NCBI GenBank assembly: GCA_041687695.1
Contig: JAWLBL010000015.1
Coordinates: 35,627-99,626 of the forward strand
DNA: 64,000 bases
From: Myxococcota bacterium
GTDB lineage: Bacteria; Myxococcota_A; UBA9042; PHBI01; JAWLBL01
Reading direction: 5' to 3'
In this document: one piece after another, positions 1-64,000 of the stretch
Numbering within the stretch: the stretch's first letter is position 1
Layout: each line of letters begins with the position of its first letter
Notes under the pieces: generated by a model
What the model was told of the DNA's origin: nothing
The model's database searches: none
The model's input: only the letters and a program-made list of their open reading frames with translations
Translations under genes and position numbers: made by a program

Positions 1-2
1 AC

Positions 3-473
3 GGCCTCGGCCAGGACCAGGCGAACTACTTCCCCAAGCGCATCGCCGAGAGCCAGGCGACCTGGAAGATCGCCTTCGGCCACCACCCCTACCTGTCCAA
101 CGGCAAGCACGGGCACGCGGGCGAGTACGAGAGCCTGCCCTTCGTGCCGATCGTCAACGGCGAGGGGGTCAAGAAGGCCTACGACGCCTACCTGTGCGGC
201 AAGGTCGACGTTCTGATCGCGGGCCACGACCACTCGCGCCAGTGGCTCGAGCAAAACAGCAAGTGCCCGGGCACCGAGCTGTTCGTGTCGGGGGCCGGAG
301 CCTCGACGACCGAGATCAAAGACGAGAGCCTCTTCTTCAAGCCGGTGCCGGCCTGGTTCCAGGACGCCGACAAGCGGGGCTTTCTGTGGGTGAAGATCGA
401 GGGCAACAGCTTCTACGGCGAGTTCATCGATGACCAGGGCAACGTCGACTTCGCGCGCGAGTTCACCAAGTAG
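3..473 (+). CDS. Metallophosphoesterase (purple/tartrate-resistant acid phosphatase-like), 5' end outside the window
   Basis: Frame open from base 3: WKIAFGHHPYLSNGKHG ... VDVLIAGHDH ... FVSGAGA, the C-terminal calcineurin-like phosphoesterase motifs. Confidence 0.85.
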   Translation, partial: GLGQDQANYFPKRIAESQATWKIAFGHHPYLSNGKHGHAGEYESLPFVPIVNGEGVKKAYDAYLCGKVDVLIAGHDHSRQWLEQNSKCPGTELFVSGAGASTTEIKDESLFFKPVPAWFQDADKRGFLWVKIEGNSFYGEFIDDQGNVDFAREFTK

Positions 474-490
474 TCCCGGAGGCGAGCCCG

Positions 491-1633
491 TTGCTGCCGC
501 TGGCTGAAGCCGCGCAGACGCTGCGGGCGGCCTTCGAGCGCGCCAGCCGCGGGCTGGTCGAGCGCGAGGTGCTGGTCGAGCTGGTCGCCCTGGCGGCGGT
601 GGCCGGCGAGCACGTCCTGGTGGTCGGCCCGCCCGGCACGGCCAAGAGCGAGGCCGTGCGTCGCGTGTCGGCGGCGCTGGGCGGGCGCTACTTCGAGTAC
701 CTCTTGGGGCGCTTCACCGAGCCGAGCGAGCTGTTCGGGCCGGTCGATCTGCGGCAGCTGCGCGAGGGGCGGGTCGAGACCGACACCAGCGGGATGCTGC
801 CCGAGGCCGAGGTGGCCTTCCTGGACGAGGTGTTCCTGGGCTCGACCGCCATCCTGAACACGCTGCTGGGGCTGCTCAACGAGCGGCGCTTCCGGCGCGG
901 CCACACCGACGTCCCGGTGCCGCTGCGCGTGTGCGTCGGCGCGACCAACCTGCTGCCCGACGAGCCGGCGCTGGCGGCCTTCGCCGACCGCTTCCTGGTC
1001 CGCGCCTTCATCGAGGGCATCCCCGACCCGCGCCTGGAAGACCTGCTCGAGTCGGGCTGGGCCCTGGACCGGCAGCCGCCTCAGGGCGGCGCCAGCATCG
1101 CGCACCTGGACCGGCTGGCGACGGCGGCGCGCGACGTCGACCTCAGCGCCGTCAGGCCCCACCTGGCCCACGCGGTGCGCCTGCTGCGCAGCTCGGGCAT
1201 CTCGCTGTCGGACCGGCGCATCGTCAAGAGCCAGCGCCTGGTGGCCGCAGCGGCGACCCTGGCCGGCCGCACCACCGCGACGGCGGCCGACCTGTGGCCC
1301 ATCATCTACGTGGTGCCCACGGCCGAGGCGCAGGAGGTGGCCCGCGACGTGCTGCGCGACCGCCTGGCGACCTCGCGCAACGCCAACGTGCCGGCGGCGG
1401 CCGCCGAGGCCAGCCTGGGGCCGCTGGCGCGCGCCGACCGCATCGCCGAGCGCGGGCGGCAGCTGCTGGCCGCGATGCCCGACCGCGCCGACGCCGAGGC
1501 GATGGGCCGCTGGCGCCTGGCGGCCGAGAGCGTCGGCCGCGCCATCGACGCCACCTTCGACCGCGACGCGCTGCCCGACGAGCTGCGCCAGCTGAGGGCG
1601 ACGCTGCTGCGGGTCATCAGCGACGCCGCCTGA
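491..1633 (+). CDS. MoxR/RavA-family AAA+ ATPase
   Basis: Walker A GPPGTAKS, FEYLLGRFTEPSELFGP, Walker B FLDEVF, ILNTLL..LNER, DRF and SDRR motifs. Confidence 0.92.
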   Translation: MLPLAEAAQTLRAAFERASRGLVEREVLVELVALAAVAGEHVLVVGPPGTAKSEAVRRVSAALGGRYFEYLLGRFTEPSELFGPVDLRQLREGRVETDTSGMLPEAEVAFLDEVFLGSTAILNTLLGLLNERRFRRGHTDVPVPLRVCVGATNLLPDEPALAAFADRFLVRAFIEGIPDPRLEDLLESGWALDRQPPQGGASIAHLDRLATAARDVDLSAVRPHLAHAVRLLRSSGISLSDRRIVKSQRLVAAAATLAGRTTATAADLWPIIYVVPTAEAQEVARDVLRDRLATSRNANVPAAAAEASLGPLARADRIAERGRQLLAAMPDRADAEAMGRWRLAAESVGRAIDATFDRDALPDELRQLRATLLRVISDAA

Positions 1634-2064
1634 TGGCCGCCGGGACGGTCGCGGTGACCTGGGGCCCGCGCGCCGAGCCGCTGACGCCGTGCGCGGTCGT
1701 CGGGCTGGGCGAGGCGGCGGCCGCGCTCGGCCGACGGCTGCTCGAGGCGGCGCCCGAGGGCCTGCTCGCGGTCGCCGGCGACGACCTGTTGCTGCTGTCC
1801 GGGCCCGAGGAGGCGCTGCCCTGGGTCGACGGGCTGGTCTGGCTGGGCCGCGACCCCGAGGCCGCCGAGCTGCTGATGCCGACGACGCTGCAGCCCTCGG
1901 CGCCGGCCGCGCTGGTGCAGCGCGCGCTGCTCGACCGCTTCGGGGCCGACGGCGGGCCCTGGGCGGTGCTGCCCGGGCAGGGGCGGGTCGTGTCGTGCGC
2001 GACGCTGCGGCCGCTGGAGCCCGAGCGGCTGACGCGCTGGCTGGCGTCGCGAGGCCGGCCGTGA
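1633..2064 (+). CDS. Small accessory protein of MoxR-vWA-beta-propeller system (bpX5-like)
   Basis: ATG overlaps the ATPase stop (TGATG); 143 aa with LPWVDGLVWLGRDP..LLMPT; 3' part of ORF 931..2064. Confidence 0.7.
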   Translation: MAAGTVAVTWGPRAEPLTPCAVVGLGEAAAALGRRLLEAAPEGLLAVAGDDLLLLSGPEEALPWVDGLVWLGRDPEAAELLMPTTLQPSAPAALVQRALLDRFGADGGPWAVLPGQGRVVSCATLRPLEPERLTRWLASRGRP

Positions 2065-3851
2065 GGAGCGCCGCGGCGCCGCCCCGCCTGCCGCGCCCGC
2101 TGGCGGCATGGGCCGAGGAGCTGGCCGTGTTCCCGCACGACCTGGCGCTGTCGCTGGGCGCCTGGCTCGAGCGGCTGTCGCTGGCCGTCGGGCCCTGGCG
2201 GCTGCCGGCGCTGGCGGGGAGCGGGGCCCCGGACGGGTACGGCGGCGTCGGGCGGCGCGGCAGCTACGAGCGGCTGCTGCACGGCGAGTGGCTGCTGGCG
2301 GCCGAGCTGCCCCAGGAGTTCGTGCGCCGGGCGGCGATGAGCGAGCACAGCTTCTTCGAACTGCAGCACGAGGCGCCCGCCGGGGCGCGGCGCTCGGTGG
2401 CGCTGTTCGACGCGGGGCCGCGGCAGCTGGGGTCGCCGCGCGTCGCCCAGCTGGCGCTGCTGCTGGTGCTGGCGCGGCGCGCGGCCGCCGCGGGGGCCAG
2501 CTTCGCCTGGGGCGTCCTGCAGGACCCGGCGGCGGGCCTCACCGAGGGCGTCGACGCGGCCGGCGTGCAGCGCCTGGTCGACACGCGCCTGGTCAGCGAC
2601 GCGACCCAGCGCGAGGTCGAGGCCTGGCAGCTGGCCCTGGTCGCGGCGGCGGGCGCGGACGACCCGCGGCGGGCCGACGACCTGTGGCTGGTCGGCGCGC
2701 CGGGGCTGTCACAGCGGGCGCACCACCTGGCGACCAGCCTGGTCGAGGTCGCCGACGTGCTGGACCCGGGGCGCCGGCAGGTCGCCGTCGACGTCATGCG
2801 CTGGCGCTCCGAGCGGCACCACCTCGTGCTGGACCTGCCGCCGTCCGACGCTTGCGCGCGCCTGTTGCGCAACCCGCTGGACGCCCCGCCGGGCGCGGTG
2901 TCCGGCGCCCATCTGGATCTGGACGGCAACCTGCTCTTCACGCCCAGCGGCCGGCAGGTCATCGCCCGGCAGGCGGACGGCGCGGTCGTCGCCCACACCA
3001 TCGGCAAAGGCCAGGCGAGCGCGCGCCGCAAGGCTCTGGCACCCGACGAGCGCTTGGTGGGCGTCGGCTGGCACAAGCGGCGTCTCGTCCATGCGACCTG
3101 GTCCGACGAACGTCTCAGGATTCACGGGCTGAGCGGTCTGGACGCGGAGTTCCTCGAGGTCGCGAGCAACCCCGAGTTCGTGCCCCCGGTCGCGGGCGCG
3201 CCGCTGGTGGGCTGCTACCCGGGCACCACGCACCGCGACCGCGGGCGCCTCGTGCTCGTGCTCGACGGCCGGCGCCAGCTCTTCGAAGTGGTGGTCCGCG
3301 AGCGCGCTCTGCGCGCGCTGGGGCTGGTGGTCGAAGATGTCGCCTGGATGACCTGGGGCGCGGCCTTCCTGTTTCGTGGCGGCGCCGAGGACGGCGGCCC
3401 CAACCTGCTGACCATCGACACGCTGGGGCGCGCCCGCCGGCACGCCTGGTCGGTGCGTTGGCCCGGCGGGACCCGCGCCCTGCTCGGCGGAGGGTCGCGT
3501 CAGACGCACACGTTCGCCGCCATCGAGTACGGCTACGGCGTCTGGAAGATCGCCCACGACACCATCGACGACGTCGAGCTGAACGCCGGGGAGCAGGCCA
3601 TCGGACTTCTGGCCCGGCACTGGCTGCGTGGACGGCCCGAGTTGGTGACTCTGACGCCAGATGGGCGCGAGGTCCGCTGGGCGCAAGAAGGGCCCGCGAA
3701 CGCCATCCGCGCGCCCTCCCGGATCGCATCGGCCGCGATCAGCCACGAGGCGCAGCGTGTCGCCTTGCTGACGAACCACGGGCAGCTACAGGTCTACGAC
3801 CTCGTCAGCGGCCAGCTGCTGCTGGACGTGCTGCCGGGGGACGCGCCATGA
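2061..3851 (+). CDS. Degenerate vWA domain plus C-terminal beta-propeller-like region
   Basis: GTGA overlap with upstream gene; PDGYGGVGRRGSYERLL..EW, VALFDAGPRQLGSPR (degenerate MIDAS); beta-rich C-terminal half ending QLQVYDLVSGQ. Confidence 0.7.
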   Translation: MRSAAAPPRLPRPLAAWAEELAVFPHDLALSLGAWLERLSLAVGPWRLPALAGSGAPDGYGGVGRRGSYERLLHGEWLLAAELPQEFVRRAAMSEHSFFELQHEAPAGARRSVALFDAGPRQLGSPRVAQLALLLVLARRAAAAGASFAWGVLQDPAAGLTEGVDAAGVQRLVDTRLVSDATQREVEAWQLALVAAAGADDPRRADDLWLVGAPGLSQRAHHLATSLVEVADVLDPGRRQVAVDVMRWRSERHHLVLDLPPSDACARLLRNPLDAPPGAVSGAHLDLDGNLLFTPSGRQVIARQADGAVVAHTIGKGQASARRKALAPDERLVGVGWHKRRLVHATWSDERLRIHGLSGLDAEFLEVASNPEFVPPVAGAPLVGCYPGTTHRDRGRLVLVLDGRRQLFEVVVRERALRALGLVVEDVAWMTWGAAFLFRGGAEDGGPNLLTIDTLGRARRHAWSVRWPGGTRALLGGGSRQTHTFAAIEYGYGVWKIAHDTIDDVELNAGEQAIGLLARHWLRGRPELVTLTPDGREVRWAQEGPANAIRAPSRIASAAISHEAQRVALLTNHGQLQVYDLVSGQLLLDVLPGDAP

Positions 3852-6595
3852 ACCTGCGCGCCGTCCTGCCGCCGGTCGTGCGTCCGCGCGCGACGCACCA
3901 CGTCGGGTGGGTCGCGGCCGAGGGGCTGCTCTTCGACGAGGCGCCGCTGGGCGAGGCCGAGCTGCGGCGGCGCGTGCTGGCCCACTGGACGCCCGGCGCC
4001 GTGGTCCTGCGCGTCTCCGAGGGGTTGGTGCTGCTGCCGCCGCGCGCAATCATGGTGCGCTGCGAAGCCATCGGCGCGCTGCCGCTGACCCGCCTCGGCG
4101 CGGTCCTGGCCTCGGCGCCGCTGACCCTGCACGAGCTGGAGGCGCTGGACCCGCCGGCGGGCTCGCTGGTGCTGGTCAAGCACGGCGTCGCCATCGCGGT
4201 CGCCCTGGACGCGCAGGCCCTGGTCGACCCGGCCGAGTGGCTGGATCTGGGGCCGCTCGAGCCCACGCGGCCCGACGCCGTGGCCTCCGCGCCGGCCAGC
4301 CCGCCCACGCTGGCGCCGGTGGTCCCGACCCGCGCGCGGCTACTGGGGGCCGGCGAGCAGGCGCCGAGCGAGCTGGCCGAGGTGGTCGCCGCCCTCGAGC
4401 GCGCCCGCGAGGCGCCCGAAGCCGCGGACGCGGGCCCCGGTGTCGCCCAGCGCCTCGGCGCCAGCCTGGGCCGGTTGTGGTCTCGCCTGTTGCGACGCGA
4501 CAAGGTCGCCGCGGTCGACGCCGACCGTCCGCCGCGGCGGCCGGGGCGGCTCGCGCGCTGGGGGCAGGCCCTGCGCGGCCGGGTCGTGCGCTGGCTGGGG
4601 CTGGCTGGGCTCGGCGCCCTGATCGGCCGCCGCCAGGCCCGGTACATCGGCCGCATGATGGAGATGTTCGAGAAGGGCTCGCTCGACGAGGCCCTTCGCC
4701 ACGCCATCCCGCTCAGCGCGCACCGGCCGCCCTCGGCGCTGCAGATGGACCCGCTGCGGCTGCCGCGGCCGCGCCGCGACCTGCGGGTGTCCTCGGCGGG
4801 GCAGGGGCCGACCATGGGCGTGGCGCTGCAGGACGCGCTGTACGACCAGCTGCGCCAGATGTATCGCGTGGCCTTCAACCGCCTGAAGTTCCAGGAGCGC
4901 ATCCCCGAGGCGGCCTTCGTGCTGGCCGAGCTGCTCGACGAGCCCGAGCGCGCGGTGGAGCTGTGCGAGGAGACGGGGCTGCTGACCCTGGCGGCCGAGA
5001 TCGCCGAGGCGCGCGAGCTGCCCCCGGGGTTGGTGGTGCGCCAGTGGTTCCTGGCGGGTGACCGGGCGCGGGCGGTGCGGCTGGCGCGGCGCGGCGGGGC
5101 CTTCGCGGACGCGGTGGTGCGGCTCGAGCGGACGGACCCGGCGGCGGCCGACGCGCTGCGCCTGCTTTGGGCCGACGCGATGGCCGAGTCGGGCGACTTC
5201 CCGACCGCGGTCGACGTGGTGTGGCCGGTCGAGGCGGCGCGCTCGCTGGCGCGCGCGTGGATGGACCGGGCGGTCGCGGTCGGCGGCGCGACGGCGGCGC
5301 GGATGCTGGCGCGCAAGGCGGCGCTGGTGCCCGAGGCCTTCGCGGACGTGTGCGGGCAGGCGCTGGCGCTGCTGGACGACGAGCGGCCCGAGGCCGAGCC
5401 GGCGCGGCGGGCCTTCGTCGAGGCGCTGGAGGCGGGGCCGGCGACCCGCGAGACGGCGACGCTGGCGCGGCCGGCGCTGCGGGCGTGGGTGCGAGACCGG
5501 GCGGCCCACGGGCGGGTGCCGCAGCGGCGCGAGCTGGAGCGGCTGCTGGCGCTGGCGGACGACGGGGCGCTGCGGGCGGACGTGCGGCGGCTGGGGCTGG
5601 GTCCGGCGGGGGCGACGGCGCCCGAGCGGCCGGCGGTCGTGCGGCTGGAGGCGCTGGGTGGCGGGGCGCTGGAGCCGCGCGACGCGGCGCTGACGGCCGA
5701 CGGGCGGCTGCTGGTGGCGCTGGGCGAGGCGGGGACGCGGCTGGTCACGCTGGATGGGCGGGCGGTGGCGCACTTCGAGGCGCCGGCGGACCGGCTGGTG
5801 ATGGCGGACGGCGGGGACCGGGCGCTGGCGGTGGCCTCGCGCGGCGGGCTGACGCGCGTGACCCGCGTCGACCTGGCGGGGCGGCAGGTGCGGCCCTGGG
5901 GCGAGCTGGCGCTGACGACTTGGGCGCCGACCTACGACGGGTCGCTGTGGTTCGTGGCCAACGGCGACGCGGTCGAGGCGCTGGACGCGCTGGCGGACGC
6001 GCCGGCCAGCCTGTGGCGGGTGGGCGACCTGGGCGGGACCGTGGCCTATCTGGCGCGATCGGAGCGGCGGCTGTCGTTCCTGGTCGAGGACCCCGCGGCG
6101 CTCGACCGGCCGGGCGACGACTCGCCCTGGGCGCTGTGGACCTACGGGCTGCCCGATCCGCGGCTGAAGACGCGGGCGCCGGTGCGCTTCGACGTCGGCG
6201 CCGAGGTCGGCCTGGCGCTGGGGCTGGCGCCCGAGGGCGTCGCCGTGGGCCTGCGGACGGCGGACGAGGCCAGCGAGCTGGTGCTGCGCCCGCACGGCGC
6301 CCACATGCCGCCGACGCCCAGCGCGCTGCCGCCCCGCGAGGGCGCCATCCACCTGCGGGCGGCCTTCTCGCAGCGCTGGATGGCGGTGCCGCGCATGTCG
6401 GTTGCGCCGCTGTCGGCCGACGTGCACGTCTACGACCGGATGGACGGGGCGCTGGCCGTGCGGGTCGAGCTGATCGGCTGCGCGCCCGTCGCCGTGCGCC
6501 TGCAGGACCGCCTGATGACGCTGGTGGACGATCGCGGCCGGGTCGCCGTCGTGGACCTCGACCTCGGCGAGCTGTGGCGGCACGTCAGGCTCTGA
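3848..6595 (+). CDS. bpX6-like domain protein with helical middle and C-terminal beta-propeller
   Basis: ATGA overlap; LGEAELRRRVLAHW, QARYIGRMMEMFEKGSLDEALRHAIPL, EAAFVLAELL; beta-rich tail; 3' part of ORF 2108..6595. Confidence 0.7.
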   Translation: MNLRAVLPPVVRPRATHHVGWVAAEGLLFDEAPLGEAELRRRVLAHWTPGAVVLRVSEGLVLLPPRAIMVRCEAIGALPLTRLGAVLASAPLTLHELEALDPPAGSLVLVKHGVAIAVALDAQALVDPAEWLDLGPLEPTRPDAVASAPASPPTLAPVVPTRARLLGAGEQAPSELAEVVAALERAREAPEAADAGPGVAQRLGASLGRLWSRLLRRDKVAAVDADRPPRRPGRLARWGQALRGRVVRWLGLAGLGALIGRRQARYIGRMMEMFEKGSLDEALRHAIPLSAHRPPSALQMDPLRLPRPRRDLRVSSAGQGPTMGVALQDALYDQLRQMYRVAFNRLKFQERIPEAAFVLAELLDEPERAVELCEETGLLTLAAEIAEARELPPGLVVRQWFLAGDRARAVRLARRGGAFADAVVRLERTDPAAADALRLLWADAMAESGDFPTAVDVVWPVEAARSLARAWMDRAVAVGGATAARMLARKAALVPEAFADVCGQALALLDDERPEAEPARRAFVEALEAGPATRETATLARPALRAWVRDRAAHGRVPQRRELERLLALADDGALRADVRRLGLGPAGATAPERPAVVRLEALGGGALEPRDAALTADGRLLVALGEAGTRLVTLDGRAVAHFEAPADRLVMADGGDRALAVASRGGLTRVTRVDLAGRQVRPWGELALTTWAPTYDGSLWFVANGDAVEALDALADAPASLWRVGDLGGTVAYLARSERRLSFLVEDPAALDRPGDDSPWALWTYGLPDPRLKTRAPVRFDVGAEVGLALGLAPEGVAVGLRTADEASELVLRPHGAHMPPTPSALPPREGAIHLRAAFSQRWMAVPRMSVAPLSADVHVYDRMDGALAVRVELIGCAPVAVRLQDRLMTLVDDRGRVAVVDLDLGELWRHVRL

Positions 6596-6725
6596 GCGCG
6601 GCGCGGCCCCCGCGGCGAAGCGGTCTTGGCGCCGCCGCCCTTGCGTCACGGGGCCCGGGGGCATATGACTCTCCGCCTTCCCCGACCCCCGGCATCGCCC
6701 GACACCCGCGCCCCCGAGGCCCCCG

Positions 6726-7727
6726 ATGAAGTCGACCCGTCTCCTCCGACCTGCGCTCGCCCTGGCCCTCGTGGCCCTGCTCGCCCCCGGCTGCAAGAAG
6801 GACGCGGCCGAAGCGCCCCCGGGCGCCGCCCAGAACGGCGGTTCTGGCGGCGGCGGCGGCGGCGCCATCGACACCAAGGGGTTCCCGGCGGTCGGCGAGG
6901 CGCCGCAGATCGAGGTGGTCAACCAGGGCGCCGAGCCCCGCCAGCAGCTGCGCTACAAGGTCCAGGCGGGCCACTCCGAGCAGATGCTGATGGTCATGAA
7001 CATGCAGATGTCCATGACCATGGGCGGCAACGCGATGCCGTCGGCCGAGCTGCCCGCGATGGAGCTGTCGGCGGCGGTGGACGTCAAGGAGGTGACGGGC
7101 GAGGGCGACATCCGCTACGAGTTCCGCTTCACCGACGCCAACGTGGTCGAGTCGCCGTCGGTCAACCCGCAGGTGGTCGCGGCCATCCGCGACGCGCTGC
7201 AGGGCGTGACGACCCTCAAGGGCGAGGCCGTCGTGTCGCCGCGGGGCGTGGTGAAGAAGGCCGCCATCGACGTGTCGGGCATCGAGAACCCGCAGCTCAA
7301 GCAGATGATGGAGAACCTGCAGCGCTCGCTCGACCAGATGTCGGTGCCGCTGCCCGAGCAGGCGGTCGGCCAGGGCGCCGAGTGGAAGGTCAAGCAGGCC
7401 ATCGAGCAGGGCGGCCTGCGGGTGTTCCAGACGTCGACCATGAAGCTGGCGTCGCTCGAGGGCGACAAGGTCAAGCTCGACGTCCAGGTCGAGCAGAACG
7501 CGCCCCAGCAGACCTTCTCGCCGCCGGGCATGCCGTCGGGCGCCTCGGCGCAGATCGACAAGCTCCACACGACGGGCGCGGGGACGACCACGGTCGACCT
7601 CAACCGCATCATCCCGACCTCCAAGCTGAACATGAAGACCAACATGGCGATGGTCATCCAGATGGGCGACCAGCGGCAGCCGATGGGGACCGACATGACG
7701 GTCGACATGTCCATCCAGCCCAAGTAA
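6726..7727 (+). CDS. Lipoprotein of unknown function (DUF6263-like beta-rich)
   Basis: Signal peptide with lipobox [15 protein letters not shown] and [13 protein letters not shown] motifs; host-like codon use. Confidence 0.75.
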
Positions 7728-7734
7728 CGACGCC

Positions 7735-8634
7735 GTGACGCTGCCGCCCGAGACGACCGCCCGCCTGCTCATCACCTGCCCCGACCGCCCCGGCATCGTC
7801 GCGGCGGTCGCGGGCTTCATGCACGCGCACGGCGCCAACATCACCGCCCTCGACCAGCACTCGACCGATCCCGAGGGCGGGACCTTCTTCATGCGCCTCG
7901 AGTTCCAGACCCCCCACCTGGATCTCTCCCGCGCCGCCTTCGAGCGCGCCTTCCAGTCGGTGGTCGCCTCGCGCTTCTCGATGGACTGGCGCCTCAGCTA
8001 CGCCGCCGCCCCCAAGCGCCTGGTCATCCTGGTCTCCAAGTGGGACCACGCCCTGCTCGAGCTGCTCTGGCAGACCAGCCGCGGCGAGCTGAACGCCCGC
8101 GTCGCCATGGTCATCAGCAACCACCCCGACCTGCGCGCGGCCACCGAGGCCTTCGGCGTCCCCTACCACCACGTCCCGGTCGCCCGCGACACCAAGGCCG
8201 AGTCCGAGGCCCGCATCCTCGAGCTCATCGCCGGCATGGACCCCGAGGCGGCTGAGGGACCGGCCGCCCCCCACGCGATCGTCCTCGCCCGCTACATGCA
8301 GATCCTGTCGGCCGACTTCGTCGACCGCTTCCCCAGCCGCATCATCAACATCCACCACTCCTTTTTGCCCGCCTTCGTCGGCGCCAACCCCTACCACCGC
8401 GCCTCCGAGCGCGGCGTCAAGCTCATCGGCGCCACCGCCCACTACGTCACCTCCGAGCTCGACGCCGGCCCCATCATCGAGCAGGACGTCGGCCGCGTCT
8501 CCCACCGCGACACGGTCCGCGACCTCATCGACCTGGGCCGCGACCTCGAGCGCCGCGTCCTCGCCCGCGCCGTCCGCTGGCACTGCGAGGACCGCCTGCT
8601 CGTCCACGAGAACAAGACCGTCGTCTTCCGCTAG
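7735..8634 (+). CDS. purU: Formyltetrahydrofolate deformylase
   Basis: N-terminal ACT domain [56 protein letters not shown]. Confidence 0.97.
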
Positions 8635-8817
8635 CCGCCCCCGCCCGCGCCCCCCTGCAATGCCGTGAAACGCGATCCGTCCCGGACGGCTTGCGACCGC
8701 GCCGGGGCTGTGCTAGGACGCCGTCCACACGTAACGCCTAACGGGCTGGCAAGGGGCAGGGACGACCCCTCAAACAGCCGCCGTGATGCTGTCGAGACGG
8801 TATAGGAGGAGCAACGG

Positions 8818-9972
8818 ATGAAGGCGACGCAGTACGGGTTGATCTGGGGGCTCACACTCGCGACCGCGCTGACTAGCGCGTGCGCCAGCGCAGGGCGATG
8901 GTTCGACACCAAAGAAAACGTCGACAAGGAGTTCAATGACGGCAACGAGGGCGCGCTCGCCGACCGATGCATCGATGACACGGCAGCGTTCGAGACGAAT
9001 TCGGACTCGTACCATGTCGCTCAACATGCCTGTGGTCGGTACAACGAGCTGCAGGCCAAGAAGCTTGCGCAGGCGTATGAAGCGGGCAATTTCGAAACCG
9101 TCCAGGGGGTCTGCGAGGGTACAATCGACTTCATGAAGGACCCGAAGGGGCGGCAGGTCGTCCTGCGAGAGATGGCCATGCGCCAGACTCTCGAGGCGTA
9201 TCATGCGTATCGTCATGAAGTGTCCGGCATCGACAACAACAAGGAACCTCTTCGCTTCACGGCCTGCGCGATGATGATTGCCAATGCCAAGGGCAACGCG
9301 ATGGCCGAGTTGAAGACTGATGTCGCCGCCTGTAAGCCCGGTGATGAACTCTATCAGAAGTACATCGAAAAGGCTTTCTCTGGCATGAATAGCGGCGACC
9401 AGAAGACCGAAGCCTATCTGCTGCTCGGCTCAGGCATGGCCAAATGCAAGCAATGGGATTTCGTTTTCGAGAAGCTCGTGCACTGGGGCGGCGAGAGTGG
9501 CATGAAGCTGTTGAACAACCTGAGCCGTGACGGCCATGATGTCGCTGCTCTCACGCGTGACTACGTCACTCGCAAGAAGTCGAATGTGTTCGGATTCAAG
9601 CACGGCTCGCATGCGGCCGCCAACCTGGTGGCGTGGCTGCGTAATTCAAACAAGTTCGAGTGCGACTTCTATGTGAAGAACTACCCCAACTTTAGCCCGG
9701 ATTCTCACGGAGAGTGGCTGTACTACTTCGCGGAAGGCAACTGCACGAAGGCCGCACCGTTCGCCGTGAAGCGGCTCTCCAACGGCAACGCTCAGATCCG
9801 CCGGCAAGCCTGCAATGTTCTGGGTACGATTGGATCGAAGAAGGACATTCCCAAGCTTCAGGCGATCGCCGACAATGATGCGACTTTCGAGATCCAGGGT
9901 CTCAATACGAAGGTGTACTGGGTGCGTGATGCTTGTCGGAACTCGATCGGCAAGATCCAGCTGAGAAACTGA
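8818..9972 (+). CDS. Putative lipoprotein with C-terminal HEAT-like repeat
   Basis: GGAGGAG RBS; hydrophobic leader ending LTSAC; IRRQACNVLGTIG...IPKLQAIA..D...VRDAC; visibly lower GC than flanks. Confidence 0.75.
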   Translation: MKATQYGLIWGLTLATALTSACASAGRWFDTKENVDKEFNDGNEGALADRCIDDTAAFETNSDSYHVAQHACGRYNELQAKKLAQAYEAGNFETVQGVCEGTIDFMKDPKGRQVVLREMAMRQTLEAYHAYRHEVSGIDNNKEPLRFTACAMMIANAKGNAMAELKTDVAACKPGDELYQKYIEKAFSGMNSGDQKTEAYLLLGSGMAKCKQWDFVFEKLVHWGGESGMKLLNNLSRDGHDVAALTRDYVTRKKSNVFGFKHGSHAAANLVAWLRNSNKFECDFYVKNYPNFSPDSHGEWLYYFAEGNCTKAAPFAVKRLSNGNAQIRRQACNVLGTIGSKKDIPKLQAIADNDATFEIQGLNTKVYWVRDACRNSIGKIQLRN

Positions 9973-10036
9973 CAGCCAGACAATCGTGAGACAGTGAAGG
10001 CTGGGCGGACATCGGTCCGCTCAGCCTTCCTGCTTT

Positions 10037-10118
10037 CGGGCGACGGCGAGGAGGTCGAGGCCGGGCCTGGGGAGGACGTCGTCGAGGCGCTCGAGGGCCG
10101 GGGTGGGCAGCTCGGAGG
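10037..10118 (-). repeat. Displaced copy of the 3' end of the glycosyltransferase gene (matches 10841..10922)
   Basis: 82-nt direct repeat with 6 mismatches by manual alignment; PALERLDDVLPRPGLDLLAVAR vs PALERLDDVLPWPGLDLLAVAR. Confidence 0.9.
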
Positions 10119-10264
10119 GCGTGTGGGAAGGTCGAAGCCGACGTGGTTGTAGCGGACTGGTCCGAGGGGCCGCGAAGGGCTGGGGGCTGCGGACAGGACG
10201 GTGAACTGGTGGCGCCGGAACGCAGACCCTGTGTTCTGCCCGTGTGGCGATGCGCGCGTAGTCG

Positions 10265-10612
10265 TCACTCGGGCGGCTCGCCGCCATCGACGCACTCGGT
10301 GTCGCACACGGCACCGCCGGCTTCCATCACGCATTGGCCGTCGGACGAGTAGTAGCCGCCCTCGCAGGGGGGCCGCTCGGGGCAACGCTCGATGGGCAGC
10401 AAGTAGGCGCATCCTGCGCAGTAGGCGCCGCAGGTGTCGAAGGCGAGGCTGAAGTCTGGATAGGTGGGTTGGAGCCTGGTGCACCCATAGCGCACGTCGT
10501 CTTCGCTGATCAGCCCGCCGTGGAGGGAGCCGTAGGTCGTGGAGAATCCCGTGAGTGGGCAGCCATGGCAAGGGGGGACTGGGTCAAATCCAGGGTCGTC
10601 GCAAGTCCACAG
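10265..10612 (-). pseudogene. Probable 5'-truncated Cys-rich protein fragment
   Basis: Frame of ORF 10265..10495 stays open upstream (WTCDDPGFDPVPPCHGCPLTGF...) and runs into REP-like sequence near 10612; no convincing start. Confidence 0.4.
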
Positions 10613-10703
10613 CGGTCGGTTCCGCCGGCGCGCGGCGGCCGTCCAGAGCGCCGGTAGGGCCGGCTCTTTGGACGGCCGCCAAAGGCGTAGTTGGTCGCGA
10701 ACT

Positions 10704-10739
10704 CATAGCGCCGGCATGGCCGGCGCGCTCCACAGCGCC
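10704..10739. repeat. Solo REP-like palindrome related to the 171-bp array unit
   Basis: CATAGCGCCGGCATGGCCGGCGCGCTCCACAGCGCC vs array CATAGCGCCGGCGTGGCCGGCGCGGTCCACAGCGCC. Confidence 0.75.
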
Positions 10740-10830
10740 TGCGGCGCGAGAACGCATCGTGCCAACGCTCGTTCTTGCGATGGCCCTGAGGGCGAGACGG
10801 CCTGGCTCGGTGCGCGCTGGGTCGGCCCTT

Positions 10831-12279
10831 TCAGGAGCGGCGGGCGACGGCGAGCAGATCGAGGCCGGGCCAGGGGAGGACGTCGTCGAGGCGCTCCAGG
10901 GCGGGGGTGAGCAGCTCGGAGGCCTTGAGTTGGAGGCGCGAGAGGGTCTTGCGGCGCAGGAGGTGGGAGTTGGCCCACCAGGCGGGGAGCCAGGCGCGGG
11001 CGAAGTCCTCGAAGGCCAGCGGGGTGAGGCCGGCCTCGGTGAAGAGGCGCTCGAGGTCGGGGCGGGCGAAGCGGACGCGGTTGCGGCGGCCCTGGTCGAG
11101 CGGGCCGTACAGGTCGGGGTTCTGTGGGGCCAGGACGACGAGCTGGCCGCCGGGGCGCAGGGCGCGGGCGGCGTTTTGGAGGGCGACGACCGGGTCGGGC
11201 TGGCGCTCGAGCAGGTTGAGCATCAGGACGGTGTCGAACTGGCCGGCCAGCGGGTCGAAGTCGGCGGGCTCGGAGGGGTCGACGCGGAGGACCTCGACGT
11301 AGGGTTTACCCAGGGCCCAAGAGCGCAGGTAATGCAGGTGGTGGGGGTTGGTCTCGGCGGCGACGTAGCGGTCGCGCGGGATGAGCTGGCTGGAGAGGCT
11401 GGCGACGCCGGCGCCGAGCTCGAGCACGCGGTCGCCCATGAAGGGGCGCAGGCGGTCGGCGACCCAGCTCTGGAAGCGGCGCGCGTGCTGCAGATCCGCC
11501 AGCATGTGGGTGCCGTAGTCGTCGGGCTGGTACAGATCGTCGATGAGGGCGAAGCGGGCCATGGCGGCGAGGGCCAGGGCGCCGTCCCTGGCGCGGATCT
11601 TCTTGCCCTCCTCGAAGGTGCGCGGGAGGTAGCGGATGGGCACCTCGAAGATGCGGGCGCGGCGCTTGGCGAGCTTGCTGGTCAGCTCGATCTCGATGCG
11701 GAAGTCGCGGCTGCGCAGCGGGATCGACTGGAACAGCGGCGTGCGGATGGCCTTGTAGCAGGTCTCGACGTCGGTCAGATCCAGGTCGGTCACCCAGTTG
11801 CACAGCTGGGTGATGGTCTTGTTGATGAGGGTGTGGCGGTACAGCAGCGTCCGGCGGTAGGGCGCGGCGATGTAGCGCGAGCCGTAGACCGCGTCGGCGC
11901 CCTCTTTGACGAAGGGGACCAGCAGCTTGGGGATGTCGGTCGGGTCGTACTCGAGGTCGGCGTCGTGGATGACCGTCACGTCGCCGGTGGCCCGCGCGAG
12001 CGCCGTTCGGATGGCGGCGCCCTTGCCCTGGTTGGTCTCGTGGCGCAGCAGGACCACCCGCGGGTCGGACGCGGCGACCCGCTCCAGGACCTCCCAGCTG
12101 CCGTCGGTCGAGCGGTCGTCGACGACGATGAGCTCGAGCGAGGCGATGAGCTCGTCCTCGAGCGCCAGCACGCGCCGGAGGCTGGCCTCGACGACGTGGC
12201 GCTCGTTGTAGACCGGGGTCAGGACCGACAGCCGCAGGCGCGGTCCCAGGGCGTTGGCAGCAGCGTTCGGGGGCGTCAC
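10831..12279 (-). CDS. Bifunctional family-2 glycosyltransferase / SAM-dependent methyltransferase
   Basis: LSVLTPVYNE, IVVDDRSTDGS, NQGKGAA, IHDADLEYDP, DVETCYK; C-terminal VLELGAGV SAM motif and ALRPGG. Confidence 0.92.
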   Translation of the reverse strand: MTPPNAAANALGPRLRLSVLTPVYNERHVVEASLRRVLALEDELIASLELIVVDDRSTDGSWEVLERVAASDPRVVLLRHETNQGKGAAIRTALARATGDVTVIHDADLEYDPTDIPKLLVPFVKEGADAVYGSRYIAAPYRRTLLYRHTLINKTITQLCNWVTDLDLTDVETCYKAIRTPLFQSIPLRSRDFRIEIELTSKLAKRRARIFEVPIRYLPRTFEEGKKIRARDGALALAAMARFALIDDLYQPDDYGTHMLADLQHARRFQSWVADRLRPFMGDRVLELGAGVASLSSQLIPRDRYVAAETNPHHLHYLRSWALGKPYVEVLRVDPSEPADFDPLAGQFDTVLMLNLLERQPDPVVALQNAARALRPGGQLVVLAPQNPDLYGPLDQGRRNRVRFARPDLERLFTEAGLTPLAFEDFARAWLPAWWANSHLLRRKTLSRLQLKASELLTPALERLDDVLPWPGLDLLAVARRS

Positions 12280-12378
12280 GCCGCGGAGTCTAGGGTCGTT
12301 TGCCCCCGCCCGCCACCGGGTTTCGGGGCCGACGCGTTGGTTCCGCGCCGAAGGCGCTCTGGAATCGCACCCGTGAGC

Positions 12379-13566
12379 GCGCCGGCGTGGCCGGCGCGAA
12401 CGAGCCTGCGATGGTTCTGGCGCGCCTCGCGGTCGTTCCGCCGCCGCAGGCGGCTCTGGAGCGCGCAGGCCTTGCCTGCGCTGTGCGATCGCGGCGACTC
12501 CTGTGAACCCGAGCGGTCCATAGCGCCGGCGTGGCCGGCGCGGTCCAGAGCGCCGGCGTGGCCGGCGCGAACGAGCCTGCGATGGTTCTGGCGCGCCTCG
12601 CGGTCGTTCCGCCGCCGCAGGCGGCTTTGGAGCGCGCAGGCCTTGCCTGCGCTGTGCGATCGCGGCGACTCCTCTGAACCCGAGCGGTCCATAGCGCCGG
12701 CGTGGCCGGCGCGGTCCATAGCGCCGGCGTGGCCGGCGCGAACGAGCCTGCGATGGTTCTCGCGCGCCACGCGGTCGTTCCGCCGCCGCAGGCGGCTTTG
12801 GAGCGCGCAGGCCATGCCTGCGCTGTGCGATTGCGGCGACTCCTGTGAACCCGGGCGGTCCATAGCGCCGGCGTGGCCGGCGCGGTCCACAGCGCCGGCG
12901 TGGCCGGCGCGAACGAGCCTGCGATGGTTCTGGCGCGCCTCGCGGTCGTTCCGCCGCCGCAGGCGGCTCTGGAGCGCGCAGGCCTTGCCTGCGCTGTGCG
13001 ATTGTCGCAGCTCGTCTGAATCCGCGCGGTCCATAGCGCCGGCGTGGCCGGCGCGGTCCATAGCGCCGGCGTGGCCGGCGCGAACGAGCCTGCGATGGTT
13101 CTCGCGCGCCACGCGGTCGTTCCGCCGCCGCAGGCGGCTTTGGAGCGCGCAGGCCATGCCTGCGCTGTGCGATTGCGGCGACTCCTGTGAACCCGGGCGG
13201 TCCATAGCGCCGGCGTGGCCGGCGCGGTCCACAGCGCCGGCGTGGCCGGCGCGAACGAGCCTGCGATGGTTCTGGCGCGCCTCGCGGTCGTTCCGCCGCC
13301 GCAGGCGGCTCTGGAGCGCGCAGGCCTTGCCTGCGCTGTGCGATTGTCGCAGCTCGTCTGAATCCGCGCGGTCCATAGCGCCGGCGTGGCCGGCGCGGTC
13401 CATAGCGCCGGCGTGGCCGGCGCGAACGAGCCTGCGATGGTTCTCGCGCGCCACGCGGTCGTTCCGCCGCCGCAGGCGGCTCTGGAGCGCGCAGGCCTTG
13501 CCTGCGCTGTGCGATTGTCGCAGCTCCTCTGGGTCCGCGCGGTCCATAGCGCCGGCGTGGCCGGCG
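12379..13566. repeat. Tandem array of about 7 x 171-bp units made of REP-like palindromes (BIME-like)
   Basis: GAACGAGCCTGCGATGG recurs at 12398, 12569, 12740, 12911, 13082, 13253, 13424; hairpins GCGCCGGC-GTG-GCCGGCGC (x2), GCGCAGGC-CWT-GCCTGCGC, GCCGCC-GCA-GGCGGC. Confidence 0.97.
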
Positions 13567-13568
13567 GG

Positions 13569-14780
13569 TCAGTCGCCGCCGCGGGTGCCGTTGAGGGCGA
13601 TGACGCGCAGGGCGACCTCCATCAGATCGCCGTCGCGGTTGATCTTGACCGTGACCTGGTCGCCCGGGCGGAAGCGGTCGAGGGCGTTGTAGAGGTCGTC
13701 GAAGGACTTCACCTGGTACTGGTCGACGCCGACGATGACGTCGCCCAGCACCACGCCGCGGCGGGTCTGCTGCAGGCCCTTGAGGCCCGCGCGGGCGGCG
13801 GGGGTGCCCTCGACCACCTGGGACACGATGACGCCCTCGACGCCGGCGCGGCGCGCGATGGAGTCGTCGACCACCTCGATGCCGATGCCGACGTGCACCG
13901 GCTGGCCGGTCTTGAGGATCTGCGGCACGACGCGCGCGACCGTCTTCCAGGGCACGGCGAAGCCGATGCCGGCGTAGCCGCCGCTGGCCGAGTAGATCAT
14001 CGTGTTCATGCCGATGAGCTGCCCGCGCGAGTCGATGAGCGGCCCGCCCGAGTTGCCCGGGTTGACGGCCGCGTCGGTCTGGATCATGTCGCGGATGGTC
14101 ACGCCGCCCACGCCCATGACCTCTCGCCCGAGCGCCGAGACCACGCCGGTGGTCAGCGTGTGGTCGAGGCCGAACGGGTTGCCGATGGCGATGGCCTTCT
14201 GGCCGACCTCGACCTCGTAGCCGGCGGGCGGGCGGCGGATGGGCGTCAGCTTGTCGGCCGGCGCGTCGATGCGCAGGACGGCGATGTCTTTGCGCGGGTC
14301 GACGCCGACCACCTCGGCCGGCCAGGTGCTGCGGTCGTGGAGCGTGACCGTCAGGCGCGGCGCGCGGCCCTGCGACTGGATGACGTGGAAGTTGGTGACG
14401 ATGTGACCCTGGGCGTCCCAGATGAAGCCAGAGCCGGCGCCGGCGGGGACCTCGGTGGCGCGCATCGAGAAGTGGTCGCGCACGACCTGGGTCTGGGTGA
14501 CGAAGACCGTGGCGGGGGCCGCGGCGCGGAAGACGTCGATGGTGTTGCGCTCGTCGAGCTGGGTGGCGGCGGCCGGCAGCGGGTCGACCAGCGGCGTCTG
14601 GCGGGCGGGCGGCGGGTCGGCCGGCTGGGCGTGGGCCAGCGGGGCCTCGACCGGGATGGGCGCGGTCGTCGGCGGGCTGGAGCCGGGGAGCCAGGTGACG
14701 GCCGTGACGCCGCCGAGGGCGGCGAGGGCGAAGAGGAAGGGCTTGGTCGCGACGCGGAGGCGGGGGGAGGGGGTGCTCAT
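13569..14780 (-). CDS. HtrA/DegP-family trypsin-like serine protease with one PDZ domain
   Basis: GSGFIWD, IVTNFHV, DIAVL, IGNPFGL, IQTDAAVNPGNSGGPL, C-terminal PDZ; N-terminal hydrophobic anchor. Confidence 0.95.
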   Translation of the reverse strand: MSTPSPRLRVATKPFLFALAALGGVTAVTWLPGSSPPTTAPIPVEAPLAHAQPADPPPARQTPLVDPLPAAATQLDERNTIDVFRAAAPATVFVTQTQVVRDHFSMRATEVPAGAGSGFIWDAQGHIVTNFHVIQSQGRAPRLTVTLHDRSTWPAEVVGVDPRKDIAVLRIDAPADKLTPIRRPPAGYEVEVGQKAIAIGNPFGLDHTLTTGVVSALGREVMGVGGVTIRDMIQTDAAVNPGNSGGPLIDSRGQLIGMNTMIYSASGGYAGIGFAVPWKTVARVVPQILKTGQPVHVGIGIEVVDDSIARRAGVEGVIVSQVVEGTPAARAGLKGLQQTRRGVVLGDVIVGVDQYQVKSFDDLYNALDRFRPGDQVTVKINRDGDLMEVALRVIALNGTRGGD

Positions 14781-14914
14781 GCTGCTCCCTGACGTCTTGG
14801 GGTCGAACGCATTCAGCGATGGGCGCCGGTAGACATAGGCGCCGTTCGAACGCGTTCCACCCCTGATCGCGTCCCGCCTGGGCGCGCGCCGCCCCCCGAA
14901 CTTCGGCCGGGGTC

Positions 14915-14943
14915 TTGAACCCCGCGAGATCCGTCGCTAATCT
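14915..14943 (+). promoter_or_regulatory. Candidate sigma70-type promoter
   Basis: TTGAAC (14915-14920) - 17 nt - TAATCT (14938-14943) in a GC-rich intergenic region. Confidence 0.6.
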
Positions 14944-15081
14944 GGGCCTCGCACTCAGCCGGAGCGCCTAACCAGCGCTCCTTGCACGGCTGGCCCGGTG
15001 GACCGTCGACGAGCGGGCGGCCACGCGGGGGCGGGACTGGGTCTCGCGATGCGCAACACGCTGGCAAAAGGAGGTGATCCC

Positions 15082-15126
15082 TTGAAGAGTTCGACTTGGG
15101 TGATGTGTGAGGTGGTGGCCTCCTAG
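15082..15126 (+). CDS. Candidate 14-aa peptide MKSSTWVMCEVVAS
   Basis: TTG start 7 nt after GGAGG of the extended Shine-Dalgarno AAAGGAGGTGATCC (15067-15080); TAG at 15124-15126. Confidence 0.45.
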   Translation: MKSSTWVMCEVVAS

Positions 15127-15197
15127 GCCAGCCTGCGTTGAGGGACGCCAGCGCGCGTCCACAGACAAGGGTGAGCGCCTGGAGCCCAGGCACCACC

Positions 15198-15269
15198 GAG
15201 CCCCGAGGTCCCGCCCCGTCACCGGGTGGGCGATTCCGGAATGGGTCGCAGAAGCCTCGGGGTTTTTTT
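15198..15269 (+). terminator. Intrinsic terminator-like branched stem with T tract
   Basis: GAGCCCCGAGG (15198-15208) pairs with CCTCGGGGTTT (15255-15265), enclosing two small hairpins; T run 15263-15269. Confidence 0.6.
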
Positions 15270-15287
15270 GTGCCCGCCGTCCGGCCC

Positions 15288-15776
15288 TCAGCGGCGGACG
15301 AGCGAGCGAGGGACGGGCGAGGCCTCGTCAACGGGCTGGTCCGAGGGCGCGGTGGGGATCAGCAGCTCGGCGCCGACCGGCGGTCCCGCGACGCAGGTGT
15401 AGCGGACGGTGCGCGAGCCCACCAGGTTGGTCCCCAGGGCGACCGCCTGCGCGCAGGCCAGCTCGCCGAGGCTGTCGTCGATGTCGTCGCACAGGAGCAG
15501 CCCGCCGGCGATGCCGACCGCCGTGAGGCCGAGCGAGATGGCGACGTCGATGGCGCTCGACTCGCTCTCGACGTCGGCGATGCCGTACTGGCACTCCTCT
15601 CCGGACACGCCGTCGAGCTTGACCAGGCCGTACAGCAAGAACCACTGCCGATCGGTGTAGCTCTCGCCACGCGGCACGTCGCTGGGGACTTGGATGGTGG
15701 TCGAGTAACAGCCGGAGGCGGCGGCCATCAGGCAAGCCGCGGCGCCGGCCGCGATGGAGCGGATCGCGGTACGCAT
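15288..15776 (-). CDS. Small lipoprotein (Bor/Iss-like)
   Basis: MRTAIRS...AASGCYSTT lipobox; QWFLLYGLV, ECQYG, hydrophobic segment, SRTVRYTC. Confidence 0.6.
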   Translation of the reverse strand: MRTAIRSIAAGAAACLMAAASGCYSTTIQVPSDVPRGESYTDRQWFLLYGLVKLDGVSGEECQYGIADVESESSAIDVAISLGLTAVGIAGGLLLCDDIDDSLGELACAQAVALGTNLVGSRTVRYTCVAGPPVGAELLIPTAPSDQPVDEASPVPRSLVRR

Positions 15777-15888
15777 GGGACCTCGATGGTGCGTTGCGGG
15801 AGTGGGTTGGGAGAGGCCCAACGCTAACACGCAACGCGAGACTCCCAAGGCTCCGGTCGCAACGCCGGGGCGGCGCCCCGACCGGGGC

Positions 15889-16719
15889 TCAGAAGCGGCC
15901 CATCACCCCGATCGAGGGCGCGACGACCGTGGCGCTGAAGGCGAGGTCGCGGCTGGTGCCCTCGAAGACGTCGAGGGTGACGTCGGCGGACAGGCGGGCG
16001 ACCGTCAGCTCGGCCGCGAGCCAGACCCAGCGAAAGCCGATGGCCCCGCCGACCTGCAGGCCGAGGTAGCGGCTGGAGCCGCCGAAGTTCACGAGCGTCA
16101 AGGTTTCGCTGCCGGTGTCGATGCTGGTGGCGTAGTCGAAGCCGGTCATCTGCAGCTTGCCGCCGAACCAGAGGTGGCCGATGTCGTTGCTCCAGCCGAA
16201 GAGCAGCGGGACGTCCAGCTCGCCGCGGGTGGGATCGCCGATCTTCACGACGTCGAACAGCTCGGCCACGGCGCCGGCGGTGTAGGCCGACAGCCCGAGG
16301 CCGATGGAGGCGTCGATGCCGTGGTGCTCGTCGCGCAGGAACTGCCAGCGGGCGCCGACGCGGATGGCGCTGCTGGCCAGGCGCAGGCCCACCTCGTAGC
16401 GGCCGTTCCAGCCGTAGGCGCCCACCAGCTGGCCGCCCACGCCGGGCAGGCCGACCAGCACCTTGGCCGCGGCGTCGTACAGGGCGGCGAGGTCGCCCTC
16501 GTCGAGGGTGCCGCCCTGCCCGACCTCGGTGCCGAGGCGTCCGCCCAGCTCGACCGCGTCGGCGATGACGCCGGGCGCGACGCTGCCGTCGAGGCCGACG
16601 CCGACGTGGACGCCGTCGTGGACGCTGGCGGGCTGCATGGTGCTGAGCACGGGGGCGCAGCCGGCCGCGGCGAGGACGAGGGCCAGCGCGGGAGCGACGG
16701 AGGGGGGCAGACGCGTCAT
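15889..16719 (-). CDS. Lipoprotein, probable outer-membrane beta-barrel
   Basis: Lipobox AAGC; alternating beta-strand pattern; C-terminal Phe (IGVMGRF). Confidence 0.7.
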   Translation of the reverse strand: MTRLPPSVAPALALVLAAAGCAPVLSTMQPASVHDGVHVGVGLDGSVAPGVIADAVELGGRLGTEVGQGGTLDEGDLAALYDAAAKVLVGLPGVGGQLVGAYGWNGRYEVGLRLASSAIRVGARWQFLRDEHHGIDASIGLGLSAYTAGAVAELFDVVKIGDPTRGELDVPLLFGWSNDIGHLWFGGKLQMTGFDYATSIDTGSETLTLVNFGGSSRYLGLQVGGAIGFRWVWLAAELTVARLSADVTLDVFEGTSRDLAFSATVVAPSIGVMGRF

Positions 16720-16936
16720 GCGGTGAATCTAGGACAGGCCGCGGCCGATGGGGAGGGGATTCGGGCCGGGGGCGTTCGGCCGGGGCGCGCCCGGAAGCTC
16801 CGCGCTCGAAGCCGACTTCATTACAGTGAACCCGTTGGACCACGCCTGAGCCCTCCGCCCGCAGATCCGGGCTCGCTCGCCGGCCGTCCACACCCCCTCC
16901 GCCTTCCCCCCGCCACCTCTGTCCCGAGGGTGCCGT

Positions 16937-17197
16937 ATGCCCGTGACCCCCACCACGGCCCAGATCCGCGAGCAGGTGACGTCCATCCTGGCCGACATGA
17001 TCCCCGGCGCGCCCGTGTCGTTCGTCGACCCCGACTCGCCACTCAGCGACGAGCTGGAGCTCGAGGCCGCCGATCTGGCCAACCTGCTGGTCGGCCTGCG
17101 CCACCGGCTCGGCGTGCACATCCCGGACGCGGCCATCGGCGAGACGACCTCGCTCAACACCATCGTCCGCTTCCTGCAGCGCAAGCTCCAGGCCTGA
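16937..17197 (+). CDS. Acyl-carrier-protein-like protein lacking the phosphopantetheine serine
   Basis: 86 aa; PDSPLSDELELEAADLANLL..LRHRLGVHIPD aligns with ACP L..DLGLDSLD...LE..FG..IPD but has EAA in place of DSL. Confidence 0.65.
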   Translation: MPVTPTTAQIREQVTSILADMIPGAPVSFVDPDSPLSDELELEAADLANLLVGLRHRLGVHIPDAAIGETTSLNTIVRFLQRKLQA

Positions 17198-17224
17198 GCC
17201 GACCCGGCGCGGTCGCCGGTCCTA

Positions 17225-17406
17225 GAGCCTGCATTTCTCACCAGCTCCTACTGCGCCCGGGGCTAGCACCGCACCTCCGCGGCGTTCTCGCTCCGGCCGG
17301 CTCGACGTACCGTCAAGTACGCCTTCACCGTCCTCCACTCCGAGCACCGCGGATCTGCGGCACTATCCCTCGGGCTCGCTACGGAGCTGGTGAGAAATGC
17401 AGGCTC
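17225..17406. repeat. 182-bp palindromic, MITE-like element
   Basis: Perfect 24-bp terminal inverted repeats GAGCCTGCATTTCTCACCAGCTCC (17225-17248) / GGAGCTGGTGAGAAATGCAGGCTC (17383-17406), imperfect inner stem, apical CGTAC..GTACG. Confidence 0.85.
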
Positions 17407-17476
17407 GGGCGATTGTCCTTTCGGGACGAGGGCTTAACGTCATTGGACGGGGACGTCCAGACGACAGGAGCCCAGC

Positions 17477-17935
17477 ATGTACCCGAGCGAGGTCCGGCGA
17501 CAGGTCCTGAGAGAGCACCAAGGGCTGCGTGCCCAGCTGGAGCGCATCGAGGCGCTGGCCGACGACCTGCGGCGCGGAGAGCGCGACGCGGGCGACCGCC
17601 GCGGCCTGCGCGAGCGGGTCGAGCAGCTGGCGCGGGCGGTCGAGGCGCACGAGCGGCTCGAGGACGAGCTGCTGGGGCCCGCGCTCGAGGAGTCGACCAA
17701 CTGGCGCAAGGTGTGCATCGCGGACATGCACCGCTACCACGAGACGCAGCGGCGTGAGGTCGCGACGACGCTGCAGGTCCTGCGGAACCCCGAGGCGGAC
17801 GCGGCGAGGCTGGCGCGGGCGGTCGGGCGCCTGGTGCGCGTGCTGCGGGCCGACCTCGAGTGCGAGGAGCGGGATCTGCTGGCGCCGGCGCTGCTGCGCG
17901 ACGATCCGCTGATGACGGACAACGTCAGCGGCTGA
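17477..17935 (+). CDS. Hemerythrin-like (HHE) domain protein
   Basis: AGGAG RBS; LREHQGLR, AHERLEDELL.P, MHRYHETQR, DLECEERDL. Confidence 0.75.
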   Translation: MYPSEVRRQVLREHQGLRAQLERIEALADDLRRGERDAGDRRGLRERVEQLARAVEAHERLEDELLGPALEESTNWRKVCIADMHRYHETQRREVATTLQVLRNPEADAARLARAVGRLVRVLRADLECEERDLLAPALLRDDPLMTDNVSG

Positions 17936-17970
17936 GGGCGCCAGAGTCGGGCGGGGCGCGCGCCGCGGGC

Positions 17971-20469
17971 TCAAGCGTCGACGGGGACGGCCTCAGGCGC
18001 CGCGGCGGCCGGCTCGGGCGACAGGACCTGGGCGCTGGCGCGCGCGAGGTCGGCGGCGACGCGCGGCGCGGGGCGCGCCAGGGCCTGGGTCAGCAGCCCC
18101 AAGCGCCGCGCGAGGCTGTCGTGGTCGGCGGGGGCCCCGAGCAGCAGCAGGGGCCGGCCGAGGTAGCGGCGATCGCTGCACAGGAGCTCGAGCAGCCGCA
18201 GCGAGTCGTCCAGGCGCAGGGCCGCGTGCACGACGAAGCCGTCGTAGGTGCTCGTGCGCAGCAGATCGAGGGCGCGCTGGCCGCTGGAGGCGACGCGGAC
18301 CTCGTGACCGAAGGACTGCAAGCGCTCGAACAGGGGCATCGTCTCGTCCTCGTCGGGCGCGACGACCAGGACGCGGTGACGGCCGTCGCCCAGCAGGCGC
18401 CGCACGCGGTCGGTGACCCGCAGCGGGTCGAGGGGCAGGGGACCCAGGGCCAGGCGGCCGAGGAGCGCGGCGCGGTCCTCGCCGGCGGCGGCGACGACCA
18501 TCAGCGGGACCTCGCGCGGGGCGCGGGCGAGGGCGTCGAGCAGCTGCAGCGGGCGCGGGGCGGCGGGGTCGAAGGTGGCGACGACCAGGTCCGGCGCGGC
18601 GGCCGGGTCGCGGAGGGCGGCCGAGGGGTCGGCGGTGGCCGCGACCTCGGCGCCGAGCTGGGCCAGGGCGTCGGTCCAGGGGGCGCCGCCCGCGGCGTCG
18701 ACGACCAGGACGCGGCGGTCGGCCAGCGGGGGGACGTCGGGCGCGGGGGTGGCGCGGGGGTCGCGGTCGTCGCGCGAGGGGCCGCGGGAGAGCGGGGCGT
18801 CGAGGTGCAGGAGGTAGCTGGCGCCGCGGCCGGGCTCGCTGACCGCCTCGAGGCGCGCGCCCATCAGCTCGGCGAGGGCGCGGCACATGGCCAGGCCCAG
18901 ATCGTCGGGGGCGGCGCCGGTTGCGAGGTCGCCGGCCGGGGCCAGCAGGCGCTCGAGGGCCTCGGGGGTGGTGGTCGTGTCGGCGTCGTGGACGCTCAGG
19001 CGCACCGGGCGCGAGGTCTCGGGGTCGACGACCAGCTCGACGGCGACCTCGCCCTGGCGGGTGGCGCGCAGGGCGTGGCCGACGAGGTGCTTGACCAGCT
19101 GCTTGAGGCGGGCCGAGTCGGCGTCGACCGGGGCGACCATCGGCGGGACGTGGACGTGCAGGGTCACGTCGCGGCCGCGCAGGTGGCGGCGGTGCTCGTC
19201 GATGGTCTCGCGGACCAGGCGGTCGACGAAGGTGGTGCCCAGGGCCAGCTGGATGCGGCCCGACTCGAGCTGCGAGAGCATCAGGACGTCGCCGACCTGG
19301 CGCAGCAGGGCCTCGTGGGTCTCGCCGAGGCGGCGCAGGAAGGTGAGGTCCTCGTCGCGGAGGTTGCCGGCGCGGTTGACCTGCAGGGTCTGGACGATGC
19401 CGCTGGCGGCCTGGATGGGCGGGCGCAGGGCGCGGCTGACGAAGGCGAGGAAGCGGCTCTGGGCGGCGGTGGCGGCCTCGGCCTCGAGGCGGGCGCGGGC
19501 CTGGGCCGCCTGGGCCTCGTGGAGCGGCGTGGCGTCGCGGAGCTCGAGGACGCGGACGGCGCCGGCGCCGGGGACGCGCTGGTCGCCGACGAGCTCGAGC
19601 GGGACGGTGGTGCCGTCGGCGCGGCGGCCGGTGAGGGTGGCGCCGACGAGGGTGTCGTCGTCGGGGTGGTCGAGGTGGGCCGAGAGGGCGGGGCGGTCGG
19701 CGTCGGTGACGAGGGCGGGGACGGACAGGGCGCGGGCCTCGGCGAGCGGGTGGCCGAAGAGGCGCTCGAAGCTGCGGTTGACGTCGAGGATGCGGGCGCC
19801 GTCGTGGACGCACAGGCCGACGGAGACGCCGTCGAAGAGGTTGCGGTAGCGGCGCTCGCCGTCGGCGAGGAGGTCGTTCTGGGCCTGGATGCGGCGGCGG
19901 TCCTCGCCGGTGAGGGCGGCGGCGACGAGGACGAGGGCGGACAGGGAGGTGATGAGGCCGAGGGGGTCGCTCAGGGCCTCGAAGGTGAGGCGCGGGACGA
20001 GGGCGGGGAGGGAGGCGAGGGCGGCGAGGGTGACGGCGACGAAGATGACGGTGCCGCGGACCGACAGGAGGAGGCTCGCGAGGAGGATGGGGAGCAGGGT
20101 CCAGGCGAGGCTGGTGGCGATGGTGTCCGGGTTGGTGAAGGCGCGGGCGACCAGGCTGGCGAAGGGCAGGGCGGTCATCGTGACGAGGGCGATGACGGCG
20201 GCGAGGTTGAAGTGGCGGGTGTCGGTGAGGCGCCAGGCGGTGAAGAGGAGGACGACGCCGAGCAGGCCGCCGGTGACGAGGAGGGTGGCCTCTTCGCCGT
20301 CGGGCATGGCCAGGCGGGCGAGGGCGACGGCGATGAGGGTCGACGGCATCAGGACGACGAGCACGGCCGAGAGCAGGCGGGCGCGGCGGCGCAGCTCGGG
20401 GTCCTGGGCCTTGTCCGCCGAGCGGGTGAGCAGGCGGCGCAGGTTGGAGGTCGGGCGCGTCTTGGTCAT
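17971..20469 (-). CDS. Membrane PAS hybrid histidine-kinase-like protein, catalytically degenerate
   Basis: Several TM segments, PAS (RYRNLFD...VNRSFERLFG), HisKA-like FLAFVSRALRPPI, HATPase-like LGLAMCRALAELMG, two receiver-like domains. Confidence 0.8.
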   Translation of the reverse strand: MTKTRPTSNLRRLLTRSADKAQDPELRRRARLLSAVLVVLMPSTLIAVALARLAMPDGEEATLLVTGGLLGVVLLFTAWRLTDTRHFNLAAVIALVTMTALPFASLVARAFTNPDTIATSLAWTLLPILLASLLLSVRGTVIFVAVTLAALASLPALVPRLTFEALSDPLGLITSLSALVLVAAALTGEDRRRIQAQNDLLADGERRYRNLFDGVSVGLCVHDGARILDVNRSFERLFGHPLAEARALSVPALVTDADRPALSAHLDHPDDDTLVGATLTGRRADGTTVPLELVGDQRVPGAGAVRVLELRDATPLHEAQAAQARARLEAEAATAAQSRFLAFVSRALRPPIQAASGIVQTLQVNRAGNLRDEDLTFLRRLGETHEALLRQVGDVLMLSQLESGRIQLALGTTFVDRLVRETIDEHRRHLRGRDVTLHVHVPPMVAPVDADSARLKQLVKHLVGHALRATRQGEVAVELVVDPETSRPVRLSVHDADTTTTPEALERLLAPAGDLATGAAPDDLGLAMCRALAELMGARLEAVSEPGRGASYLLHLDAPLSRGPSRDDRDPRATPAPDVPPLADRRVLVVDAAGGAPWTDALAQLGAEVAATADPSAALRDPAAAPDLVVATFDPAAPRPLQLLDALARAPREVPLMVVAAAGEDRAALLGRLALGPLPLDPLRVTDRVRRLLGDGRHRVLVVAPDEDETMPLFERLQSFGHEVRVASSGQRALDLLRTSTYDGFVVHAALRLDDSLRLLELLCSDRRYLGRPLLLLGAPADHDSLARRLGLLTQALARPAPRVAADLARASAQVLSPEPAAAAPEAVPVDA

Positions 20470-20572
20470 GGCGGGCGAGCTCGGCTGGAGGCGGTGGCGG
20501 CCAGCATAGCGCGTCCGGGGGGGCAGCGAAGTTTTTCGCAGTCCCGGCGGTTTCAGGCTGGCGGGGCGCCGG

Positions 20573-21082
20573 TCAGTCGAGGGCGGCGAGGAGGGCGTCG
20601 AACCAGTCGTCGAGGTCGATGGCCTGGGCGGCGACGCGGCGTTCGCCGTGGACGTAGACGAAGACCTCGCCCAACGACGAGAAGCTGAAGGGGGGCGCGT
20701 CGTCGTCGGCCTCGACCGCCGGGTCCAGGTTGAGGCCCGCCAGGTTACCGGCGCTGTCGGAGGCGAAGACGACCCAGCGGTCGTTCCACGGCACCTTGAC
20801 CTGGCCCGCGTGCAGCACGGGGCGGCCGGCGTGCGAGCGGGTGGTCCGCACCATCTCGCGCAGCGACAGGACGCGCCAGCCGCCGATGGTCCCGCGCACC
20901 GGGCCGCCGTCGCGCTCGGTCCACAGCCGGGCCAGCGGCTCGGGGAACGCGACGTCGAGCGTCGCCTCGGCCTCTCTCAACGCCTCGGGGGTCGCGCCCG
21001 GACGCAGGGTAGAGGCCATCGAGGCCCCCTGCGTGTCCAGCCAGCGCTCGATCCGCCGCCACACCGTGCCCATCGAAGACAC
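20573..21082 (-). CDS. SMI1/KNR4 (SUKH) family protein
   Basis: WRRIERWL, LRPGATPEALREAEATL.VAFP, DGG, WVVFASDSAGN..LNLDP. Confidence 0.85.
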   Translation of the reverse strand: MSSMGTVWRRIERWLDTQGASMASTLRPGATPEALREAEATLDVAFPEPLARLWTERDGGPVRGTIGGWRVLSLREMVRTTRSHAGRPVLHAGQVKVPWNDRWVVFASDSAGNLAGLNLDPAVEADDDAPPFSFSSLGEVFVYVHGERRVAAQAIDLDDWFDALLAALD

Positions 21083-21148
21083 CGCCCGCGACTCGAAGTC
21101 CTTACAGCGGCGGCACCATACACCCGCCGCGAGCCGGCGGGAAGGGGC

Positions 21149-22078
21149 TCAGCGAGGGCCCTCGCGCAGGGCCGAGAGCGTGGCCTGGAAGTCGTCGGGG
21201 AGCGGCGCCTCGAGGGTGACGCGGCGGGCGCGGGCCGGGTGGTCGAAGACCAGCGAGGCGGCGTGCAACATCAGGCGCGGGGCGGGCAGCAGGGGCTGAC
21301 CGGCGCGCAGGCGGTCGCGGGTGTAGACGCGGTCGCCGACCAGCGGGTGGCCGGCCTCGGACAGGTGCACGCGGATCTGGTGGGTGCGCCCGGTCTCGAG
21401 GCGCACCTCGCACAGGGTCGCCCCGTCCGGGCCGGCCTGGGGCAGCGCCTCGAGCGGCGTCACGTGAGTCACCGCGCGCTTGCCGTCGGGCGCGCCCGGC
21501 CGCGATCCCCGCAGGCCGTCGCCGCGGTCGGCCACCAGCAGGCTCTCGATGCGCCCGCCCGCGACGGCGCCGTGGGCCAGGCACACGTAGCGCCGCCCGA
21601 TGGTGTGCGCCCGCAGCTGCCCCGCCAGCGCCCGCTCGGCCTCACGCGTCCGCGCGAACATCAGCAGCCCCGACGTCTCCTTGTCGATGCGGTGCACCAC
21701 GTGCAGCGGCCCGCCCGCCCTCCGCCCGCGCGCCAGGTGCTCGCGGACCCGATCCAGCGCGGTCCCCCGCTCGCCCGGCTCGTACGGCACGCTCGACACC
21801 CCGGCCGGCTTGTCGACCACCACCACCTGCGAGTCCTCGAACACCACCCGCACCCGCGGCGCCGGCCCCGGCCCCCCGCGCGCCGCCGCCTCGCCCACCT
21901 CGACCCGCGCCCCCGCCGCCAGCCGCCGCGTGATCCCGGCCTCGACCACCCCGTCGACCCGCACGCGCCCGCCCGCCACCAGCCGCTTGAGCGCGTTGTA
22001 CGACGCCTCGGGCAGCCACCCGCGCAGCAGCGCCCCCAGCGCCTGCCCGTCCTGCTCCGGCCCGACCGTCCAGCTCAT
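21149..22078 (-). CDS. RluA/RluD-family pseudouridine synthase
   Basis: VVDKPAG, VHRIDKETSGL, LETGRTHQIRVH, GHPLVGD..Y, LMLHA; true start MSWTV at 22078 overlapping the upstream stop. Confidence 0.93.
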   Translation of the reverse strand: MSWTVGPEQDGQALGALLRGWLPEASYNALKRLVAGGRVRVDGVVEAGITRRLAAGARVEVGEAAARGGPGPAPRVRVVFEDSQVVVVDKPAGVSSVPYEPGERGTALDRVREHLARGRRAGGPLHVVHRIDKETSGLLMFARTREAERALAGQLRAHTIGRRYVCLAHGAVAGGRIESLLVADRGDGLRGSRPGAPDGKRAVTHVTPLEALPQAGPDGATLCEVRLETGRTHQIRVHLSEAGHPLVGDRVYTRDRLRAGQPLLPAPRLMLHAASLVFDHPARARRVTLEAPLPDDFQATLSALREGPR

Positions 22079-22821
22079 GGCGCCAGCGCCTCCGCCGGCC
22101 CCATCGACCGCGTCGCCAGCGCCCACTCGTCCTCGGTCAGCGCCCGCGCCTGCCCCGGCGCGAGCCCCGCGTCCAGCCACAGCGCCCCGATCCGCTCGCG
22201 ATGCAGCCCCACCCCCCGCGCCCCGCACGCCCGCAGCATCCGCTTGACCTGGTGCCGCTTGCCCTCGCACACCGCCACCCGCCCGACCCCCTCGCCCAGC
22301 ACCTCGAGCGCCGCCGGCCGACACACCACCGCCCGCCCCGTCTCCCCGTCCAGCGCCAGCCCCCGCGCGAACCGCTCCGCCGCGTCCGCCGCCAGCGCCC
22401 CCGACCACACCGCCCGGTACACCTTCGGGATGGCCCGCTCCGGATGGATCAGCGCCCGCACCCGCCCCGCCTCGTTGGTCAGCAGCAGCAGCCCCGTCGT
22501 GTCCTTGTCCAGCCGCCCGATGGTCGTCAACCCCAGCGCCCGCCACTCGTCCCGCAGCAGCTCCATCACCGTCGGCTCCGCCGCGTCCGATCGCGCGCTG
22601 ACCACCCCGGCCGGCTTGTTCATCATCAACGTCACCGCCGCGATCGCCCGCGCCGTCACCGGCCCCCCGTCCAGCGTGACCTCGTCCCGCTCGACCCGCA
22701 GCCCATGCGCCGGCTGCGTCGCCACGAACCCGTTGACGGTCACCCGCCCGGCCCGCACCGCCGCCGCCGCCACCTTCCGCGCCAGCCCCAGCTGCTGCGC
22801 CAGATGTCGATCCAATCGCAT
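22075..22821 (-). CDS. RsuA-family pseudouridine synthase
   Basis: MRLDRHL S4 domain, MNKPAG, GRLDKDTTGLLLLTN, EGKRHQVKRM, LHRERIG. Confidence 0.93.
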   Translation of the reverse strand: MRLDRHLAQQLGLARKVAAAAVRAGRVTVNGFVATQPAHGLRVERDEVTLDGGPVTARAIAAVTLMMNKPAGVVSARSDAAEPTVMELLRDEWRALGLTTIGRLDKDTTGLLLLTNEAGRVRALIHPERAIPKVYRAVWSGALAADAAERFARGLALDGETGRAVVCRPAALEVLGEGVGRVAVCEGKRHQVKRMLRACGARGVGLHRERIGALWLDAGLAPGQARALTEDEWALATRSMGPAEALAP

Positions 22822-22921
22822 CGCGTGACTCCGGTGAGCCGGGGAGCCTGGGCGTTGGACCTACTCCGATCCAGGCGATTCGGGTACCCTCACGCCAACT
22901 CCCCAGCTCGGACGAGGCGGA

Positions 22922-24385
22922 ATGCTTACACGTCTGGAGGTCGATGGTTTCAAAAACCTCCTCGACCTGACGATCACCTTCGGCCCCTACACCTGCATCG
23001 CTGGCCCCAACGGAGTCGGCAAGTCCAACATCTTCGACGCCATCCGCTTCCTCTCGCTGCTGGCCGATCACACGCTGGTCGAGGCGGCTCTCGGGGTCCG
23101 CGCATCCGAAGCGCACGCAGCGGACCCGCGCCATCTGTTCTGGACCGATGGTCACGAGCGGGCCGATCGGATGCGCTTGGCGGCAGAGATGATCGTCCCG
23201 CGCGAGGTCCGAGACGACTTCAACCGAAAGGCGGACACGACCTCGACCTTCCTGCGTTACGAACTCGAGCTTGGATACGAAGAACCGTCTGGAGGCGCGA
23301 GCCTGGGCCGTCTGGTCCTGCTTCGTGAAGCGCTCCGGCCCATCACGGCCGGCGATGCGCCCCAACACCTCCCGTTTCCACACAGTGCGAGCGCGTTCCG
23401 CAACAGGATCGTCGACAACAAACGACGCGCCAAGAGCGGCTTCATCTCGACCGAGCCGGCGCCTGACGGGCGGATGCAGATTCTGGTCCACCAAGACCAA
23501 GGGACAGGCGGCCGTCCTGCGCCCGCGCCCGCCGACTCGGCTCCGCGGACCATCGTGGGGACGACGACTACCTCGCAAACGCCGACCATCCTCGCGGCTC
23601 GCCGCGAGATGCAGAGCTGGCGCCTGCTGGCGCTCGAACCGTCGGCGATGCGGCGTCCTGACCGCTTCATGGACGACCCTCACATCACGCCCAACGGTGG
23701 GCACCTGCCTGCGACTCTGTACAGGCTCGCCAGCCAGGAGGGGGCAGAGACCGGCGCTCCACCCGCGGTCTATGCCCGCGTGGCGGCACGACTGTCGGAC
23801 CTCATGCCCGTAGAGGAGGTCCGTGTGGACCGGGACGAGGCACGCGAGCGACTCACGCTCGAAGCCCGCGAGTCGGGCCGGTCCTTCCTCCCCGCCTTGG
23901 CGCTGTCGGATGGGACACTCCGGTTCCTGACGCTTTGCATCTTGGAGCAGGACCCCGAGGTCCAGGGCGTGATCTGCATGGAGGAGCCGGAGAACGGGAT
24001 CCACCCCGTCAGGATGAAACCGATGGTGCAGCTGTTGCGCGACCTGGCGGTGGATCCTCATGAACCGCCCGGAGCCGACAACCCGCTGCGCCAGGTCATC
24101 GTCAACACGCATTCGCCGCTGTTCGTCCAGTTGCAGGACCCCTCCGACCTGCTGTACGCGGAGCAGACCCGAGTGAAGCTGCCTTCGGGGCGCGCTACGA
24201 CGACCCTGCGGTGTCGTCCCCTCCTCGAAGGTGCCGAACGCCCCAATTGGAGGCTCACGGGCGGCGGCATCGGCGTGGGCAAGGCGACGATCATCGCGTA
24301 CCTGACGCAACCGAGAGGAGCTCAGATCGCGCTCGATGACGCGGTCGAACTCGAAAAAGGGGCGCGCCGCGGAGTGATCGGGTGA
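22922..24385 (+). CDS. ABC-type ATPase (AAA_21/AbiEii-like)
   Basis: GPNGVGKSN, signature LSDGTLRFL, Walker B/D-loop MEEPENGIHP, H-loop VNTHSP; lower GC than flanks. Confidence 0.9.
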   Translation: MLTRLEVDGFKNLLDLTITFGPYTCIAGPNGVGKSNIFDAIRFLSLLADHTLVEAALGVRASEAHAADPRHLFWTDGHERADRMRLAAEMIVPREVRDDFNRKADTTSTFLRYELELGYEEPSGGASLGRLVLLREALRPITAGDAPQHLPFPHSASAFRNRIVDNKRRAKSGFISTEPAPDGRMQILVHQDQGTGGRPAPAPADSAPRTIVGTTTTSQTPTILAARREMQSWRLLALEPSAMRRPDRFMDDPHITPNGGHLPATLYRLASQEGAETGAPPAVYARVAARLSDLMPVEEVRVDRDEARERLTLEARESGRSFLPALALSDGTLRFLTLCILEQDPEVQGVICMEEPENGIHPVRMKPMVQLLRDLAVDPHEPPGADNPLRQVIVNTHSPLFVQLQDPSDLLYAEQTRVKLPSGRATTTLRCRPLLEGAERPNWRLTGGGIGVGKATIIAYLTQPRGAQIALDDAVELEKGARRGVIG

Positions 24386-25029
24386 GGGTGAGGTTCGTCT
24401 TCATCGGCGAAGGGAGCTCCGACAGCGGCCTGCTGCCGAAGCTCGAAGAGCTTTGCCTTCGCCATGGCGCGACCGAGGTGGCCGGCGTCTGGCCAGAGCT
24501 GGGCTCTGCGCCCATGCCACCTGGACGAGACCTGGAGTCGCAAGTCAGGGCGGCCTTGGAGCGTGAGCCCGGAGTGGATCTAGTGTTCATCCACCGTGAC
24601 GCCGACGCCCCCGATCCCGAGCCACGGCGCAAGCAACTCGAGGTCACCTTGAGTTCGCTGCGGATGGAGCAGCCCCACGTGCTGGTGGTCCCGGTGCAGG
24701 AGCTCGAAGCCTGGTTGCTTCTGGACGAGGTCGCGATCCGTCGGGTAGCCGGGAACCCCGGAGGGCGTGTCCCGCTGAGTCTACCCCCACTGAGGCTCGT
24801 CGAGCGGACCTCTGACCCAAAGAAGATCCTGGCCGACGCGCTCCTCGCCGCGAGCGAGGCGACCGGTCGCGCTCGCAAGAAGCAGCAACGCCGATTCCCG
24901 GAGCTGCGGGCTCAGCTGCTGACCCGGCTGGATCTCGACGGACCCGTTCGCGAGCTCGCCGCATGGCGCCGCCTCGAGGCGGAGCTGAAGGCGGCTCTCG
25001 AGATGGTCGCGCAGCGCGTCGGCGGCTGA
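24382..25029 (+). CDS. TOPRIM-like protein (DUF4276-like)
   Basis: GTGA coupling to ATPase; FIGEGSSD, FIHRDAD, VPVQELEAWLL, DPKKIL. Confidence 0.8.
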   Translation: MRVRFVFIGEGSSDSGLLPKLEELCLRHGATEVAGVWPELGSAPMPPGRDLESQVRAALEREPGVDLVFIHRDADAPDPEPRRKQLEVTLSSLRMEQPHVLVVPVQELEAWLLLDEVAIRRVAGNPGGRVPLSLPPLRLVERTSDPKKILADALLAASEATGRARKKQQRRFPELRAQLLTRLDLDGPVRELAAWRRLEAELKAALEMVAQRVGG

Positions 25030-25113
25030 GCGCGCCCCGCCCCACGGTCGTCCTTGCCCCGGGGCGCCGCCCCGCCCACAATGCGCGCCCGACCGCCGGC
25101 CCGGAGCGCGCCC

Positions 25114-26064
25114 ATGACCTCGACCGCCCGCCACGACTGGACCCTCGACGAGATCCTCGCCGTCTACGAGCGGCCCCTGCTCGAGCTGGTCTTCGACGCC
25201 CAGGCCGTCCACCGCCAGCACCACGACCCGCGCGCCATCCAGCGCTGCACGCTGCTGTCGGTCAAGACCGGCGGCTGCCCCGAGGACTGCGGCTACTGCC
25301 CCCAGAGCGCCCGCTACGACACCGGCGTCGCCAAAGAGCGCCTGATGCCGGTCGACGACGTCCTGTCCGCCGCCCGCCGCGCCCGCGACGCCGGCGCCAG
25401 CCGCTTCTGCATGGGCGCCGCCTGGCGCAGCGCCAAGGACGGCCAGCCCTTCGACGACGTCCTCGCCATGGTCCGCGGCGTCTCCGAGCTGGGCCTCGAG
25501 GCCTGCGCCACCCTCGGCATGCTCACCCAGCCCCAGGCCGACGCCCTCGCCGCCGCCGGCCTCACCGCCTACAACCACAACCTCGACACCTCCCCCGACC
25601 GCTACGGCGACGTCATCTCGACCCGCACCTACCAGGACCGCCTCGACACCATCGCTCGCGTCCAGCGCGCCGGCATCAGCGTCTGCTGCGGCGGCATCGT
25701 CGGCCTCGGCGAGTCCCGCCGCGACCGCTGCGCCCTCCTCGGCACCCTCGCCGCCCTCGACCCGCACCCCGAGAGCGTCCCCGTCAACATGCTCGTCCGC
25801 GTCCCCGGCACGCCGCTGGCCGACCAGCCCGACGTCGACCCCTTCGAACTCGTCCGCACCGTCGCCACCGCCCGCATCCTGATGCCCCGCGCCCGCGTCC
25901 GCCTCTCCGCCGGCCGCACCAGCCTCACCCGCGAGGCCCAGGCCCTGTGCTTCCTCGCCGGCGCCAACTCCATCTTCTTCGGCGAGCGCCTCCTCACCAC
26001 CCCCAACCCCGAGCTCGACGCCGACGAGGCCCTCCTCGCCGACCTGGGCCTCGTCACCGCCTGA
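25114..26064 (+). CDS. bioB: Biotin synthase
   Basis: [51 protein letters not shown]. Confidence 0.97.
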
Positions 26065-26065
26065 C

Positions 26066-27214
26066 GTGGCCTCCCCCCTCGACGCCTTCCGCGCACACCT
26101 CGCCCGCGCCCTGGCCGATCGCGACGCCGCCGGCCTCCTGCGCCGCCTCGCCCTGCCCGACGGCCTCGACCTCACCTCCAACGACTACCTCGGCTACGCC
26201 TCCGACCCCGCCCTCGCCGCCGCCCTGGCCGACGCCGTCCGCACCCACGGCGCTGGCGCCGGCGCCGCCCGCCTCCTCCGCGGCCACCACCCGGTCCACG
26301 CCGCCGCCGAGGCCCGCCTCGCCGCCTTCTCCGGCCGCGAGGCCGCCCTCCTGTTCGCCTCCGGCTTCGCCGCCAACCTCGGCCTCCTGCCCGCCCTCGC
26401 CGGCCCCGGCGACCTCGTCCTGTCCGACGCCCTCAACCACGCCAGCCTCATCGACGGCATTCGCCTGTCCCGCGCCGACCGCGTGGTCTACCCCCACCAC
26501 GACCTCGACGCCGTCGAGGCCGCCCTGCGCCGCCCCCGCCCCGGCCGCGCCTTCGTCGTCACCGAGTCCGTCTTCTCGATGGACGGCGATCTCACCGATC
26601 TGACCGCCCTGTGCGACCTGGCCGACCGCCACGACGCCCTGGTCGTGGTCGACGAGGCCCACGCCACCGGCCTGTACGGCCCCCGCGGCTCCGGCCGCGT
26701 CGAGGCCCTGGATCTGTCCCACCGCGTCCTGGCCACCGTCCACACCGGCGGCAAGGCCCTCGGCGTCGGCGGCGCCTGGGTCGCCGGCGACGCCCTGCTC
26801 GTCGCCCACCTCGTCAACCACGCCCGCGCCTTCGTGTTCTCGACCGGCGTCGTCCCGGCCATCGCCGCCGGCCTGACCCTGGCCGTCGACCGCCTGGCCG
26901 CCGACGCCCCCGCCGTCGCCGCCCTCCACGCCCGCGCCGCCCACCTCCGCGCCCGCCTCCGCCAGGCCGGCCTCGATCTGGCCCGCTCCGAGTCCCTCAT
27001 CCTGCCGATCGTCCTCGGCGACAACGCGCGCGCCCTCTCGGTCGCCGCCGCCCTGCGCCGCGACGGCTTCGACGTCCGCGCCGTCCGCCCCCCGACCGTC
27101 CCCGCCGGCTCCGCCCGCCTGCGCGTCACCGTGCGCGCCCCCGTCCCCCAGGCCGCGCTCGACCGCTTCGCCGACCGCCTGCTCCACCACGTCCAGGACT
27201 CCACCCACCCATGA
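26066..27214 (+). CDS. bioF: 8-amino-7-oxononanoate synthase
   Basis: SNDYLG, SDALNHASLIDG, ESVFSMDGD, VDEAHA, GKALG, RPPTVP. Confidence 0.95.
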   Translation: MASPLDAFRAHLARALADRDAAGLLRRLALPDGLDLTSNDYLGYASDPALAAALADAVRTHGAGAGAARLLRGHHPVHAAAEARLAAFSGREAALLFASGFAANLGLLPALAGPGDLVLSDALNHASLIDGIRLSRADRVVYPHHDLDAVEAALRRPRPGRAFVVTESVFSMDGDLTDLTALCDLADRHDALVVVDEAHATGLYGPRGSGRVEALDLSHRVLATVHTGGKALGVGGAWVAGDALLVAHLVNHARAFVFSTGVVPAIAAGLTLAVDRLAADAPAVAALHARAAHLRARLRQAGLDLARSESLILPIVLGDNARALSVAAALRRDGFDVRAVRPPTVPAGSARLRVTVRAPVPQAALDRFADRLLHHVQDSTHP

Positions 27215-27879
27215 TGATGAAGGGCCTCTTCGTCGTCGGCACCGACACCGGCGTCGGCAAGACCGTCCTGTCGGCCGCCCTCATGGCCGCCGCAGGCCCC
27301 CAGACCACCTACTGGAAGCCGGTCCAGACCGGCCTCGCCACCGAACCCGGCGACACCCCGACCGTCGCTACCCTGTCCCAGCTGCCGCCAGAACGCCTGC
27401 TCGACGCCGGCCCGCGCCTGATGCTGCCCGCCTCGCCCCACCACGCCGCGGTCGCCGATCACACCTCGATCGACCTCGACACCCTGGCCGCCACCGGCCG
27501 CGCCCACGACGCCCCCGACCGCCGCTGGGTGGTCGAGGGCGCCGGCGGCCTGCTGGTCCCGCTGTCCGACACCCAGCTGCTGACCGATCTGGTCGCCGCC
27601 CTGGCGCTGCCGGTCCTGGTGGCCGCCTCGACCCGCCTCGGCACCATCAACCACACCCTGCTGACGCTGCGCCACCTGGCCACCCTGGCCCTGCCCACCC
27701 TGGGCGTCGTCCTCGTCGGCCCCCCCGACTCGTCCGCCGACTCCGCCCTGGCCGCCCACGCCCCCGGCGCCGTCCTCGGCCACCTGCCCCACCTCGACCC
27801 GCTCACCCCCGACGCCGTCCGCGCCGCCGGCCAGACCCTGCTCGCCGCCGCGCCCGCCCTCCGCCAGGCCCTGTCGTGA
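27211..27879 (+). CDS. bioD: Dethiobiotin synthase
   Basis: GTDTGVGKT, WKPVQTG, VEGAGGLLVPL, LGTINHTLLT. Confidence 0.95.
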   Translation: MMMKGLFVVGTDTGVGKTVLSAALMAAAGPQTTYWKPVQTGLATEPGDTPTVATLSQLPPERLLDAGPRLMLPASPHHAAVADHTSIDLDTLAATGRAHDAPDRRWVVEGAGGLLVPLSDTQLLTDLVAALALPVLVAASTRLGTINHTLLTLRHLATLALPTLGVVLVGPPDSSADSALAAHAPGAVLGHLPHLDPLTPDAVRAAGQTLLAAAPALRQALS

Positions 27880-29159
27880 CCTCGCCCGCCGACCTCCTCG
27901 CCCGCGATCGCGCCGTCGCCTGGCACCCCTTCACCCAGGCAGCCACCGCCCCCGCCCCGCTGCCGGTCGTCGCCGCCCAGGGCGCCTGGCTGCACCTCGC
28001 CGACGGCCGCCGCCTGCTCGACGCCATCAGCAGCTGGTGGACGGTCCTGCACGGCCACGCCCACCCGGCCATCACCGCCGCCATCGCCCGCCAGGCCGCC
28101 ACCCTCGATCACGTCCTGTTCGCGGGCTGCACCCACCCGCCGGCCGTCGCCGTCGCCGAGCGCCTGGTCGCCCTCGCGCCCCCCGGCCTCACCCGGGTCT
28201 TCTTCTCGGACGACGGCTCCACCGCTGTCGAGGTCGCCCTGAAGATGGCCTTCCAGGCCGCCGCCAACCGCGCCGAGCCGGCCCGCCGCGCCTTCGTCGC
28301 CTTCGAGCACGGCTACCACGGCGACACCGTCGGCGCGATGTCCCTGGGCGACCCCGGCGACTTCTCGGGCCCCTTCCGGCCCCTGCTGCTGCCGGTCGAG
28401 CGCGTCCCCACGGACGATCTGGCCCCGCTCGCCGACGTCCTGGCCCGCCGCGGCCCCGAGATCGCCGCCGTCGTCATCGAGCCCATGGTCCAGGGCGCGG
28501 GCGGCATGCGGTTCATGACCCCCGACTTCCTGCGCGGCGTCGCCGATCTCACCCGCCGCGCCGGCGCCCTGCTGGTCGCCGACGAGGTCATGACCGGCTT
28601 CGGCCGCACCGGCCGCTGCTTCGCCGTCGAGCACGCCGGGGTCGCCCCCGATCTGATGTGCGTCGCCAAGAGCCTGACCGGCGGCGTCCTGCCCCTGGCC
28701 GCCACCCTGGCCACCGACGCCGTCTACCAGGCCTTCCTGGGCCCCGACACCCGCCGCGCCTTCCTGCACGGCCACTCCTTCACCGCCAACCCCATCGCCT
28801 GCGCCGCCGCCCTGGCCAGCCTCGAGCTCCTGCCCGCCGCCCTCGTTGACGCCGCCCGCATCCAGGCCTTCTACGCCGCGCGCCTGCCGCCCCTGGCCGC
28901 CCACCCGGCGGTCGCCTCGGTCCGCTGGCTGGGCGCCATCGGCGTCGTCCAGCTGGCCGAGGACGCCGACTACTTCGGCTCGGATCTCGGCCCCCGCCTC
29001 CGCGACGCGCTGCTGGCCCGCGGCGTCCTCGCCCGCCCGCTGGGGCCGGTCCTGTACACGATGCCCCCGCTGGGCATCACCGACGCCGAGCTGGCCGCCC
29101 TGTACGACGCCATCGAGGCCGCCCTCGACGATCTCCCGCCGCCTCACGCGTCCAGGTAG
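27876..29159 (+). CDS. bioA: Adenosylmethionine-8-amino-7-oxononanoate aminotransferase
   Basis: WHPFTQ, DAISSWW, DDGSTAVEVALKMA, YHGDT, DEVMTGFGRTG, KSLTGG, HGHSFTANP. Confidence 0.96.
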   Translation: MTSPADLLARDRAVAWHPFTQAATAPAPLPVVAAQGAWLHLADGRRLLDAISSWWTVLHGHAHPAITAAIARQAATLDHVLFAGCTHPPAVAVAERLVALAPPGLTRVFFSDDGSTAVEVALKMAFQAAANRAEPARRAFVAFEHGYHGDTVGAMSLGDPGDFSGPFRPLLLPVERVPTDDLAPLADVLARRGPEIAAVVIEPMVQGAGGMRFMTPDFLRGVADLTRRAGALLVADEVMTGFGRTGRCFAVEHAGVAPDLMCVAKSLTGGVLPLAATLATDAVYQAFLGPDTRRAFLHGHSFTANPIACAAALASLELLPAALVDAARIQAFYAARLPPLAAHPAVASVRWLGAIGVVQLAEDADYFGSDLGPRLRDALLARGVLARPLGPVLYTMPPLGITDAELAALYDAIEAALDDLPPPHASR

Positions 29160-29995
29160 CGCACCTCGGCCCGCAGCCCCTCGGGCGTGTGCCACACCGC
29201 CAGCGCCGTGGGCGCCTCGGCCCCCAGCACCCCCTCGAACGCCGCCAGCGCGTCCGGCGCCTGCTCGGTCCCCAGCGCCCGCGCCACCTCGACCAACAGC
29301 GCCCGCCCCGGCTCGCGCGCCACCAGCCCGGCCCGCCGCAGCCCGTTCGCGTCGAACGCCGCCGCCACCGACAGCCGCCCGCGCCCCTCGACCTTGAACG
29401 GCGCCAGCACCCGCTCGTCCAGCAGCGCCACCCCGACCCGCGCCAGCAGCCCCATCGCCACCCGCACGTCCCCGCGCGCCGACGACCCGACCGCCGGCAC
29501 CTCGAGGCAGCTCCACGACCCCTGCGCGTCGAACCCGTGGGTCACCTCGCTCGCCCACTGCGCGGCCGGCGCGTCCGCCCACGCCCGCAGCCCGCGCCGC
29601 AGCGCCCCGTCCGGCAGCCCGTCGCCCACCGCGTCCAGCCCCAGCCGCCCCGACAGCGCCCACCCGCACGCCGTCTGCCCCTGCGCCAGCGTCAGCCAGG
29701 CCGCGGCCCGCTCGACGTCCATCACCTCCTCGAGCTCGCCCAGCACCGTCCAGGCCACCCGCGGCGCCCGCAGCGCCGTCAGCGCCGAGCGCAGCCGCAC
29801 CGTCATCGCCCGCGGCGCCCCGGACGCTCGCAGCGTCGCCTGATCCAGCCCCAGCCCGACCTGCACGCCCAGCCGGACGTCCCCGTCCCCTGGCGGCGCC
29901 AGCGTGTCCAGCCAACGTCCGACCAGCCCTCGGCGCCAAGAGGTCACCCGCAGAGACCCCAGCGCCAGGTGCAACCCCATGCGGCCTCGGTCCAC
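29144..29995 (-). CDS. Hypothetical protein
   Basis: 283-aa ORF filling the gap after the FHA gene; protein-like composition; start uncertain. Confidence 0.55.
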   Translation of the reverse strand: MDRGRMGLHLALGSLRVTSWRRGLVGRWLDTLAPPGDGDVRLGVQVGLGLDQATLRASGAPRAMTVRLRSALTALRAPRVAWTVLGELEEVMDVERAAAWLTLAQGQTACGWALSGRLGLDAVGDGLPDGALRRGLRAWADAPAAQWASEVTHGFDAQGSWSCLEVPAVGSSARGDVRVAMGLLARVGVALLDERVLAPFKVEGRGRLSVAAAFDANGLRRAGLVAREPGRALLVEVARALGTEQAPDALAAFEGVLGAEAPTALAVWHTPEGLRAEVRYLDA

Positions 29996-30085
29996 GCGAC
30001 ACCTCTTCGGTTGGCTGGTTCCTTCCAGCCTCCGCCGAGGGCCGTCGACGCGCCATTACAGCGCGTTACGGACCGCCGACGCGCG

Positions 30086-31036
30086 CTACAGGCTCTCGAT
30101 GAGCAGCCTGGCGACGCCCAGCCGCAGCTGCCCGGTGCCCTGGCGCCGCTCGATCAGATCGACCGCGTTGCCGATGCCGAGCGAGCTGATCAGGCGCCGC
30201 GCCCGGCAGATGTGCACGTTCAGCGTCGCCACGTCGGTCTTGAGCATCCGCACCAGCTCGTCGGTGTGGATCCAGCCGTGCTCGGCGGGGCCCAGATCGC
30301 CCTCGAGGGCGTCCTGCTCGCGCAGCCGCGCCAGGACCAGCAGCAGGTAGGTGAACGACCGCGTCGGCACCGGGATCGGGTCGCCCTCCTCCATCAGCAG
30401 CTGCGTCTCGACGTACTCCTCGTCCTGGCTGACCCCGAAGCGCAGGCCCACGTTGCTGATCTTCGGCTGCGCCAGATCGATCGTCGCGTCCAGGCGCGAC
30501 GGCAGGTGCAGCCGCCAGCGCTCGCCGCCGGCCTCGATCACGTCGCCGTCGCTCAGCTCGACCCGTCGATCGCCCACCTCGGCCGTCCACGCGCCCAGCT
30601 CCTCGAAGATCGTCACCTCGGGTCGGTCCGCCTCGGGCAACACCAGCAGCCCGTCCATGGCCTCGGCCGAGGCGTCGCCGCCGACCGCGAAGGCCATCGC
30701 CTGCGGCGCGTCGTCGTCCACCAGCCGCCAGCGCTCCTCCTCGTTGCCGAAGGCCAGCGTCGATCCGGCCGCCAGACGCACCGAGGCGCCCGACGGCAGA
30801 CGCTGCCCGTCGACGAAGGTGCCGTTGCGGCTGCCAAGATCGCGGACCTCCCAGTACCCCATCGTCCACCCGAGCACCGCGTGCTCGCGCGAGATGTAGC
30901 GCCGGTCGATGCGCACCGCACAAGCGGAGGTGCGTCCGACCAGGGCCCGACCGGGCAGGTGGAGGCGGCGACCGTCTTCCGTTCTCTCGAGGGCTCCCAT
31001 CGCGGGGGAAGATAGTCTGATCAGGGGGTTGCGCAC
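30086..31036 (-). CDS. FHA-domain protein with C-terminal winged-helix-like region
   Basis: VGRTS...ISREHA...VRDLGSRNGTFVDG; C-terminal LNVHICRARRL...LIERR. Confidence 0.88.
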   Translation of the reverse strand: MRNPLIRLSSPAMGALERTEDGRRLHLPGRALVGRTSACAVRIDRRYISREHAVLGWTMGYWEVRDLGSRNGTFVDGQRLPSGASVRLAAGSTLAFGNEEERWRLVDDDAPQAMAFAVGGDASAEAMDGLLVLPEADRPEVTIFEELGAWTAEVGDRRVELSDGDVIEAGGERWRLHLPSRLDATIDLAQPKISNVGLRFGVSQDEEYVETQLLMEEGDPIPVPTRSFTYLLLVLARLREQDALEGDLGPAEHGWIHTDELVRMLKTDVATLNVHICRARRLISSLGIGNAVDLIERRQGTGQLRLGVARLLIESL

Positions 31037-31174
31037 AACTTAGGCGACCAACTCCGCCCAGAGGCCGCGCCCCGGGCCCGCGGCAGGCGCCCCCGCGCGC
31101 CCTCGACGGCCCTGCAACCCTGCGCCGTGGCGCCGCTTGGGCCCGCGCCCGTTCTCGGCGATACTCCGCCCGCC

Positions 31175-34100
31175 ATGATGCCTCAGGTCCTCTACTGCCC
31201 GTCCTGTGAGCGCGAGTTCCCGGCCCCCCCGTCCGGCCCGGGGCTACTGCCGTCGTGCCCCAACGACTCGACGCCGCTGTACCTCTTCCCCCGCGGCGTC
31301 CACCCCGGCGACGTCATCGACGGGCGCTACACCCTCGAGCGCCCCCTGGGCCAGGGCGGCATGGGCATCGTCTTCGCGGCGCGTCAACACGCCGTCGACC
31401 GCTCGATCGCCCTCAAGTTCCTCCACGGCGGCAACGCGGCCGATCCCTGCGAGCTCAAGCGCTTCCTCCGCGAGGCCCGCATGAGCGCCGCCATCACCCA
31501 CCCCAACGTCGTGACCGTCCACGACTACGGCCAGACCGCGACCGGCCAGATCTACATCGCCATGGAGCTCATCCACGGCCACCTGCTCTCGCACGTCCTC
31601 GAGGCCGAGGCCCCGCTGTCGCCGCGCCGCGCCGCCATCATCACCGCGCAGGCCGCCGAGGCCCTGTCGGCCGCCCACGCGCGCGGGGTCATCCACCGCG
31701 ATCTCAAGCCCGCCAACGTCTTCCTCGTCCCCGGCGAGGGCGGCGCCGACCTGGTCAAGGTGGTCGACTTCGGCCTGGCCAAGGCCGTCGCCACCCCGGG
31801 CGAGGCCCGCTCGCTGACCGCCACGGGCACCGTCCTGGGCACGCCCGCCTACATGAGCCCCGAGCAGATCCAGAACGGCTTCATCACCCCGGCCAGCGAC
31901 TTCTACGCCCTGGGCTGCCTGCTCTACGAGATGCTCACCGGCGCGCCGCCCTTCCGCGGCAGCATGCTCGACGTCATCATGGGCCAGCTGGGCCGCGATC
32001 CCGCGCCGCCTTCGATGGCCTCTGGCCGCGACGACACCCCCAAGGCCATCGAGCGCCTCTGCCTCGATCTGCTCGCCAAGGACCCGTCCAAGCGCCCCTC
32101 GACCGCCGCCGAGGTCACCACGCGCCTCGAGCCCTGGCTGGCCAAGGCCCCGCGCCCCATCACCTCGGCCGTCGTCCACCCCATCTCCGAGCCCGTCCGC
32201 GCCGCCCGCCCGGCGCTCAAGGCGCCCTTCATCGGGCGCGTCGAGCTGCGCGCCCGGCTCGAGGGCCTGATGGATCGGTCCATCCTCGGCCGCGAGGGGT
32301 GCCTGGTGGTGCTCGAGGGCCCCGGCGGCGTCGGCAAGTCGCGCCTGGCCGGCTGGCTCGAGGGCCACGCGATGCGTCAGGGCTGGCGCGTCGCGCGCGG
32401 CCTGCACCAGGAGGCTTCGGGCGGGGCGCTGGGCGCCATCCGCGAGGCGCTGCAGGTCCTCGAGCGTCCGACCCGCGCCTCGAGCCTGACCATCCCCATC
32501 ACGCCCCCCAACGGCGTGTCGGCCCCGGCCAGGGACGCCGCCCCCTCGCCCCACGATCTGGCCCCGCCTGCGCTCATCCAGCGCGTCGCCGAGTGCATGG
32601 CCCAGGAGCCGACCCTCGTCGTGCTCGAGGATCTCCGCGGCCCCCGCCCCTTCGAGCCGGACGTGCTCGAGCACCTGGCCTTCGCGGTCGCCGAGTGCGA
32701 GCGCCCGGCCATGGTGGTGCTGGCCGTTCGCTCCGACGCGGGTGGCGGCGCCGAGTCCGCCCACGACGCGGCGAAGCTGGTGACCGTCCTGCGCGACCGC
32801 CAGCACCACATCCGCGTCGGGCCGCTGACGCCGGTCGAGATGGGCGCGCTGATCGAGGCCGCGCTGCCCGGCGCCGACCCCGAGCTGGTCGGACACGTCC
32901 GCGATCACGCCGGCGGCAGCCCGCTGCACGCCCTGCAGCTGCTCCGCCACCTGGCCAGCGAGGGCGCGCTGCGGTTCCAGGACCGCGGCTGGCGCCTGGT
33001 GCGGCAGCCGACCATGCCCGCCGAGCTGCAGGCCCTGCTCCGCGAGCGCCTGAACCGCCTGCGCCTGTCGGGGCCCGAGGGCGAGGCCCAGCAGGCCCTG
33101 CTGACCCGCGCCGCCCTGCTGGGGCCCCGGCTGTCGGTGCGGTGGCTCGAGGGCCTGTTACAGCGCGAGGGGCGCTACGATCTGATCGAGGGGCTCGATC
33201 GGCGGCTGGACCGCCTGATCACCGACGGCTGGCTGCGGGATCTAGAGGTCTGGGACGACGACGTCCTGCAGTTCGACCACGGCTACGTCCACGAGGCGCT
33301 GGTCTCGATGATGGAGGGCCGACGGGCGGCGCGTGCGCTGCATCGCCACGCGGCCGAGGCGCTCGAGTTGGCCTTCGCGGGGCAGCCCGACGTGCACGCG
33401 CGGCCCATCGGCGAGCACTGGGCCGGCGGCGGCGAGGCGGCGCGCGCGCTGCCGTGGATGATCCGGGCCGCGCAGAGCGCCGAGGCCCGCTTCGTCCCGC
33501 GCGAGGCGCTCGAGGCGTGGCGGCGGGCCGAGAGCCTGCTGGACGCGGCCGGCGCTGGCGACGAGATCGCGGCCAGCGTCCGCCTGGGCATCGCGCGGCA
33601 GCAGCTGGGGCTGGGCCAGCACGACGAGGCCGAGGCGACGGCGCGGCTGCTGCGCGAGGACGACCCCGAGCGGCTCGAGCTGTTGGGAGATCTGGCCGAC
33701 GCGCGGGCCCGCGACGACGAAGCGCTGGAGCGGTTCACGCAGGCGGCCGAAGCGTGGCGGGCCGTCGGCGCGAGATCCAGGGCCGCCAGCGTCGACCTGA
33801 GACGCGGCCGCACGCTGTACAAGCGGTCCCGGGTGCCAGAGGCCGAGGCGCTGTACCGCCACGTGCTCGACGTGGCGATGGAGACCGGCGACAAGCGCCT
33901 CGAGGCCGACGCCTGCAACGCGCTGACCGAGCTCAACAACCGCCTGGAGCGGCGCGATGAGGCCATGGCCTTCATCGCCCGCGAGGAGCGCCTGCGCCGC
34001 GAGCAGGGCGACCCGGTGGCGCTCGGGCGCTGCCTGTACGTCAAGATGGGCCTGCACACCGCGAAGCACGAGACGGCGCTGGCCGCGCGCGACATGGCCG

Positions 34101-34570
34101 AGGCGCTCGAGCTGCTCACGCGCGCCGGTCACCGACGCGGTCTGGCCCACACCCTGCGCCTGGCGGGCGTGGTCGCCCTGGGCGAGGGGCGTCTCGACGA
34201 GGCGCTGACCATCGTGACGCGCGCGAAGGTCCTGTTCGAGCGCCTCGGCGACCGACGCGGCGAGCAGCGCGCGTTGGCCGAGACGGCCGACGTCTATGTG
34301 GCCATGAAGCGCTTCGACGTGGCGCTCGAATACGCCCAGGCCTGCCTCGAGCTCGCGGAGTCGCTCGGACCCTACGATCAGGTGAACGGGCTCATCACCG
34401 TGGGCGAGACGCTGCTGCACGCGGGGCGCGCCGAGGCTGCCATCGAGCCGCTGCAACGCGCCATTTCGCTGGGCCGCGACAACCATGTAGGGGCGCACGA
34501 TCTCTCGATCGCTCGCGCGGCGCTGGACAATGCCCTGCGCCTGCTGCCGCCGGTGGACGTCGAGGGCTGA
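31175..34570 (+). CDS. Ser/Thr kinase - STAND-like ATPase - TPR protein
   Basis: CPSC/CPND zinc-ribbon-like start, LGQGGMG, HRDLKPAN, DFGLAK, GTPAYMSPEQ; Walker A GPGGVGKS, Walker B VVLEDL; helical repeats. Confidence 0.92.
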   Translation: MMPQVLYCPSCEREFPAPPSGPGLLPSCPNDSTPLYLFPRGVHPGDVIDGRYTLERPLGQGGMGIVFAARQHAVDRSIALKFLHGGNAADPCELKRFLREARMSAAITHPNVVTVHDYGQTATGQIYIAMELIHGHLLSHVLEAEAPLSPRRAAIITAQAAEALSAAHARGVIHRDLKPANVFLVPGEGGADLVKVVDFGLAKAVATPGEARSLTATGTVLGTPAYMSPEQIQNGFITPASDFYALGCLLYEMLTGAPPFRGSMLDVIMGQLGRDPAPPSMASGRDDTPKAIERLCLDLLAKDPSKRPSTAAEVTTRLEPWLAKAPRPITSAVVHPISEPVRAARPALKAPFIGRVELRARLEGLMDRSILGREGCLVVLEGPGGVGKSRLAGWLEGHAMRQGWRVARGLHQEASGGALGAIREALQVLERPTRASSLTIPITPPNGVSAPARDAAPSPHDLAPPALIQRVAECMAQEPTLVVLEDLRGPRPFEPDVLEHLAFAVAECERPAMVVLAVRSDAGGGAESAHDAAKLVTVLRDRQHHIRVGPLTPVEMGALIEAALPGADPELVGHVRDHAGGSPLHALQLLRHLASEGALRFQDRGWRLVRQPTMPAELQALLRERLNRLRLSGPEGEAQQALLTRAALLGPRLSVRWLEGLLQREGRYDLIEGLDRRLDRLITDGWLRDLEVWDDDVLQFDHGYVHEALVSMMEGRRAARALHRHAAEALELAFAGQPDVHARPIGEHWAGGGEAARALPWMIRAAQSAEARFVPREALEAWRRAESLLDAAGAGDEIAASVRLGIARQQLGLGQHDEAEATARLLREDDPERLELLGDLADARARDDEALERFTQAAEAWRAVGARSRAASVDLRRGRTLYKRSRVPEAEALYRHVLDVAMETGDKRLEADACNALTELNNRLERRDEAMAFIAREERLRREQGDPVALGRCLYVKMGLHTAKHETALAARDMAEALELLTRAGHRRGLAHTLRLAGVVALGEGRLDEALTIVTRAKVLFERLGDRRGEQRALAETADVYVAMKRFDVALEYAQACLELAESLGPYDQVNGLITVGETLLHAGRAEAAIEPLQRAISLGRDNHVGAHDLSIARAALDNALRLLPPVDVEG

Positions 34571-34758
34571 AACCCCGGCCAATCTGGCCGATTTCGATCC
34601 GTCCTCGCGGGATCGTCGTCCTTTCACGCGGCCTCGAGCGCCGCGCGGGCCGCAGTGCGCGCAAAACCCCCTTGCGTCCGTCGACGCGCTGGTCCATGCT
34701 GAACGACGCTACCTCTCCAGGTAGCGTGGCTCAAGCTATTGGAAAGAGGGGAGAAACG

Positions 34759-35169
34759 ATGTCTCTGACATATCCGCACTCGTGTACCCTGGGGACCGGT
34801 GCGACCACGCTCACGTTCGCCGACGGGATGGTGCTGACCATCGCGTCGGGCACTTTCACGTCCAGCACCTCGGTGACCGTCGACAAGATCACCGCGCAGG
34901 CGCCGGCGGGCCAGGACTCGGTCTCGGTCTGTTACACGCTCGAGGACTCCAACGGCGACTCCGTCGCCATCGAGCGCGAGATCACCGTGGTGATCCCGAC
35001 CACCGAGGCCACCAGCGGCAGCGTCACCTACGACCTGTACTACAACCCGCAGGGGCACCACAGCCCCGAGGGCTGGCTGCCCACCGAGGACGGGCCCACT
35101 CGCGAGTCCACCTACCTGCTGGCCGGCGTGCTGCCGCACTGGGCCGACTTCGAGGCGACCAAGCGCTGA
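34759..35169 (+). CDS. Small beta-rich protein, ZU5-like
   Basis: Purine-rich RBS before ATG 34759; pattern LTIASGT...VSVCYTL...EITVVIP...LYY...W...LPHWADF. Confidence 0.55.
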   Translation: MSLTYPHSCTLGTGATTLTFADGMVLTIASGTFTSSTSVTVDKITAQAPAGQDSVSVCYTLEDSNGDSVAIEREITVVIPTTEATSGSVTYDLYYNPQGHHSPEGWLPTEDGPTRESTYLLAGVLPHWADFEATKR

Positions 35170-35195
35170 CGCGCCGCAGCACACGCCACCCGGAC

Positions 35196-35220
35196 GGCCC
35201 CGAGAGGGGACGGGGCTTTC
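35196..35220 (+). terminator. Possible intrinsic terminator
   Basis: GGCCCCG-loop-CGGGGCT followed by a short T run, between convergent genes. Confidence 0.35.
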
Positions 35221-35373
35221 CGGGTGCGCGTGTCCTTCGCATCGCCGCGCGCCCGGTCCCCCCGAGCGCGCGGCGATGCCGCGTCGCGAATTTCATGGTG
35301 GATGTGCCATGTGCCATGTGCCACCTTGGTGGCAATCCGTGAATTCCTGGCGAGGCGAGAAAGCCGCACAATG

Positions 35374-38300
35374 TCACGGCCGGGCCGTCGCGCGCAGGCG
35401 CAGGTTCGCGCTGTAGCCGTGCACCGACGGGTCGTAATAGGCGAAGGCGCGCGCGCCGTGTTGGGTGACGTCGCAGGCGGCCGTGGCCTCGAGGGCATAG
35501 TCCAGGGTCACCGTCTCGCCCGCGCCGAGCTGCGTCATATACAGCTGCAGCTCGCGGCCGTGGTCCTCGAAGCGGGCCAGACGGCCCTCCGCGACCAGCC
35601 GCTCGAGCGAGCGGGCGTCCACCTCGAAGCCGGGCGGCACCGGCACCACGGCGGTCGGCATCGCCAGCACCGCGCTGCCCGGGTGGGTCAGGCGCAGCCG
35701 CATCGGCACCTGGCCGCCGACCTGCGTCTGGGGTGAGTCGGTCGTCAGCGAGACCGCGAGCCCGCTCTCGACCGCCTCGGCCTGCTCGGCGCCGCGCCAC
35801 CTCGCGCGCAGCTCGACCCTCAGGCGCCCCGGGACCTCGGTCGACACGCGCAGCGCGTGCTCGCCGGGTGACAGACCGCCGGGCAGCTTCAGCGTCGGCA
35901 CGCCGTCCCCCGCCAGGTCCAGCGACGCCGGCGCCCGGCCGTCCAGGGCCACCTCGACCAGCCCCTCCTCGGCCGGCGCGGCCCCCTCGGCGTGTGCTGC
36001 CAGCGCGCGCAGCGACTGAACGGTCGCCTGGGTCGTGCCCCAGCCGCCGCGCGGATCCCGGGCCGCCCACAGCCACTCCAGCATCGCCTCCGCCGGCAGG
36101 GCGTCGCCCAGCGTCGCTGCCAGCGCCGTCACCTCGACGTCCGCCGCCCGCCCGCCCCCGTACAGCAGCGTCGGCGCCTGCATCGCGACGAAGCGCGCGT
36201 CCCCCTCGGTCTTCAGGTGCGCCGTCACCAGGCGCGTCGCCGCCGCCGAGGGGCGCCCCGCCAGCCGCGCGGCCGCCGCCCACAGCGCCGCCACGTACGG
36301 GCCGTCGACGCTCGCCGCGTTGCGCTGCAAGAAGGCCAGCGCCTTGCCCAGCGCAGGGTCCTCCGGCGCGGCCTGCGCCAGCGCCCAGGCGATCCACGCC
36401 GTCGTCGCGACCGTCCCCTGCTGCGCGCTCCAGTCGTGCAGCCACTTCGGGTCGGGCTCCCACGACCCGTCCGGCCGCTGCAGCCCCACCAGCCACTGCC
36501 GCGTGCGCTCGATGACCGCCGGGTCGACCGGGTAGACCCGCGCCATGTCGCTGAACTGCGCCAGCCCATAGGCGGTCAACACCCGGTTGGCCGGCGCGTC
36601 GCCGAACCACGAGAACCCGCCGCCCTTCACCTCGTAGCGCAGCAGCCGCTGGTAGCCCTTGGCGACCAGCTCCCGCGCCCGCGCCCGCGCCGCGTCGCGC
36701 CCCCGCCGCCCCTCGAGCAGCCGCAGCACCAGCAGGTTGGGGTAGGTCGTCGTGCTGGTCTGCTCGAAGCACCCGGTCGGCTCCCGCAGCAGGTCCTCCA
36801 GCCCGTCCAGCGCCTGGTCGCTGGCGTCCCGGAACACCCGCACGCGCCCGTCCAGGCTCTCGGGCGACAGCGTCGCCGGCAGCGTGAACGGCAGCACCAG
36901 CCGCCCCCCCGCGCCCGCGCTCACCCGCCCGGTCGCCACCAGGAACTCCGGCCGCCCCGGCGGGTCCACGACCACCGGCCGCCGCATCGCGTCCACCTCG
37001 CCGCCCTCGTCCGACAGCCGCAGCGTCAGGCTCGCCTCGCCGGCCGCCTCGGCCACCAGCGGCACCGGCACCGCCGCCGTCGCCCCGTCCGGCACCACCA
37101 CGCTCTGCAGCCCGCCCCCGTCCAGCCGCACCGCCCCCGCGGCCGCCGCCTCGACCGTCAGCCGCCGCTCGGCCCCCGAGTGGTTCGCCACCACCGCCTG
37201 AACCGTGAACCGGTCGCCCACCGTCAGCCGCTCGGGCAGCGCCGCGTCCACCGCCATCGGCAGGAACGTCTCGAGGCGCCCCTTGGCGTGCCCGACCGCC
37301 CCCCGCGGCGACAGCGCCTCGACCGCCACCTCCCAGCCCGTGACGCTGTCGGCCAGCGGCACCTGCAGCGTCGCCCGCCCCTGTCCGTCCGTCCGCGTCC
37401 CCACGCTCCACAGCACCGTCTCGTCGAACCGCTCGCGCAGCGGAGCGGTCAGCGCCCCCATCATGGCCCCGCGCGCGATGGACCCCACCTTGTTGAAGGC
37501 CAGCGAGCCGTTGCGTCCCGCCAGCGTCCCCACGCCGGCGGCCCCATAGGCGGCCATGAGCCAGCCACGGCCGCTGCCCGGCGTCATCACCTCGGGCAGA
37601 ACCAGGTCGTCGCCCGTGCCCACCCGGCCGTCCGGCCCCGGCGCGACCAGGCTCAGGCCCTCGCCCCGCGCCTTGACCAGCGCCACGCGCCCGCCCCACG
37701 CGTCGAGCCGCAGCGCCTCCGGCAGCCCGCTCACGGCGTCCAGCCCCCGCGCCACCAGCGCCGCCCGGTCCACGCCCTGCGCCTCCGCCAGCCGCTCGAC
37801 CTCACTCTCCAACCGCTCCAGCCGCTCCCAGCTGATCCCCGACGCGGCCGCCGCCGCCGTGATCTCCCCGCCCGCCGCCTCGACGTCGCCCCACGTCAGC
37901 GCCGCCCCGAACGGCCCGCGCCGCCGCTCCTCCTCGACCCCGCCCCGCGCCAGCGCCTCGGCGACCGTCACCGCGGGCACCCACCGCGCCCCCTCCCGCC
38001 GCACCAGCGCGCCCGGGCTGGCGCGCAGCCCCTCGACCAGCGCCTCGGCCAGCTCGCCCACCTGCCGCGCCACCTGCGCGCGCCGCGCCTCGGCGGGCGC
38101 CATCACCACCGGGTCTCCGGCCGCCCCCAGCACGGCGTCCAGGATGCCCCGCAGCAGCGCTCGCGCCCCCGCCCGCCCGGCCTCGGGCAGGTAGTCCCGG
38201 AAGGTCAGCCCCGCCGCCGTCGCCGCCTCCAGCCCGCCGAAGCGCACCGCCTCGGCCAGCGGCTGACGCGGCGGCCCCAGGGTCAGCACCCGCTCGTCGA

Positions 38301-40374
38301 CCACCGCCGCCGCCAGCCCGACCCCCGCCGCCGGCCGCCCCGCCGCGTCGGCGACAAGCACCTGGACCTCGGCGTCGTCGCCCGGCCGGTGCCGCGTGGC
38401 GGCCTCGACCCGCACGTCCAGCGCAGCCGGCGCCAGATACACCGCCGTCTGCTCATCCTCGACAACGACGCCGTCCCCGTCCCAGCCCGCCTCCGTCACC
38501 CGCACGCTGGCCAGCCCGAACACCCCCTCGGGCGCCCGCAGCCTCGCCCGCGCCCGCCCGTCCGCGCCCACCTCGGCCGTCGCCGTGGCCAGCGCCGCCC
38601 CCTCGCGCACCAGGGTCACCACCAACGGCCGCCGCGTCGCCGTCCACGCCGCCTCGACCTCGATGGGCGCCCCGGCAGCCACCACCGGCGTGCCTACCCG
38701 CACCCCGCGCGCCGGCCCCGGCGTCACCTCGACCTCCAACGTGGCCTCGGCCACCTCGCCCGCGGCCCTCGCCGTAGCCTTCAACGTCTGCGGCGGCGGC
38801 CCCTCGTCGTCGTCCGCCTCGGTCGCCCCGACCGTCAGGTTCAGCTCCAGCCGCCCGCCGTCGCGGGCCCCGCCGGGCAGGCGCAGCGTCCCCAACGCCT
38901 TCTGCACGCACGTCCGCTCGGCCGCCTCGACGTCGACCGCCAGGTCCGGCAAGCCGGGATCCTGCCTCGCGACGCGCAGCACCCGCGGCCGCCCCCGCTC
39001 CGAGGTCACCGTGACCTGCGCCCAGGCATCGAACGGCTCGGTCCGCGACCCCACCAGGCACCCGGCCACCCGCGGCAGGCGCGCCTCGAGCGCCTCCAAC
39101 AGCCGCTCGAAGTCGCGCTCCTCCCACTCCGTCCCCCGCGTCTCCACGCGGTGCAGCGCCGCCCACGGCTCGAGCCGTCGCGCCCAGGCCGGCGGCTCGA
39201 TCTCGGCCACCAGCACCCCCTCGGGCGCCGCCCCCCGCGCCACCACGCGCCCGTCCACCCGCAGCCGCACGTCCGCCGCGACCAGCGCGCCCTCGTCGTC
39301 GGTCGCCACCACGGTCACCCGCTGCTTCATCCCCGCCCGCAGCGGCTCGCGCTCGGGCAGCACCGCCAGGTTCAGCCCCCGGCCTCCCAGCCGCGCCGTC
39401 GCCGACCCGTGCCGCGTGCGCTCGGCCCCGTCGGTCACCGACGCCAGCACCCGCAAGGTCCCGCGCCGCCCCTTCAGCCCCGGCAGCGTGAACTCGAACC
39501 GCCCGTGCGCGTCCAGCGCGCCCGCCGGCGTCGGCACCGGCGCCCCGTCGACGGTCGCGATCACCCGCACCGCCCCGCGCACCGGCTCGCCGTACGGGTA
39601 GCGCGCCGTGACCCGCCCGCCGGTCGCGTCCGCGCTGACCTCGACCGTGAAGGGCGGCAGTTCGAAGGCCCGCACGTCGACCGAGGCCTGGGCCCGCGTG
39701 TCTCCCAGCCGCGCCTCCAGCCGATAGGTCCCCAGCAGCAGGTCGTCGGCCAGCGGCAGCTCGCCCGCCACGAACCCGCTCGCGTCGGTGCTCGCCGCGC
39801 CCTGCCAGATCCGCGTCCCCCTCGGATCGGTCACCCGCACCTCGACCGCCGCCCCGTCCAGCGGCCGCGCGTCGACCCCGCCCAGCGCCGCGACCCGCCA
39901 CCGCACCGTCTGCCCGCCCCGGTACACCGCCCGGTCGGTCGTCAGCTGCAGCAGCGTCCGCGTGACCACCTCGACCGGCCACTCGGTCCGGTGTTCGGCC
40001 TGCTCGCTGCGCGCGATCAGCTCGAGCTGATGGCGCCCGTCGGCGACCGTCACCGGCGCCAGCGTCACCTCGAGCGACCCGTCGGCCCCGGTCCGCCCCT
40101 CGAACAGCACCTGGCCCGCCCCCTGCGCGCCCTCGCGCGGCGCCAAGGTCACCAGCACGTCCGCCGCCGTGCCCTCGCGCCGGGTCAGCGACCAGGCGTG
40201 GGACGTCCGCAAGGCCAGGACCCCCGGCACGCCGCGCACCAGGGTCGCGTCGGCGGTCAGCTCGACGTCCAGCAGCGGCGCGCGCGACGGCGCCTGCTGG
40301 GCCTGGGCGGTAGGGACGGGCAGGGCGGTCAGCGCGGCGAGCGCGGCGACGGTGAGCCGGGTGAGCCAGGGCAT
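35374..40374 (-). CDS. Secreted alpha-2-macroglobulin-family (thioester) protein
   Basis: Signal peptide; MG2 TTDRAVYRGGQTVRWR; LRERFDETVLW; LADSVTGW; thioester EPTGCFEQTSTTTYPN; GGFSWFG; GGWGTTQATV; YYDP. Confidence 0.92.
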   Translation of the reverse strand: MPWLTRLTVAALAALTALPVPTAQAQQAPSRAPLLDVELTADATLVRGVPGVLALRTSHAWSLTRREGTAADVLVTLAPREGAQGAGQVLFEGRTGADGSLEVTLAPVTVADGRHQLELIARSEQAEHRTEWPVEVVTRTLLQLTTDRAVYRGGQTVRWRVAALGGVDARPLDGAAVEVRVTDPRGTRIWQGAASTDASGFVAGELPLADDLLLGTYRLEARLGDTRAQASVDVRAFELPPFTVEVSADATGGRVTARYPYGEPVRGAVRVIATVDGAPVPTPAGALDAHGRFEFTLPGLKGRRGTLRVLASVTDGAERTRHGSATARLGGRGLNLAVLPEREPLRAGMKQRVTVVATDDEGALVAADVRLRVDGRVVARGAAPEGVLVAEIEPPAWARRLEPWAALHRVETRGTEWEERDFERLLEALEARLPRVAGCLVGSRTEPFDAWAQVTVTSERGRPRVLRVARQDPGLPDLAVDVEAAERTCVQKALGTLRLPGGARDGGRLELNLTVGATEADDDEGPPPQTLKATARAAGEVAEATLEVEVTPGPARGVRVGTPVVAAGAPIEVEAAWTATRRPLVVTLVREGAALATATAEVGADGRARARLRAPEGVFGLASVRVTEAGWDGDGVVVEDEQTAVYLAPAALDVRVEAATRHRPGDDAEVQVLVADAAGRPAAGVGLAAAVVDERVLTLGPPRQPLAEAVRFGGLEAATAAGLTFRDYLPEAGRAGARALLRGILDAVLGAAGDPVVMAPAEARRAQVARQVGELAEALVEGLRASPGALVRREGARWVPAVTVAEALARGGVEEERRRGPFGAALTWGDVEAAGGEITAAAAASGISWERLERLESEVERLAEAQGVDRAALVARGLDAVSGLPEALRLDAWGGRVALVKARGEGLSLVAPGPDGRVGTGDDLVLPEVMTPGSGRGWLMAAYGAAGVGTLAGRNGSLAFNKVGSIARGAMMGALTAPLRERFDETVLWSVGTRTDGQGRATLQVPLADSVTGWEVAVEALSPRGAVGHAKGRLETFLPMAVDAALPERLTVGDRFTVQAVVANHSGAERRLTVEAAAAGAVRLDGGGLQSVVVPDGATAAVPVPLVAEAAGEASLTLRLSDEGGEVDAMRRPVVVDPPGRPEFLVATGRVSAGAGGRLVLPFTLPATLSPESLDGRVRVFRDASDQALDGLEDLLREPTGCFEQTSTTTYPNLLVLRLLEGRRGRDAARARARELVAKGYQRLLRYEVKGGGFSWFGDAPANRVLTAYGLAQFSDMARVYPVDPAVIERTRQWLVGLQRPDGSWEPDPKWLHDWSAQQGTVATTAWIAWALAQAAPEDPALGKALAFLQRNAASVDGPYVAALWAAAARLAGRPSAAATRLVTAHLKTEGDARFVAMQAPTLLYGGGRAADVEVTALAATLGDALPAEAMLEWLWAARDPRGGWGTTQATVQSLRALAAHAEGAAPAEEGLVEVALDGRAPASLDLAGDGVPTLKLPGGLSPGEHALRVSTEVPGRLRVELRARWRGAEQAEAVESGLAVSLTTDSPQTQVGGQVPMRLRLTHPGSAVLAMPTAVVPVPPGFEVDARSLERLVAEGRLARFEDHGRELQLYMTQLGAGETVTLDYALEATAACDVTQHGARAFAYYDPSVHGYSANLRLRATARP

Positions 40375-40607
40375 GGGTTCCTCCGAGCGGCGGGCAACGG
40401 CCGTTCGACCGCGTCCCCGCTGGAAAGTTCCCGCCTCCGCCCCGCGACGGCGCCGACGGTGCCCTCCCCCCCTCCCCATGACCCGCCCGAACGGGCACAC
40501 TGCCGGCCGTGCCACTTTTTTCGACGAGACGCCGCGAGGTCGCGAATGGACCCCGTCGAGCCCCTCCGCCCACGCCACGGGCCGGCGCGGACGGGGCGAG
40601 CGGGACC

Positions 40608-41183
40608 ATGGACGACCTGTTGCGTGACGACGCCGCGGCCCGCGAGGCCTTCCGGCGCGGAGAGAGGTGGGCGATGGAGGCGGTCTACCGGAGCTATCTG
40701 CCGCTGGTCCGGGCCGTGGTGGGCCAGGGCTTCGGCGGGTTCCGGGGCTTCGCCAGCCCGGCCGACCGCGACGACGCGGCCCAGGCCATCTTCGCCGCCG
40801 CCTTCGAGGAGCGCGCCCGGCTCGCCTACGACGGGCTGTCGCCCTACGGCGGCTTCCTGCGCGGCATCGCCCACAACGTGGTGCGCCAGATCCTCAGCAA
40901 GAACCAGCGCTTCTCCCGCCAGCCCGACGCCCCGCACGCCGAGCCGCCCTGCGTCGAGGCCAGCTTCCTCGCCGGCGAGCGCGCCCGCGTCCTGGCCGCC
41001 TTCCGCGCCCAGTGCACCGACGCCGAGCGCGAGGTGCTGACCCGCTACTTCGCCGAAGGCTGGAGCGAGGAGCGCCTGGCCGAGCACCTGGGCCAGACCC
41101 GCTACCGCACCCGCAAGACCATCGCCCAGCTGCACAAGCGCATGGAGCGCCACCTGAGGGACCATGGCTTCGGTCGGGCATAG
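40608..41183 (+). CDS. ECF-type sigma factor
   Basis: FRRGERWAMEAVY, DDAAQAIF, FLRGIAHN region 2; EREVLTRYF.EGWSEERLAEHLG region 4. Confidence 0.8.
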   Translation: MDDLLRDDAAAREAFRRGERWAMEAVYRSYLPLVRAVVGQGFGGFRGFASPADRDDAAQAIFAAAFEERARLAYDGLSPYGGFLRGIAHNVVRQILSKNQRFSRQPDAPHAEPPCVEASFLAGERARVLAAFRAQCTDAEREVLTRYFAEGWSEERLAEHLGQTRYRTRKTIAQLHKRMERHLRDHGFGRA

Positions 41184-42060
41184 CCGCGCGCGGGCCCTGA
41201 CCGCCCGCTACCTGGACCCGCGCCGCCCCTGGACGGGCGCCGACGCCGCCGCCCTGCGCGCGCACCTGGCCGCCTGCGACCCCTGCCGCGCCGCCTACGA
41301 CGAGGCCGTCTGCGCCCACCGCGCCCTGGTCGGCGGCGACCCGGCCGTCCCCAGCGGCTTCGAGGCCCGCCGCCAGCTGGACGCCCTGCTCGGCCCCGCC
41401 CCGGACGCCGCCCCGCCCCTGCTGTGGCGCTGGCTGCGCCCCGGCGCCTACGCCCTGACCGCGGCCCTGGTCGCCCTGGCCGTCCCCTTCGGCCCCTGGT
41501 GGCCCGCCGAGCCCCCGCCCCAGCCCCGCGGCGCCGCCTCGGCCGCCCCGGTCGCCGGCCTGGGCGTCTCGGGCGTCGACCAGCACGGCCGCGAGTACGA
41601 GGTCCTGGCCTCCGCCGGCGCCCACCGCGGCGACTGGCTGCGCTTCTCCTACTCCATCGACGCCGCCGCCCCGGCCGCCCCGACCCACCTGTTCGTCTTC
41701 GGCCTGCAGCCCGGCGCCCCGCCCCTGTGGTACGCCCCCATGCCCCCCGACGAGGCCGCCAGCCTGCCGGTCGCCCCCGGCCGCTTCGTCGCGCTGCCCT
41801 TCGAGAGCCGCCTGTCGCCGCGCCACGCGGACGGCCCGCTCACCGTGGTCGCGCTCTTCACGCGCCGCCCCCTGACCCTCGACCAGGTCGCCGCCGCGCT
41901 TCCCGACCCGGCCCCCGCGCTCGGCGCCGCGCCCCCGGCGGCCGTCGCCGCCCTGCTGCGCCACGGGCTCGACCTGGGCCCGGACGCCGTCGTCCAGCTC
42001 CTGCCCACGCGCGTGCTGCCGCCCTCGACCTCCCCCGACGCCTCTGAGGTCGCTCCATGA
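41164..42060 (+). CDS. Zinc-finger anti-sigma factor with TM segment and extracytoplasmic beta domain
   Basis: HLAACDPC (HxxxCxxC); hydrophobic segment; GDWLRFSY...HLFVFG; overlaps the sigma gene. Confidence 0.75.
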   Translation: MASVGHSRARALTARYLDPRRPWTGADAAALRAHLAACDPCRAAYDEAVCAHRALVGGDPAVPSGFEARRQLDALLGPAPDAAPPLLWRWLRPGAYALTAALVALAVPFGPWWPAEPPPQPRGAASAAPVAGLGVSGVDQHGREYEVLASAGAHRGDWLRFSYSIDAAAPAAPTHLFVFGLQPGAPPLWYAPMPPDEAASLPVAPGRFVALPFESRLSPRHADGPLTVVALFTRRPLTLDQVAAALPDPAPALGAAPPAAVAALLRHGLDLGPDAVVQLLPTRVLPPSTSPDASEVAP

Positions 42061-43613
42061 CCCTGCCCTCGCCCCGCTGCCTCGCGCTCGCCGCCGTCTG
42101 TTGCGTCACGGCCACGCTCTCGGCCTCCCCCGACGCCAACGCCGCCGACCGCCGCTTCGCCCTGGTCGTCGGCCACAACCACTCGGACGACCCGACCCTC
42201 GACGCCCTGCGCTACGCCGACGACGACGCCCTGCGCTACCACGGCCTGCTCTCGCACGTCGCCGACCGGGTGCTGGTCCTGGCCCGCCCCGACGCCGAGA
42301 CCGCCCGCCTGCCGCTGCCCGCCCCCGACGGCCCGCCCACCCGCGCCGCCGTCCTGGCCGCCCTCGACACCCTGCGCGCCGAGATGGCCGCCGCCCGCGC
42401 CGCCGGCGACCGCCCGGTCCTGTACTTCGTCTACAGCGGCCACGGCCAGTACGACGCCGAGGGCCGCGGCTACGTCCACCTCGAAGAGGGCCGCTTCACG
42501 ACCCGCGATCTGTTCCACCACGTCCTCGGCCCCGCCCAGGGCGACCCGGTGGTGCTCATCGTCGACGCCTGCAACGCGGCCCTGCTGGTCGGCACCCGCG
42601 GCGGCGGCGAGCGGCGCCCGACCCGCCCCACCACCTTGTCGCTGACCCACCACCCCAACGTCGGCCTCATCCTGGCCAGCAGCACCGCCGGCGAGACCCA
42701 CGAGTGGGGCCGCTACCTGGCCGGCGTCTTCAGCCACGAGGTCCGCTCCGGCCTGGTCGGGCCGGCCGATCTGGACGACGACGGCCGCGTCACCTTCGCC
42801 GAGCTGGCCGCCTTCGTCGCCGCCGCCAACGCCCGCGTCGCCAACCCGACCGTGCGCATCGCGCCCACGATCCGCCCGCCGCTGAGCGACCCCGAGCTGG
42901 CCCTGGTCGACCTCTCGGCCGCCCGCTTCCCGCGCCGGGTCCGCGTCGACGCCCAGCTGGCCGGGCGCGCCCACGTCGTCGACGGCGAGCTGGTCCGCTA
43001 CGCCGACTTCCACAAGGCCGCGGGCGCCGCCTTCTGGCTGGCCCTGCCGGCCGGCCCGGGCTTCCGCCTGGTGCTGGGCGACGCCGAGCACGTCATCCCG
43101 GACGACGCGCGCGGGGACCTGACGCTGGCGGGCCTGCAGGCGCGGCCCAACACGGTGCTGTCGGCCCGCGGGGCGGGCTCCGAGTACTTCGAGCGCACCC
43201 TGTTCAGCGAGCCGCACGGCCGCGCCTTCGCGGTGGGCTACCTGCAGCGCGAGTGGCTGACCGGGCTCGAGCAGGTCGCCGCGCACCGGCGGCCCTGGCA
43301 CGAGAGCAGCTGGGGCTGGGTGGCCAGCGGGGCGGGCGTGGCGGCGCTGACCGCGGGCACCGTGTTCGCGCTGGGGGCGGCCGACTCGCTGGACGCGGCG
43401 AACCGGACGCCGTGGGCCGACGAGCGGGCGCGGCTGAACGACGCGGCGCGGCAGGACCGGGTGACCGCCGGGGTGCTGATGGGCCTGGGGACGGCGGCGC
43501 TGACGGCGGGGCTGGTGACCTTCTGGCTGGACCGGCCGGTCGAGGTCGAGCGCACGCCGGCGCCCTTCGAGGTCGAGGAGACGGCGGCGGGCGTGAGGGT
43601 GCATGCTCGTTAG
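42057..43613 (+). CDS. Caspase-like (peptidase C14) exported protein
   Basis: Signal peptide; RFALVVG.N, LRYADDDA, YSGHG (His), IVDACNA (Cys); C-terminal hydrophobic hairpin. Confidence 0.88.
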   Translation: MTLPSPRCLALAAVCCVTATLSASPDANAADRRFALVVGHNHSDDPTLDALRYADDDALRYHGLLSHVADRVLVLARPDAETARLPLPAPDGPPTRAAVLAALDTLRAEMAAARAAGDRPVLYFVYSGHGQYDAEGRGYVHLEEGRFTTRDLFHHVLGPAQGDPVVLIVDACNAALLVGTRGGGERRPTRPTTLSLTHHPNVGLILASSTAGETHEWGRYLAGVFSHEVRSGLVGPADLDDDGRVTFAELAAFVAAANARVANPTVRIAPTIRPPLSDPELALVDLSAARFPRRVRVDAQLAGRAHVVDGELVRYADFHKAAGAAFWLALPAGPGFRLVLGDAEHVIPDDARGDLTLAGLQARPNTVLSARGAGSEYFERTLFSEPHGRAFAVGYLQREWLTGLEQVAAHRRPWHESSWGWVASGAGVAALTAGTVFALGAADSLDAANRTPWADERARLNDAARQDRVTAGVLMGLGTAALTAGLVTFWLDRPVEVERTPAPFEVEETAAGVRVHAR

Positions 43614-44067
43614 GGGGCTCCTGGCACCGGTGGCGCTGGCGCTGGCGCTGATGGCGGGGGCGTGCGAGCCGCTGCCGCCGATCGAGGGGGCGTGGTGCAA
43701 CACGCAGCGGCCCTGCCCGGACGGGTACGCCTGCCGCGCCGGCGAGTGCCGCAAGCTGGTGGGCCACGTCATCCTGGGCTGCCGAGAGGACGCCGAGTGC
43801 GCGCCCGGGGCCTGCCACGTCGAGGCCGGGCTGTGTGTGCAGTGCATGAAGGACGACGACTGCCTGACCGGGTCGTGCCTGCCGGGGCTGCACCTGTGCG
43901 GCTGCACCGAGCACGCGCACTGCAGGCGGACCGGGCGGTGTGATCTGCAGGCGTCGAGCTGCGTGTCGTGCTTTTCGGACGCGCAGTGCCCGAGCGGGCA
44001 GTGCAACGAGGCGGCGGGCGTGTGCGTGCCCGAGAAAATAGATCGACGAAGCGACGGCGGGTCGTGA
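43603..44067 (+). CDS. Small Cys-rich lipoprotein
   Basis: Lipobox MAGAC; repeated C..D..C..G.C....C units. Confidence 0.8.
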   Translation: MLVRGLLAPVALALALMAGACEPLPPIEGAWCNTQRPCPDGYACRAGECRKLVGHVILGCREDAECAPGACHVEAGLCVQCMKDDDCLTGSCLPGLHLCGCTEHAHCRRTGRCDLQASSCVSCFSDAQCPSGQCNEAAGVCVPEKIDRRSDGGS

Positions 44068-44122
44068 AAGGACCCCCGTCACAGACGAGGACGATGGCGC
44101 GCGGGAGCGCGGGGAGGGAGCG

Positions 44123-47100
44123 ATGAAGAGCCTGAGGTGGGGAGCCCTGGTGTTCGGGGCGCTCGGGGCGTTGGCCCTGGGCGGGTGTCTGGTGCCGGAC
44201 GTGCCCGAGCAGGGCGGGTCGGACGCGGGCGTGGACGCCAAGGCGGACACGGCCAAGCCGTGCGAGGGCGACGCCTGCGGCGGGACGCAGGTCGGCTGCG
44301 AGACGGACGCGGACTGCGGCAAGGGCGGGGTGTGCCACCCCGAGCTGAAGGCCTGCGTCAACTGCATCGACGACGGGGACTGCGCCGAGGGCGTGTGCCA
44401 TCCCAAGGCGCTGGTGTGCGTGCAGTGCGTCGACGACTCCGACTGCGGCAGCGGCGGGGTCTGTCACCCCGACAAGAACCAGTGCGTGCCGTGTCTGCAG
44501 CCCAAGGACTGCCCGGGCGGGCAGTGCGACCCGGCGGTGGGCTGCATCGGCTGCGGGTCGGACGCCGAGTGCGACGACGGCAACCCCTGCACCAAGGACG
44601 CCTGCGACGTCGCGACCGCGCAGTGCGCGCACGAGGTGCTGCCGGACGGCGCGTCGTGCGACGACGGCGACGCCTGCACGGTCAAGGACGTGTGCGCCGC
44701 GGGCGCCTGCGTCGGCGGGGCCAAGGACCCCGAGTGCACCTGCAAAGACATCGTCTGCCCGGCCATCTACGTGCCCATCGACAGCGACAACGACGGCTGC
44801 GACGACCAGTGCGTCTGCCCCGACGGGCAGCTCCCGGGCCCCGACGGCGGCTGCGGCGGCCCGGTCGCCTGCGTCACGCACGACGACTGCGAGGACGGCG
44901 ACCCCTGCACCGAGAACCTGTGCAAGGCCGGCGTGTGCGTCGCGGAGAAGGACCCGAGCTGCGGCACGGTCTGCGCCGACGGCCAGGTCTGTGACGACGG
45001 CAACCCCTGCACGGTCGGCAAGTGCGACCCGGCGACCGGCGCCTGCCACTTCGCGCCGCTGGCCGACGGGGCCAGCTGCGAGGACGGCGACAAGTGCACC
45101 GTGGGCGACTTCTGCCAGGCCGGTCAGTGCCAGGCGGGCAAGGAGGACGTCGGCTGCGGCTGCAAGGACCTGGTCTGCCTGGCCATCTACGTGCCCATCG
45201 ACACCGACGGCGACGGCTGCCCCGACACCTGCGCCTGCCCGGACGGGACCGAGCCCGGCCCCAACGGCGGCTGCGGCACGGTGTGCAACTTCGTCGGCTG
45301 CGCGCCCAACATGATCCCGGTCGACAAGGACGGCGACGGCTGCCCCGACGGCTGCACCCAGAGCTGCAAGAAGATGTGCGACCCCAACGCGTGCCCGCCG
45401 TGGGCGGTGCAGGCCGACACCGACGGCGACGGGTGCTACGACACCTGCAAGGCGTGCCCGGACGGGATGATCGGCAGCGACTGGGACGGCGACGGCTGCG
45501 TCGAGAGCTGCGTGAAGTGCGAGCTGCTGCCGTGCCCCGCGGGCAGCAAGCCGGTGGATCTCAACGGCGACGGGTGCCCCGACCAGTGCAGCTGCGGTGA
45601 CGTGGCCTGCGGCTGCGACGCGGCCTGCCCGGCCGGCAGCAAGCCCTACGACGGCGACTTCGACGGCTGCCCCGACAAGTGCAAGTGCCCCGACGGCCAG
45701 GTGGTCCCGCCGGGCGGGTCGTGCGGGTGCCCGTACGAGATCCTGTGCCCCATCGGCACCAAGCCGGTCGACCAGGACGGCGACGGCTGCGCCGACGCCT
45801 GCGTGTGCGCCGACGGGGCGTCGGCCGACGCGAACGGGCAGTGCTGTAAACCCCTCGAGTGCCCGGCCGGGACCTATCCCTTCGACGTGGACGGCGACGG
45901 CTGCCGCGACCTGTGCCTGTGCAAGGACGGCAGCAAGCCGGCGGCGGACGGGACCTGCGGCTGCAAGCCCATCGTCTGCAAGGACGGCCTCGCCGGCTTC
46001 GACAAGGACGGCGACGGGTGCGCCGACACCTGCGTGCCGGCCTGCGGCGACGCGTGCGACTGCTACGACATGGGGCTGAGCTTCCCCAGCGAGTGCCTGC
46101 TCAAGTGCGGCGGCTGCGGCAATTTCTGGACCTGCCAGCAGGGCGCCTGCGTGGCCAACTGCGGCTTCGTGCCGCCCGAGGTCGGGATGTGCGAGGTGTG
46201 CGCCGACCCGCCGAAGTGCCCGCTGGGCCAGCAAGCCGTCGACACCGACAAGGACGGCTGCCCCGACACCTGCCAGTGCGTGCTGGGCGGGCCGACCGAC
46301 CCGAACGGCGTGTGCGCCTGCCCGTACGTCATCGACTGCATGCCGGGGACCTGGCCCAAGGATCTGGACGGCGACGGCTGCCCCGACGTGTGCCTGTGCG
46401 AGGACGGGACCAAGCCGGACCCGAACACGGGCAGCTGCTGCGAGCCGGTCTACTGCCCGGCGGGCGCCAGCGCCGGCGACAGCGACGGGGACGGCTGCAT
46501 GGACACCTGCACCTGCTGGGACGGCACCGAGGCCGGCCCGAACGTGGTGTGCCCGTGCTCCATCGCCATCAAGTGCCCGGCCGGCACGCAGGCGGTCGAC
46601 ACCGACGATGACGGCTGCGCCGACAGCTGCCTGTGCGCCAACGGGCAAAAGCCCGACGCCAGCGGCCAGTGCTGCGCGGCCTTCGAGTGCCTGGTCGGCA
46701 CGCCCTACGACAGCGACGGCGACGGCTGCCCGGACGCCTGCGGGTGCCTGGACGGCTCGACGCCCAGCAGCGCCGGCTGCCCCTGCTACGACCTCATCTG
46801 CCCCGAGGGCAGCAAGGGCGACGACCAGGACGGCGACGGGTGCTTCGACGCCTGCGTCTGCCCCGACGGCGCCTCGCCGGTGGGCGGCGCCTGCTGCAAG
46901 CCCATCTACTGCCCCAAGGGCGCGACCGCCAAGGACACCGACAAGGACGGCTGCCCCGACACCTGCGTCTGCTGGAACGGCAGCAAGCCGAACGCGGACG
47001 GCCTGTGCTGCCAGGCGCTGCAGTGCCCGGTGGGCAGCTACGCGGCCGACACCGACAAGGACGGCTGCCCCGACACCTGCCTGTGCAAGGACGGCAGCAA

Positions 47101-48181
47101 GCCCAGCTGGGACGGGTCGTGCGGCTGCACCATCTCGTCGTGCCCGCCGGGCGCCTCGCCCAAGGACTACGACGGCGACGGCTGCGCGGACATCTGCCTG
47201 TGCCCCGACGGCTCCAAGGCGGGCCCGGAAGGCTGCGTCACCACCTGCGAGCCCATCACCTGCGACGAGCCGCTGCCGCCCTACCTGGTGATGGTCGACG
47301 ACAACGGCGACGGCTGCTACGACTACAAGGAGGCCTGTCCGATGGGCACCCAGGGCGCCGACACCTCGGGCGACGGGTGCAGCGACACCTGCGTGTCGTG
47401 CTCGACGGCCATCAAGTGCGCCGTCGGCACCTGGCCGGCCGACACCGACGGCGACAACTGCCCGGACGCCTGCCTCTGCAAGGACGGCTCGCTGCCCGAG
47501 GGCGGCAGCTGCTGCGCCGCCTTCGCCTGCCTGGCGGGCGACCCGGTGGACACCGACGGCGACGGCTGCCCCGACGCCTGCCTGTGCCCCGACGGCACCA
47601 AGCCGGGCCCCAACGGCTGCTCGACCTGCAACTTCAAGTGCGAGCCGGGCTCGATGCCGTCCTACGCGGTCCTGCTCGACACCGACGGGGACGGCTGCTA
47701 CGACGCCAAGGGCGGCTGCAAGCTGGGCACCTACGGCGCCGACACCACCGGTGACGGCTGCCACGACACCTGCGAGGTCTGCCCGACCGCCATCAAGTGC
47801 CCGGCCGGCACCCTGCCGACCGACACCGACGGCGACAACTGCCCCGACAGCTGCCAGTGCCAGCCCGGCTCGGACGCGACGCAGTGCTGCGACGCCTTCA
47901 CCTGCCTCATCGGCGACCCGGTGGACACCGACGGCGACGGCTGCCCCGACGCCTGCCCCTCGGCCTGCAAGTCCAACCTCGAGTGCGGCAAGGGCACCTT
48001 CTGCAACAAGAAGCCGGGCACCTGCACCGACTACGGCGTGTGCGATCCGATGCCCGTCGGCTGCCCCGACGTCTGGGACCCGGTCTGTGCCTGCAACGGC
48101 CAGACCTACTCCAACGCCTGCGACGCCGCCGCCGCCGGCACCCCCATCGCCTACTTCGGCCCCTGCAAGGCCACCAAGTAG
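44123..48181 (+). CDS. Giant Cys/Asp-rich repeat lipoprotein with C-terminal Kazal domain
   Basis: Lipobox LGGC; CDDGNPCT repeats; about 27 DxDGDGCxDxC-type units; CPDVWDPVCACNGQTYSNAC...GPC. Confidence 0.9.
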   Translation: MKSLRWGALVFGALGALALGGCLVPDVPEQGGSDAGVDAKADTAKPCEGDACGGTQVGCETDADCGKGGVCHPELKACVNCIDDGDCAEGVCHPKALVCVQCVDDSDCGSGGVCHPDKNQCVPCLQPKDCPGGQCDPAVGCIGCGSDAECDDGNPCTKDACDVATAQCAHEVLPDGASCDDGDACTVKDVCAAGACVGGAKDPECTCKDIVCPAIYVPIDSDNDGCDDQCVCPDGQLPGPDGGCGGPVACVTHDDCEDGDPCTENLCKAGVCVAEKDPSCGTVCADGQVCDDGNPCTVGKCDPATGACHFAPLADGASCEDGDKCTVGDFCQAGQCQAGKEDVGCGCKDLVCLAIYVPIDTDGDGCPDTCACPDGTEPGPNGGCGTVCNFVGCAPNMIPVDKDGDGCPDGCTQSCKKMCDPNACPPWAVQADTDGDGCYDTCKACPDGMIGSDWDGDGCVESCVKCELLPCPAGSKPVDLNGDGCPDQCSCGDVACGCDAACPAGSKPYDGDFDGCPDKCKCPDGQVVPPGGSCGCPYEILCPIGTKPVDQDGDGCADACVCADGASADANGQCCKPLECPAGTYPFDVDGDGCRDLCLCKDGSKPAADGTCGCKPIVCKDGLAGFDKDGDGCADTCVPACGDACDCYDMGLSFPSECLLKCGGCGNFWTCQQGACVANCGFVPPEVGMCEVCADPPKCPLGQQAVDTDKDGCPDTCQCVLGGPTDPNGVCACPYVIDCMPGTWPKDLDGDGCPDVCLCEDGTKPDPNTGSCCEPVYCPAGASAGDSDGDGCMDTCTCWDGTEAGPNVVCPCSIAIKCPAGTQAVDTDDDGCADSCLCANGQKPDASGQCCAAFECLVGTPYDSDGDGCPDACGCLDGSTPSSAGCPCYDLICPEGSKGDDQDGDGCFDACVCPDGASPVGGACCKPIYCPKGATAKDTDKDGCPDTCVCWNGSKPNADGLCCQALQCPVGSYAADTDKDGCPDTCLCKDGSKPSWDGSCGCTISSCPPGASPKDYDGDGCADICLCPDGSKAGPEGCVTTCEPITCDEPLPPYLVMVDDNGDGCYDYKEACPMGTQGADTSGDGCSDTCVSCSTAIKCAVGTWPADTDGDNCPDACLCKDGSLPEGGSCCAAFACLAGDPVDTDGDGCPDACLCPDGTKPGPNGCSTCNFKCEPGSMPSYAVLLDTDGDGCYDAKGGCKLGTYGADTTGDGCHDTCEVCPTAIKCPAGTLPTDTDGDNCPDSCQCQPGSDATQCCDAFTCLIGDPVDTDGDGCPDACPSACKSNLECGKGTFCNKKPGTCTDYGVCDPMPVGCPDVWDPVCACNGQTYSNACDAAAAGTPIAYFGPCKATK

Positions 48182-48206
48182 CGCCCCCCTGACGGCCTGA
48201 GACACC

Positions 48207-48249
48207 AACGCCGCCCCGGGCCCCCGCGCCCCGGGCGGCGTTCGTGTTT
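48207..48249 (+). terminator. Hairpin terminator candidate at the host/BREX boundary
   Basis: AACGCCGCCC...GGGCGGCGTT stem followed by CGTGTTT. Confidence 0.5.
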
Positions 48250-48313
48250 CACCGCCAGGTCAGCTCCCGCTCCGAACACCCACGGAGTCGAACGTGCCGA
48301 TGCCGAATCGGTA

Positions 48314-50458
48314 CTACGGACAGCCTGATGACGAAGTCCGAGGTGCCAAGGAATCAACGAGCCACGACCACGTTCCAGGCACGTCCAGGAGAAAGCGTCC
48401 GACGACCTCGCGTTGCACCCAATCCGGCATCAGCGGTTGGAACTTGCTCAGTCGATAGGCGGGAAGCTCCTCGGCAACCTCGCTCCTGAAACTCGCATCC
48501 TCCCATAGCCCTGCGTCCGCCAAGCGCGCCAAGAGTGGAGCCAGGGTGCGTTCGTCGGCGTCGTTCCCGCGGATCTTGATCACGAAGTTGTCGCACACGA
48601 CGCGCCACTCGGCCCCTAGCCCTCGCAGGGCGTGACGCAGGGTGCTGTTGATGCGTCCACCTGCGAACGTCCACCAACGAACCTCGCCGTCGCCGAACTC
48701 GAAGTCGCTCGCGTTCTCGGGCGAAAGGACGTGAGCCATGGCTGACCGTTGGGCGTTCAACACGTCTGAGGCTGAGTGTTGCAGGTAGGCGTAATCTCGT
48801 CGCCCAACCAGCACGTCCCGAATCGTCCGACACAGGGTCCGTCCCAGGAACTGCGGTAGGAAGCCTCCCCAGGTCGGCTGTCGACCCGCAGGTGCCGGTT
48901 CGACCACCACTCGTCTCTCGTCATGCCTCACCTGAGCGAGGAGCCAAGCGCGTCCCCCCAGGAGGAAGCAGCTCACATCCTCGACAAGACCGTCGACGAA
49001 ATCCTGGGAAAGCGTCCCGAGCGGCTGACCGGCCCTGGTCGCAACCGAGTAGGTCGCCGGGCTCGAGAACACGGCGTAGAGCGACATGAAGTTGCGCCGT
49101 CCAAACCGCTTCTCGGCTTTGGGACCCAGGACCAGACGACCGCTGCTGAGGCTCATGGCGCCATCGCCGAGCATCCAGTCCAGGAGGCGGTCGAACTCGC
49201 CACGTGAGATCCCTCGAAAGTCCGGTATCGAACTGAGCAGTCGCCATGCCTCCTCGACGGGCACCCCGCTGTCGGCCAACGATATCGCCAGCAGCTGGTG
49301 GATGAGAACAGGCCAACATCGATCATTCAGCTCGACGTCTTCGACCCATCCCGACTTGGCCAGTTCCACCAGCGCGACCGCCTGCAGAACACCGTCGGTG
49401 GACTCGCACAGAAACGAAGTGTTCGCAGCCTGGCCGGCGCGCCGGCCCGTTCGTCCCATGCGCTGCAAGAACGAGCCGACGGTATCGGGAGCCTCGATCT
49501 GAAGGACGCGATCCAGGTCTCCGACGTCGATCCCCAGCTCCAGCGTGGACGTGCACACGATACAGGCGTCACTACCGTGATGGAATCTCTCCTCAGCGAG
49601 CTGTCGCTCCTCTCGAGACACCGCGCTGTGGTGAACGAACACCGTCGTGCCCGCTCGACGCATTCGCTCGGCCACGGCCTCTGTCGTGGCTCGCGACTGG
49701 CAGAAGAGCAGGCTCTTGCCCGATTTGGCCAGGCGCGCCGCATCCCGCGCGAGATCCGACAGATCCGAGCGGTGTGCGACCAGGATCTGTCGTCGCCCTG
49801 GAGCTTTCGGAGGATCTACGACCACACCGACTCGCCGCGAAGTTCCCGTCAACCATCCGAGGATGGCCGCCGGATTACCCACCGTCGCGCTCAAGCCGAC
49901 ACGCTGCACATCGTGGCTGGACAGCCGCGCCAACCGCTCGACGACACTCATGAGGTGAGCGCCGCGGTCGGTGCCAGCGACGGCATGGACTTCATCAACG
50001 ACGACCACGCGCAGGTCCGCGAAGAGCGATCGCGCATCCACCCGCTCCGAGATCAGCATGACCTCGAGGGACTCGGGTGTCGTCATCAACAGATCGGACG
50101 GCTCCGCCAGGAACCGGTTCCGCTCGTTGGCCGGAGTGTCTCCGTGCCAGACGAACCGCCTCAGCCCCACCATCTCCGTATATAGCCCCAGCCGATCGGA
50201 CTGGTTGTTCAGCAGCGCTTTGATGGGAGCGATGTAGATGGCCCCGATCCCGGCTGGCGGATTGGACGCCAGCATAGATAGAGTTGGGAACATCGCCGCC
50301 TCAGTCTTACCCCCGGCCGTCGGTGCCAGAACGACCGCGTTCGCCCCGTCCAGTAGCGCCGCGCCCGCTTCATCTTGCACTGGGCGCAGACTCGTCCAAC
50401 CCAGTCGCGCGACGATCGCCTCCTGCAGCCGCGGTGTGAACCGGGAGAAGACGCTCAC
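48314..50458 (-). CDS. brxHI: Lhr-like DEAH helicase of BREX
   Basis: APTAGGKTEA, TTPESLE, VDEVHA, GLSATVGN, TSTLELGIDVG, QRMGRTGRR; GTGA-coupled to brxD. Confidence 0.85.
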   Translation of the reverse strand: MSVFSRFTPRLQEAIVARLGWTSLRPVQDEAGAALLDGANAVVLAPTAGGKTEAAMFPTLSMLASNPPAGIGAIYIAPIKALLNNQSDRLGLYTEMVGLRRFVWHGDTPANERNRFLAEPSDLLMTTPESLEVMLISERVDARSLFADLRVVVVDEVHAVAGTDRGAHLMSVVERLARLSSHDVQRVGLSATVGNPAAILGWLTGTSRRVGVVVDPPKAPGRRQILVAHRSDLSDLARDAARLAKSGKSLLFCQSRATTEAVAERMRRAGTTVFVHHSAVSREERQLAEERFHHGSDACIVCTSTLELGIDVGDLDRVLQIEAPDTVGSFLQRMGRTGRRAGQAANTSFLCESTDGVLQAVALVELAKSGWVEDVELNDRCWPVLIHQLLAISLADSGVPVEEAWRLLSSIPDFRGISRGEFDRLLDWMLGDGAMSLSSGRLVLGPKAEKRFGRRNFMSLYAVFSSPATYSVATRAGQPLGTLSQDFVDGLVEDVSCFLLGGRAWLLAQVRHDERRVVVEPAPAGRQPTWGGFLPQFLGRTLCRTIRDVLVGRRDYAYLQHSASDVLNAQRSAMAHVLSPENASDFEFGDGEVRWWTFAGGRINSTLRHALRGLGAEWRVVCDNFVIKIRGNDADERTLAPLLARLADAGLWEDASFRSEVAEELPAYRLSKFQPLMPDWVQREVVGRFLLDVPGTWSWLVDSLAPRTSSSGCP

Positions 50459-51798
50459 CACACGTCCTCACGCGGCACCAGCTCATCTTCCTCCGAATCC
50501 TCAGACGATTGTTGACGACGAGGTCCCGAGCCGGGAAGCGCCAACTCCTCTTCGGGTTTCAGCTCCGAAGGTGTGAAGCCGTAGCCCTTCATCGGGTCGT
50601 ACTCGGGCTCGTCTTGCACCAGGTCCATCACCGTGACTAGCGCGCGCAAGAACTGGCGCGGGACGACACCTACATCGCGCTTGAAGCCCGCTGTGACTTC
50701 TTGGACCAGCCGCTTGATGAACTCACGCGTGACACGCGACTCGAGGCGACCCTCGACGTTTCCGGGATGCAGCTCGAGCAAACGCAGCGCCACGCTCTCG
50801 AGCCGCTCGGCGTCGAAGGGCTTGAGCACCAACTGTGGTTGTCGAACGCTCGCAAACCCTGCCTGCTCCATGAAGCCGATGCGCTCGTGCAGCGGAGCCA
50901 GACCCGCGACGCCCTGTCGTGAGTCGAAGAAGTCGGGAGTTCCGGTGAAGACCCAAAGAAGCCCCGGGTAGGAACCGGCGGCATCGGCGATCTGTCGGAT
51001 ACCATTGAGCGACTTGTGCCGTGAGTCTTTGCGCATCCGCAAGATCGTCTCGGCCTCGTCGATGACTACTACCAGGCCTCGGTATCCAGCCGCCTTGACG
51101 ATCTCCAGCACGCCTCGAAGGTAGTCCAGAGCGTCTCGGCTCTCGATGTCACCCTTGACGCCTGCGACTCGCTTTGCGACGGCGCTCACATTCCCACTGC
51201 CGCACAGCCACGAGATCAATGCACCGGCCTCGGCGACGTCTCCCCGCTGCTTGAGATCGAAGATCGCCTGCACGACGCGCACGAAGTCCTGCGGCGCCTG
51301 CCCAGCCGTCATGGCCGCGAGGTCTTCATCAAGCGCGCGGCGCACCTTCTCGTCGAAGTCGCTGGCCTCCTCGTCCGCGCCAGCAGCGATGAGTCGCTCC
51401 TCCACCTTGCCTATCCAGCGGTCGAGGACGTCTCCCAGCGCTCCACGTCCGCATGAGGCCGTTCCAAGCTCGGTCATTACCTTTCGGTACACATCGTCGA
51501 ACCGGTGGAAGCGCAGGTCGTTGTCGCTCACCACGACGAAGCTGGTTGCGAAGCCCCGCGCCTGCGCGTCGAGGACCGCCAATCGCGCCATGAAGGTCTT
51601 TCCGCATCCGTATCCACCGCGCAGGAACTTCACCGTCCCCTCGCCCTGAGCCGCCAGATCCAGCTGCCTGCCGATCTCGCCACGCTGCTTGTCGACACCA
51701 ATCGCGAAGGTGTCGATCCCTCGCTCGGGCACCAGGCCCTTGCGAAGCGATTCGAACACGTGCTCCTTGTCTCGCGCGCTCATGACCTGGCCCATCAC
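50455..51798 (-). CDS. brxD: BREX ATP-binding protein BrxD
   Basis: SLRKGLVPERG, RGGYGCGKTF, VVIDEAET, GLAPLHERI, VGVVPRQFLR; located between pglZ and the helicase. Confidence 0.9.
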   Translation of the reverse strand: MMGQVMSARDKEHVFESLRKGLVPERGIDTFAIGVDKQRGEIGRQLDLAAQGEGTVKFLRGGYGCGKTFMARLAVLDAQARGFATSFVVVSDNDLRFHRFDDVYRKVMTELGTASCGRGALGDVLDRWIGKVEERLIAAGADEEASDFDEKVRRALDEDLAAMTAGQAPQDFVRVVQAIFDLKQRGDVAEAGALISWLCGSGNVSAVAKRVAGVKGDIESRDALDYLRGVLEIVKAAGYRGLVVVIDEAETILRMRKDSRHKSLNGIRQIADAAGSYPGLLWVFTGTPDFFDSRQGVAGLAPLHERIGFMEQAGFASVRQPQLVLKPFDAERLESVALRLLELHPGNVEGRLESRVTREFIKRLVQEVTAGFKRDVGVVPRQFLRALVTVMDLVQDEPEYDPMKGYGFTPSELKPEEELALPGSGPRRQQSSEDSEEDELVPREDVW

Positions 51799-54662
51799 CG
51801 CTGTCCTCCATCCCTCACGTAGCGCTTCACGCCACCTACATCTTCAATCCTCACCTCGAAGGGCGCCTTTGCGGCATGCAGCTCGAATGCTCGAGCGAAG
51901 CGCCGGAAAGCCCGCGGCGACCCGAGCATTCGCGCCGCCTCGTCCTCTCGGATCGCTCCGTGAGCCTCGATGTGCGCGAAGACCTCACGCACGCCGCTGT
52001 CCGGCAGTTCAGCCAGCCACGCGCTCCCCACCGCGCCCTCGGAACGGACCTCGTCCTTGGCGTTCCGGACCCGTGACCCGGACACGGCGTATCTCGCGTC
52101 GACCCGAGCGGGTGTCACCTCGACCTGTCCAAGTGGGTGATGCACCTCCACCTGCACCCGGACATCGGTCGGCCCAGTCAACCTGAAAAACGCCTCGAAC
52201 CACCCGCCAACCTTCGCATCGATCAGCCCGCCATGGAGGCTTCCGGCTTCCGACACCTGGACCAGTTCCAAGTCGACACCAACGGCATCCACCACCCGAA
52301 TCCCCAAGGCGACCGACGCTCCGTCATCCAGACTCAGGGCGTCGGCCCGCACACGACCCTTCAGACGATGTAGACCGGCGACCCCATCGCCCGCCTTGAC
52401 TTCCAACCGGTACGTCGCAAGGCGCCCACCGGCAGGCGCCGTATGGGTCACCGTGATGACCGGGATGACTCGCTCCTGCAGGCTGTTGCCCCCGTGCGCA
52501 AACCCCCGCGCTGCCTTGCCGTTGGCGAACAGAGCGGCCGTCTCCGGGACGACCAGATGACCATCCGCGCCGTCGTACCGCAGCTCGCCAAGCGCCATCC
52601 GTACGTTCCCTGGCTCATCGGCAGCCTCCTGCCGGAACACATGCCGCCGCCCCGCATCCCCCGTCTTTCCGAACGGCACCCGAGGCGATTCGTCGTCCGC
52701 CAGCAAGAACCCATGGTCCGCCGTGACTACGAACCGCTGAACGCCCGCAGACCGCAAGCGACGCCATGCTCGGGTCAGATCCCTCAGGACGCCCTCGAAG
52801 GTCTGTAGACCGAGCCCCTGCTCACCGGCCTGATCGATCTCCAGGCTGTGCACCACCACCAACCGAGCCTCGGCGATCTTCTGCTTCAAGACGTGCGTTT
52901 CGCACCCGACGACCTCGTGCAGCGGAATCGACGGGCAGGTCCGGCCCCCAATCCGATCGTGCATCGCCCGTCGCCGACTCTCCGGGTCACACACCCGGAA
53001 TTCACCGGCCCGGAGCCCCAGCACCCGGCCGCCCTTCATATCCAAGCCCAATCGTCCGCGCTCCACCACCGGCGCCAGAGCGTTCATCCCGACTTCCGTG
53101 ACCGTCGGCAGCTCGGCTAGCCTCGCCTCCACCTCGACGGTGGTCATCTCGTCCTCGCGCATACCCGCGGCGAGCTGCGCCCCCATCTCGAAGCGGAGCG
53201 CGTCCACCAGGAAGTAGGCCACGGCGCCCGCCCTGCTATCCACCAGTGGCTTGACGACCTCGTCGAAGATGGCCCGCTGAAGGAGGCGTTCCTCTGGCAA
53301 GAAGCCCTCGGCCCGACACAAGGCGTTGAAGTCGCTCGCCCAAGCATCGGACCACTCGCGCACCGGGCGCCTCATCGCATCCAGGCGCGCCCGCAGCACC
53401 TCGGCTTTCGGCAACGCCGAATCGAGCAGCGTCAGACGTCGCGCCTCCAACCGCCGATGCGCCGCATCCACGGCCGCGCCTCGCTGCTCGTAGCGCTGCA
53501 CGGCGGCTCCGAGTCCGCCAGACTTCACCCCGAGCCGCGGGCCTGCCGCCCTGAGCGCCTGCCCCAGCGCCGCCGCCAGCCCGATCAGCTCCCAGGCCGA
53601 GCGGCGCGGTACATCCTCCTCCACCCAGAACGATCCTCCTCCCAGACGCTGCTGCGCCCACTCGGCCGCCTCGTCCCAGGCCTGCCGTCCCAACGCTGCC
53701 AACGCAGCCTCGAAGATCAGCTCTTCCTCGAATCGGAAGGTGTCGATGCGGCCCAGGTCGCTCGCGGCGGCGGCTATCACCTCGACCTGGAGCGCCGCCT
53801 CGGTAGCATCGGCCGTCCGGATGTAGACCTCGCGTCTCCGGCGCAGGGCCCGCGCCAACCCCGTACAGTTGGCCACCACCTGGGCCGGGAGCGCCTTCGC
53901 CGCATGCAGCTCGGCAGCCGTTGGCGGCCGACTCAGGTCATGCACATACTCGACCGCCAGAGCCCAACTCGTCACCTCGAAGGCCACCGCCTCGGCCGCC
54001 AGCCGGCCCCCCAGGCCCTGCGCACCGATGTCCCGCCACGCCGTTGGCAGCCCCGTCCAGCGCTCGAACGCGCCCCGCACCGCGCGTCGGTCGGATTCCA
54101 AATCCATGCGTTTCGCCAAGGGACCACCCCCTAGCAGCTCGTCGACCACTCGTTCGAGCCCCATTGCCTCGAGCTGCGCGGCCAGGCCGTCATCTCCCTC
54201 GCTCAGAGCCGCCAACCAGGCATCCGCCTCCTCCAGAGTCGGCGCGCCCTCGCGACCCTGCGTGTGGAACCGATCGATCAGGCCGGGTTGAACCCGTCCC
54301 GCCGCGGCCTCCACCACCAGGGTCTCCAGGCTCTTCGTGTACGTTCGCCCAATCTCGGCCAGCTCGAGTAAAGGAGTCGTGGCGAGCGCCGCTTCATCGA
54401 AGCCCGGCACGTGCACCAGCAACTGCGGCTTGGCCAGCCCTCCAGTGAGCTCGATCACGTCCAGCATCAACTCGAGGTGGCTTCCTCGGAACGCGCGCAC
54501 CTCGAATCCCGCCCGAGCCCCAGCCCTCCAGCGGTCCACGAAACCGGTGAAGGCCTTCTCCGGGTCCAGCCAGATGACGAGACCATGCTGCCGGACCACC
54601 CGGCTGACTTCGGCCTCCAGCACCGCCGAAACCGGCCCTACCTCGTCGGCCGCCACCTGCAT
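51795..54662 (-). CDS. pglZ: BREX (type 6-like) PglZ phosphatase
   Basis: AAGGAGG RBS; FLVDALRFEMG, LPTVTEVGMNAL, VTADHGF, HGGNSLQERVIP. Confidence 0.92.
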   Translation of the reverse strand: MQVAADEVGPVSAVLEAEVSRVVRQHGLVIWLDPEKAFTGFVDRWRAGARAGFEVRAFRGSHLELMLDVIELTGGLAKPQLLVHVPGFDEAALATTPLLELAEIGRTYTKSLETLVVEAAAGRVQPGLIDRFHTQGREGAPTLEEADAWLAALSEGDDGLAAQLEAMGLERVVDELLGGGPLAKRMDLESDRRAVRGAFERWTGLPTAWRDIGAQGLGGRLAAEAVAFEVTSWALAVEYVHDLSRPPTAAELHAAKALPAQVVANCTGLARALRRRREVYIRTADATEAALQVEVIAAAASDLGRIDTFRFEEELIFEAALAALGRQAWDEAAEWAQQRLGGGSFWVEEDVPRRSAWELIGLAAALGQALRAAGPRLGVKSGGLGAAVQRYEQRGAAVDAAHRRLEARRLTLLDSALPKAEVLRARLDAMRRPVREWSDAWASDFNALCRAEGFLPEERLLQRAIFDEVVKPLVDSRAGAVAYFLVDALRFEMGAQLAAGMREDEMTTVEVEARLAELPTVTEVGMNALAPVVERGRLGLDMKGGRVLGLRAGEFRVCDPESRRRAMHDRIGGRTCPSIPLHEVVGCETHVLKQKIAEARLVVVHSLEIDQAGEQGLGLQTFEGVLRDLTRAWRRLRSAGVQRFVVTADHGFLLADDESPRVPFGKTGDAGRRHVFRQEAADEPGNVRMALGELRYDGADGHLVVPETAALFANGKAARGFAHGGNSLQERVIPVITVTHTAPAGGRLATYRLEVKAGDGVAGLHRLKGRVRADALSLDDGASVALGIRVVDAVGVDLELVQVSEAGSLHGGLIDAKVGGWFEAFFRLTGPTDVRVQVEVHHPLGQVEVTPARVDARYAVSGSRVRNAKDEVRSEGAVGSAWLAELPDSGVREVFAHIEAHGAIREDEAARMLGSPRAFRRFARAFELHAAKAPFEVRIEDVGGVKRYVRDGGQR

Positions 54663-54826
54663 CCGGTCCTCCTTGGCCACCCCGACTGCTCGCGGCAGCC
54701 TATCCTCATCACATTATTCGACCAATCCCACCAGACCGCGAAAAGCGTCCGTGCCCTCGGTTTCGTTCGATGAGAGGGCGGCGGGTCGATCCCCTCTTTC
54801 GCGAGCCGGCGCCAAGCGGCCGCCAG

Positions 54827-56491
54827 TCAGCTTTCGCTTGCATGCTCCAATCGGGTCTCACCCGCCCGCCGTCGGCCGGCTTCTCTGAGGCCGTCCACCA
54901 GACGTGCGACCTCCAGTCGCGCTACCTCGTCGTCGGGTTCCGGGACCGGACAGATGAGACGGTGCTCCTTGCTCGCTTCCTGTTCGGCCGCCCCCGTCCA
55001 CCTGGTTCGTGGGCCAGGGAAAACTACGAAGGCGTTCGGTTCCTGGCACGACAGGAGCCGGTCGTCCCCCGACTTCCACCGCAGTTCGGCTTGATATCTG
55101 CCTACTTTCTCGATTTTCTTCGTGCCGTCGCTGAACTCCGGATTGGCCAGCGATGCGTCACCGATGGCGAAGGCGCAGCAGTCCCCACTCGACCAGATCA
55201 GTAGGTAGTCTGGAGAACGCTCCTTGCCACTGAGCAGTGTGTCCCGCTCCTCGATCTGTTCGGCCGCCCACGTCCACCGCGAAATCGTCCTCTCATGCAA
55301 GCCAGGAGCATCTCCGAGGTTCACCTGGATCGACGTCGGCTGGAACTCGAACCTCAGCCGTTCACCTTCGCGAGACAACGTCCAGACTGCGTGAGTGATG
55401 CTGCCGGCAAAGCCGTGCGTTGGCGGGCCTGTCACGTGAGGCGCGTCGCCCGTCCAGCCCAGCTCTCGCAGCGCCCGAACCATGCGCACGGCGCCCCAGA
55501 CTTCGAAGATGTCTGGGGCCTTGAGCATGGGAAGGGCGGAGTAGCTGCTCTGATCCATGATCGGGCGCTCGCTCAGCTTGCTTTGGAAGGCCTGCAGCAA
55601 ACGGCGCAGCCTGAAATCGCGCTGGACGGCCGGCGTCACAGCGACCTCGGATTGCAGGTGTCGTACATGAGCGAACAAGGACCAGACCCGTGTTTGCACG
55701 GTTCGCAGCTCACTCAACCTCTGCGAGCAGTCATCGCGCTCCCTTCGCACCTCCGCGGCTCGTTTCGGCCCGCACGAGCTCAGGCGAGCTTCCACCTCGC
55801 GCAGCGTTGCCATCAGAGCCGACTCGTGCTGCAGCAGATCCGCAACCCGCTTGCGACACCAGGCCGACATCAGTCGATGCTCGGGCAAGTCATCCAACAC
55901 ATCCGTTGTGTGGCTGCGGGAAAGAACCCCGAGTTCTCGGTAGGGCAGAAGCACGAGCCCTTGGGCGCAGCCGAGTTCCTGGTCCACGTCTTGGATCAGA
56001 AGGTCTCTCTGGCCGCCCGCGCTCCGAATGGCTTCAGCGTGTGCCCTCGAACGCAGGTTGGCCGCATCCCAAACGACTGCGCATCCCAACTCGGCCTCGA
56101 TCTCGGCCAAGATGCGCACCAACTGTGCACGATCGAACAGACTGGCGGGCCAGAGGTAGCATTCCAGCCGAGCCTCGGGCGCGCCCCGTAGGCGCGCCGC
56201 GAAAGTACCGAACCTGCGTTGCTCAGCGATCTCCCCACCCAGCGGCTTCCAGGAGAACCAAGTGAGACCTTCCGCCGGAAGACCCGCACTCGTTATCACC
56301 TCCGGCGCGAGCTGCTTGCGTTCTCCGTCTCCGCCGCGCTCGAGCGCGATGCGGTTGGAAGTCGCCGCGAAGTACAGCTCGGGACATCGATCGTCGAGCT
56401 GCACCACGAACGGCTCGTCGTAGGGAAGCACGTCGAAGCGTTCGGCGGTGGCCGAGCGGACGGCGATCATGGAGATCTGCGGAACAGACAT
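54827..56491 (-). CDS. McrC-like protein (DUF2357-like N-terminus plus degenerate PD-(D/E)xK domain)
   Basis: DLPEHRLM, VQRDFR, DIFEVWG, RSPDYLL...IGDAS, KVGRYQ, AFVVFPG parallel McrC-like DTPENR / LYEYW / PD / DAK / YPG; follows the McrB-like gene. Confidence 0.65.
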   Translation of the reverse strand: MSVPQISMIAVRSATAERFDVLPYDEPFVVQLDDRCPELYFAATSNRIALERGGDGERKQLAPEVITSAGLPAEGLTWFSWKPLGGEIAEQRRFGTFAARLRGAPEARLECYLWPASLFDRAQLVRILAEIEAELGCAVVWDAANLRSRAHAEAIRSAGGQRDLLIQDVDQELGCAQGLVLLPYRELGVLSRSHTTDVLDDLPEHRLMSAWCRKRVADLLQHESALMATLREVEARLSSCGPKRAAEVRRERDDCSQRLSELRTVQTRVWSLFAHVRHLQSEVAVTPAVQRDFRLRRLLQAFQSKLSERPIMDQSSYSALPMLKAPDIFEVWGAVRMVRALRELGWTGDAPHVTGPPTHGFAGSITHAVWTLSREGERLRFEFQPTSIQVNLGDAPGLHERTISRWTWAAEQIEERDTLLSGKERSPDYLLIWSSGDCCAFAIGDASLANPEFSDGTKKIEKVGRYQAELRWKSGDDRLLSCQEPNAFVVFPGPRTRWTGAAEQEASKEHRLICPVPEPDDEVARLEVARLVDGLREAGRRRAGETRLEHASES

Positions 56492-56502
56492 GGGACCGCC
56501 TG

Positions 56503-59496
56503 CTACTGCCACGGCGAGACGAAGCCCATCGTCATCTGCTTCGAAGCGAGTTCGATACGGCGGCGACAGCGGGGCAGGTCGTTGAGGCCCAGCTTCTTGA
56601 GCGCGGCGATGACCGGTCCCACCTGGTCGGCGGCTCCCGATAGTTTCGTCAGGATTCGGCTGGCCAGCAGGCGGTCGAGGACCTCGCTGGCCGAGATCAG
56701 CTCGGCCGCGTCGGACCCGAGGCTCTCGTACAGGCTGATGAAGCCCGCGACGTCCTCCAGCACTCGGCGCGAGGGCAACAAGTCTTCGCGAAGGTGGTCC
56801 TTGCGCACGGTCTCGGTCATGGTCCGAGTGACGGAGGCGACTTGCTCCCAGGCCTCGGAGCTCGGCTTGCTGTCCGGGAGCGACGGTAGGCCGCTCAGGG
56901 TGACGGGCTCCTTGGGATCGACACCGAGCGGTCGCACCCTCACCGAACTCAAGTCCAGCTCGGGTGCATCGAGCTCGATGAGAAAGCAGCGGTCGAGCAC
57001 CTTGGGCGACGGCGGGCGAGAGGTGTCATCGATGTTGAGGGTTCCGCAGGCATACAGTTCGGTTGGCCACTCCGCGGGACGTGAGGAGACGGGCAGGTCC
57101 TTAAAGAACTTGGCCAGATAGTACTCGGGCCGCGTCAGGTTCACCTCGTCGAACAGCACGAGGTGCCGGTCTCCCCGCAACTCCTTGAGCTTCGGGACCA
57201 GGCCCTTCGATCCATAGATCGTCTTGTCGTTCGTCCAGTGAGCCTGGACCGCTATCTCGTGGAAGGTACGCTCACCTACGGTGCCAAGCAGCTGGCTGGC
57301 CGTGCGGACCAGGGTCGTCTTCCCGCATCCAGGGGGGCCGGCCAACAGCACGAAGGGCCTGACCGCCAAGCCCAGCAGCAGCATCGTCAGGTTGCCGCGT
57401 TCGACAGGCTCTCCAACGCTGCTTGCGTGGTCCATGGCCTCGAAGAGTTGCCCGATGAACGGCTTGTTCGGCGCTCGACCTCGGCGGGCTGGCGTGATCG
57501 GGGTGGCCGGCTGCGGGGCCTCGGGCGGCTCAGCTGCGGCTTCGACCTCCTCACTACTCGGCTGCGCGTCCAAGTCGGCTTCGGCCCACGGCCTTCCGTC
57601 GACGAGGGGCGGACCCGCGTCGGCTTCGGGGAGGATTAGCGGCGGCTCCTTGCGCTGCTCCGATCCATATCTCGGGCCCGCATCGATGCTCGTGGAGTCC
57701 GACGTCACGATGTTGCCTCCGGTGGGCTCACCTTCCAATCGCCGGAAGACACGGGGACCCTCGTGCTGAAACGCCTTGATGGGCAGCGTGCCGGCCTGTG
57801 CTGTGACCACGACGGTCTTCGACATGCCGAGATCGATGATGATGTCGCTGGCCTCATCGAACCCAACGCAACCCTCAGGGACAGTTCTCTCCGCCATCGG
57901 GTGAGCCACTGGCTGGCTCGCAACTCGAACCCCTTTCATGTCCAGGAACAGGGCATCGGTGTTCTGCACCTGCATGGACTTGACTCTGGCGATTCGCTCG
58001 TCAGGGTCCCAGAGCACCTCCATCGACCCGGGAGCGCGCCTGACCGTCAAGTCCCTCCGGGGGTACTCGGTTCGGTCTACGCGTCCGCCATCCTTGCTTG
58101 GCAGCAGGCCTGCGGTGAGCTCGTCATCCTTTCGGAAGGGAGGTGTCGGGATGAGGCGAAGTCCCCCGACATCCGCGAACTCCTCGTTGCGCTCGACGAC
58201 CGTCACGCTGTTCGCCTTCGCCCCGCGTACTCGCCACTCGAAGACGACGTCGGCCGGCATGGTGGACAGGAAGTCGCTTTCGGGAGCCTTGACGTCGACC
58301 CGCCCGGGGCCGTGAAGGCGCCGGGGCTGATGTTGCTGATGCAGTACGTGAGCAAGTCCGCCGAGGGCAGCTGCGATTGCGTACGCGCTCCCAACTCTGA
58401 AGATGTCACATGAGACTACTTCCTTGCCGTAGATCGCCGAGTGCATCGCCTCCTCGAACCCGACGAGCTGGCTGGTGCCGCCGGCGAGGATGATGCCGTC
58501 GATGATCCGATGAATCTGTTCGCCTGACGTCACGCCATGGCGCTCGAGGTGGGGGGTGATCTGCTCCTTGGCGTACTCCGACTTCGTGAGCTGCCCGTAC
58601 AGACGATTAGCCAGGTTGCGATAAAGCGGTGCCAGCTCGTGCCAGAGCCGCTTCGATGCCTTGCGCAAGTGGTCGGGCGTAAGCTCCAGCCCGGCGGGGC
58701 AAGGCGGCGACGTGAGCGCCACGGGCTCCTTCGACTCGGAAACCGCACGCTTGGCGGCCTCCATCAGATCCAGCATGCCCTGGCGACTTGCACCATCGTC
58801 AGTCGACGATGTCAGCTTGAGATCGCGAACCAACTGCTCGTCGACCCACCGGCCACCCAATTCGCTACTATCGCCGCGGACGGGGCGCAGGCGCTCGGGG
58901 CGCTGGCGAGCCGTAGTCGCGTCGACCGTAGTGGCATCCTTGCGAGTCAGGACGAAGGTCATGTTGCAGGTGGCGGCACCTACGTCGATCACCAGGTAGA
59001 TTCCCGTGCGCCGCTTCTCCAGCGCCAGTTCGCGTGTTACCAGCCGGAAGTACTCGAGGACCATTTCGGGCTCGAACAGCGTCGACGCTTCCGGGGCCGC
59101 AGCTTGGATGGCCTCGAGGTACCTCTTGCGACGCCCCTCGTCACCAATCGACGGCATCAGCACCCAAACCGGCCGCCGGTCCTCGCTCCCAGCTCGAACT
59201 CGGCCGAGGATGCTGGACAGGTATCGGCCAAAGACCTCCTGGCTTCCGTAGACCCGGAGCAGAGTCTGGCCTCGCGCTGTGCTCCCGAGGTAAAGGTACC
59301 TGTCCTGCTTTTCACCGAAGAGGATCCAGCGCTTGAGGTCGTCGACTCGGACCACGCTGCCAGCAGGACGTCCGGTCGGCTCGTCCAGATGAAAAGACCA
59401 TTGATCCGGCTTGTTCTCCAGCCCTTCGGCCGCCACCCAGCAGCGGGTGGGACGGAAGGGTTCGCCGGTGTCGTTGTCGGTGTAGAGGAACTTCAT
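56503..59496 (-). CDS. Hsp70-like ATPase fused to McrB-like AAA+ GTPase
   Basis: Hsp70/actin motifs FEPE, VIDVGAAT, LGGRWVD, EAAKRAVS, ILAGGTS; C-terminal FVLLAGPPGCGKTT, FDEVNLTRPEYY, GTLNIDDT, SPKVLDR. Confidence 0.85.
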   Translation of the reverse strand: MKFLYTDNDTGEPFRPTRCWVAAEGLENKPDQWSFHLDEPTGRPAGSVVRVDDLKRWILFGEKQDRYLYLGSTARGQTLLRVYGSQEVFGRYLSSILGRVRAGSEDRRPVWVLMPSIGDEGRRKRYLEAIQAAAPEASTLFEPEMVLEYFRLVTRELALEKRRTGIYLVIDVGAATCNMTFVLTRKDATTVDATTARQRPERLRPVRGDSSELGGRWVDEQLVRDLKLTSSTDDGASRQGMLDLMEAAKRAVSESKEPVALTSPPCPAGLELTPDHLRKASKRLWHELAPLYRNLANRLYGQLTKSEYAKEQITPHLERHGVTSGEQIHRIIDGIILAGGTSQLVGFEEAMHSAIYGKEVVSCDIFRVGSAYAIAAALGGLAHVLHQQHQPRRLHGPGRVDVKAPESDFLSTMPADVVFEWRVRGAKANSVTVVERNEEFADVGGLRLIPTPPFRKDDELTAGLLPSKDGGRVDRTEYPRRDLTVRRAPGSMEVLWDPDERIARVKSMQVQNTDALFLDMKGVRVASQPVAHPMAERTVPEGCVGFDEASDIIIDLGMSKTVVVTAQAGTLPIKAFQHEGPRVFRRLEGEPTGGNIVTSDSTSIDAGPRYGSEQRKEPPLILPEADAGPPLVDGRPWAEADLDAQPSSEEVEAAAEPPEAPQPATPITPARRGRAPNKPFIGQLFEAMDHASSVGEPVERGNLTMLLLGLAVRPFVLLAGPPGCGKTTLVRTASQLLGTVGERTFHEIAVQAHWTNDKTIYGSKGLVPKLKELRGDRHLVLFDEVNLTRPEYYLAKFFKDLPVSSRPAEWPTELYACGTLNIDDTSRPPSPKVLDRCFLIELDAPELDLSSVRVRPLGVDPKEPVTLSGLPSLPDSKPSSEAWEQVASVTRTMTETVRKDHLREDLLPSRRVLEDVAGFISLYESLGSDAAELISASEVLDRLLASRILTKLSGAADQVGPVIAALKKLGLNDLPRCRRRIELASKQMTMGFVSPWQ

Positions 59497-59620
59497 CGCA
59501 TCCCCAGGGCGAAATCTTGAGCCCGACGATTATTCGGCGAGAGCAAGCTGCGCAAGCATCTTTGACGCCGAGCTGTATCGGCGCATGGGCTGGCCAGCGG
59601 TTCAGCTCACGGGGGCTCGG

Positions 59621-60346
59621 CTACTTGAAGGGCGGTCCGTAGCTGAGGAGGTGGCGGTCCGGGCTGACTTCGAGCTTCGAGCGCCTGGCAACTGCAACGT
59701 GTTCGTCAAACAGTGCCCTCTTGAGGTGCATCAAGTCATTCCTGTAGTCCTGACGCAGAATCGCGTGCTGTCCGGAAGCGAAAGCCTCTCGTATGGCGGG
59801 GAGGTTGTCCGGCATGCTCCTGGGCTTTCGATACTTGCTCCACACCCGTTCAGCCCACTCCGCCCAGGCATCGTAGAAGTAGTTGCGATAGAGCAAGTCG
59901 AGGAACTCGACCAGAACGCCGTCGTGGCCGAGCCCCCCCAGGTACATCCGCGGCTCGCCCGCAGGAATGGTGTGGACGTGAGGCAACGGCTCTTTGTAGA
60001 GCGGACCAAGACACGTGGGGTCGAAGTCCAGCCGGAAGTACTGCGCGCTCACGCCGGCGTGCCCACGATAGAACTCTTCCAGCGGACCGTCCAACGTGAC
60101 GAGCGCCTGGGCGTTGATGTACGTGACCTGAGCCCCTTTGCGAGCCACTACGCAGAAGAACGCGAGGTTGTCTTCGACCTGGCAGGCTTCAGGTTGGCGG
60201 TTCAGGTGTTGGTCGACGATGCGCTTGAACCAGGCATGCAGGGTCTCGCTAGGGCCTATTCGGCCATCAGATACTTGCCACGTAGGAGGAAATCGCCCTC
60301 CACTCCCAAGAAGCAGCAACAGGTTCTTTGATCCATCTGTGAACAT
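59621..60346 (-). CDS. Hypothetical protein, weak DUF2290-like motif
   Basis: YFRLDFDP...EPLPHVH....EPRM...EFLDLLYRNYFYDAW; starts 1 nt after the upstream stop. Confidence 0.6.
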   Translation of the reverse strand: MFTDGSKNLLLLLGSGGRFPPTWQVSDGRIGPSETLHAWFKRIVDQHLNRQPEACQVEDNLAFFCVVARKGAQVTYINAQALVTLDGPLEEFYRGHAGVSAQYFRLDFDPTCLGPLYKEPLPHVHTIPAGEPRMYLGGLGHDGVLVEFLDLLYRNYFYDAWAEWAERVWSKYRKPRSMPDNLPAIREAFASGQHAILRQDYRNDLMHLKRALFDEHVAVARRSKLEVSPDRHLLSYGPPFK

Positions 60347-60347
60347 G

Positions 60348-61103
60348 TCAGCTCTTGCGCGGCACTGAGGGGGCGCGAAGCGCCGCTTGTATCCTCTCCA
60401 CGGGAACCTCGTTGCCCGAATCAGCGCTCATCAACCAGTTCGCGAGCAAGGTCTCGTGCAGCGCATACAGCTTCCAGGAACAGACATCAGCTCTGAGGTT
60501 GAGGGGTTTGCGTGTGTTGAGCCAGAGCTGGTGCCGTAGACCTACCGGCTCGCCGGTGATCGCGTCGTAATCGTGTGCCAACTCCTCCTCCTCCCCCAGG
60601 AGCTGGGCCGTCTCGCACATCAAGGGGACCACCTTGGGCCCTCCCGCCTTCTCGATGGCCTCGTGAATCGCACGGCAACGGCTGGTGTGGCCAGAGAAGA
60701 CCTTCCATTGCAGCTCGGGGAACAGACGGTGCATCTCTTTGACGAGTCGCTCCTGGACCAGCTGGCTGGCTGCATACCAGGGAGGCATGCGCCCGGACTG
60801 TGACAGGAACTCGAGAACTTCGAGCAGGCTGTCTTGGTGCATGCCCAGCCGGACCGCGGCCCAGCGGACGGGCAAGACCTCCTCCTTCTGGAAGAAGTTC
60901 TCCAGGCTGTGTCGGTCGTAAGTCTCTCCGGCCAAAGCTTCGGGCGGCTGGCTGAAGCCCTGTCGGAACAAGAAGGCCCTCCACTGCCCGTGGACCCAAC
61001 CGACGGCCACTTCAGGCCCGTACATGTCGGCAATCAGTTGGTAGTCGCAGTACCGAGCGCTAAGGCGCTTCAGCTTCTCCTGGACTTCCTCAGCAGTCAT
61101 CAT
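60348..61103 (-). CDS. Hypothetical protein, possible helix-turn-helix
   Basis: GAGGAG RBS; 251 aa; VRWAAVRLGMHQDSLLEV segment. Confidence 0.65.
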   Translation of the reverse strand: MMTAEEVQEKLKRLSARYCDYQLIADMYGPEVAVGWVHGQWRAFLFRQGFSQPPEALAGETYDRHSLENFFQKEEVLPVRWAAVRLGMHQDSLLEVLEFLSQSGRMPPWYAASQLVQERLVKEMHRLFPELQWKVFSGHTSRCRAIHEAIEKAGGPKVVPLMCETAQLLGEEEELAHDYDAITGEPVGLRHQLWLNTRKPLNLRADVCSWKLYALHETLLANWLMSADSGNEVPVERIQAALRAPSVPRKS

Positions 61104-61143
61104 GGGTAGGTCTCCTCGTAATCATCTGGGTACGGGCACGGGG

Positions 61144-64000
61144 TCAGTCGACGTCCTCGAGGGTGTCGGCGGGTTCGTCCTCCTCGGTGGTGTCCTCGTC
61201 GTCGAGGGCGAGGGCGAGCTCGTCGGGGGCGAGGCGGCTGAGGAGGGTCTGGCGGTGGGAGAGGGCGCCGGGGTTCGAGGCCCCGTAGGCGAGGCGGGCC
61301 GTGGCCGCGTCGGGGGCCTCGAGGTGGAAGTCGGCCTTCTGCTTCTCGATGAGGGTCAGCTCGAGGGACCAGCAGAGGTCGGGGTGGGCGGTCCAGAGGC
61401 CCGGGTCGAGCAGGCTCAGGCCGGGCTGAGGACGCTTGTCCTTGCGGCGTCGGCGCAGGGCCTCGGTCTCGATGGCCGACAGGGCTGCCTGGGGCTGCTC
61501 TGAGATGAAGGAGGCCCGCAGGACGTCGGAGTCGGCTTCGGTCAGCCGGAAGTCGGGGGCGATCTCGTGCTGCAAGCGCAGCTCCCAGGCGAAGGCGCGC
61601 GCGGGGTGATGACGCCAGAAGCAGCCGTGGGCGACCGCCAGCGAGGGGTCGGTCTTGCACTTGCCCTCCACCCGGGCCGGGAAGTAGCGGCGGGCCAGCC
61701 GCGACCAGTCGTAGTCCTTCTTGCCCTTGGCGTTGGCCAGCTCCTTCCACCACTTCCTGGGATCGGTCCATTGGGGCACGAGCAGCGGCCACAGGGCGGC
61801 GCTGTTGACCATCACCCCATCGTCCAGCACCGGCGCGTAGCGCGCGTCGGCCTGCCTGGGCTGACAGTCCGGGCCGGTTGGCGGCGGCCCCTGCTCGGCG
61901 CACTCGCGCACCGCCTTGACGAACGTCTCCAGCTCGTCCTTCCACGCCAGCAGCTTGGCCAGGCGCTTCTTGGCCTGCGCGGCGGCCTTCTTGTCCGACC
62001 CGTCGCGCGTCACCCGGCAGTCGGCCACCTCGCCTTCGAGCCGGGTCAGCACCGGCCGCAGGTGCTCGGCCTCTAGCACCCGCAGGGTGTCCGTGTTCCA
62101 GCGATGCAGGGTCACCCAGGCGACGAAGGTCTTCTTCTCGCTCGACAGCGGCCAGTGGACGGGCCGGTTGTCGTACATCCCCTTGTGCACGGCGAAGAAC
62201 TGCGTCCGCAGGTACTCGCGCAGCTCGCGCCTGGGATCGATGGCGCCCATGTGCCGAGCCCAGGCCTGCCGGATGGGCCTCGCCGCCTCGTGCCCCAGCG
62301 AGTCCCCCAGCTCGGTGTCGTCCAGCGTCCCATCCAGGAACAGCAGGCCGGCCGGCAGGGCCGCGCTCAGGTCGTCGCGGGCCGGGTCCAGCACCCCCTG
62401 CCCCTCGGCCCCGAAGCGTCCCAGCGCCACCCCCACCGCGAAGCTCAGGTGGTCGGTCGCTGGCTCCGGGTCGTACTCGGGCTGGTAGGGAGGCAGCGGC
62501 TCACCCTCGGCCCGGTCCACCGCCCGTTGCGCCCAGTCCTGCGCCGCCCGCCAGGGCGAGGGACCGGCCCGCTTGAACTCCACCGAGGGCTCGCGGTGCG
62601 CCTCGTGCTCAGTGAAGGCGGCTTCGAGCACCCCAAAAACATCAAGCGCGGAATCAAACTGAAAGATCGGGAGCCGCCTAACATCGCCAACGTTGAAGTG
62701 CAATGTGGGATTCAACGCTGAAAGGACACGATGAGCATTCCGCGAGTTCATGAGCATCAAGAGGTTGACTGCAGAGTGGTTTGCGTCCGGATAAACAGAC
62801 GTTCCCATTGTTCCGGTGACGCTCTTCCAACGGTGAAGGCGCCCGCTGAAATCAGCTCCGAGCGCATTCGCAGCCACCGCAGGCAGGAAATATTGGCTCT
62901 CGCCGGCGACACGCTTGGACACACTGCCGGTGCGTAACAAGTGCCACTGCTTGAGCACCGTTCCATTCCGGTCCCAGTTCAACACGTTGGATAAGGGTTC
63001 AAACCATCGGGCACCGTTGGAACCGTCGAGGTAGGGGACGTAACGAACCGTCTGAAGCGAAGGTCTGCTCGGTGCCTCTGTGGCGCGCTCCCTCAGCACG
63101 TCAGAATACGGGACCTCCCAGGGTCTTCTGAGAAACCGTTCCTGCGGGCTCGTTTGGGCTCCAGCGGTGATGTAGGCGACGGACTCCAATGGTGGGAAGG
63201 CGCCGAAGCGGGAGATAAATTGCTCAGTCCACCAGTAGACCAGCGGCCAGCCGGGGATGACTTGCAGCTTCCCAAGCTGGAAGTCGAAGCAGCCCACTCC
63301 GGCCAGGATGGCGGCGCGCTTGCGGAGCGTCCGTTCTGAATCGCGGGAGCGATCGTCGACGGGCGTCGGCTGCTGGGCCGCGCTGTCCAGCGACGAGGGC
63401 CCGCAACGCCGGAAGACGCTGACGACGACGGCGACCACTTCGTCGAGCATCTCCTCGAAGGCACCACGGTCGAAGTCCCCCAGCGCGCGCAGGTCGAAGG
63501 TCTGCAGCAGGTGTCTTCGCAGGTCCTCGTACTGGCTCAGGAACATCCAGTTGCGCATGGTCAGCAGGGCCGAGGTGCCCCACTTGCGGACCAGTTGCAG
63601 GCCGCGCAGCAGGAAGGCGGCGTACAGGTCCGCCTTGCCGGCCGGATAGGTGCGCTGGACATAGGCGGTGTCCTGCATCTTGGCGGTGCCCTGGTAGGGC
63701 GGATTGCCCACCACCAGGTCGTACTGGCCCTCGCGAAGCAGGCGCAGGAAGCGCACCCCGGCGGCGAGCTGCTCGCCGCGCAGGCGCAGGCCCAGGTCGT
63801 CGCCGCTGGTGTGGCGGGCCAAAAAGTCGGTCAAGCTGGCCAGCACGCTCTTCGAGGCCTCCTGAGCCGACAGGGTCAGCCGCTGCTGCTCGGCGGGGAA
63901 GCCGTCGAACAGGCTGCCCTGGTCGGGCTTGACCCGGCCCAGATCGGTCTCGTGCTCTCGGATGGCCTCCAGCACCGCCTGGTCGACCTTGAGCAGGCTG
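61144..64000 (-). CDS. pglX: BREX (type 6-like) adenine methyltransferase PglX, 5' end outside the window
   Basis: YDLVVGNPPY, KADLYAAF, TMRNWMF, MYDNRPVHWPLSS, LDDGVMVNSAALWPLL, DYDWS.LA; frame open to the window edge. Confidence 0.92.
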   Translation of the reverse strand, partial: SLLKVDQAVLEAIREHETDLGRVKPDQGSLFDGFPAEQQRLTLSAQEASKSVLASLTDFLARHTSGDDLGLRLRGEQLAAGVRFLRLLREGQYDLVVGNPPYQGTAKMQDTAYVQRTYPAGKADLYAAFLLRGLQLVRKWGTSALLTMRNWMFLSQYEDLRRHLLQTFDLRALGDFDRGAFEEMLDEVVAVVVSVFRRCGPSSLDSAAQQPTPVDDRSRDSERTLRKRAAILAGVGCFDFQLGKLQVIPGWPLVYWWTEQFISRFGAFPPLESVAYITAGAQTSPQERFLRRPWEVPYSDVLRERATEAPSRPSLQTVRYVPYLDGSNGARWFEPLSNVLNWDRNGTVLKQWHLLRTGSVSKRVAGESQYFLPAVAANALGADFSGRLHRWKSVTGTMGTSVYPDANHSAVNLLMLMNSRNAHRVLSALNPTLHFNVGDVRRLPIFQFDSALDVFGVLEAAFTEHEAHREPSVEFKRAGPSPWRAAQDWAQRAVDRAEGEPLPPYQPEYDPEPATDHLSFAVGVALGRFGAEGQGVLDPARDDLSAALPAGLLFLDGTLDDTELGDSLGHEAARPIRQAWARHMGAIDPRRELREYLRTQFFAVHKGMYDNRPVHWPLSSEKKTFVAWVTLHRWNTDTLRVLEAEHLRPVLTRLEGEVADCRVTRDGSDKKAAAQAKKRLAKLLAWKDELETFVKAVRECAEQGPPPTGPDCQPRQADARYAPVLDDGVMVNSAALWPLLVPQWTDPRKWWKELANAKGKKDYDWSRLARRYFPARVEGKCKTDPSLAVAHGCFWRHHPARAFAWELRLQHEIAPDFRLTEADSDVLRASFISEQPQAALSAIETEALRRRRKDKRPQPGLSLLDPGLWTAHPDLCWSLELTLIEKQKADFHLEAPDAATARLAYGASNPGALSHRQTLLSRLAPDELALALDDEDTTEEDEPADTLEDVD

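Follow-up and report, generated by a model that had tools for sequence, protein, structure and literature searches.

Gene content of the pglX–pglZ interval

Within the window (the whole stretch of 64,000 nucleotides analysed), the 6.46 kb between pglX and pglZ are occupied by four co-oriented minus-strand genes, g1 to g4, encoding 251, 241, 997 and 561 aa, respectively; PglX is encoded upstream of the four genes, and PglZ, BrxD and BrxHI downstream.

61144..64000, minus strand: 3' part of pglX (PADLOC PDLC02523, E 0; Pfam Eco57I); the full gene encodes 1435 aa and extends past the window
60348..61103, minus strand: g1, ORF of 251 aa
59621..60346, minus strand: g2, ORF of 241 aa
56503..59496, minus strand: g3, ORF of 997 aa
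54827..56512, minus strand: g4, ORF of 561 aa, GTG start
51795..54680, minus strand: pglZ (PADLOC PDLC02548, E 0; Pfam PglZ, E 1e-11)
50455-51798, minus strand: brxD (PADLOC BrxD, E 5.7e-167; Pfam BrxC_BrxD)
48314-50461, minus strand: brxHI (PADLOC BrxHI, E 7.8e-273; Pfam DEAD/Helicase_C/WH_Lhr)

What is reported here on gene order, the folds of the domains, motifs, the recurrence of the pairs and the defence-island setting was observed or computed directly. The nesting of the four genes between pglX and pglZ, stated in an initial annotation of this DNA, is confirmed by the PADLOC matches of the two flanking genes (E 0 each). The stop of g1 and the start of g2 are separated by 1 nt, as that annotation had it, and g2 and g3 by 124 nt; g3 and g4, taken there to abut, overlap by 10 nt given the GTG start of g4 (CCGTGGCAGTAG). 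The overlap junction is conserved, an NTG-GCA-GT start lying across the g3 stop in 12/14 loci examined. GC3 was 0.74–0.80 in the four minus-strand frames versus 0.66–0.69 in the long antisense ORFs, and the minus-strand frames are therefore the coding ones; overall G+C was 0.60–0.65 for all four genes versus 0.68 for pglX and pglZ. A scan of the minus strand (54500–61300) for a sigma-70-like promoter and a terminator found neither, and a repeat search gave short chance-level repeats only, with no flanking duplication.

BREX type and the variable pglX–pglZ slot

PADLOC matches for BrxE, BrxA, BrxB, BrxC, PglX, PglZ, BrxD and BrxHI, all eight in one locus, identify a type 6 BREX system (BrxE-A-B-C … PglX … PglZ-BrxD-BrxHI); according to section 14 of PMC12839542, BrxE occurs in type 6 alone. 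A type 2 assignment was dropped (BrxE, BrxA and BrxB are present; no PglW in the stretch examined), as was the reading of g3 as a replacement for PglY/BrxC (BrxC was found upstream). An OLD/ABC-type ATPase (AAA_21/AAA_15) is situated between brxC and pglX of the same locus.

The slot was surveyed in 15 loci of the same BREX subtype holding both pglX and pglZ; the gap was <250 nt (empty) in 5, ~0.9–2.1 kb in 5 and 4–8 kb in 5. Differing cargo was present in 10/15 slots, for example a UvrD-type helicase and an 'RNA-binding domain-containing' protein (cargo genes of other BREX loci named from plasmid annotations); g1–g4 were absent from all 15 loci. Since the slot is empty in 5 and variously filled in 10 of the 15, the pglX–pglZ junction is suggested to be a BREX-internal hotspot for cargo, and it could be mined for more defence genes.

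Gene 3: Hsp70-like unit fused to an McrB-family AAA+ domain

The initial annotation described g3 as an Hsp70/actin-fold ATPase and a beta-rich region joined through a Pro/Glu-rich linker to an McrB-type GTPase with the NxD signature, and the folds and alignments bear this out: g3 is a fusion of an Hsp70-like NBD/SBD-beta with an McrB-family (NxD-type) AAA+ NTPase, in the order NBD, SBD-beta, disordered Pro/Glu linker and AAA+ domain carrying N-I-D-D. The structure models of g3 and g4 were built from shallow alignments (16 and 13 sequences; mean pLDDT 75 and 69, respectively).

58327..59496, minus strand: g3 residues 1-390, Hsp70/actin-fold NBD
57937..58254, minus strand: g3 residues about 415-520, eight-stranded beta domain like Hsp70 SBD-beta
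57799..57852, minus strand: g3 residues 549-566, beta hairpin IIIDLGMSKTVVVTA (pLDDT 82-88)
57466..57765, minus strand: g3 residues 578-677, disordered Pro/Glu/Ala-rich linker (pLDDT 26-45)
56506..57465, minus strand: g3 residues 678-997, McrB-family AAA+ domain

Hsp70-like unit: The NBD retains the phosphate-2 (VIDVGAATCN, 169–178; conserved D171, G173 and T176) and adenosine (AGGTSQLVGF, 338–347; conserved G339 and G340) motifs. The phosphate-1 loop is missing at the N-terminus, where residue 1 of the model aligns to Hsp70 residues 22–27, which makes ATP hydrolysis by the Hsp70-like sensor appear doubtful as judged from the sequence. The alpha-helical lid (SBD-alpha) is absent: the eight strands (417–519) are followed by four more strands and then by the disordered linker, which is variable in length and unconserved across the family alignments. 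The Pfam HSP70 model PF00012 gave no match in g3; the genome has five other PF00012 matches, three of them full-length.

Hairpin: D555, G557, M558, S559 and K560 are invariant in 16 sequences, and D-x-G-M-S-K is kept at >=85% in 56 full-length representatives. The segment D-L-G-M-S-K-T (555–561) resembles the phosphate-1 loop of Hsp70, yet is located after the SBD; when the hairpin segment was compared with DnaK, the best local hhalign match was IDLGTTNSVVAV, the phosphate-1 loop itself, at a non-significant E of 0.17 over 12 columns.

AAA+ domain: Walker A (GPPGCGKT, 720–727) and Walker B (LVLFDE, about 779–787) are conserved in the 56 full-length representatives; the translation also shows FDEVNLTRPEYY at 782–793 and GTLNIDD at 818–824. 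Profile and fold similarity of the domain to McrB was found; among PDB sequence profiles, g3 matched generic AAA+ Walker A segments only. When the domain is aligned with E. coli McrB by hhalign, without gaps, N821 falls on N333 and D824 on D336, and in relatives the N-I-D-D of g3 aligns to N-[MIV]-D-E; the motif N821-I-D-D824 can therefore be read as NxD followed by D or as NxxD.

Gene 4: McrC-like partner

The protein is composed of an N-terminal beta domain, a helical domain with a long hairpin (210–283) and a C-terminal domain of PD-(D/E)xK fold. It is McrC-like, as initially annotated: the nuclease motif aligns to that of DUF2357 proteins, and the fold matches McrC 6hz4_M.

55148..55213, minus strand: g4 residues 434-455, nuclease motif P-D-Y ... 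G-D-A-S-L, aligned to RPD ... FDAKY of DUF2357 proteins

P434, D435, G451, D452, A453, K466 and Y473 are invariant in 13/13 sequences. The position of the D-x-K lysine is held by S in 3, T in 7 and C in 5 of the 15 g4 homologues in which the motif was found (lysine in 0/15); the motif is lacking in a 16th, the 422-aa partner on a Mesorhizobium plasmid. With the lysine missing from all 15, the g4 nuclease may be inactive. The PF09823 (McrC/DUF2357) model did not recognise g4, and the Pfam, PADLOC and NCBIfam scans were empty; hhalign of the g4 family against E. coli McrC alone gave nothing (prob 0.5%), the sequence-profile search of the PDB gave nothing, and Foldseek with the g4 model returned nothing at E <= 0.001 (best row: restriction enzyme BsmI, E 0.038). 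Word-indexed homologue searches with g4 and with g2 returned the query itself only; relatives at 26–36% identity exist, and the search was thus too insensitive for both families.

Genes 1 and 2: a conserved pair

Homologues of g2 were found in 4/400 other genomes of the phylum (E 4e-37 to 1.9e-14), and in 4/4 of these a g1 homologue (27–41% identity) sits directly upstream. One of the four further loci stops at a contig edge; another has a co-oriented gene for an SNF2-family helicase immediately upstream (1/4). The g1–g2 pair of the window has pglX and g3 as its flanks and no adjacent helicase.

g1: The protein is a possible HTH protein and the partner of g2. No match was obtained in Pfam, PADLOC or NCBIfam, and the HTH-like character proposed initially is hinted at by two non-significant wHTH rows of Pfam (E 0.29 and 0.34, in 2/5 family members).

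g2: The initial label, DUF2290-like, holds weakly. The protein itself had no Pfam match at E <= 10 and none in PADLOC or NCBIfam; PF10053 (DUF2290) is matched by 2/5 members of its family (best E 2.7e-6), and hhalign of g2 against one canonical DUF2290 protein gave a weak alignment (prob 15%, E 0.0017, 54 columns over the conserved core). The invariant core of the family is Y-x-R ... P-x-P-H-x-H ... R. From these comparisons, g2 may weakly be called a distant DUF2290 relative. Searches with g1 and g2 of the Protein Atlas (no row at 0.9 or above) and of PDB sequence profiles (nothing), and tblastn of g2 versus plasmids (no match), were negative; complex prediction for g1 + g2 (scores 0.00, 0.37 and 0.04) gave no answer either way on binding.

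Distribution of the two pairs

A pattern-limited scan that took a single genome per species (185,579 species) gave 17 loci with g3 relatives, and 103 representatives were counted at E <= 1e-30 among 1.84 billion. Intact g3 is followed by g4 in 14 of the 17 genome loci; one (L017) carries fragments of both, and two are at a contig edge. The gene pair annotated on an Agrobacterium plasmid likewise overlaps by 10 nt; on a Mesorhizobium plasmid, the g3 relative is followed after a 29-nt gap by the 422-aa hypothetical protein without the nuclease motif.

Searches taken as far as E <= 10 (tblastn beside g3; phmmer) detected neither g1 nor g2 in any of the 17 genome loci with g3, and the two annotated plasmid loci, which have other neighbours, lack both as well; conversely, no g3 or g4 match at E <= 1e-3 was present in the 4/4 other g1–g2 loci. 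The initial proposal of one four-gene system is contradicted by this: genes 1–2 and genes 3–4 never occur together elsewhere (17 genome and 2 plasmid g3 loci; 4 g1–g2 loci).

Neighbours of g3–g4 were scanned in 12/17 loci, leaving out four close relatives of L002 and the truncated L007; defence genes (PADLOC-family, E <= 1e-5) were present in 8/12, among them type I RM, Hma-like, HEC-04, kinase-type candidates, type IIG methyltransferase, AbiE, DpdE and PglZ-BrxL. In L006 a type I RM operon lies downstream of g3–g4, and in L008 an Hma-type methylase is ~4.5 kb away on the other strand. The plasmid copies of g3 adjoin an integrase, a TA antitoxin, a HEPN protein and helicases.

Interpretation and alternatives

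We consider it probable that the 6.46-kb stretch consists of two independent two-gene modules carried as cargo in the variable pglX–pglZ slot, module B (g3–g4) being an McrBC-type member of the Hsp70-NBD/SBD-McrB group. Module A (g1–g2) would comprise a small, possibly DNA-binding protein and a distant DUF2290 relative. Module B would be an McrBC-type, NTP-driven restriction-like machine: the C-terminal AAA+ domains of g3 would form an McrB-like ring, and g4, made by coupled translation, would activate this ring and supply the effector domain of PD-(D/E)xK fold. The usual DNA-reading N-terminal domain of McrB would be replaced by the Hsp70-like unit on a flexible tether of ~100 residues, and the target would be chosen by this unit and not by a modified base, the infection-specific ligand being either an extended peptide of a phage protein or RNA. 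Inference in this scheme extends to the assembly of the ring and its use of NTP, to the nature of the ligand, to what the lysine-less nuclease site acts on and whether it is active, and to any joint action with BREX.

A single new four-gene defence system, with the HTH-like and DUF2290-like proteins regulating or completing the Hsp70-McrB/McrC pair, would suit the common orientation and tight spacing of the genes (1-nt gap, 124 nt, 10-nt overlap), the lack of a sigma-70-like promoter or terminator on the minus strand between 54500 and 61300, and the lower G+C common to all four (0.60–0.65 vs 0.68 for pglX and pglZ); it is largely refuted by the occurrence of g1/g2 in 0/17 g3 genome loci and of g3/g4 in 0/4 g1–g2 loci, and by the other neighbours of the two annotated plasmid g3 loci, and we regard it as very improbable. 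Hardly any weight is given to g3–g4 as a housekeeping or mobile-element maintenance ATPase, such as a protein-remodelling machine or an addiction module: copies are found on large rhizobial plasmids and beside ordinary neighbours in some loci (OsmC, Na/H exchanger, epimerase), but the homology to McrB and McrC-like proteins, the defence-gene neighbours in 8/12 scanned loci and the patchy, rare occurrence of the pair (17 loci in 185,579 species; 103 representatives among 1.84 billion) argue otherwise. Wiring of module B into BREX or a methyltransferase, so that this integrated second effector acts on DNA unmarked by PglX or is licensed by BREX components, is improbable. Here g3–g4 lie downstream of PglX, in L012 directly downstream of an Eco57I/MmeI-type methyltransferase, and in L016 PglZ-BrxL are followed by a distant relative of g3; the idea of backup effectors inside BREX loci is moreover put forward in a section of the NAR 2026 survey (PMC12839542). 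Against this, in the 12 scanned loci a methyltransferase directly adjoins the pair only in L012 and BREX genes only in L016, and g3–g4 occur in 0/15 other same-subtype BREX loci; the pair is therefore self-sufficient in its distribution.

An action of module B on RNA or the translation apparatus, leading to abortive infection, is unlikely, with somewhat more to be said for it; the Hsp70-like unit would bind RNA or ribosomes and the lysine-less PD-(D/E)xK domain would only bind nucleic acid. Bell et al. (PMC11090510), who proposed such targets for Hsp70-bearing CoCoNuT relatives, argue that the degenerate Walker A-like motifs of these Hsp70 units agree more with binding of RNA than with a chaperone role; g3 too lacks the N-terminal phosphate-1 loop, and the D-x-K lysine is absent in 15/15 g4 homologues. 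However, no HEPN or other RNase was found beside the pair in the loci examined, while nuclease-dead CoCoNuTs, according to the same paper, always have one (PMC11090510), and the other residues of the g4 nuclease motif, invariant in 13/13, point to a working site.

A more specific arrangement of module B is conceivable, although we hold it to be a long shot. The IDLGMSKT hairpin (about 553–561) might complete the nucleotide site in a manner resembling circular permutation, or sit in the peptide cleft as an internal pseudo-substrate; a ligand bound by the SBD of this rewired actin-fold sensor would gate its nucleotide state and thereby license the tethered McrB ring and the lysine-less McrC-type nuclease. 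The ligand might then be an extended segment of a phage protein, e.g. an anti-restriction protein that also blocks BREX, and the whole, if true, would be an McrBC machine triggered by protein instead of a modified base.

Relation to known systems

Hsp70-NBD/SBD-McrB (NxD): The initial annotation put the fusion forward as a novelty subject to checking. Bell et al. (2024, eLife, PMC11090510), in their treatment of this group, report from computation that Hsp70-NBD/SBD-McrB (NxD) fusions form the deepest branch among NxD McrB systems (exemplar QOZ24013.1), and the fusion is therefore not new. By its domain architecture, an Hsp70-like NBD + SBD N-terminal to the GTPase, module B is placed in this group, and no difference from it was shown. 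The passages of Bell et al. on the group do not mention the McrC active site, the D-x-G-M-S-K hairpin or placement in type 6 BREX; the lysine-less McrC site and the invariant phosphate-1-like hairpin after the SBD are the points that stand out. According to the corresponding part of PMC11090510, no NxD-type McrB has been characterised, and a full-text literature search found no bench study of an Hsp70-fused NxD McrB.

EcoKMcrBC: Shared features are an AAA+ domain with Walker A, Walker B and sensor-1 Asn (ungapped alignment from N821 to R-x-F versus N333...RRF of McrB), folds of g3 and g4 matching McrB 6hz4_A and McrC 6hz4_M, and two overlapping genes in the same order, B then C. In contrast, g3 has the Hsp70-like unit and a 100-residue linker in place of the N-terminal DNA-reading domain, and in its N-I-D-D motif conservation is stronger at the +2 Asp than at the +3 Asp or Glu; g4 (561 aa versus 348 for McrC) adds the N-terminal beta domain and the long helical hairpin, lacks the D-x-K lysine and has no profile similarity to E. 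coli McrC.

CoCoNuT: Type III (CnuCD or CnuD Hsp70-like units with CnuB/CnuC), as far as described in PMC11090510, likewise has an Hsp70-like NBD/SBD on an NxD McrBC-type core and a non-canonical PD-(D/E)xK site in the McrC-like subunit. Here, however, the Hsp70 unit is fused to the B and not to the C subunit in a two-gene unit, the GTPase of g3 is without a long coiled coil, and there are no HEAT repeats, CSD, HEPN, CnuH helicase or TerY-P genes. For types II and III the relevant text speaks of 'inactivated PD-(D/E)xK' domains with separate nucleases (Bell et al., PMC11090510); a separate nuclease of this kind is not present at this locus. Supplementary file 3 of the same paper holds, in the sheets examined, CoCoNuT types only.

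Helicase + DUF2290: DUF2290 is a domain of the anti-T7 system of this name, as summarised by Rousset et al. (2022, Cell Host Microbe; PMC9122126). Module A resembles it in that g2 is a possible distant DUF2290 relative and a helicase is found beside g1–g2 in 1/4 other loci; it differs in that g1–g2 of the window are without a helicase, the conserved partner is the 250-aa g1 protein, and g2 itself is below Pfam detection.

BREX-embedded effectors: Section 35 of the NAR 2026 survey (gkag035, PMC12839542) lists GmrSD/BrxU, PARIS-like OLD-ABC modules and PD-(D/E)xK REases as backup effectors embedded in BREX, and the suggestion in the initial annotation of a backup when BREX is inhibited would fit this published concept. 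McrB, Hsp70 and DUF2290 are not named in the main text of the survey. With its compact two-gene Hsp70-McrB example inside a complete BREX operon of a cultivable-type 8-Mb genome, the locus lends itself to three questions: which signal is recognised by a chaperone-like domain standing in for the DNA reader of a type IV enzyme, whether a PD-(D/E)xK site without lysine still cuts, and whether cargo of the pglX–pglZ slot backs up BREX. As with the auxiliary effectors of that section, the defence cargo here has core BREX genes on both sides within the operon, and the locus too contains an OLD/ABC-type ATPase.

Layout of the BREX locus and its inserted genes

The source genome (8.0 Mb, 99% complete) carries, from 48.3 kb to the window end, a head-to-tail minus-strand run of eight genes:

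61144 to past the window end, minus strand: pglX (full length 1435 aa)
61103–60348, minus strand: gene 1 (g1, 251 aa)
60346–59621, minus strand: gene 2 (g2, 241 aa)
59496–56503, minus strand: gene 3 (g3, 997 aa)
56512–54827, minus strand: gene 4 (g4, 561 aa)
54680–51795, minus strand: pglZ (961 aa)
51798–50455, minus strand: brxD (447 aa)
50461–48314, minus strand: brxHI (715 aa)

The flanking pglX, pglZ, brxD and brxHI were assigned by PADLOC and Pfam (E 1e-167 to 0). The 20 kb past the window contained the remaining pglX, then a 460-aa OLD/ABC-type ATPase, then BrxC, BrxB, BrxA and BrxE. The locus is of BREX type 6, which is defined in PMC12839542 by BrxE, BrxD and BrxHI with a type 1-like core. 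GC3 of g1–g4 was of the coding type (0.74–0.80 vs 0.66–0.69 for long antisense ORFs); G+C: g1–g4 0.60–0.65, pglX and pglZ 0.68, chromosome left of the island 0.72–0.80. The rise begins at a 1352-aa ORF (window:44123–48181, plus strand) immediately left of the BREX locus and continues leftward, and it marks the edge of the island. The ORF gave a weak match to TIGR04201 (myxobacterial Cys-rich repeat, E 4.4e-5) and no match in Pfam or PADLOC.

The OLD/ABC-type ATPase is the second nested gene of the same BREX locus. It lies between brxC and pglX, ca. 2 kb past the right end of the window on contig JAWLBL010000015.1 (L023:5596–6978, L023 being the DNA beyond the window); Pfam: AAA_21 (E 5e-30) and AAA_15; PADLOC: PDC-M07A (E 1.6e-64), also HEC-01A, AriA and AbiLi. 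The roughly 500 nt between it and pglX are unassigned, and no partner nuclease was identified for it.

Genes 3 and 4 as a coupled pair

Loci with g3 were collected with two peptide patterns, one genome per species over 185,579 species, a scan that may miss relatives; 17 loci with a g3 relative were obtained, from Myxococcales, several Rhizobiales, Bosea, Azospirillum, Sphingomonas and uncultured proteobacteria. When all eight window proteins were aligned to these loci (tblastn, E ≤ 1e-5), g4 was found directly 3' of g3 in 14, and g1, g2, PglX, PglZ, BrxD and BrxHI gave no match in any of the 17; looser searches of the g3 loci (phmmer, and tblastn to E 10) returned chance-level rows only. Two loci (L007, L016) are cut off by the contig edge. 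L004 (12943–14540) is a decayed copy in which g4 forms two ORFs, and L017 (10001–13843) a decayed pair with both genes as fragments, g3 being interrupted by ca. 2 kb with an opposite-strand 636-aa ORF. The sequence of the g3 stop and g4 start, CC-NTG-GCA-GT-AG/GA, was common to 12 of 14 loci examined, which accounts for a conserved ...SPWQ end of g3 and MAV... start of g4.

Full-length copies were present on four rhizobial plasmids, annotated only as 'AAA family ATPase' and 'hypothetical protein' and adjoining an integrase, a Phd/YefM antitoxin, a HEPN protein and helicases. In the neighbour scan, which left out the truncated L007 and four loci closely related to L002 (L003, L004, L005, L017), defence families were detected at E ≤ 1e-5 beside g3–g4 in 8 of 12 loci (50 proteins) and none such in the other 4: type I RM; Hma-like methylase and ATPase with PbeA-like helicase; HEC-04; kinase-type candidates; type IIG-like methyltransferase; AbiEi/AbiEii; DpdE; PglZ-BrxL. 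The gene of the McrB-type motor and that of its McrC-like partner are translationally coupled, co-inherited and located in defence islands.

One Kofleriaceae locus (L012) has an Eco57I/MmeI-type methyltransferase directly upstream of g3–g4 and, 3.6 kb downstream, a second, different McrB-like protein (18241–21219; HARE-HTH and AAA_5, 992 aa).

Domain structure of gene 3

McrB-type AAA+ domain. The C-terminal domain of g3 matched AAA_5 (E 7.1e-5) and was aligned with E. coli McrB (probability 90%, E 1.6e-6). Among 30 distant profile relatives scanned, AAA_5 was found in 27 and the MrcB_N DNA-binding domain in 4; plasmid-borne ones adjoin genes annotated as DUF2357, 'nuclease domain' or EVE. The signature motif reads G-T-L-N-I-D-D in g3 and G-T-V-N-M-D-E in relatives, N-x-D plus D/E being the signature of the NxD clade according to Bell et al. 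(PMC11090510). The McrB-type domain with NxD signature proposed in the initial annotation is accordingly upheld by the AAA_5 match, the McrB alignment and N-I-D-D. Aligned with E. coli McrB without a gap, g3 has N821 opposite N333 and its second Asp (D824) opposite D336, and the distance to the downstream R-x-F is the same; the motif of the family can therefore be read equally as NxxD with an extra Asp at +2, and it is this extra Asp that is better conserved.

Hsp70-like half. The word-indexed search gave 15 relatives of g3. A profile of 16 sequences searched against 1.84 billion representatives gave 103 proteins at E ≤ 1e-30, fragments counted, and 3701 at E ≤ 1e-10, mostly aligning to the C-terminal 330 residues only. 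The AlphaFold2 model (shallow alignment of 16 sequences, mean pLDDT 75) gave at least 500 Foldseek matches in the PDB at E ≤ 0.001, all of them Hsp70 or Hsp110 among the matches listed; the best was DnaK without SBD-alpha (5obu, E 6e-15, 557 columns). Independently of the model, hhalign of the g3 family with three DnaK paralogues of the same genome covered residues 81–374 (probability 94.6%, E 6.9e-8) and paired PSIGDEGRR/PAYFDDSQR, EPEMV/NEPTAA, VIDVGAATCN/VYDLGGGTFD and ILAGGTSQL/ILVGGSTRI; the Pfam HSP70 model gave no match to g3. Structure and profile comparison thus agree on the Hsp70/actin fold that had been proposed for this N-terminus.

The sensor retains the phosphate-2 and adenosine motifs and E-P-E at the NEPTAA position, and D-x-K-x-W at 53–57 may be the counterpart of the catalytic lysine region. 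The phosphate-1 loop is absent from the N-terminus, where model residue 1 aligns with Hsp70 residues 22–27. The most conserved element of the beta-rich region is a post-SBD hairpin, I-D-L-G-M-S-K-T-V (window:57799–57852, residues 549–566; at least 85% conservation in 56 representatives, pLDDT 82–88), whose best match in DnaK, non-significant, is the phosphate-1 loop I-D-L-G-T-T-N-S-V. The hairpin may complete the ATP site, may plug the peptide cleft, or may do neither. Residues 578–677 form a Pro/Glu/Ala-rich, unconserved linker (pLDDT 26–45).

Gene 4, the McrC-like partner

Family libraries recognised neither g4 nor any of 12 homologues. In the model (13 sequences, shallow alignment, mean pLDDT 69), a beta domain at the N-terminus is followed by a helical part that includes a 37-residue hairpin and by a well-predicted alpha/beta domain at the C-terminus; the model gave no significant Foldseek match. 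Six DUF2357 proteins, present in 6 of 61 searched genomes of the same phylum, served as comparison set. Hhalign of the g4 family with these (probability 94.3%, E 9.9e-8, 260 columns) paired S-P-D-Y/R-P-D, G-D-A-S-L/F-D-A-K-Y and K466...Y473/K-M-H-A-Y, and on this match g4 is an McrC-like protein, as the initial annotation had it, but with the lysine of D-x-K replaced.

In the homologues having the motif, the lysine position is occupied by S (3/15), T (7/15) or C (5/15); the remaining nuclease-motif residues are invariant (13/13), and one further plasmid partner of 422 aa lacks the motif. It is chiefly the lysine-less motif that weakens a simple 'cuts DNA' model. Because the remaining residues are invariant and the loci of the pair hold no other nuclease gene, the balance tips slightly towards a site predicted to be active and non-canonical over an inactive one.

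Proposed action of the g3–g4 pair

In g3 the position of the DNA reader of McrB proteins is taken by an Hsp70-like NBD/SBD-beta unit, which is joined to the motor by a long, flexible tether. By analogy with EcoKMcrBC, the AAA+ domains of g3 would assemble into a ring, g4 would plug the ring and stimulate NTP hydrolysis, and the complex would deliver the PD-(D/E)xK-fold domain to a substrate. The target would be chosen by the Hsp70-like unit. As to the ligand of this unit, RNA is favoured for Hsp70-like units by Bell et al. (PMC11090510), and a phage protein or nucleotide state had been suggested for g3; on the present data it may be any of these.

Per Bell et al. (PMC11090510), who reserve NxD systems outside CoCoNuT for a later publication, no NxD GTPase had been characterised. 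PMC12839542 describes BREX loci with embedded 'backup' modules of the nuclease and OLD-ABC kinds; McrB, Hsp70 and DUF2290 are absent from its main text, and its supplementary data might list cases. No experimental study of an Hsp70-McrB system turned up in full-text literature searches. The fusion had been put forward as possibly new; as far as Bell et al. describe it, the group was already defined computationally, and g3–g4 is by domain make-up a member of this known group, in a known type of context.

Genes 1 and 2 as a separate pair

A sample of 400 other genomes from the phylum, drawn from a larger group, yielded g2 relatives in 4 (E 4e-37 to 1.9e-14). In 4/4 the gene immediately upstream, on the same strand, encodes a g1 relative; g3 and g4 gave no match in these loci. 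With 17 g3 loci lacking g1–g2 and 4 g1–g2 loci lacking g3–g4, the single four-gene system of the initial annotation resolves into two separate units. Its DUF2290-like assignment of g2 stands in part: Pfam DUF2290 matches 2 of 5 proteins of the family (best E 2.7e-6), and the core Y-x-R-x-D-Y-D ... P-x-P-H-x-H ... R aligns weakly with a canonical member (E 0.0017). DUF2290 is known from a 'Helicase + DUF2290' system that blocks T7, as reported in PMC9122126 and PMC10952713; in g1–g2 a DUF2290-like protein stands in an arrangement that had not been described before.

In one complete genome (locus L045) a SNF2-type helicase gene precedes g1–g2; the trio lies ca. 9 kb from another BREX locus and adjoins a GTPase-centred conflict system, so that there, too, g1–g2 travels in a defence island. 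The conflict system, with GAAD, GASH, DO-GTPase1/2 and GAP1-N1 domains, is located between the BREX locus and the trio (L045:3341–9677 and 9999–14745).

The pglX–pglZ cargo slot

PglZ relatives of this BREX subtype were found in 53 of 401 phylum genomes at E ≤ 1e-30, the window's own included; 18 of the best loci were fetched, 15 of which contained both pglX and pglZ. The pglX–pglZ gap (n = 15) was <250 nt in 5, about 0.9–2.1 kb in 5 and 4.1–8.2 kb in 5. The inserts gave no match to g1–g4 (tblastn, E ≤ 1e-6), nor to profiles of the g3, g4, g1, g2, DUF2357 and NxD-AAA+ families. Three cargo proteins could be named via plasmid annotation (UvrD-type helicase; 'RNA-binding domain-containing protein'; hypothetical/membrane protein), and a fourth gave no match there. 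One slot (L056) holds the UvrD-type helicase and two small genes, another (L062) a low-GC three-gene insert. The pglX–pglZ junction of this subtype is a cargo hotspot with different genes in each filled locus (L048–L063, fetched from other genomes), and the four genes of the window are thus one of many fillings inside the BREX operon. The brxC–pglX junction varies too, being occupied by the OLD/ABC-type ATPase in the genome of the window.

In 2 of the 5 loci with a <250-nt gap pglX-like sequence spans 7–10 kb: L058:3084–13415 (10 kb) and L061:3060–10179 (7 kb), with at least two pglX-like ORFs, and in L058 an opposite-strand 359-aa ORF between them; the arrangement may reflect duplication or inversion (phase variation).
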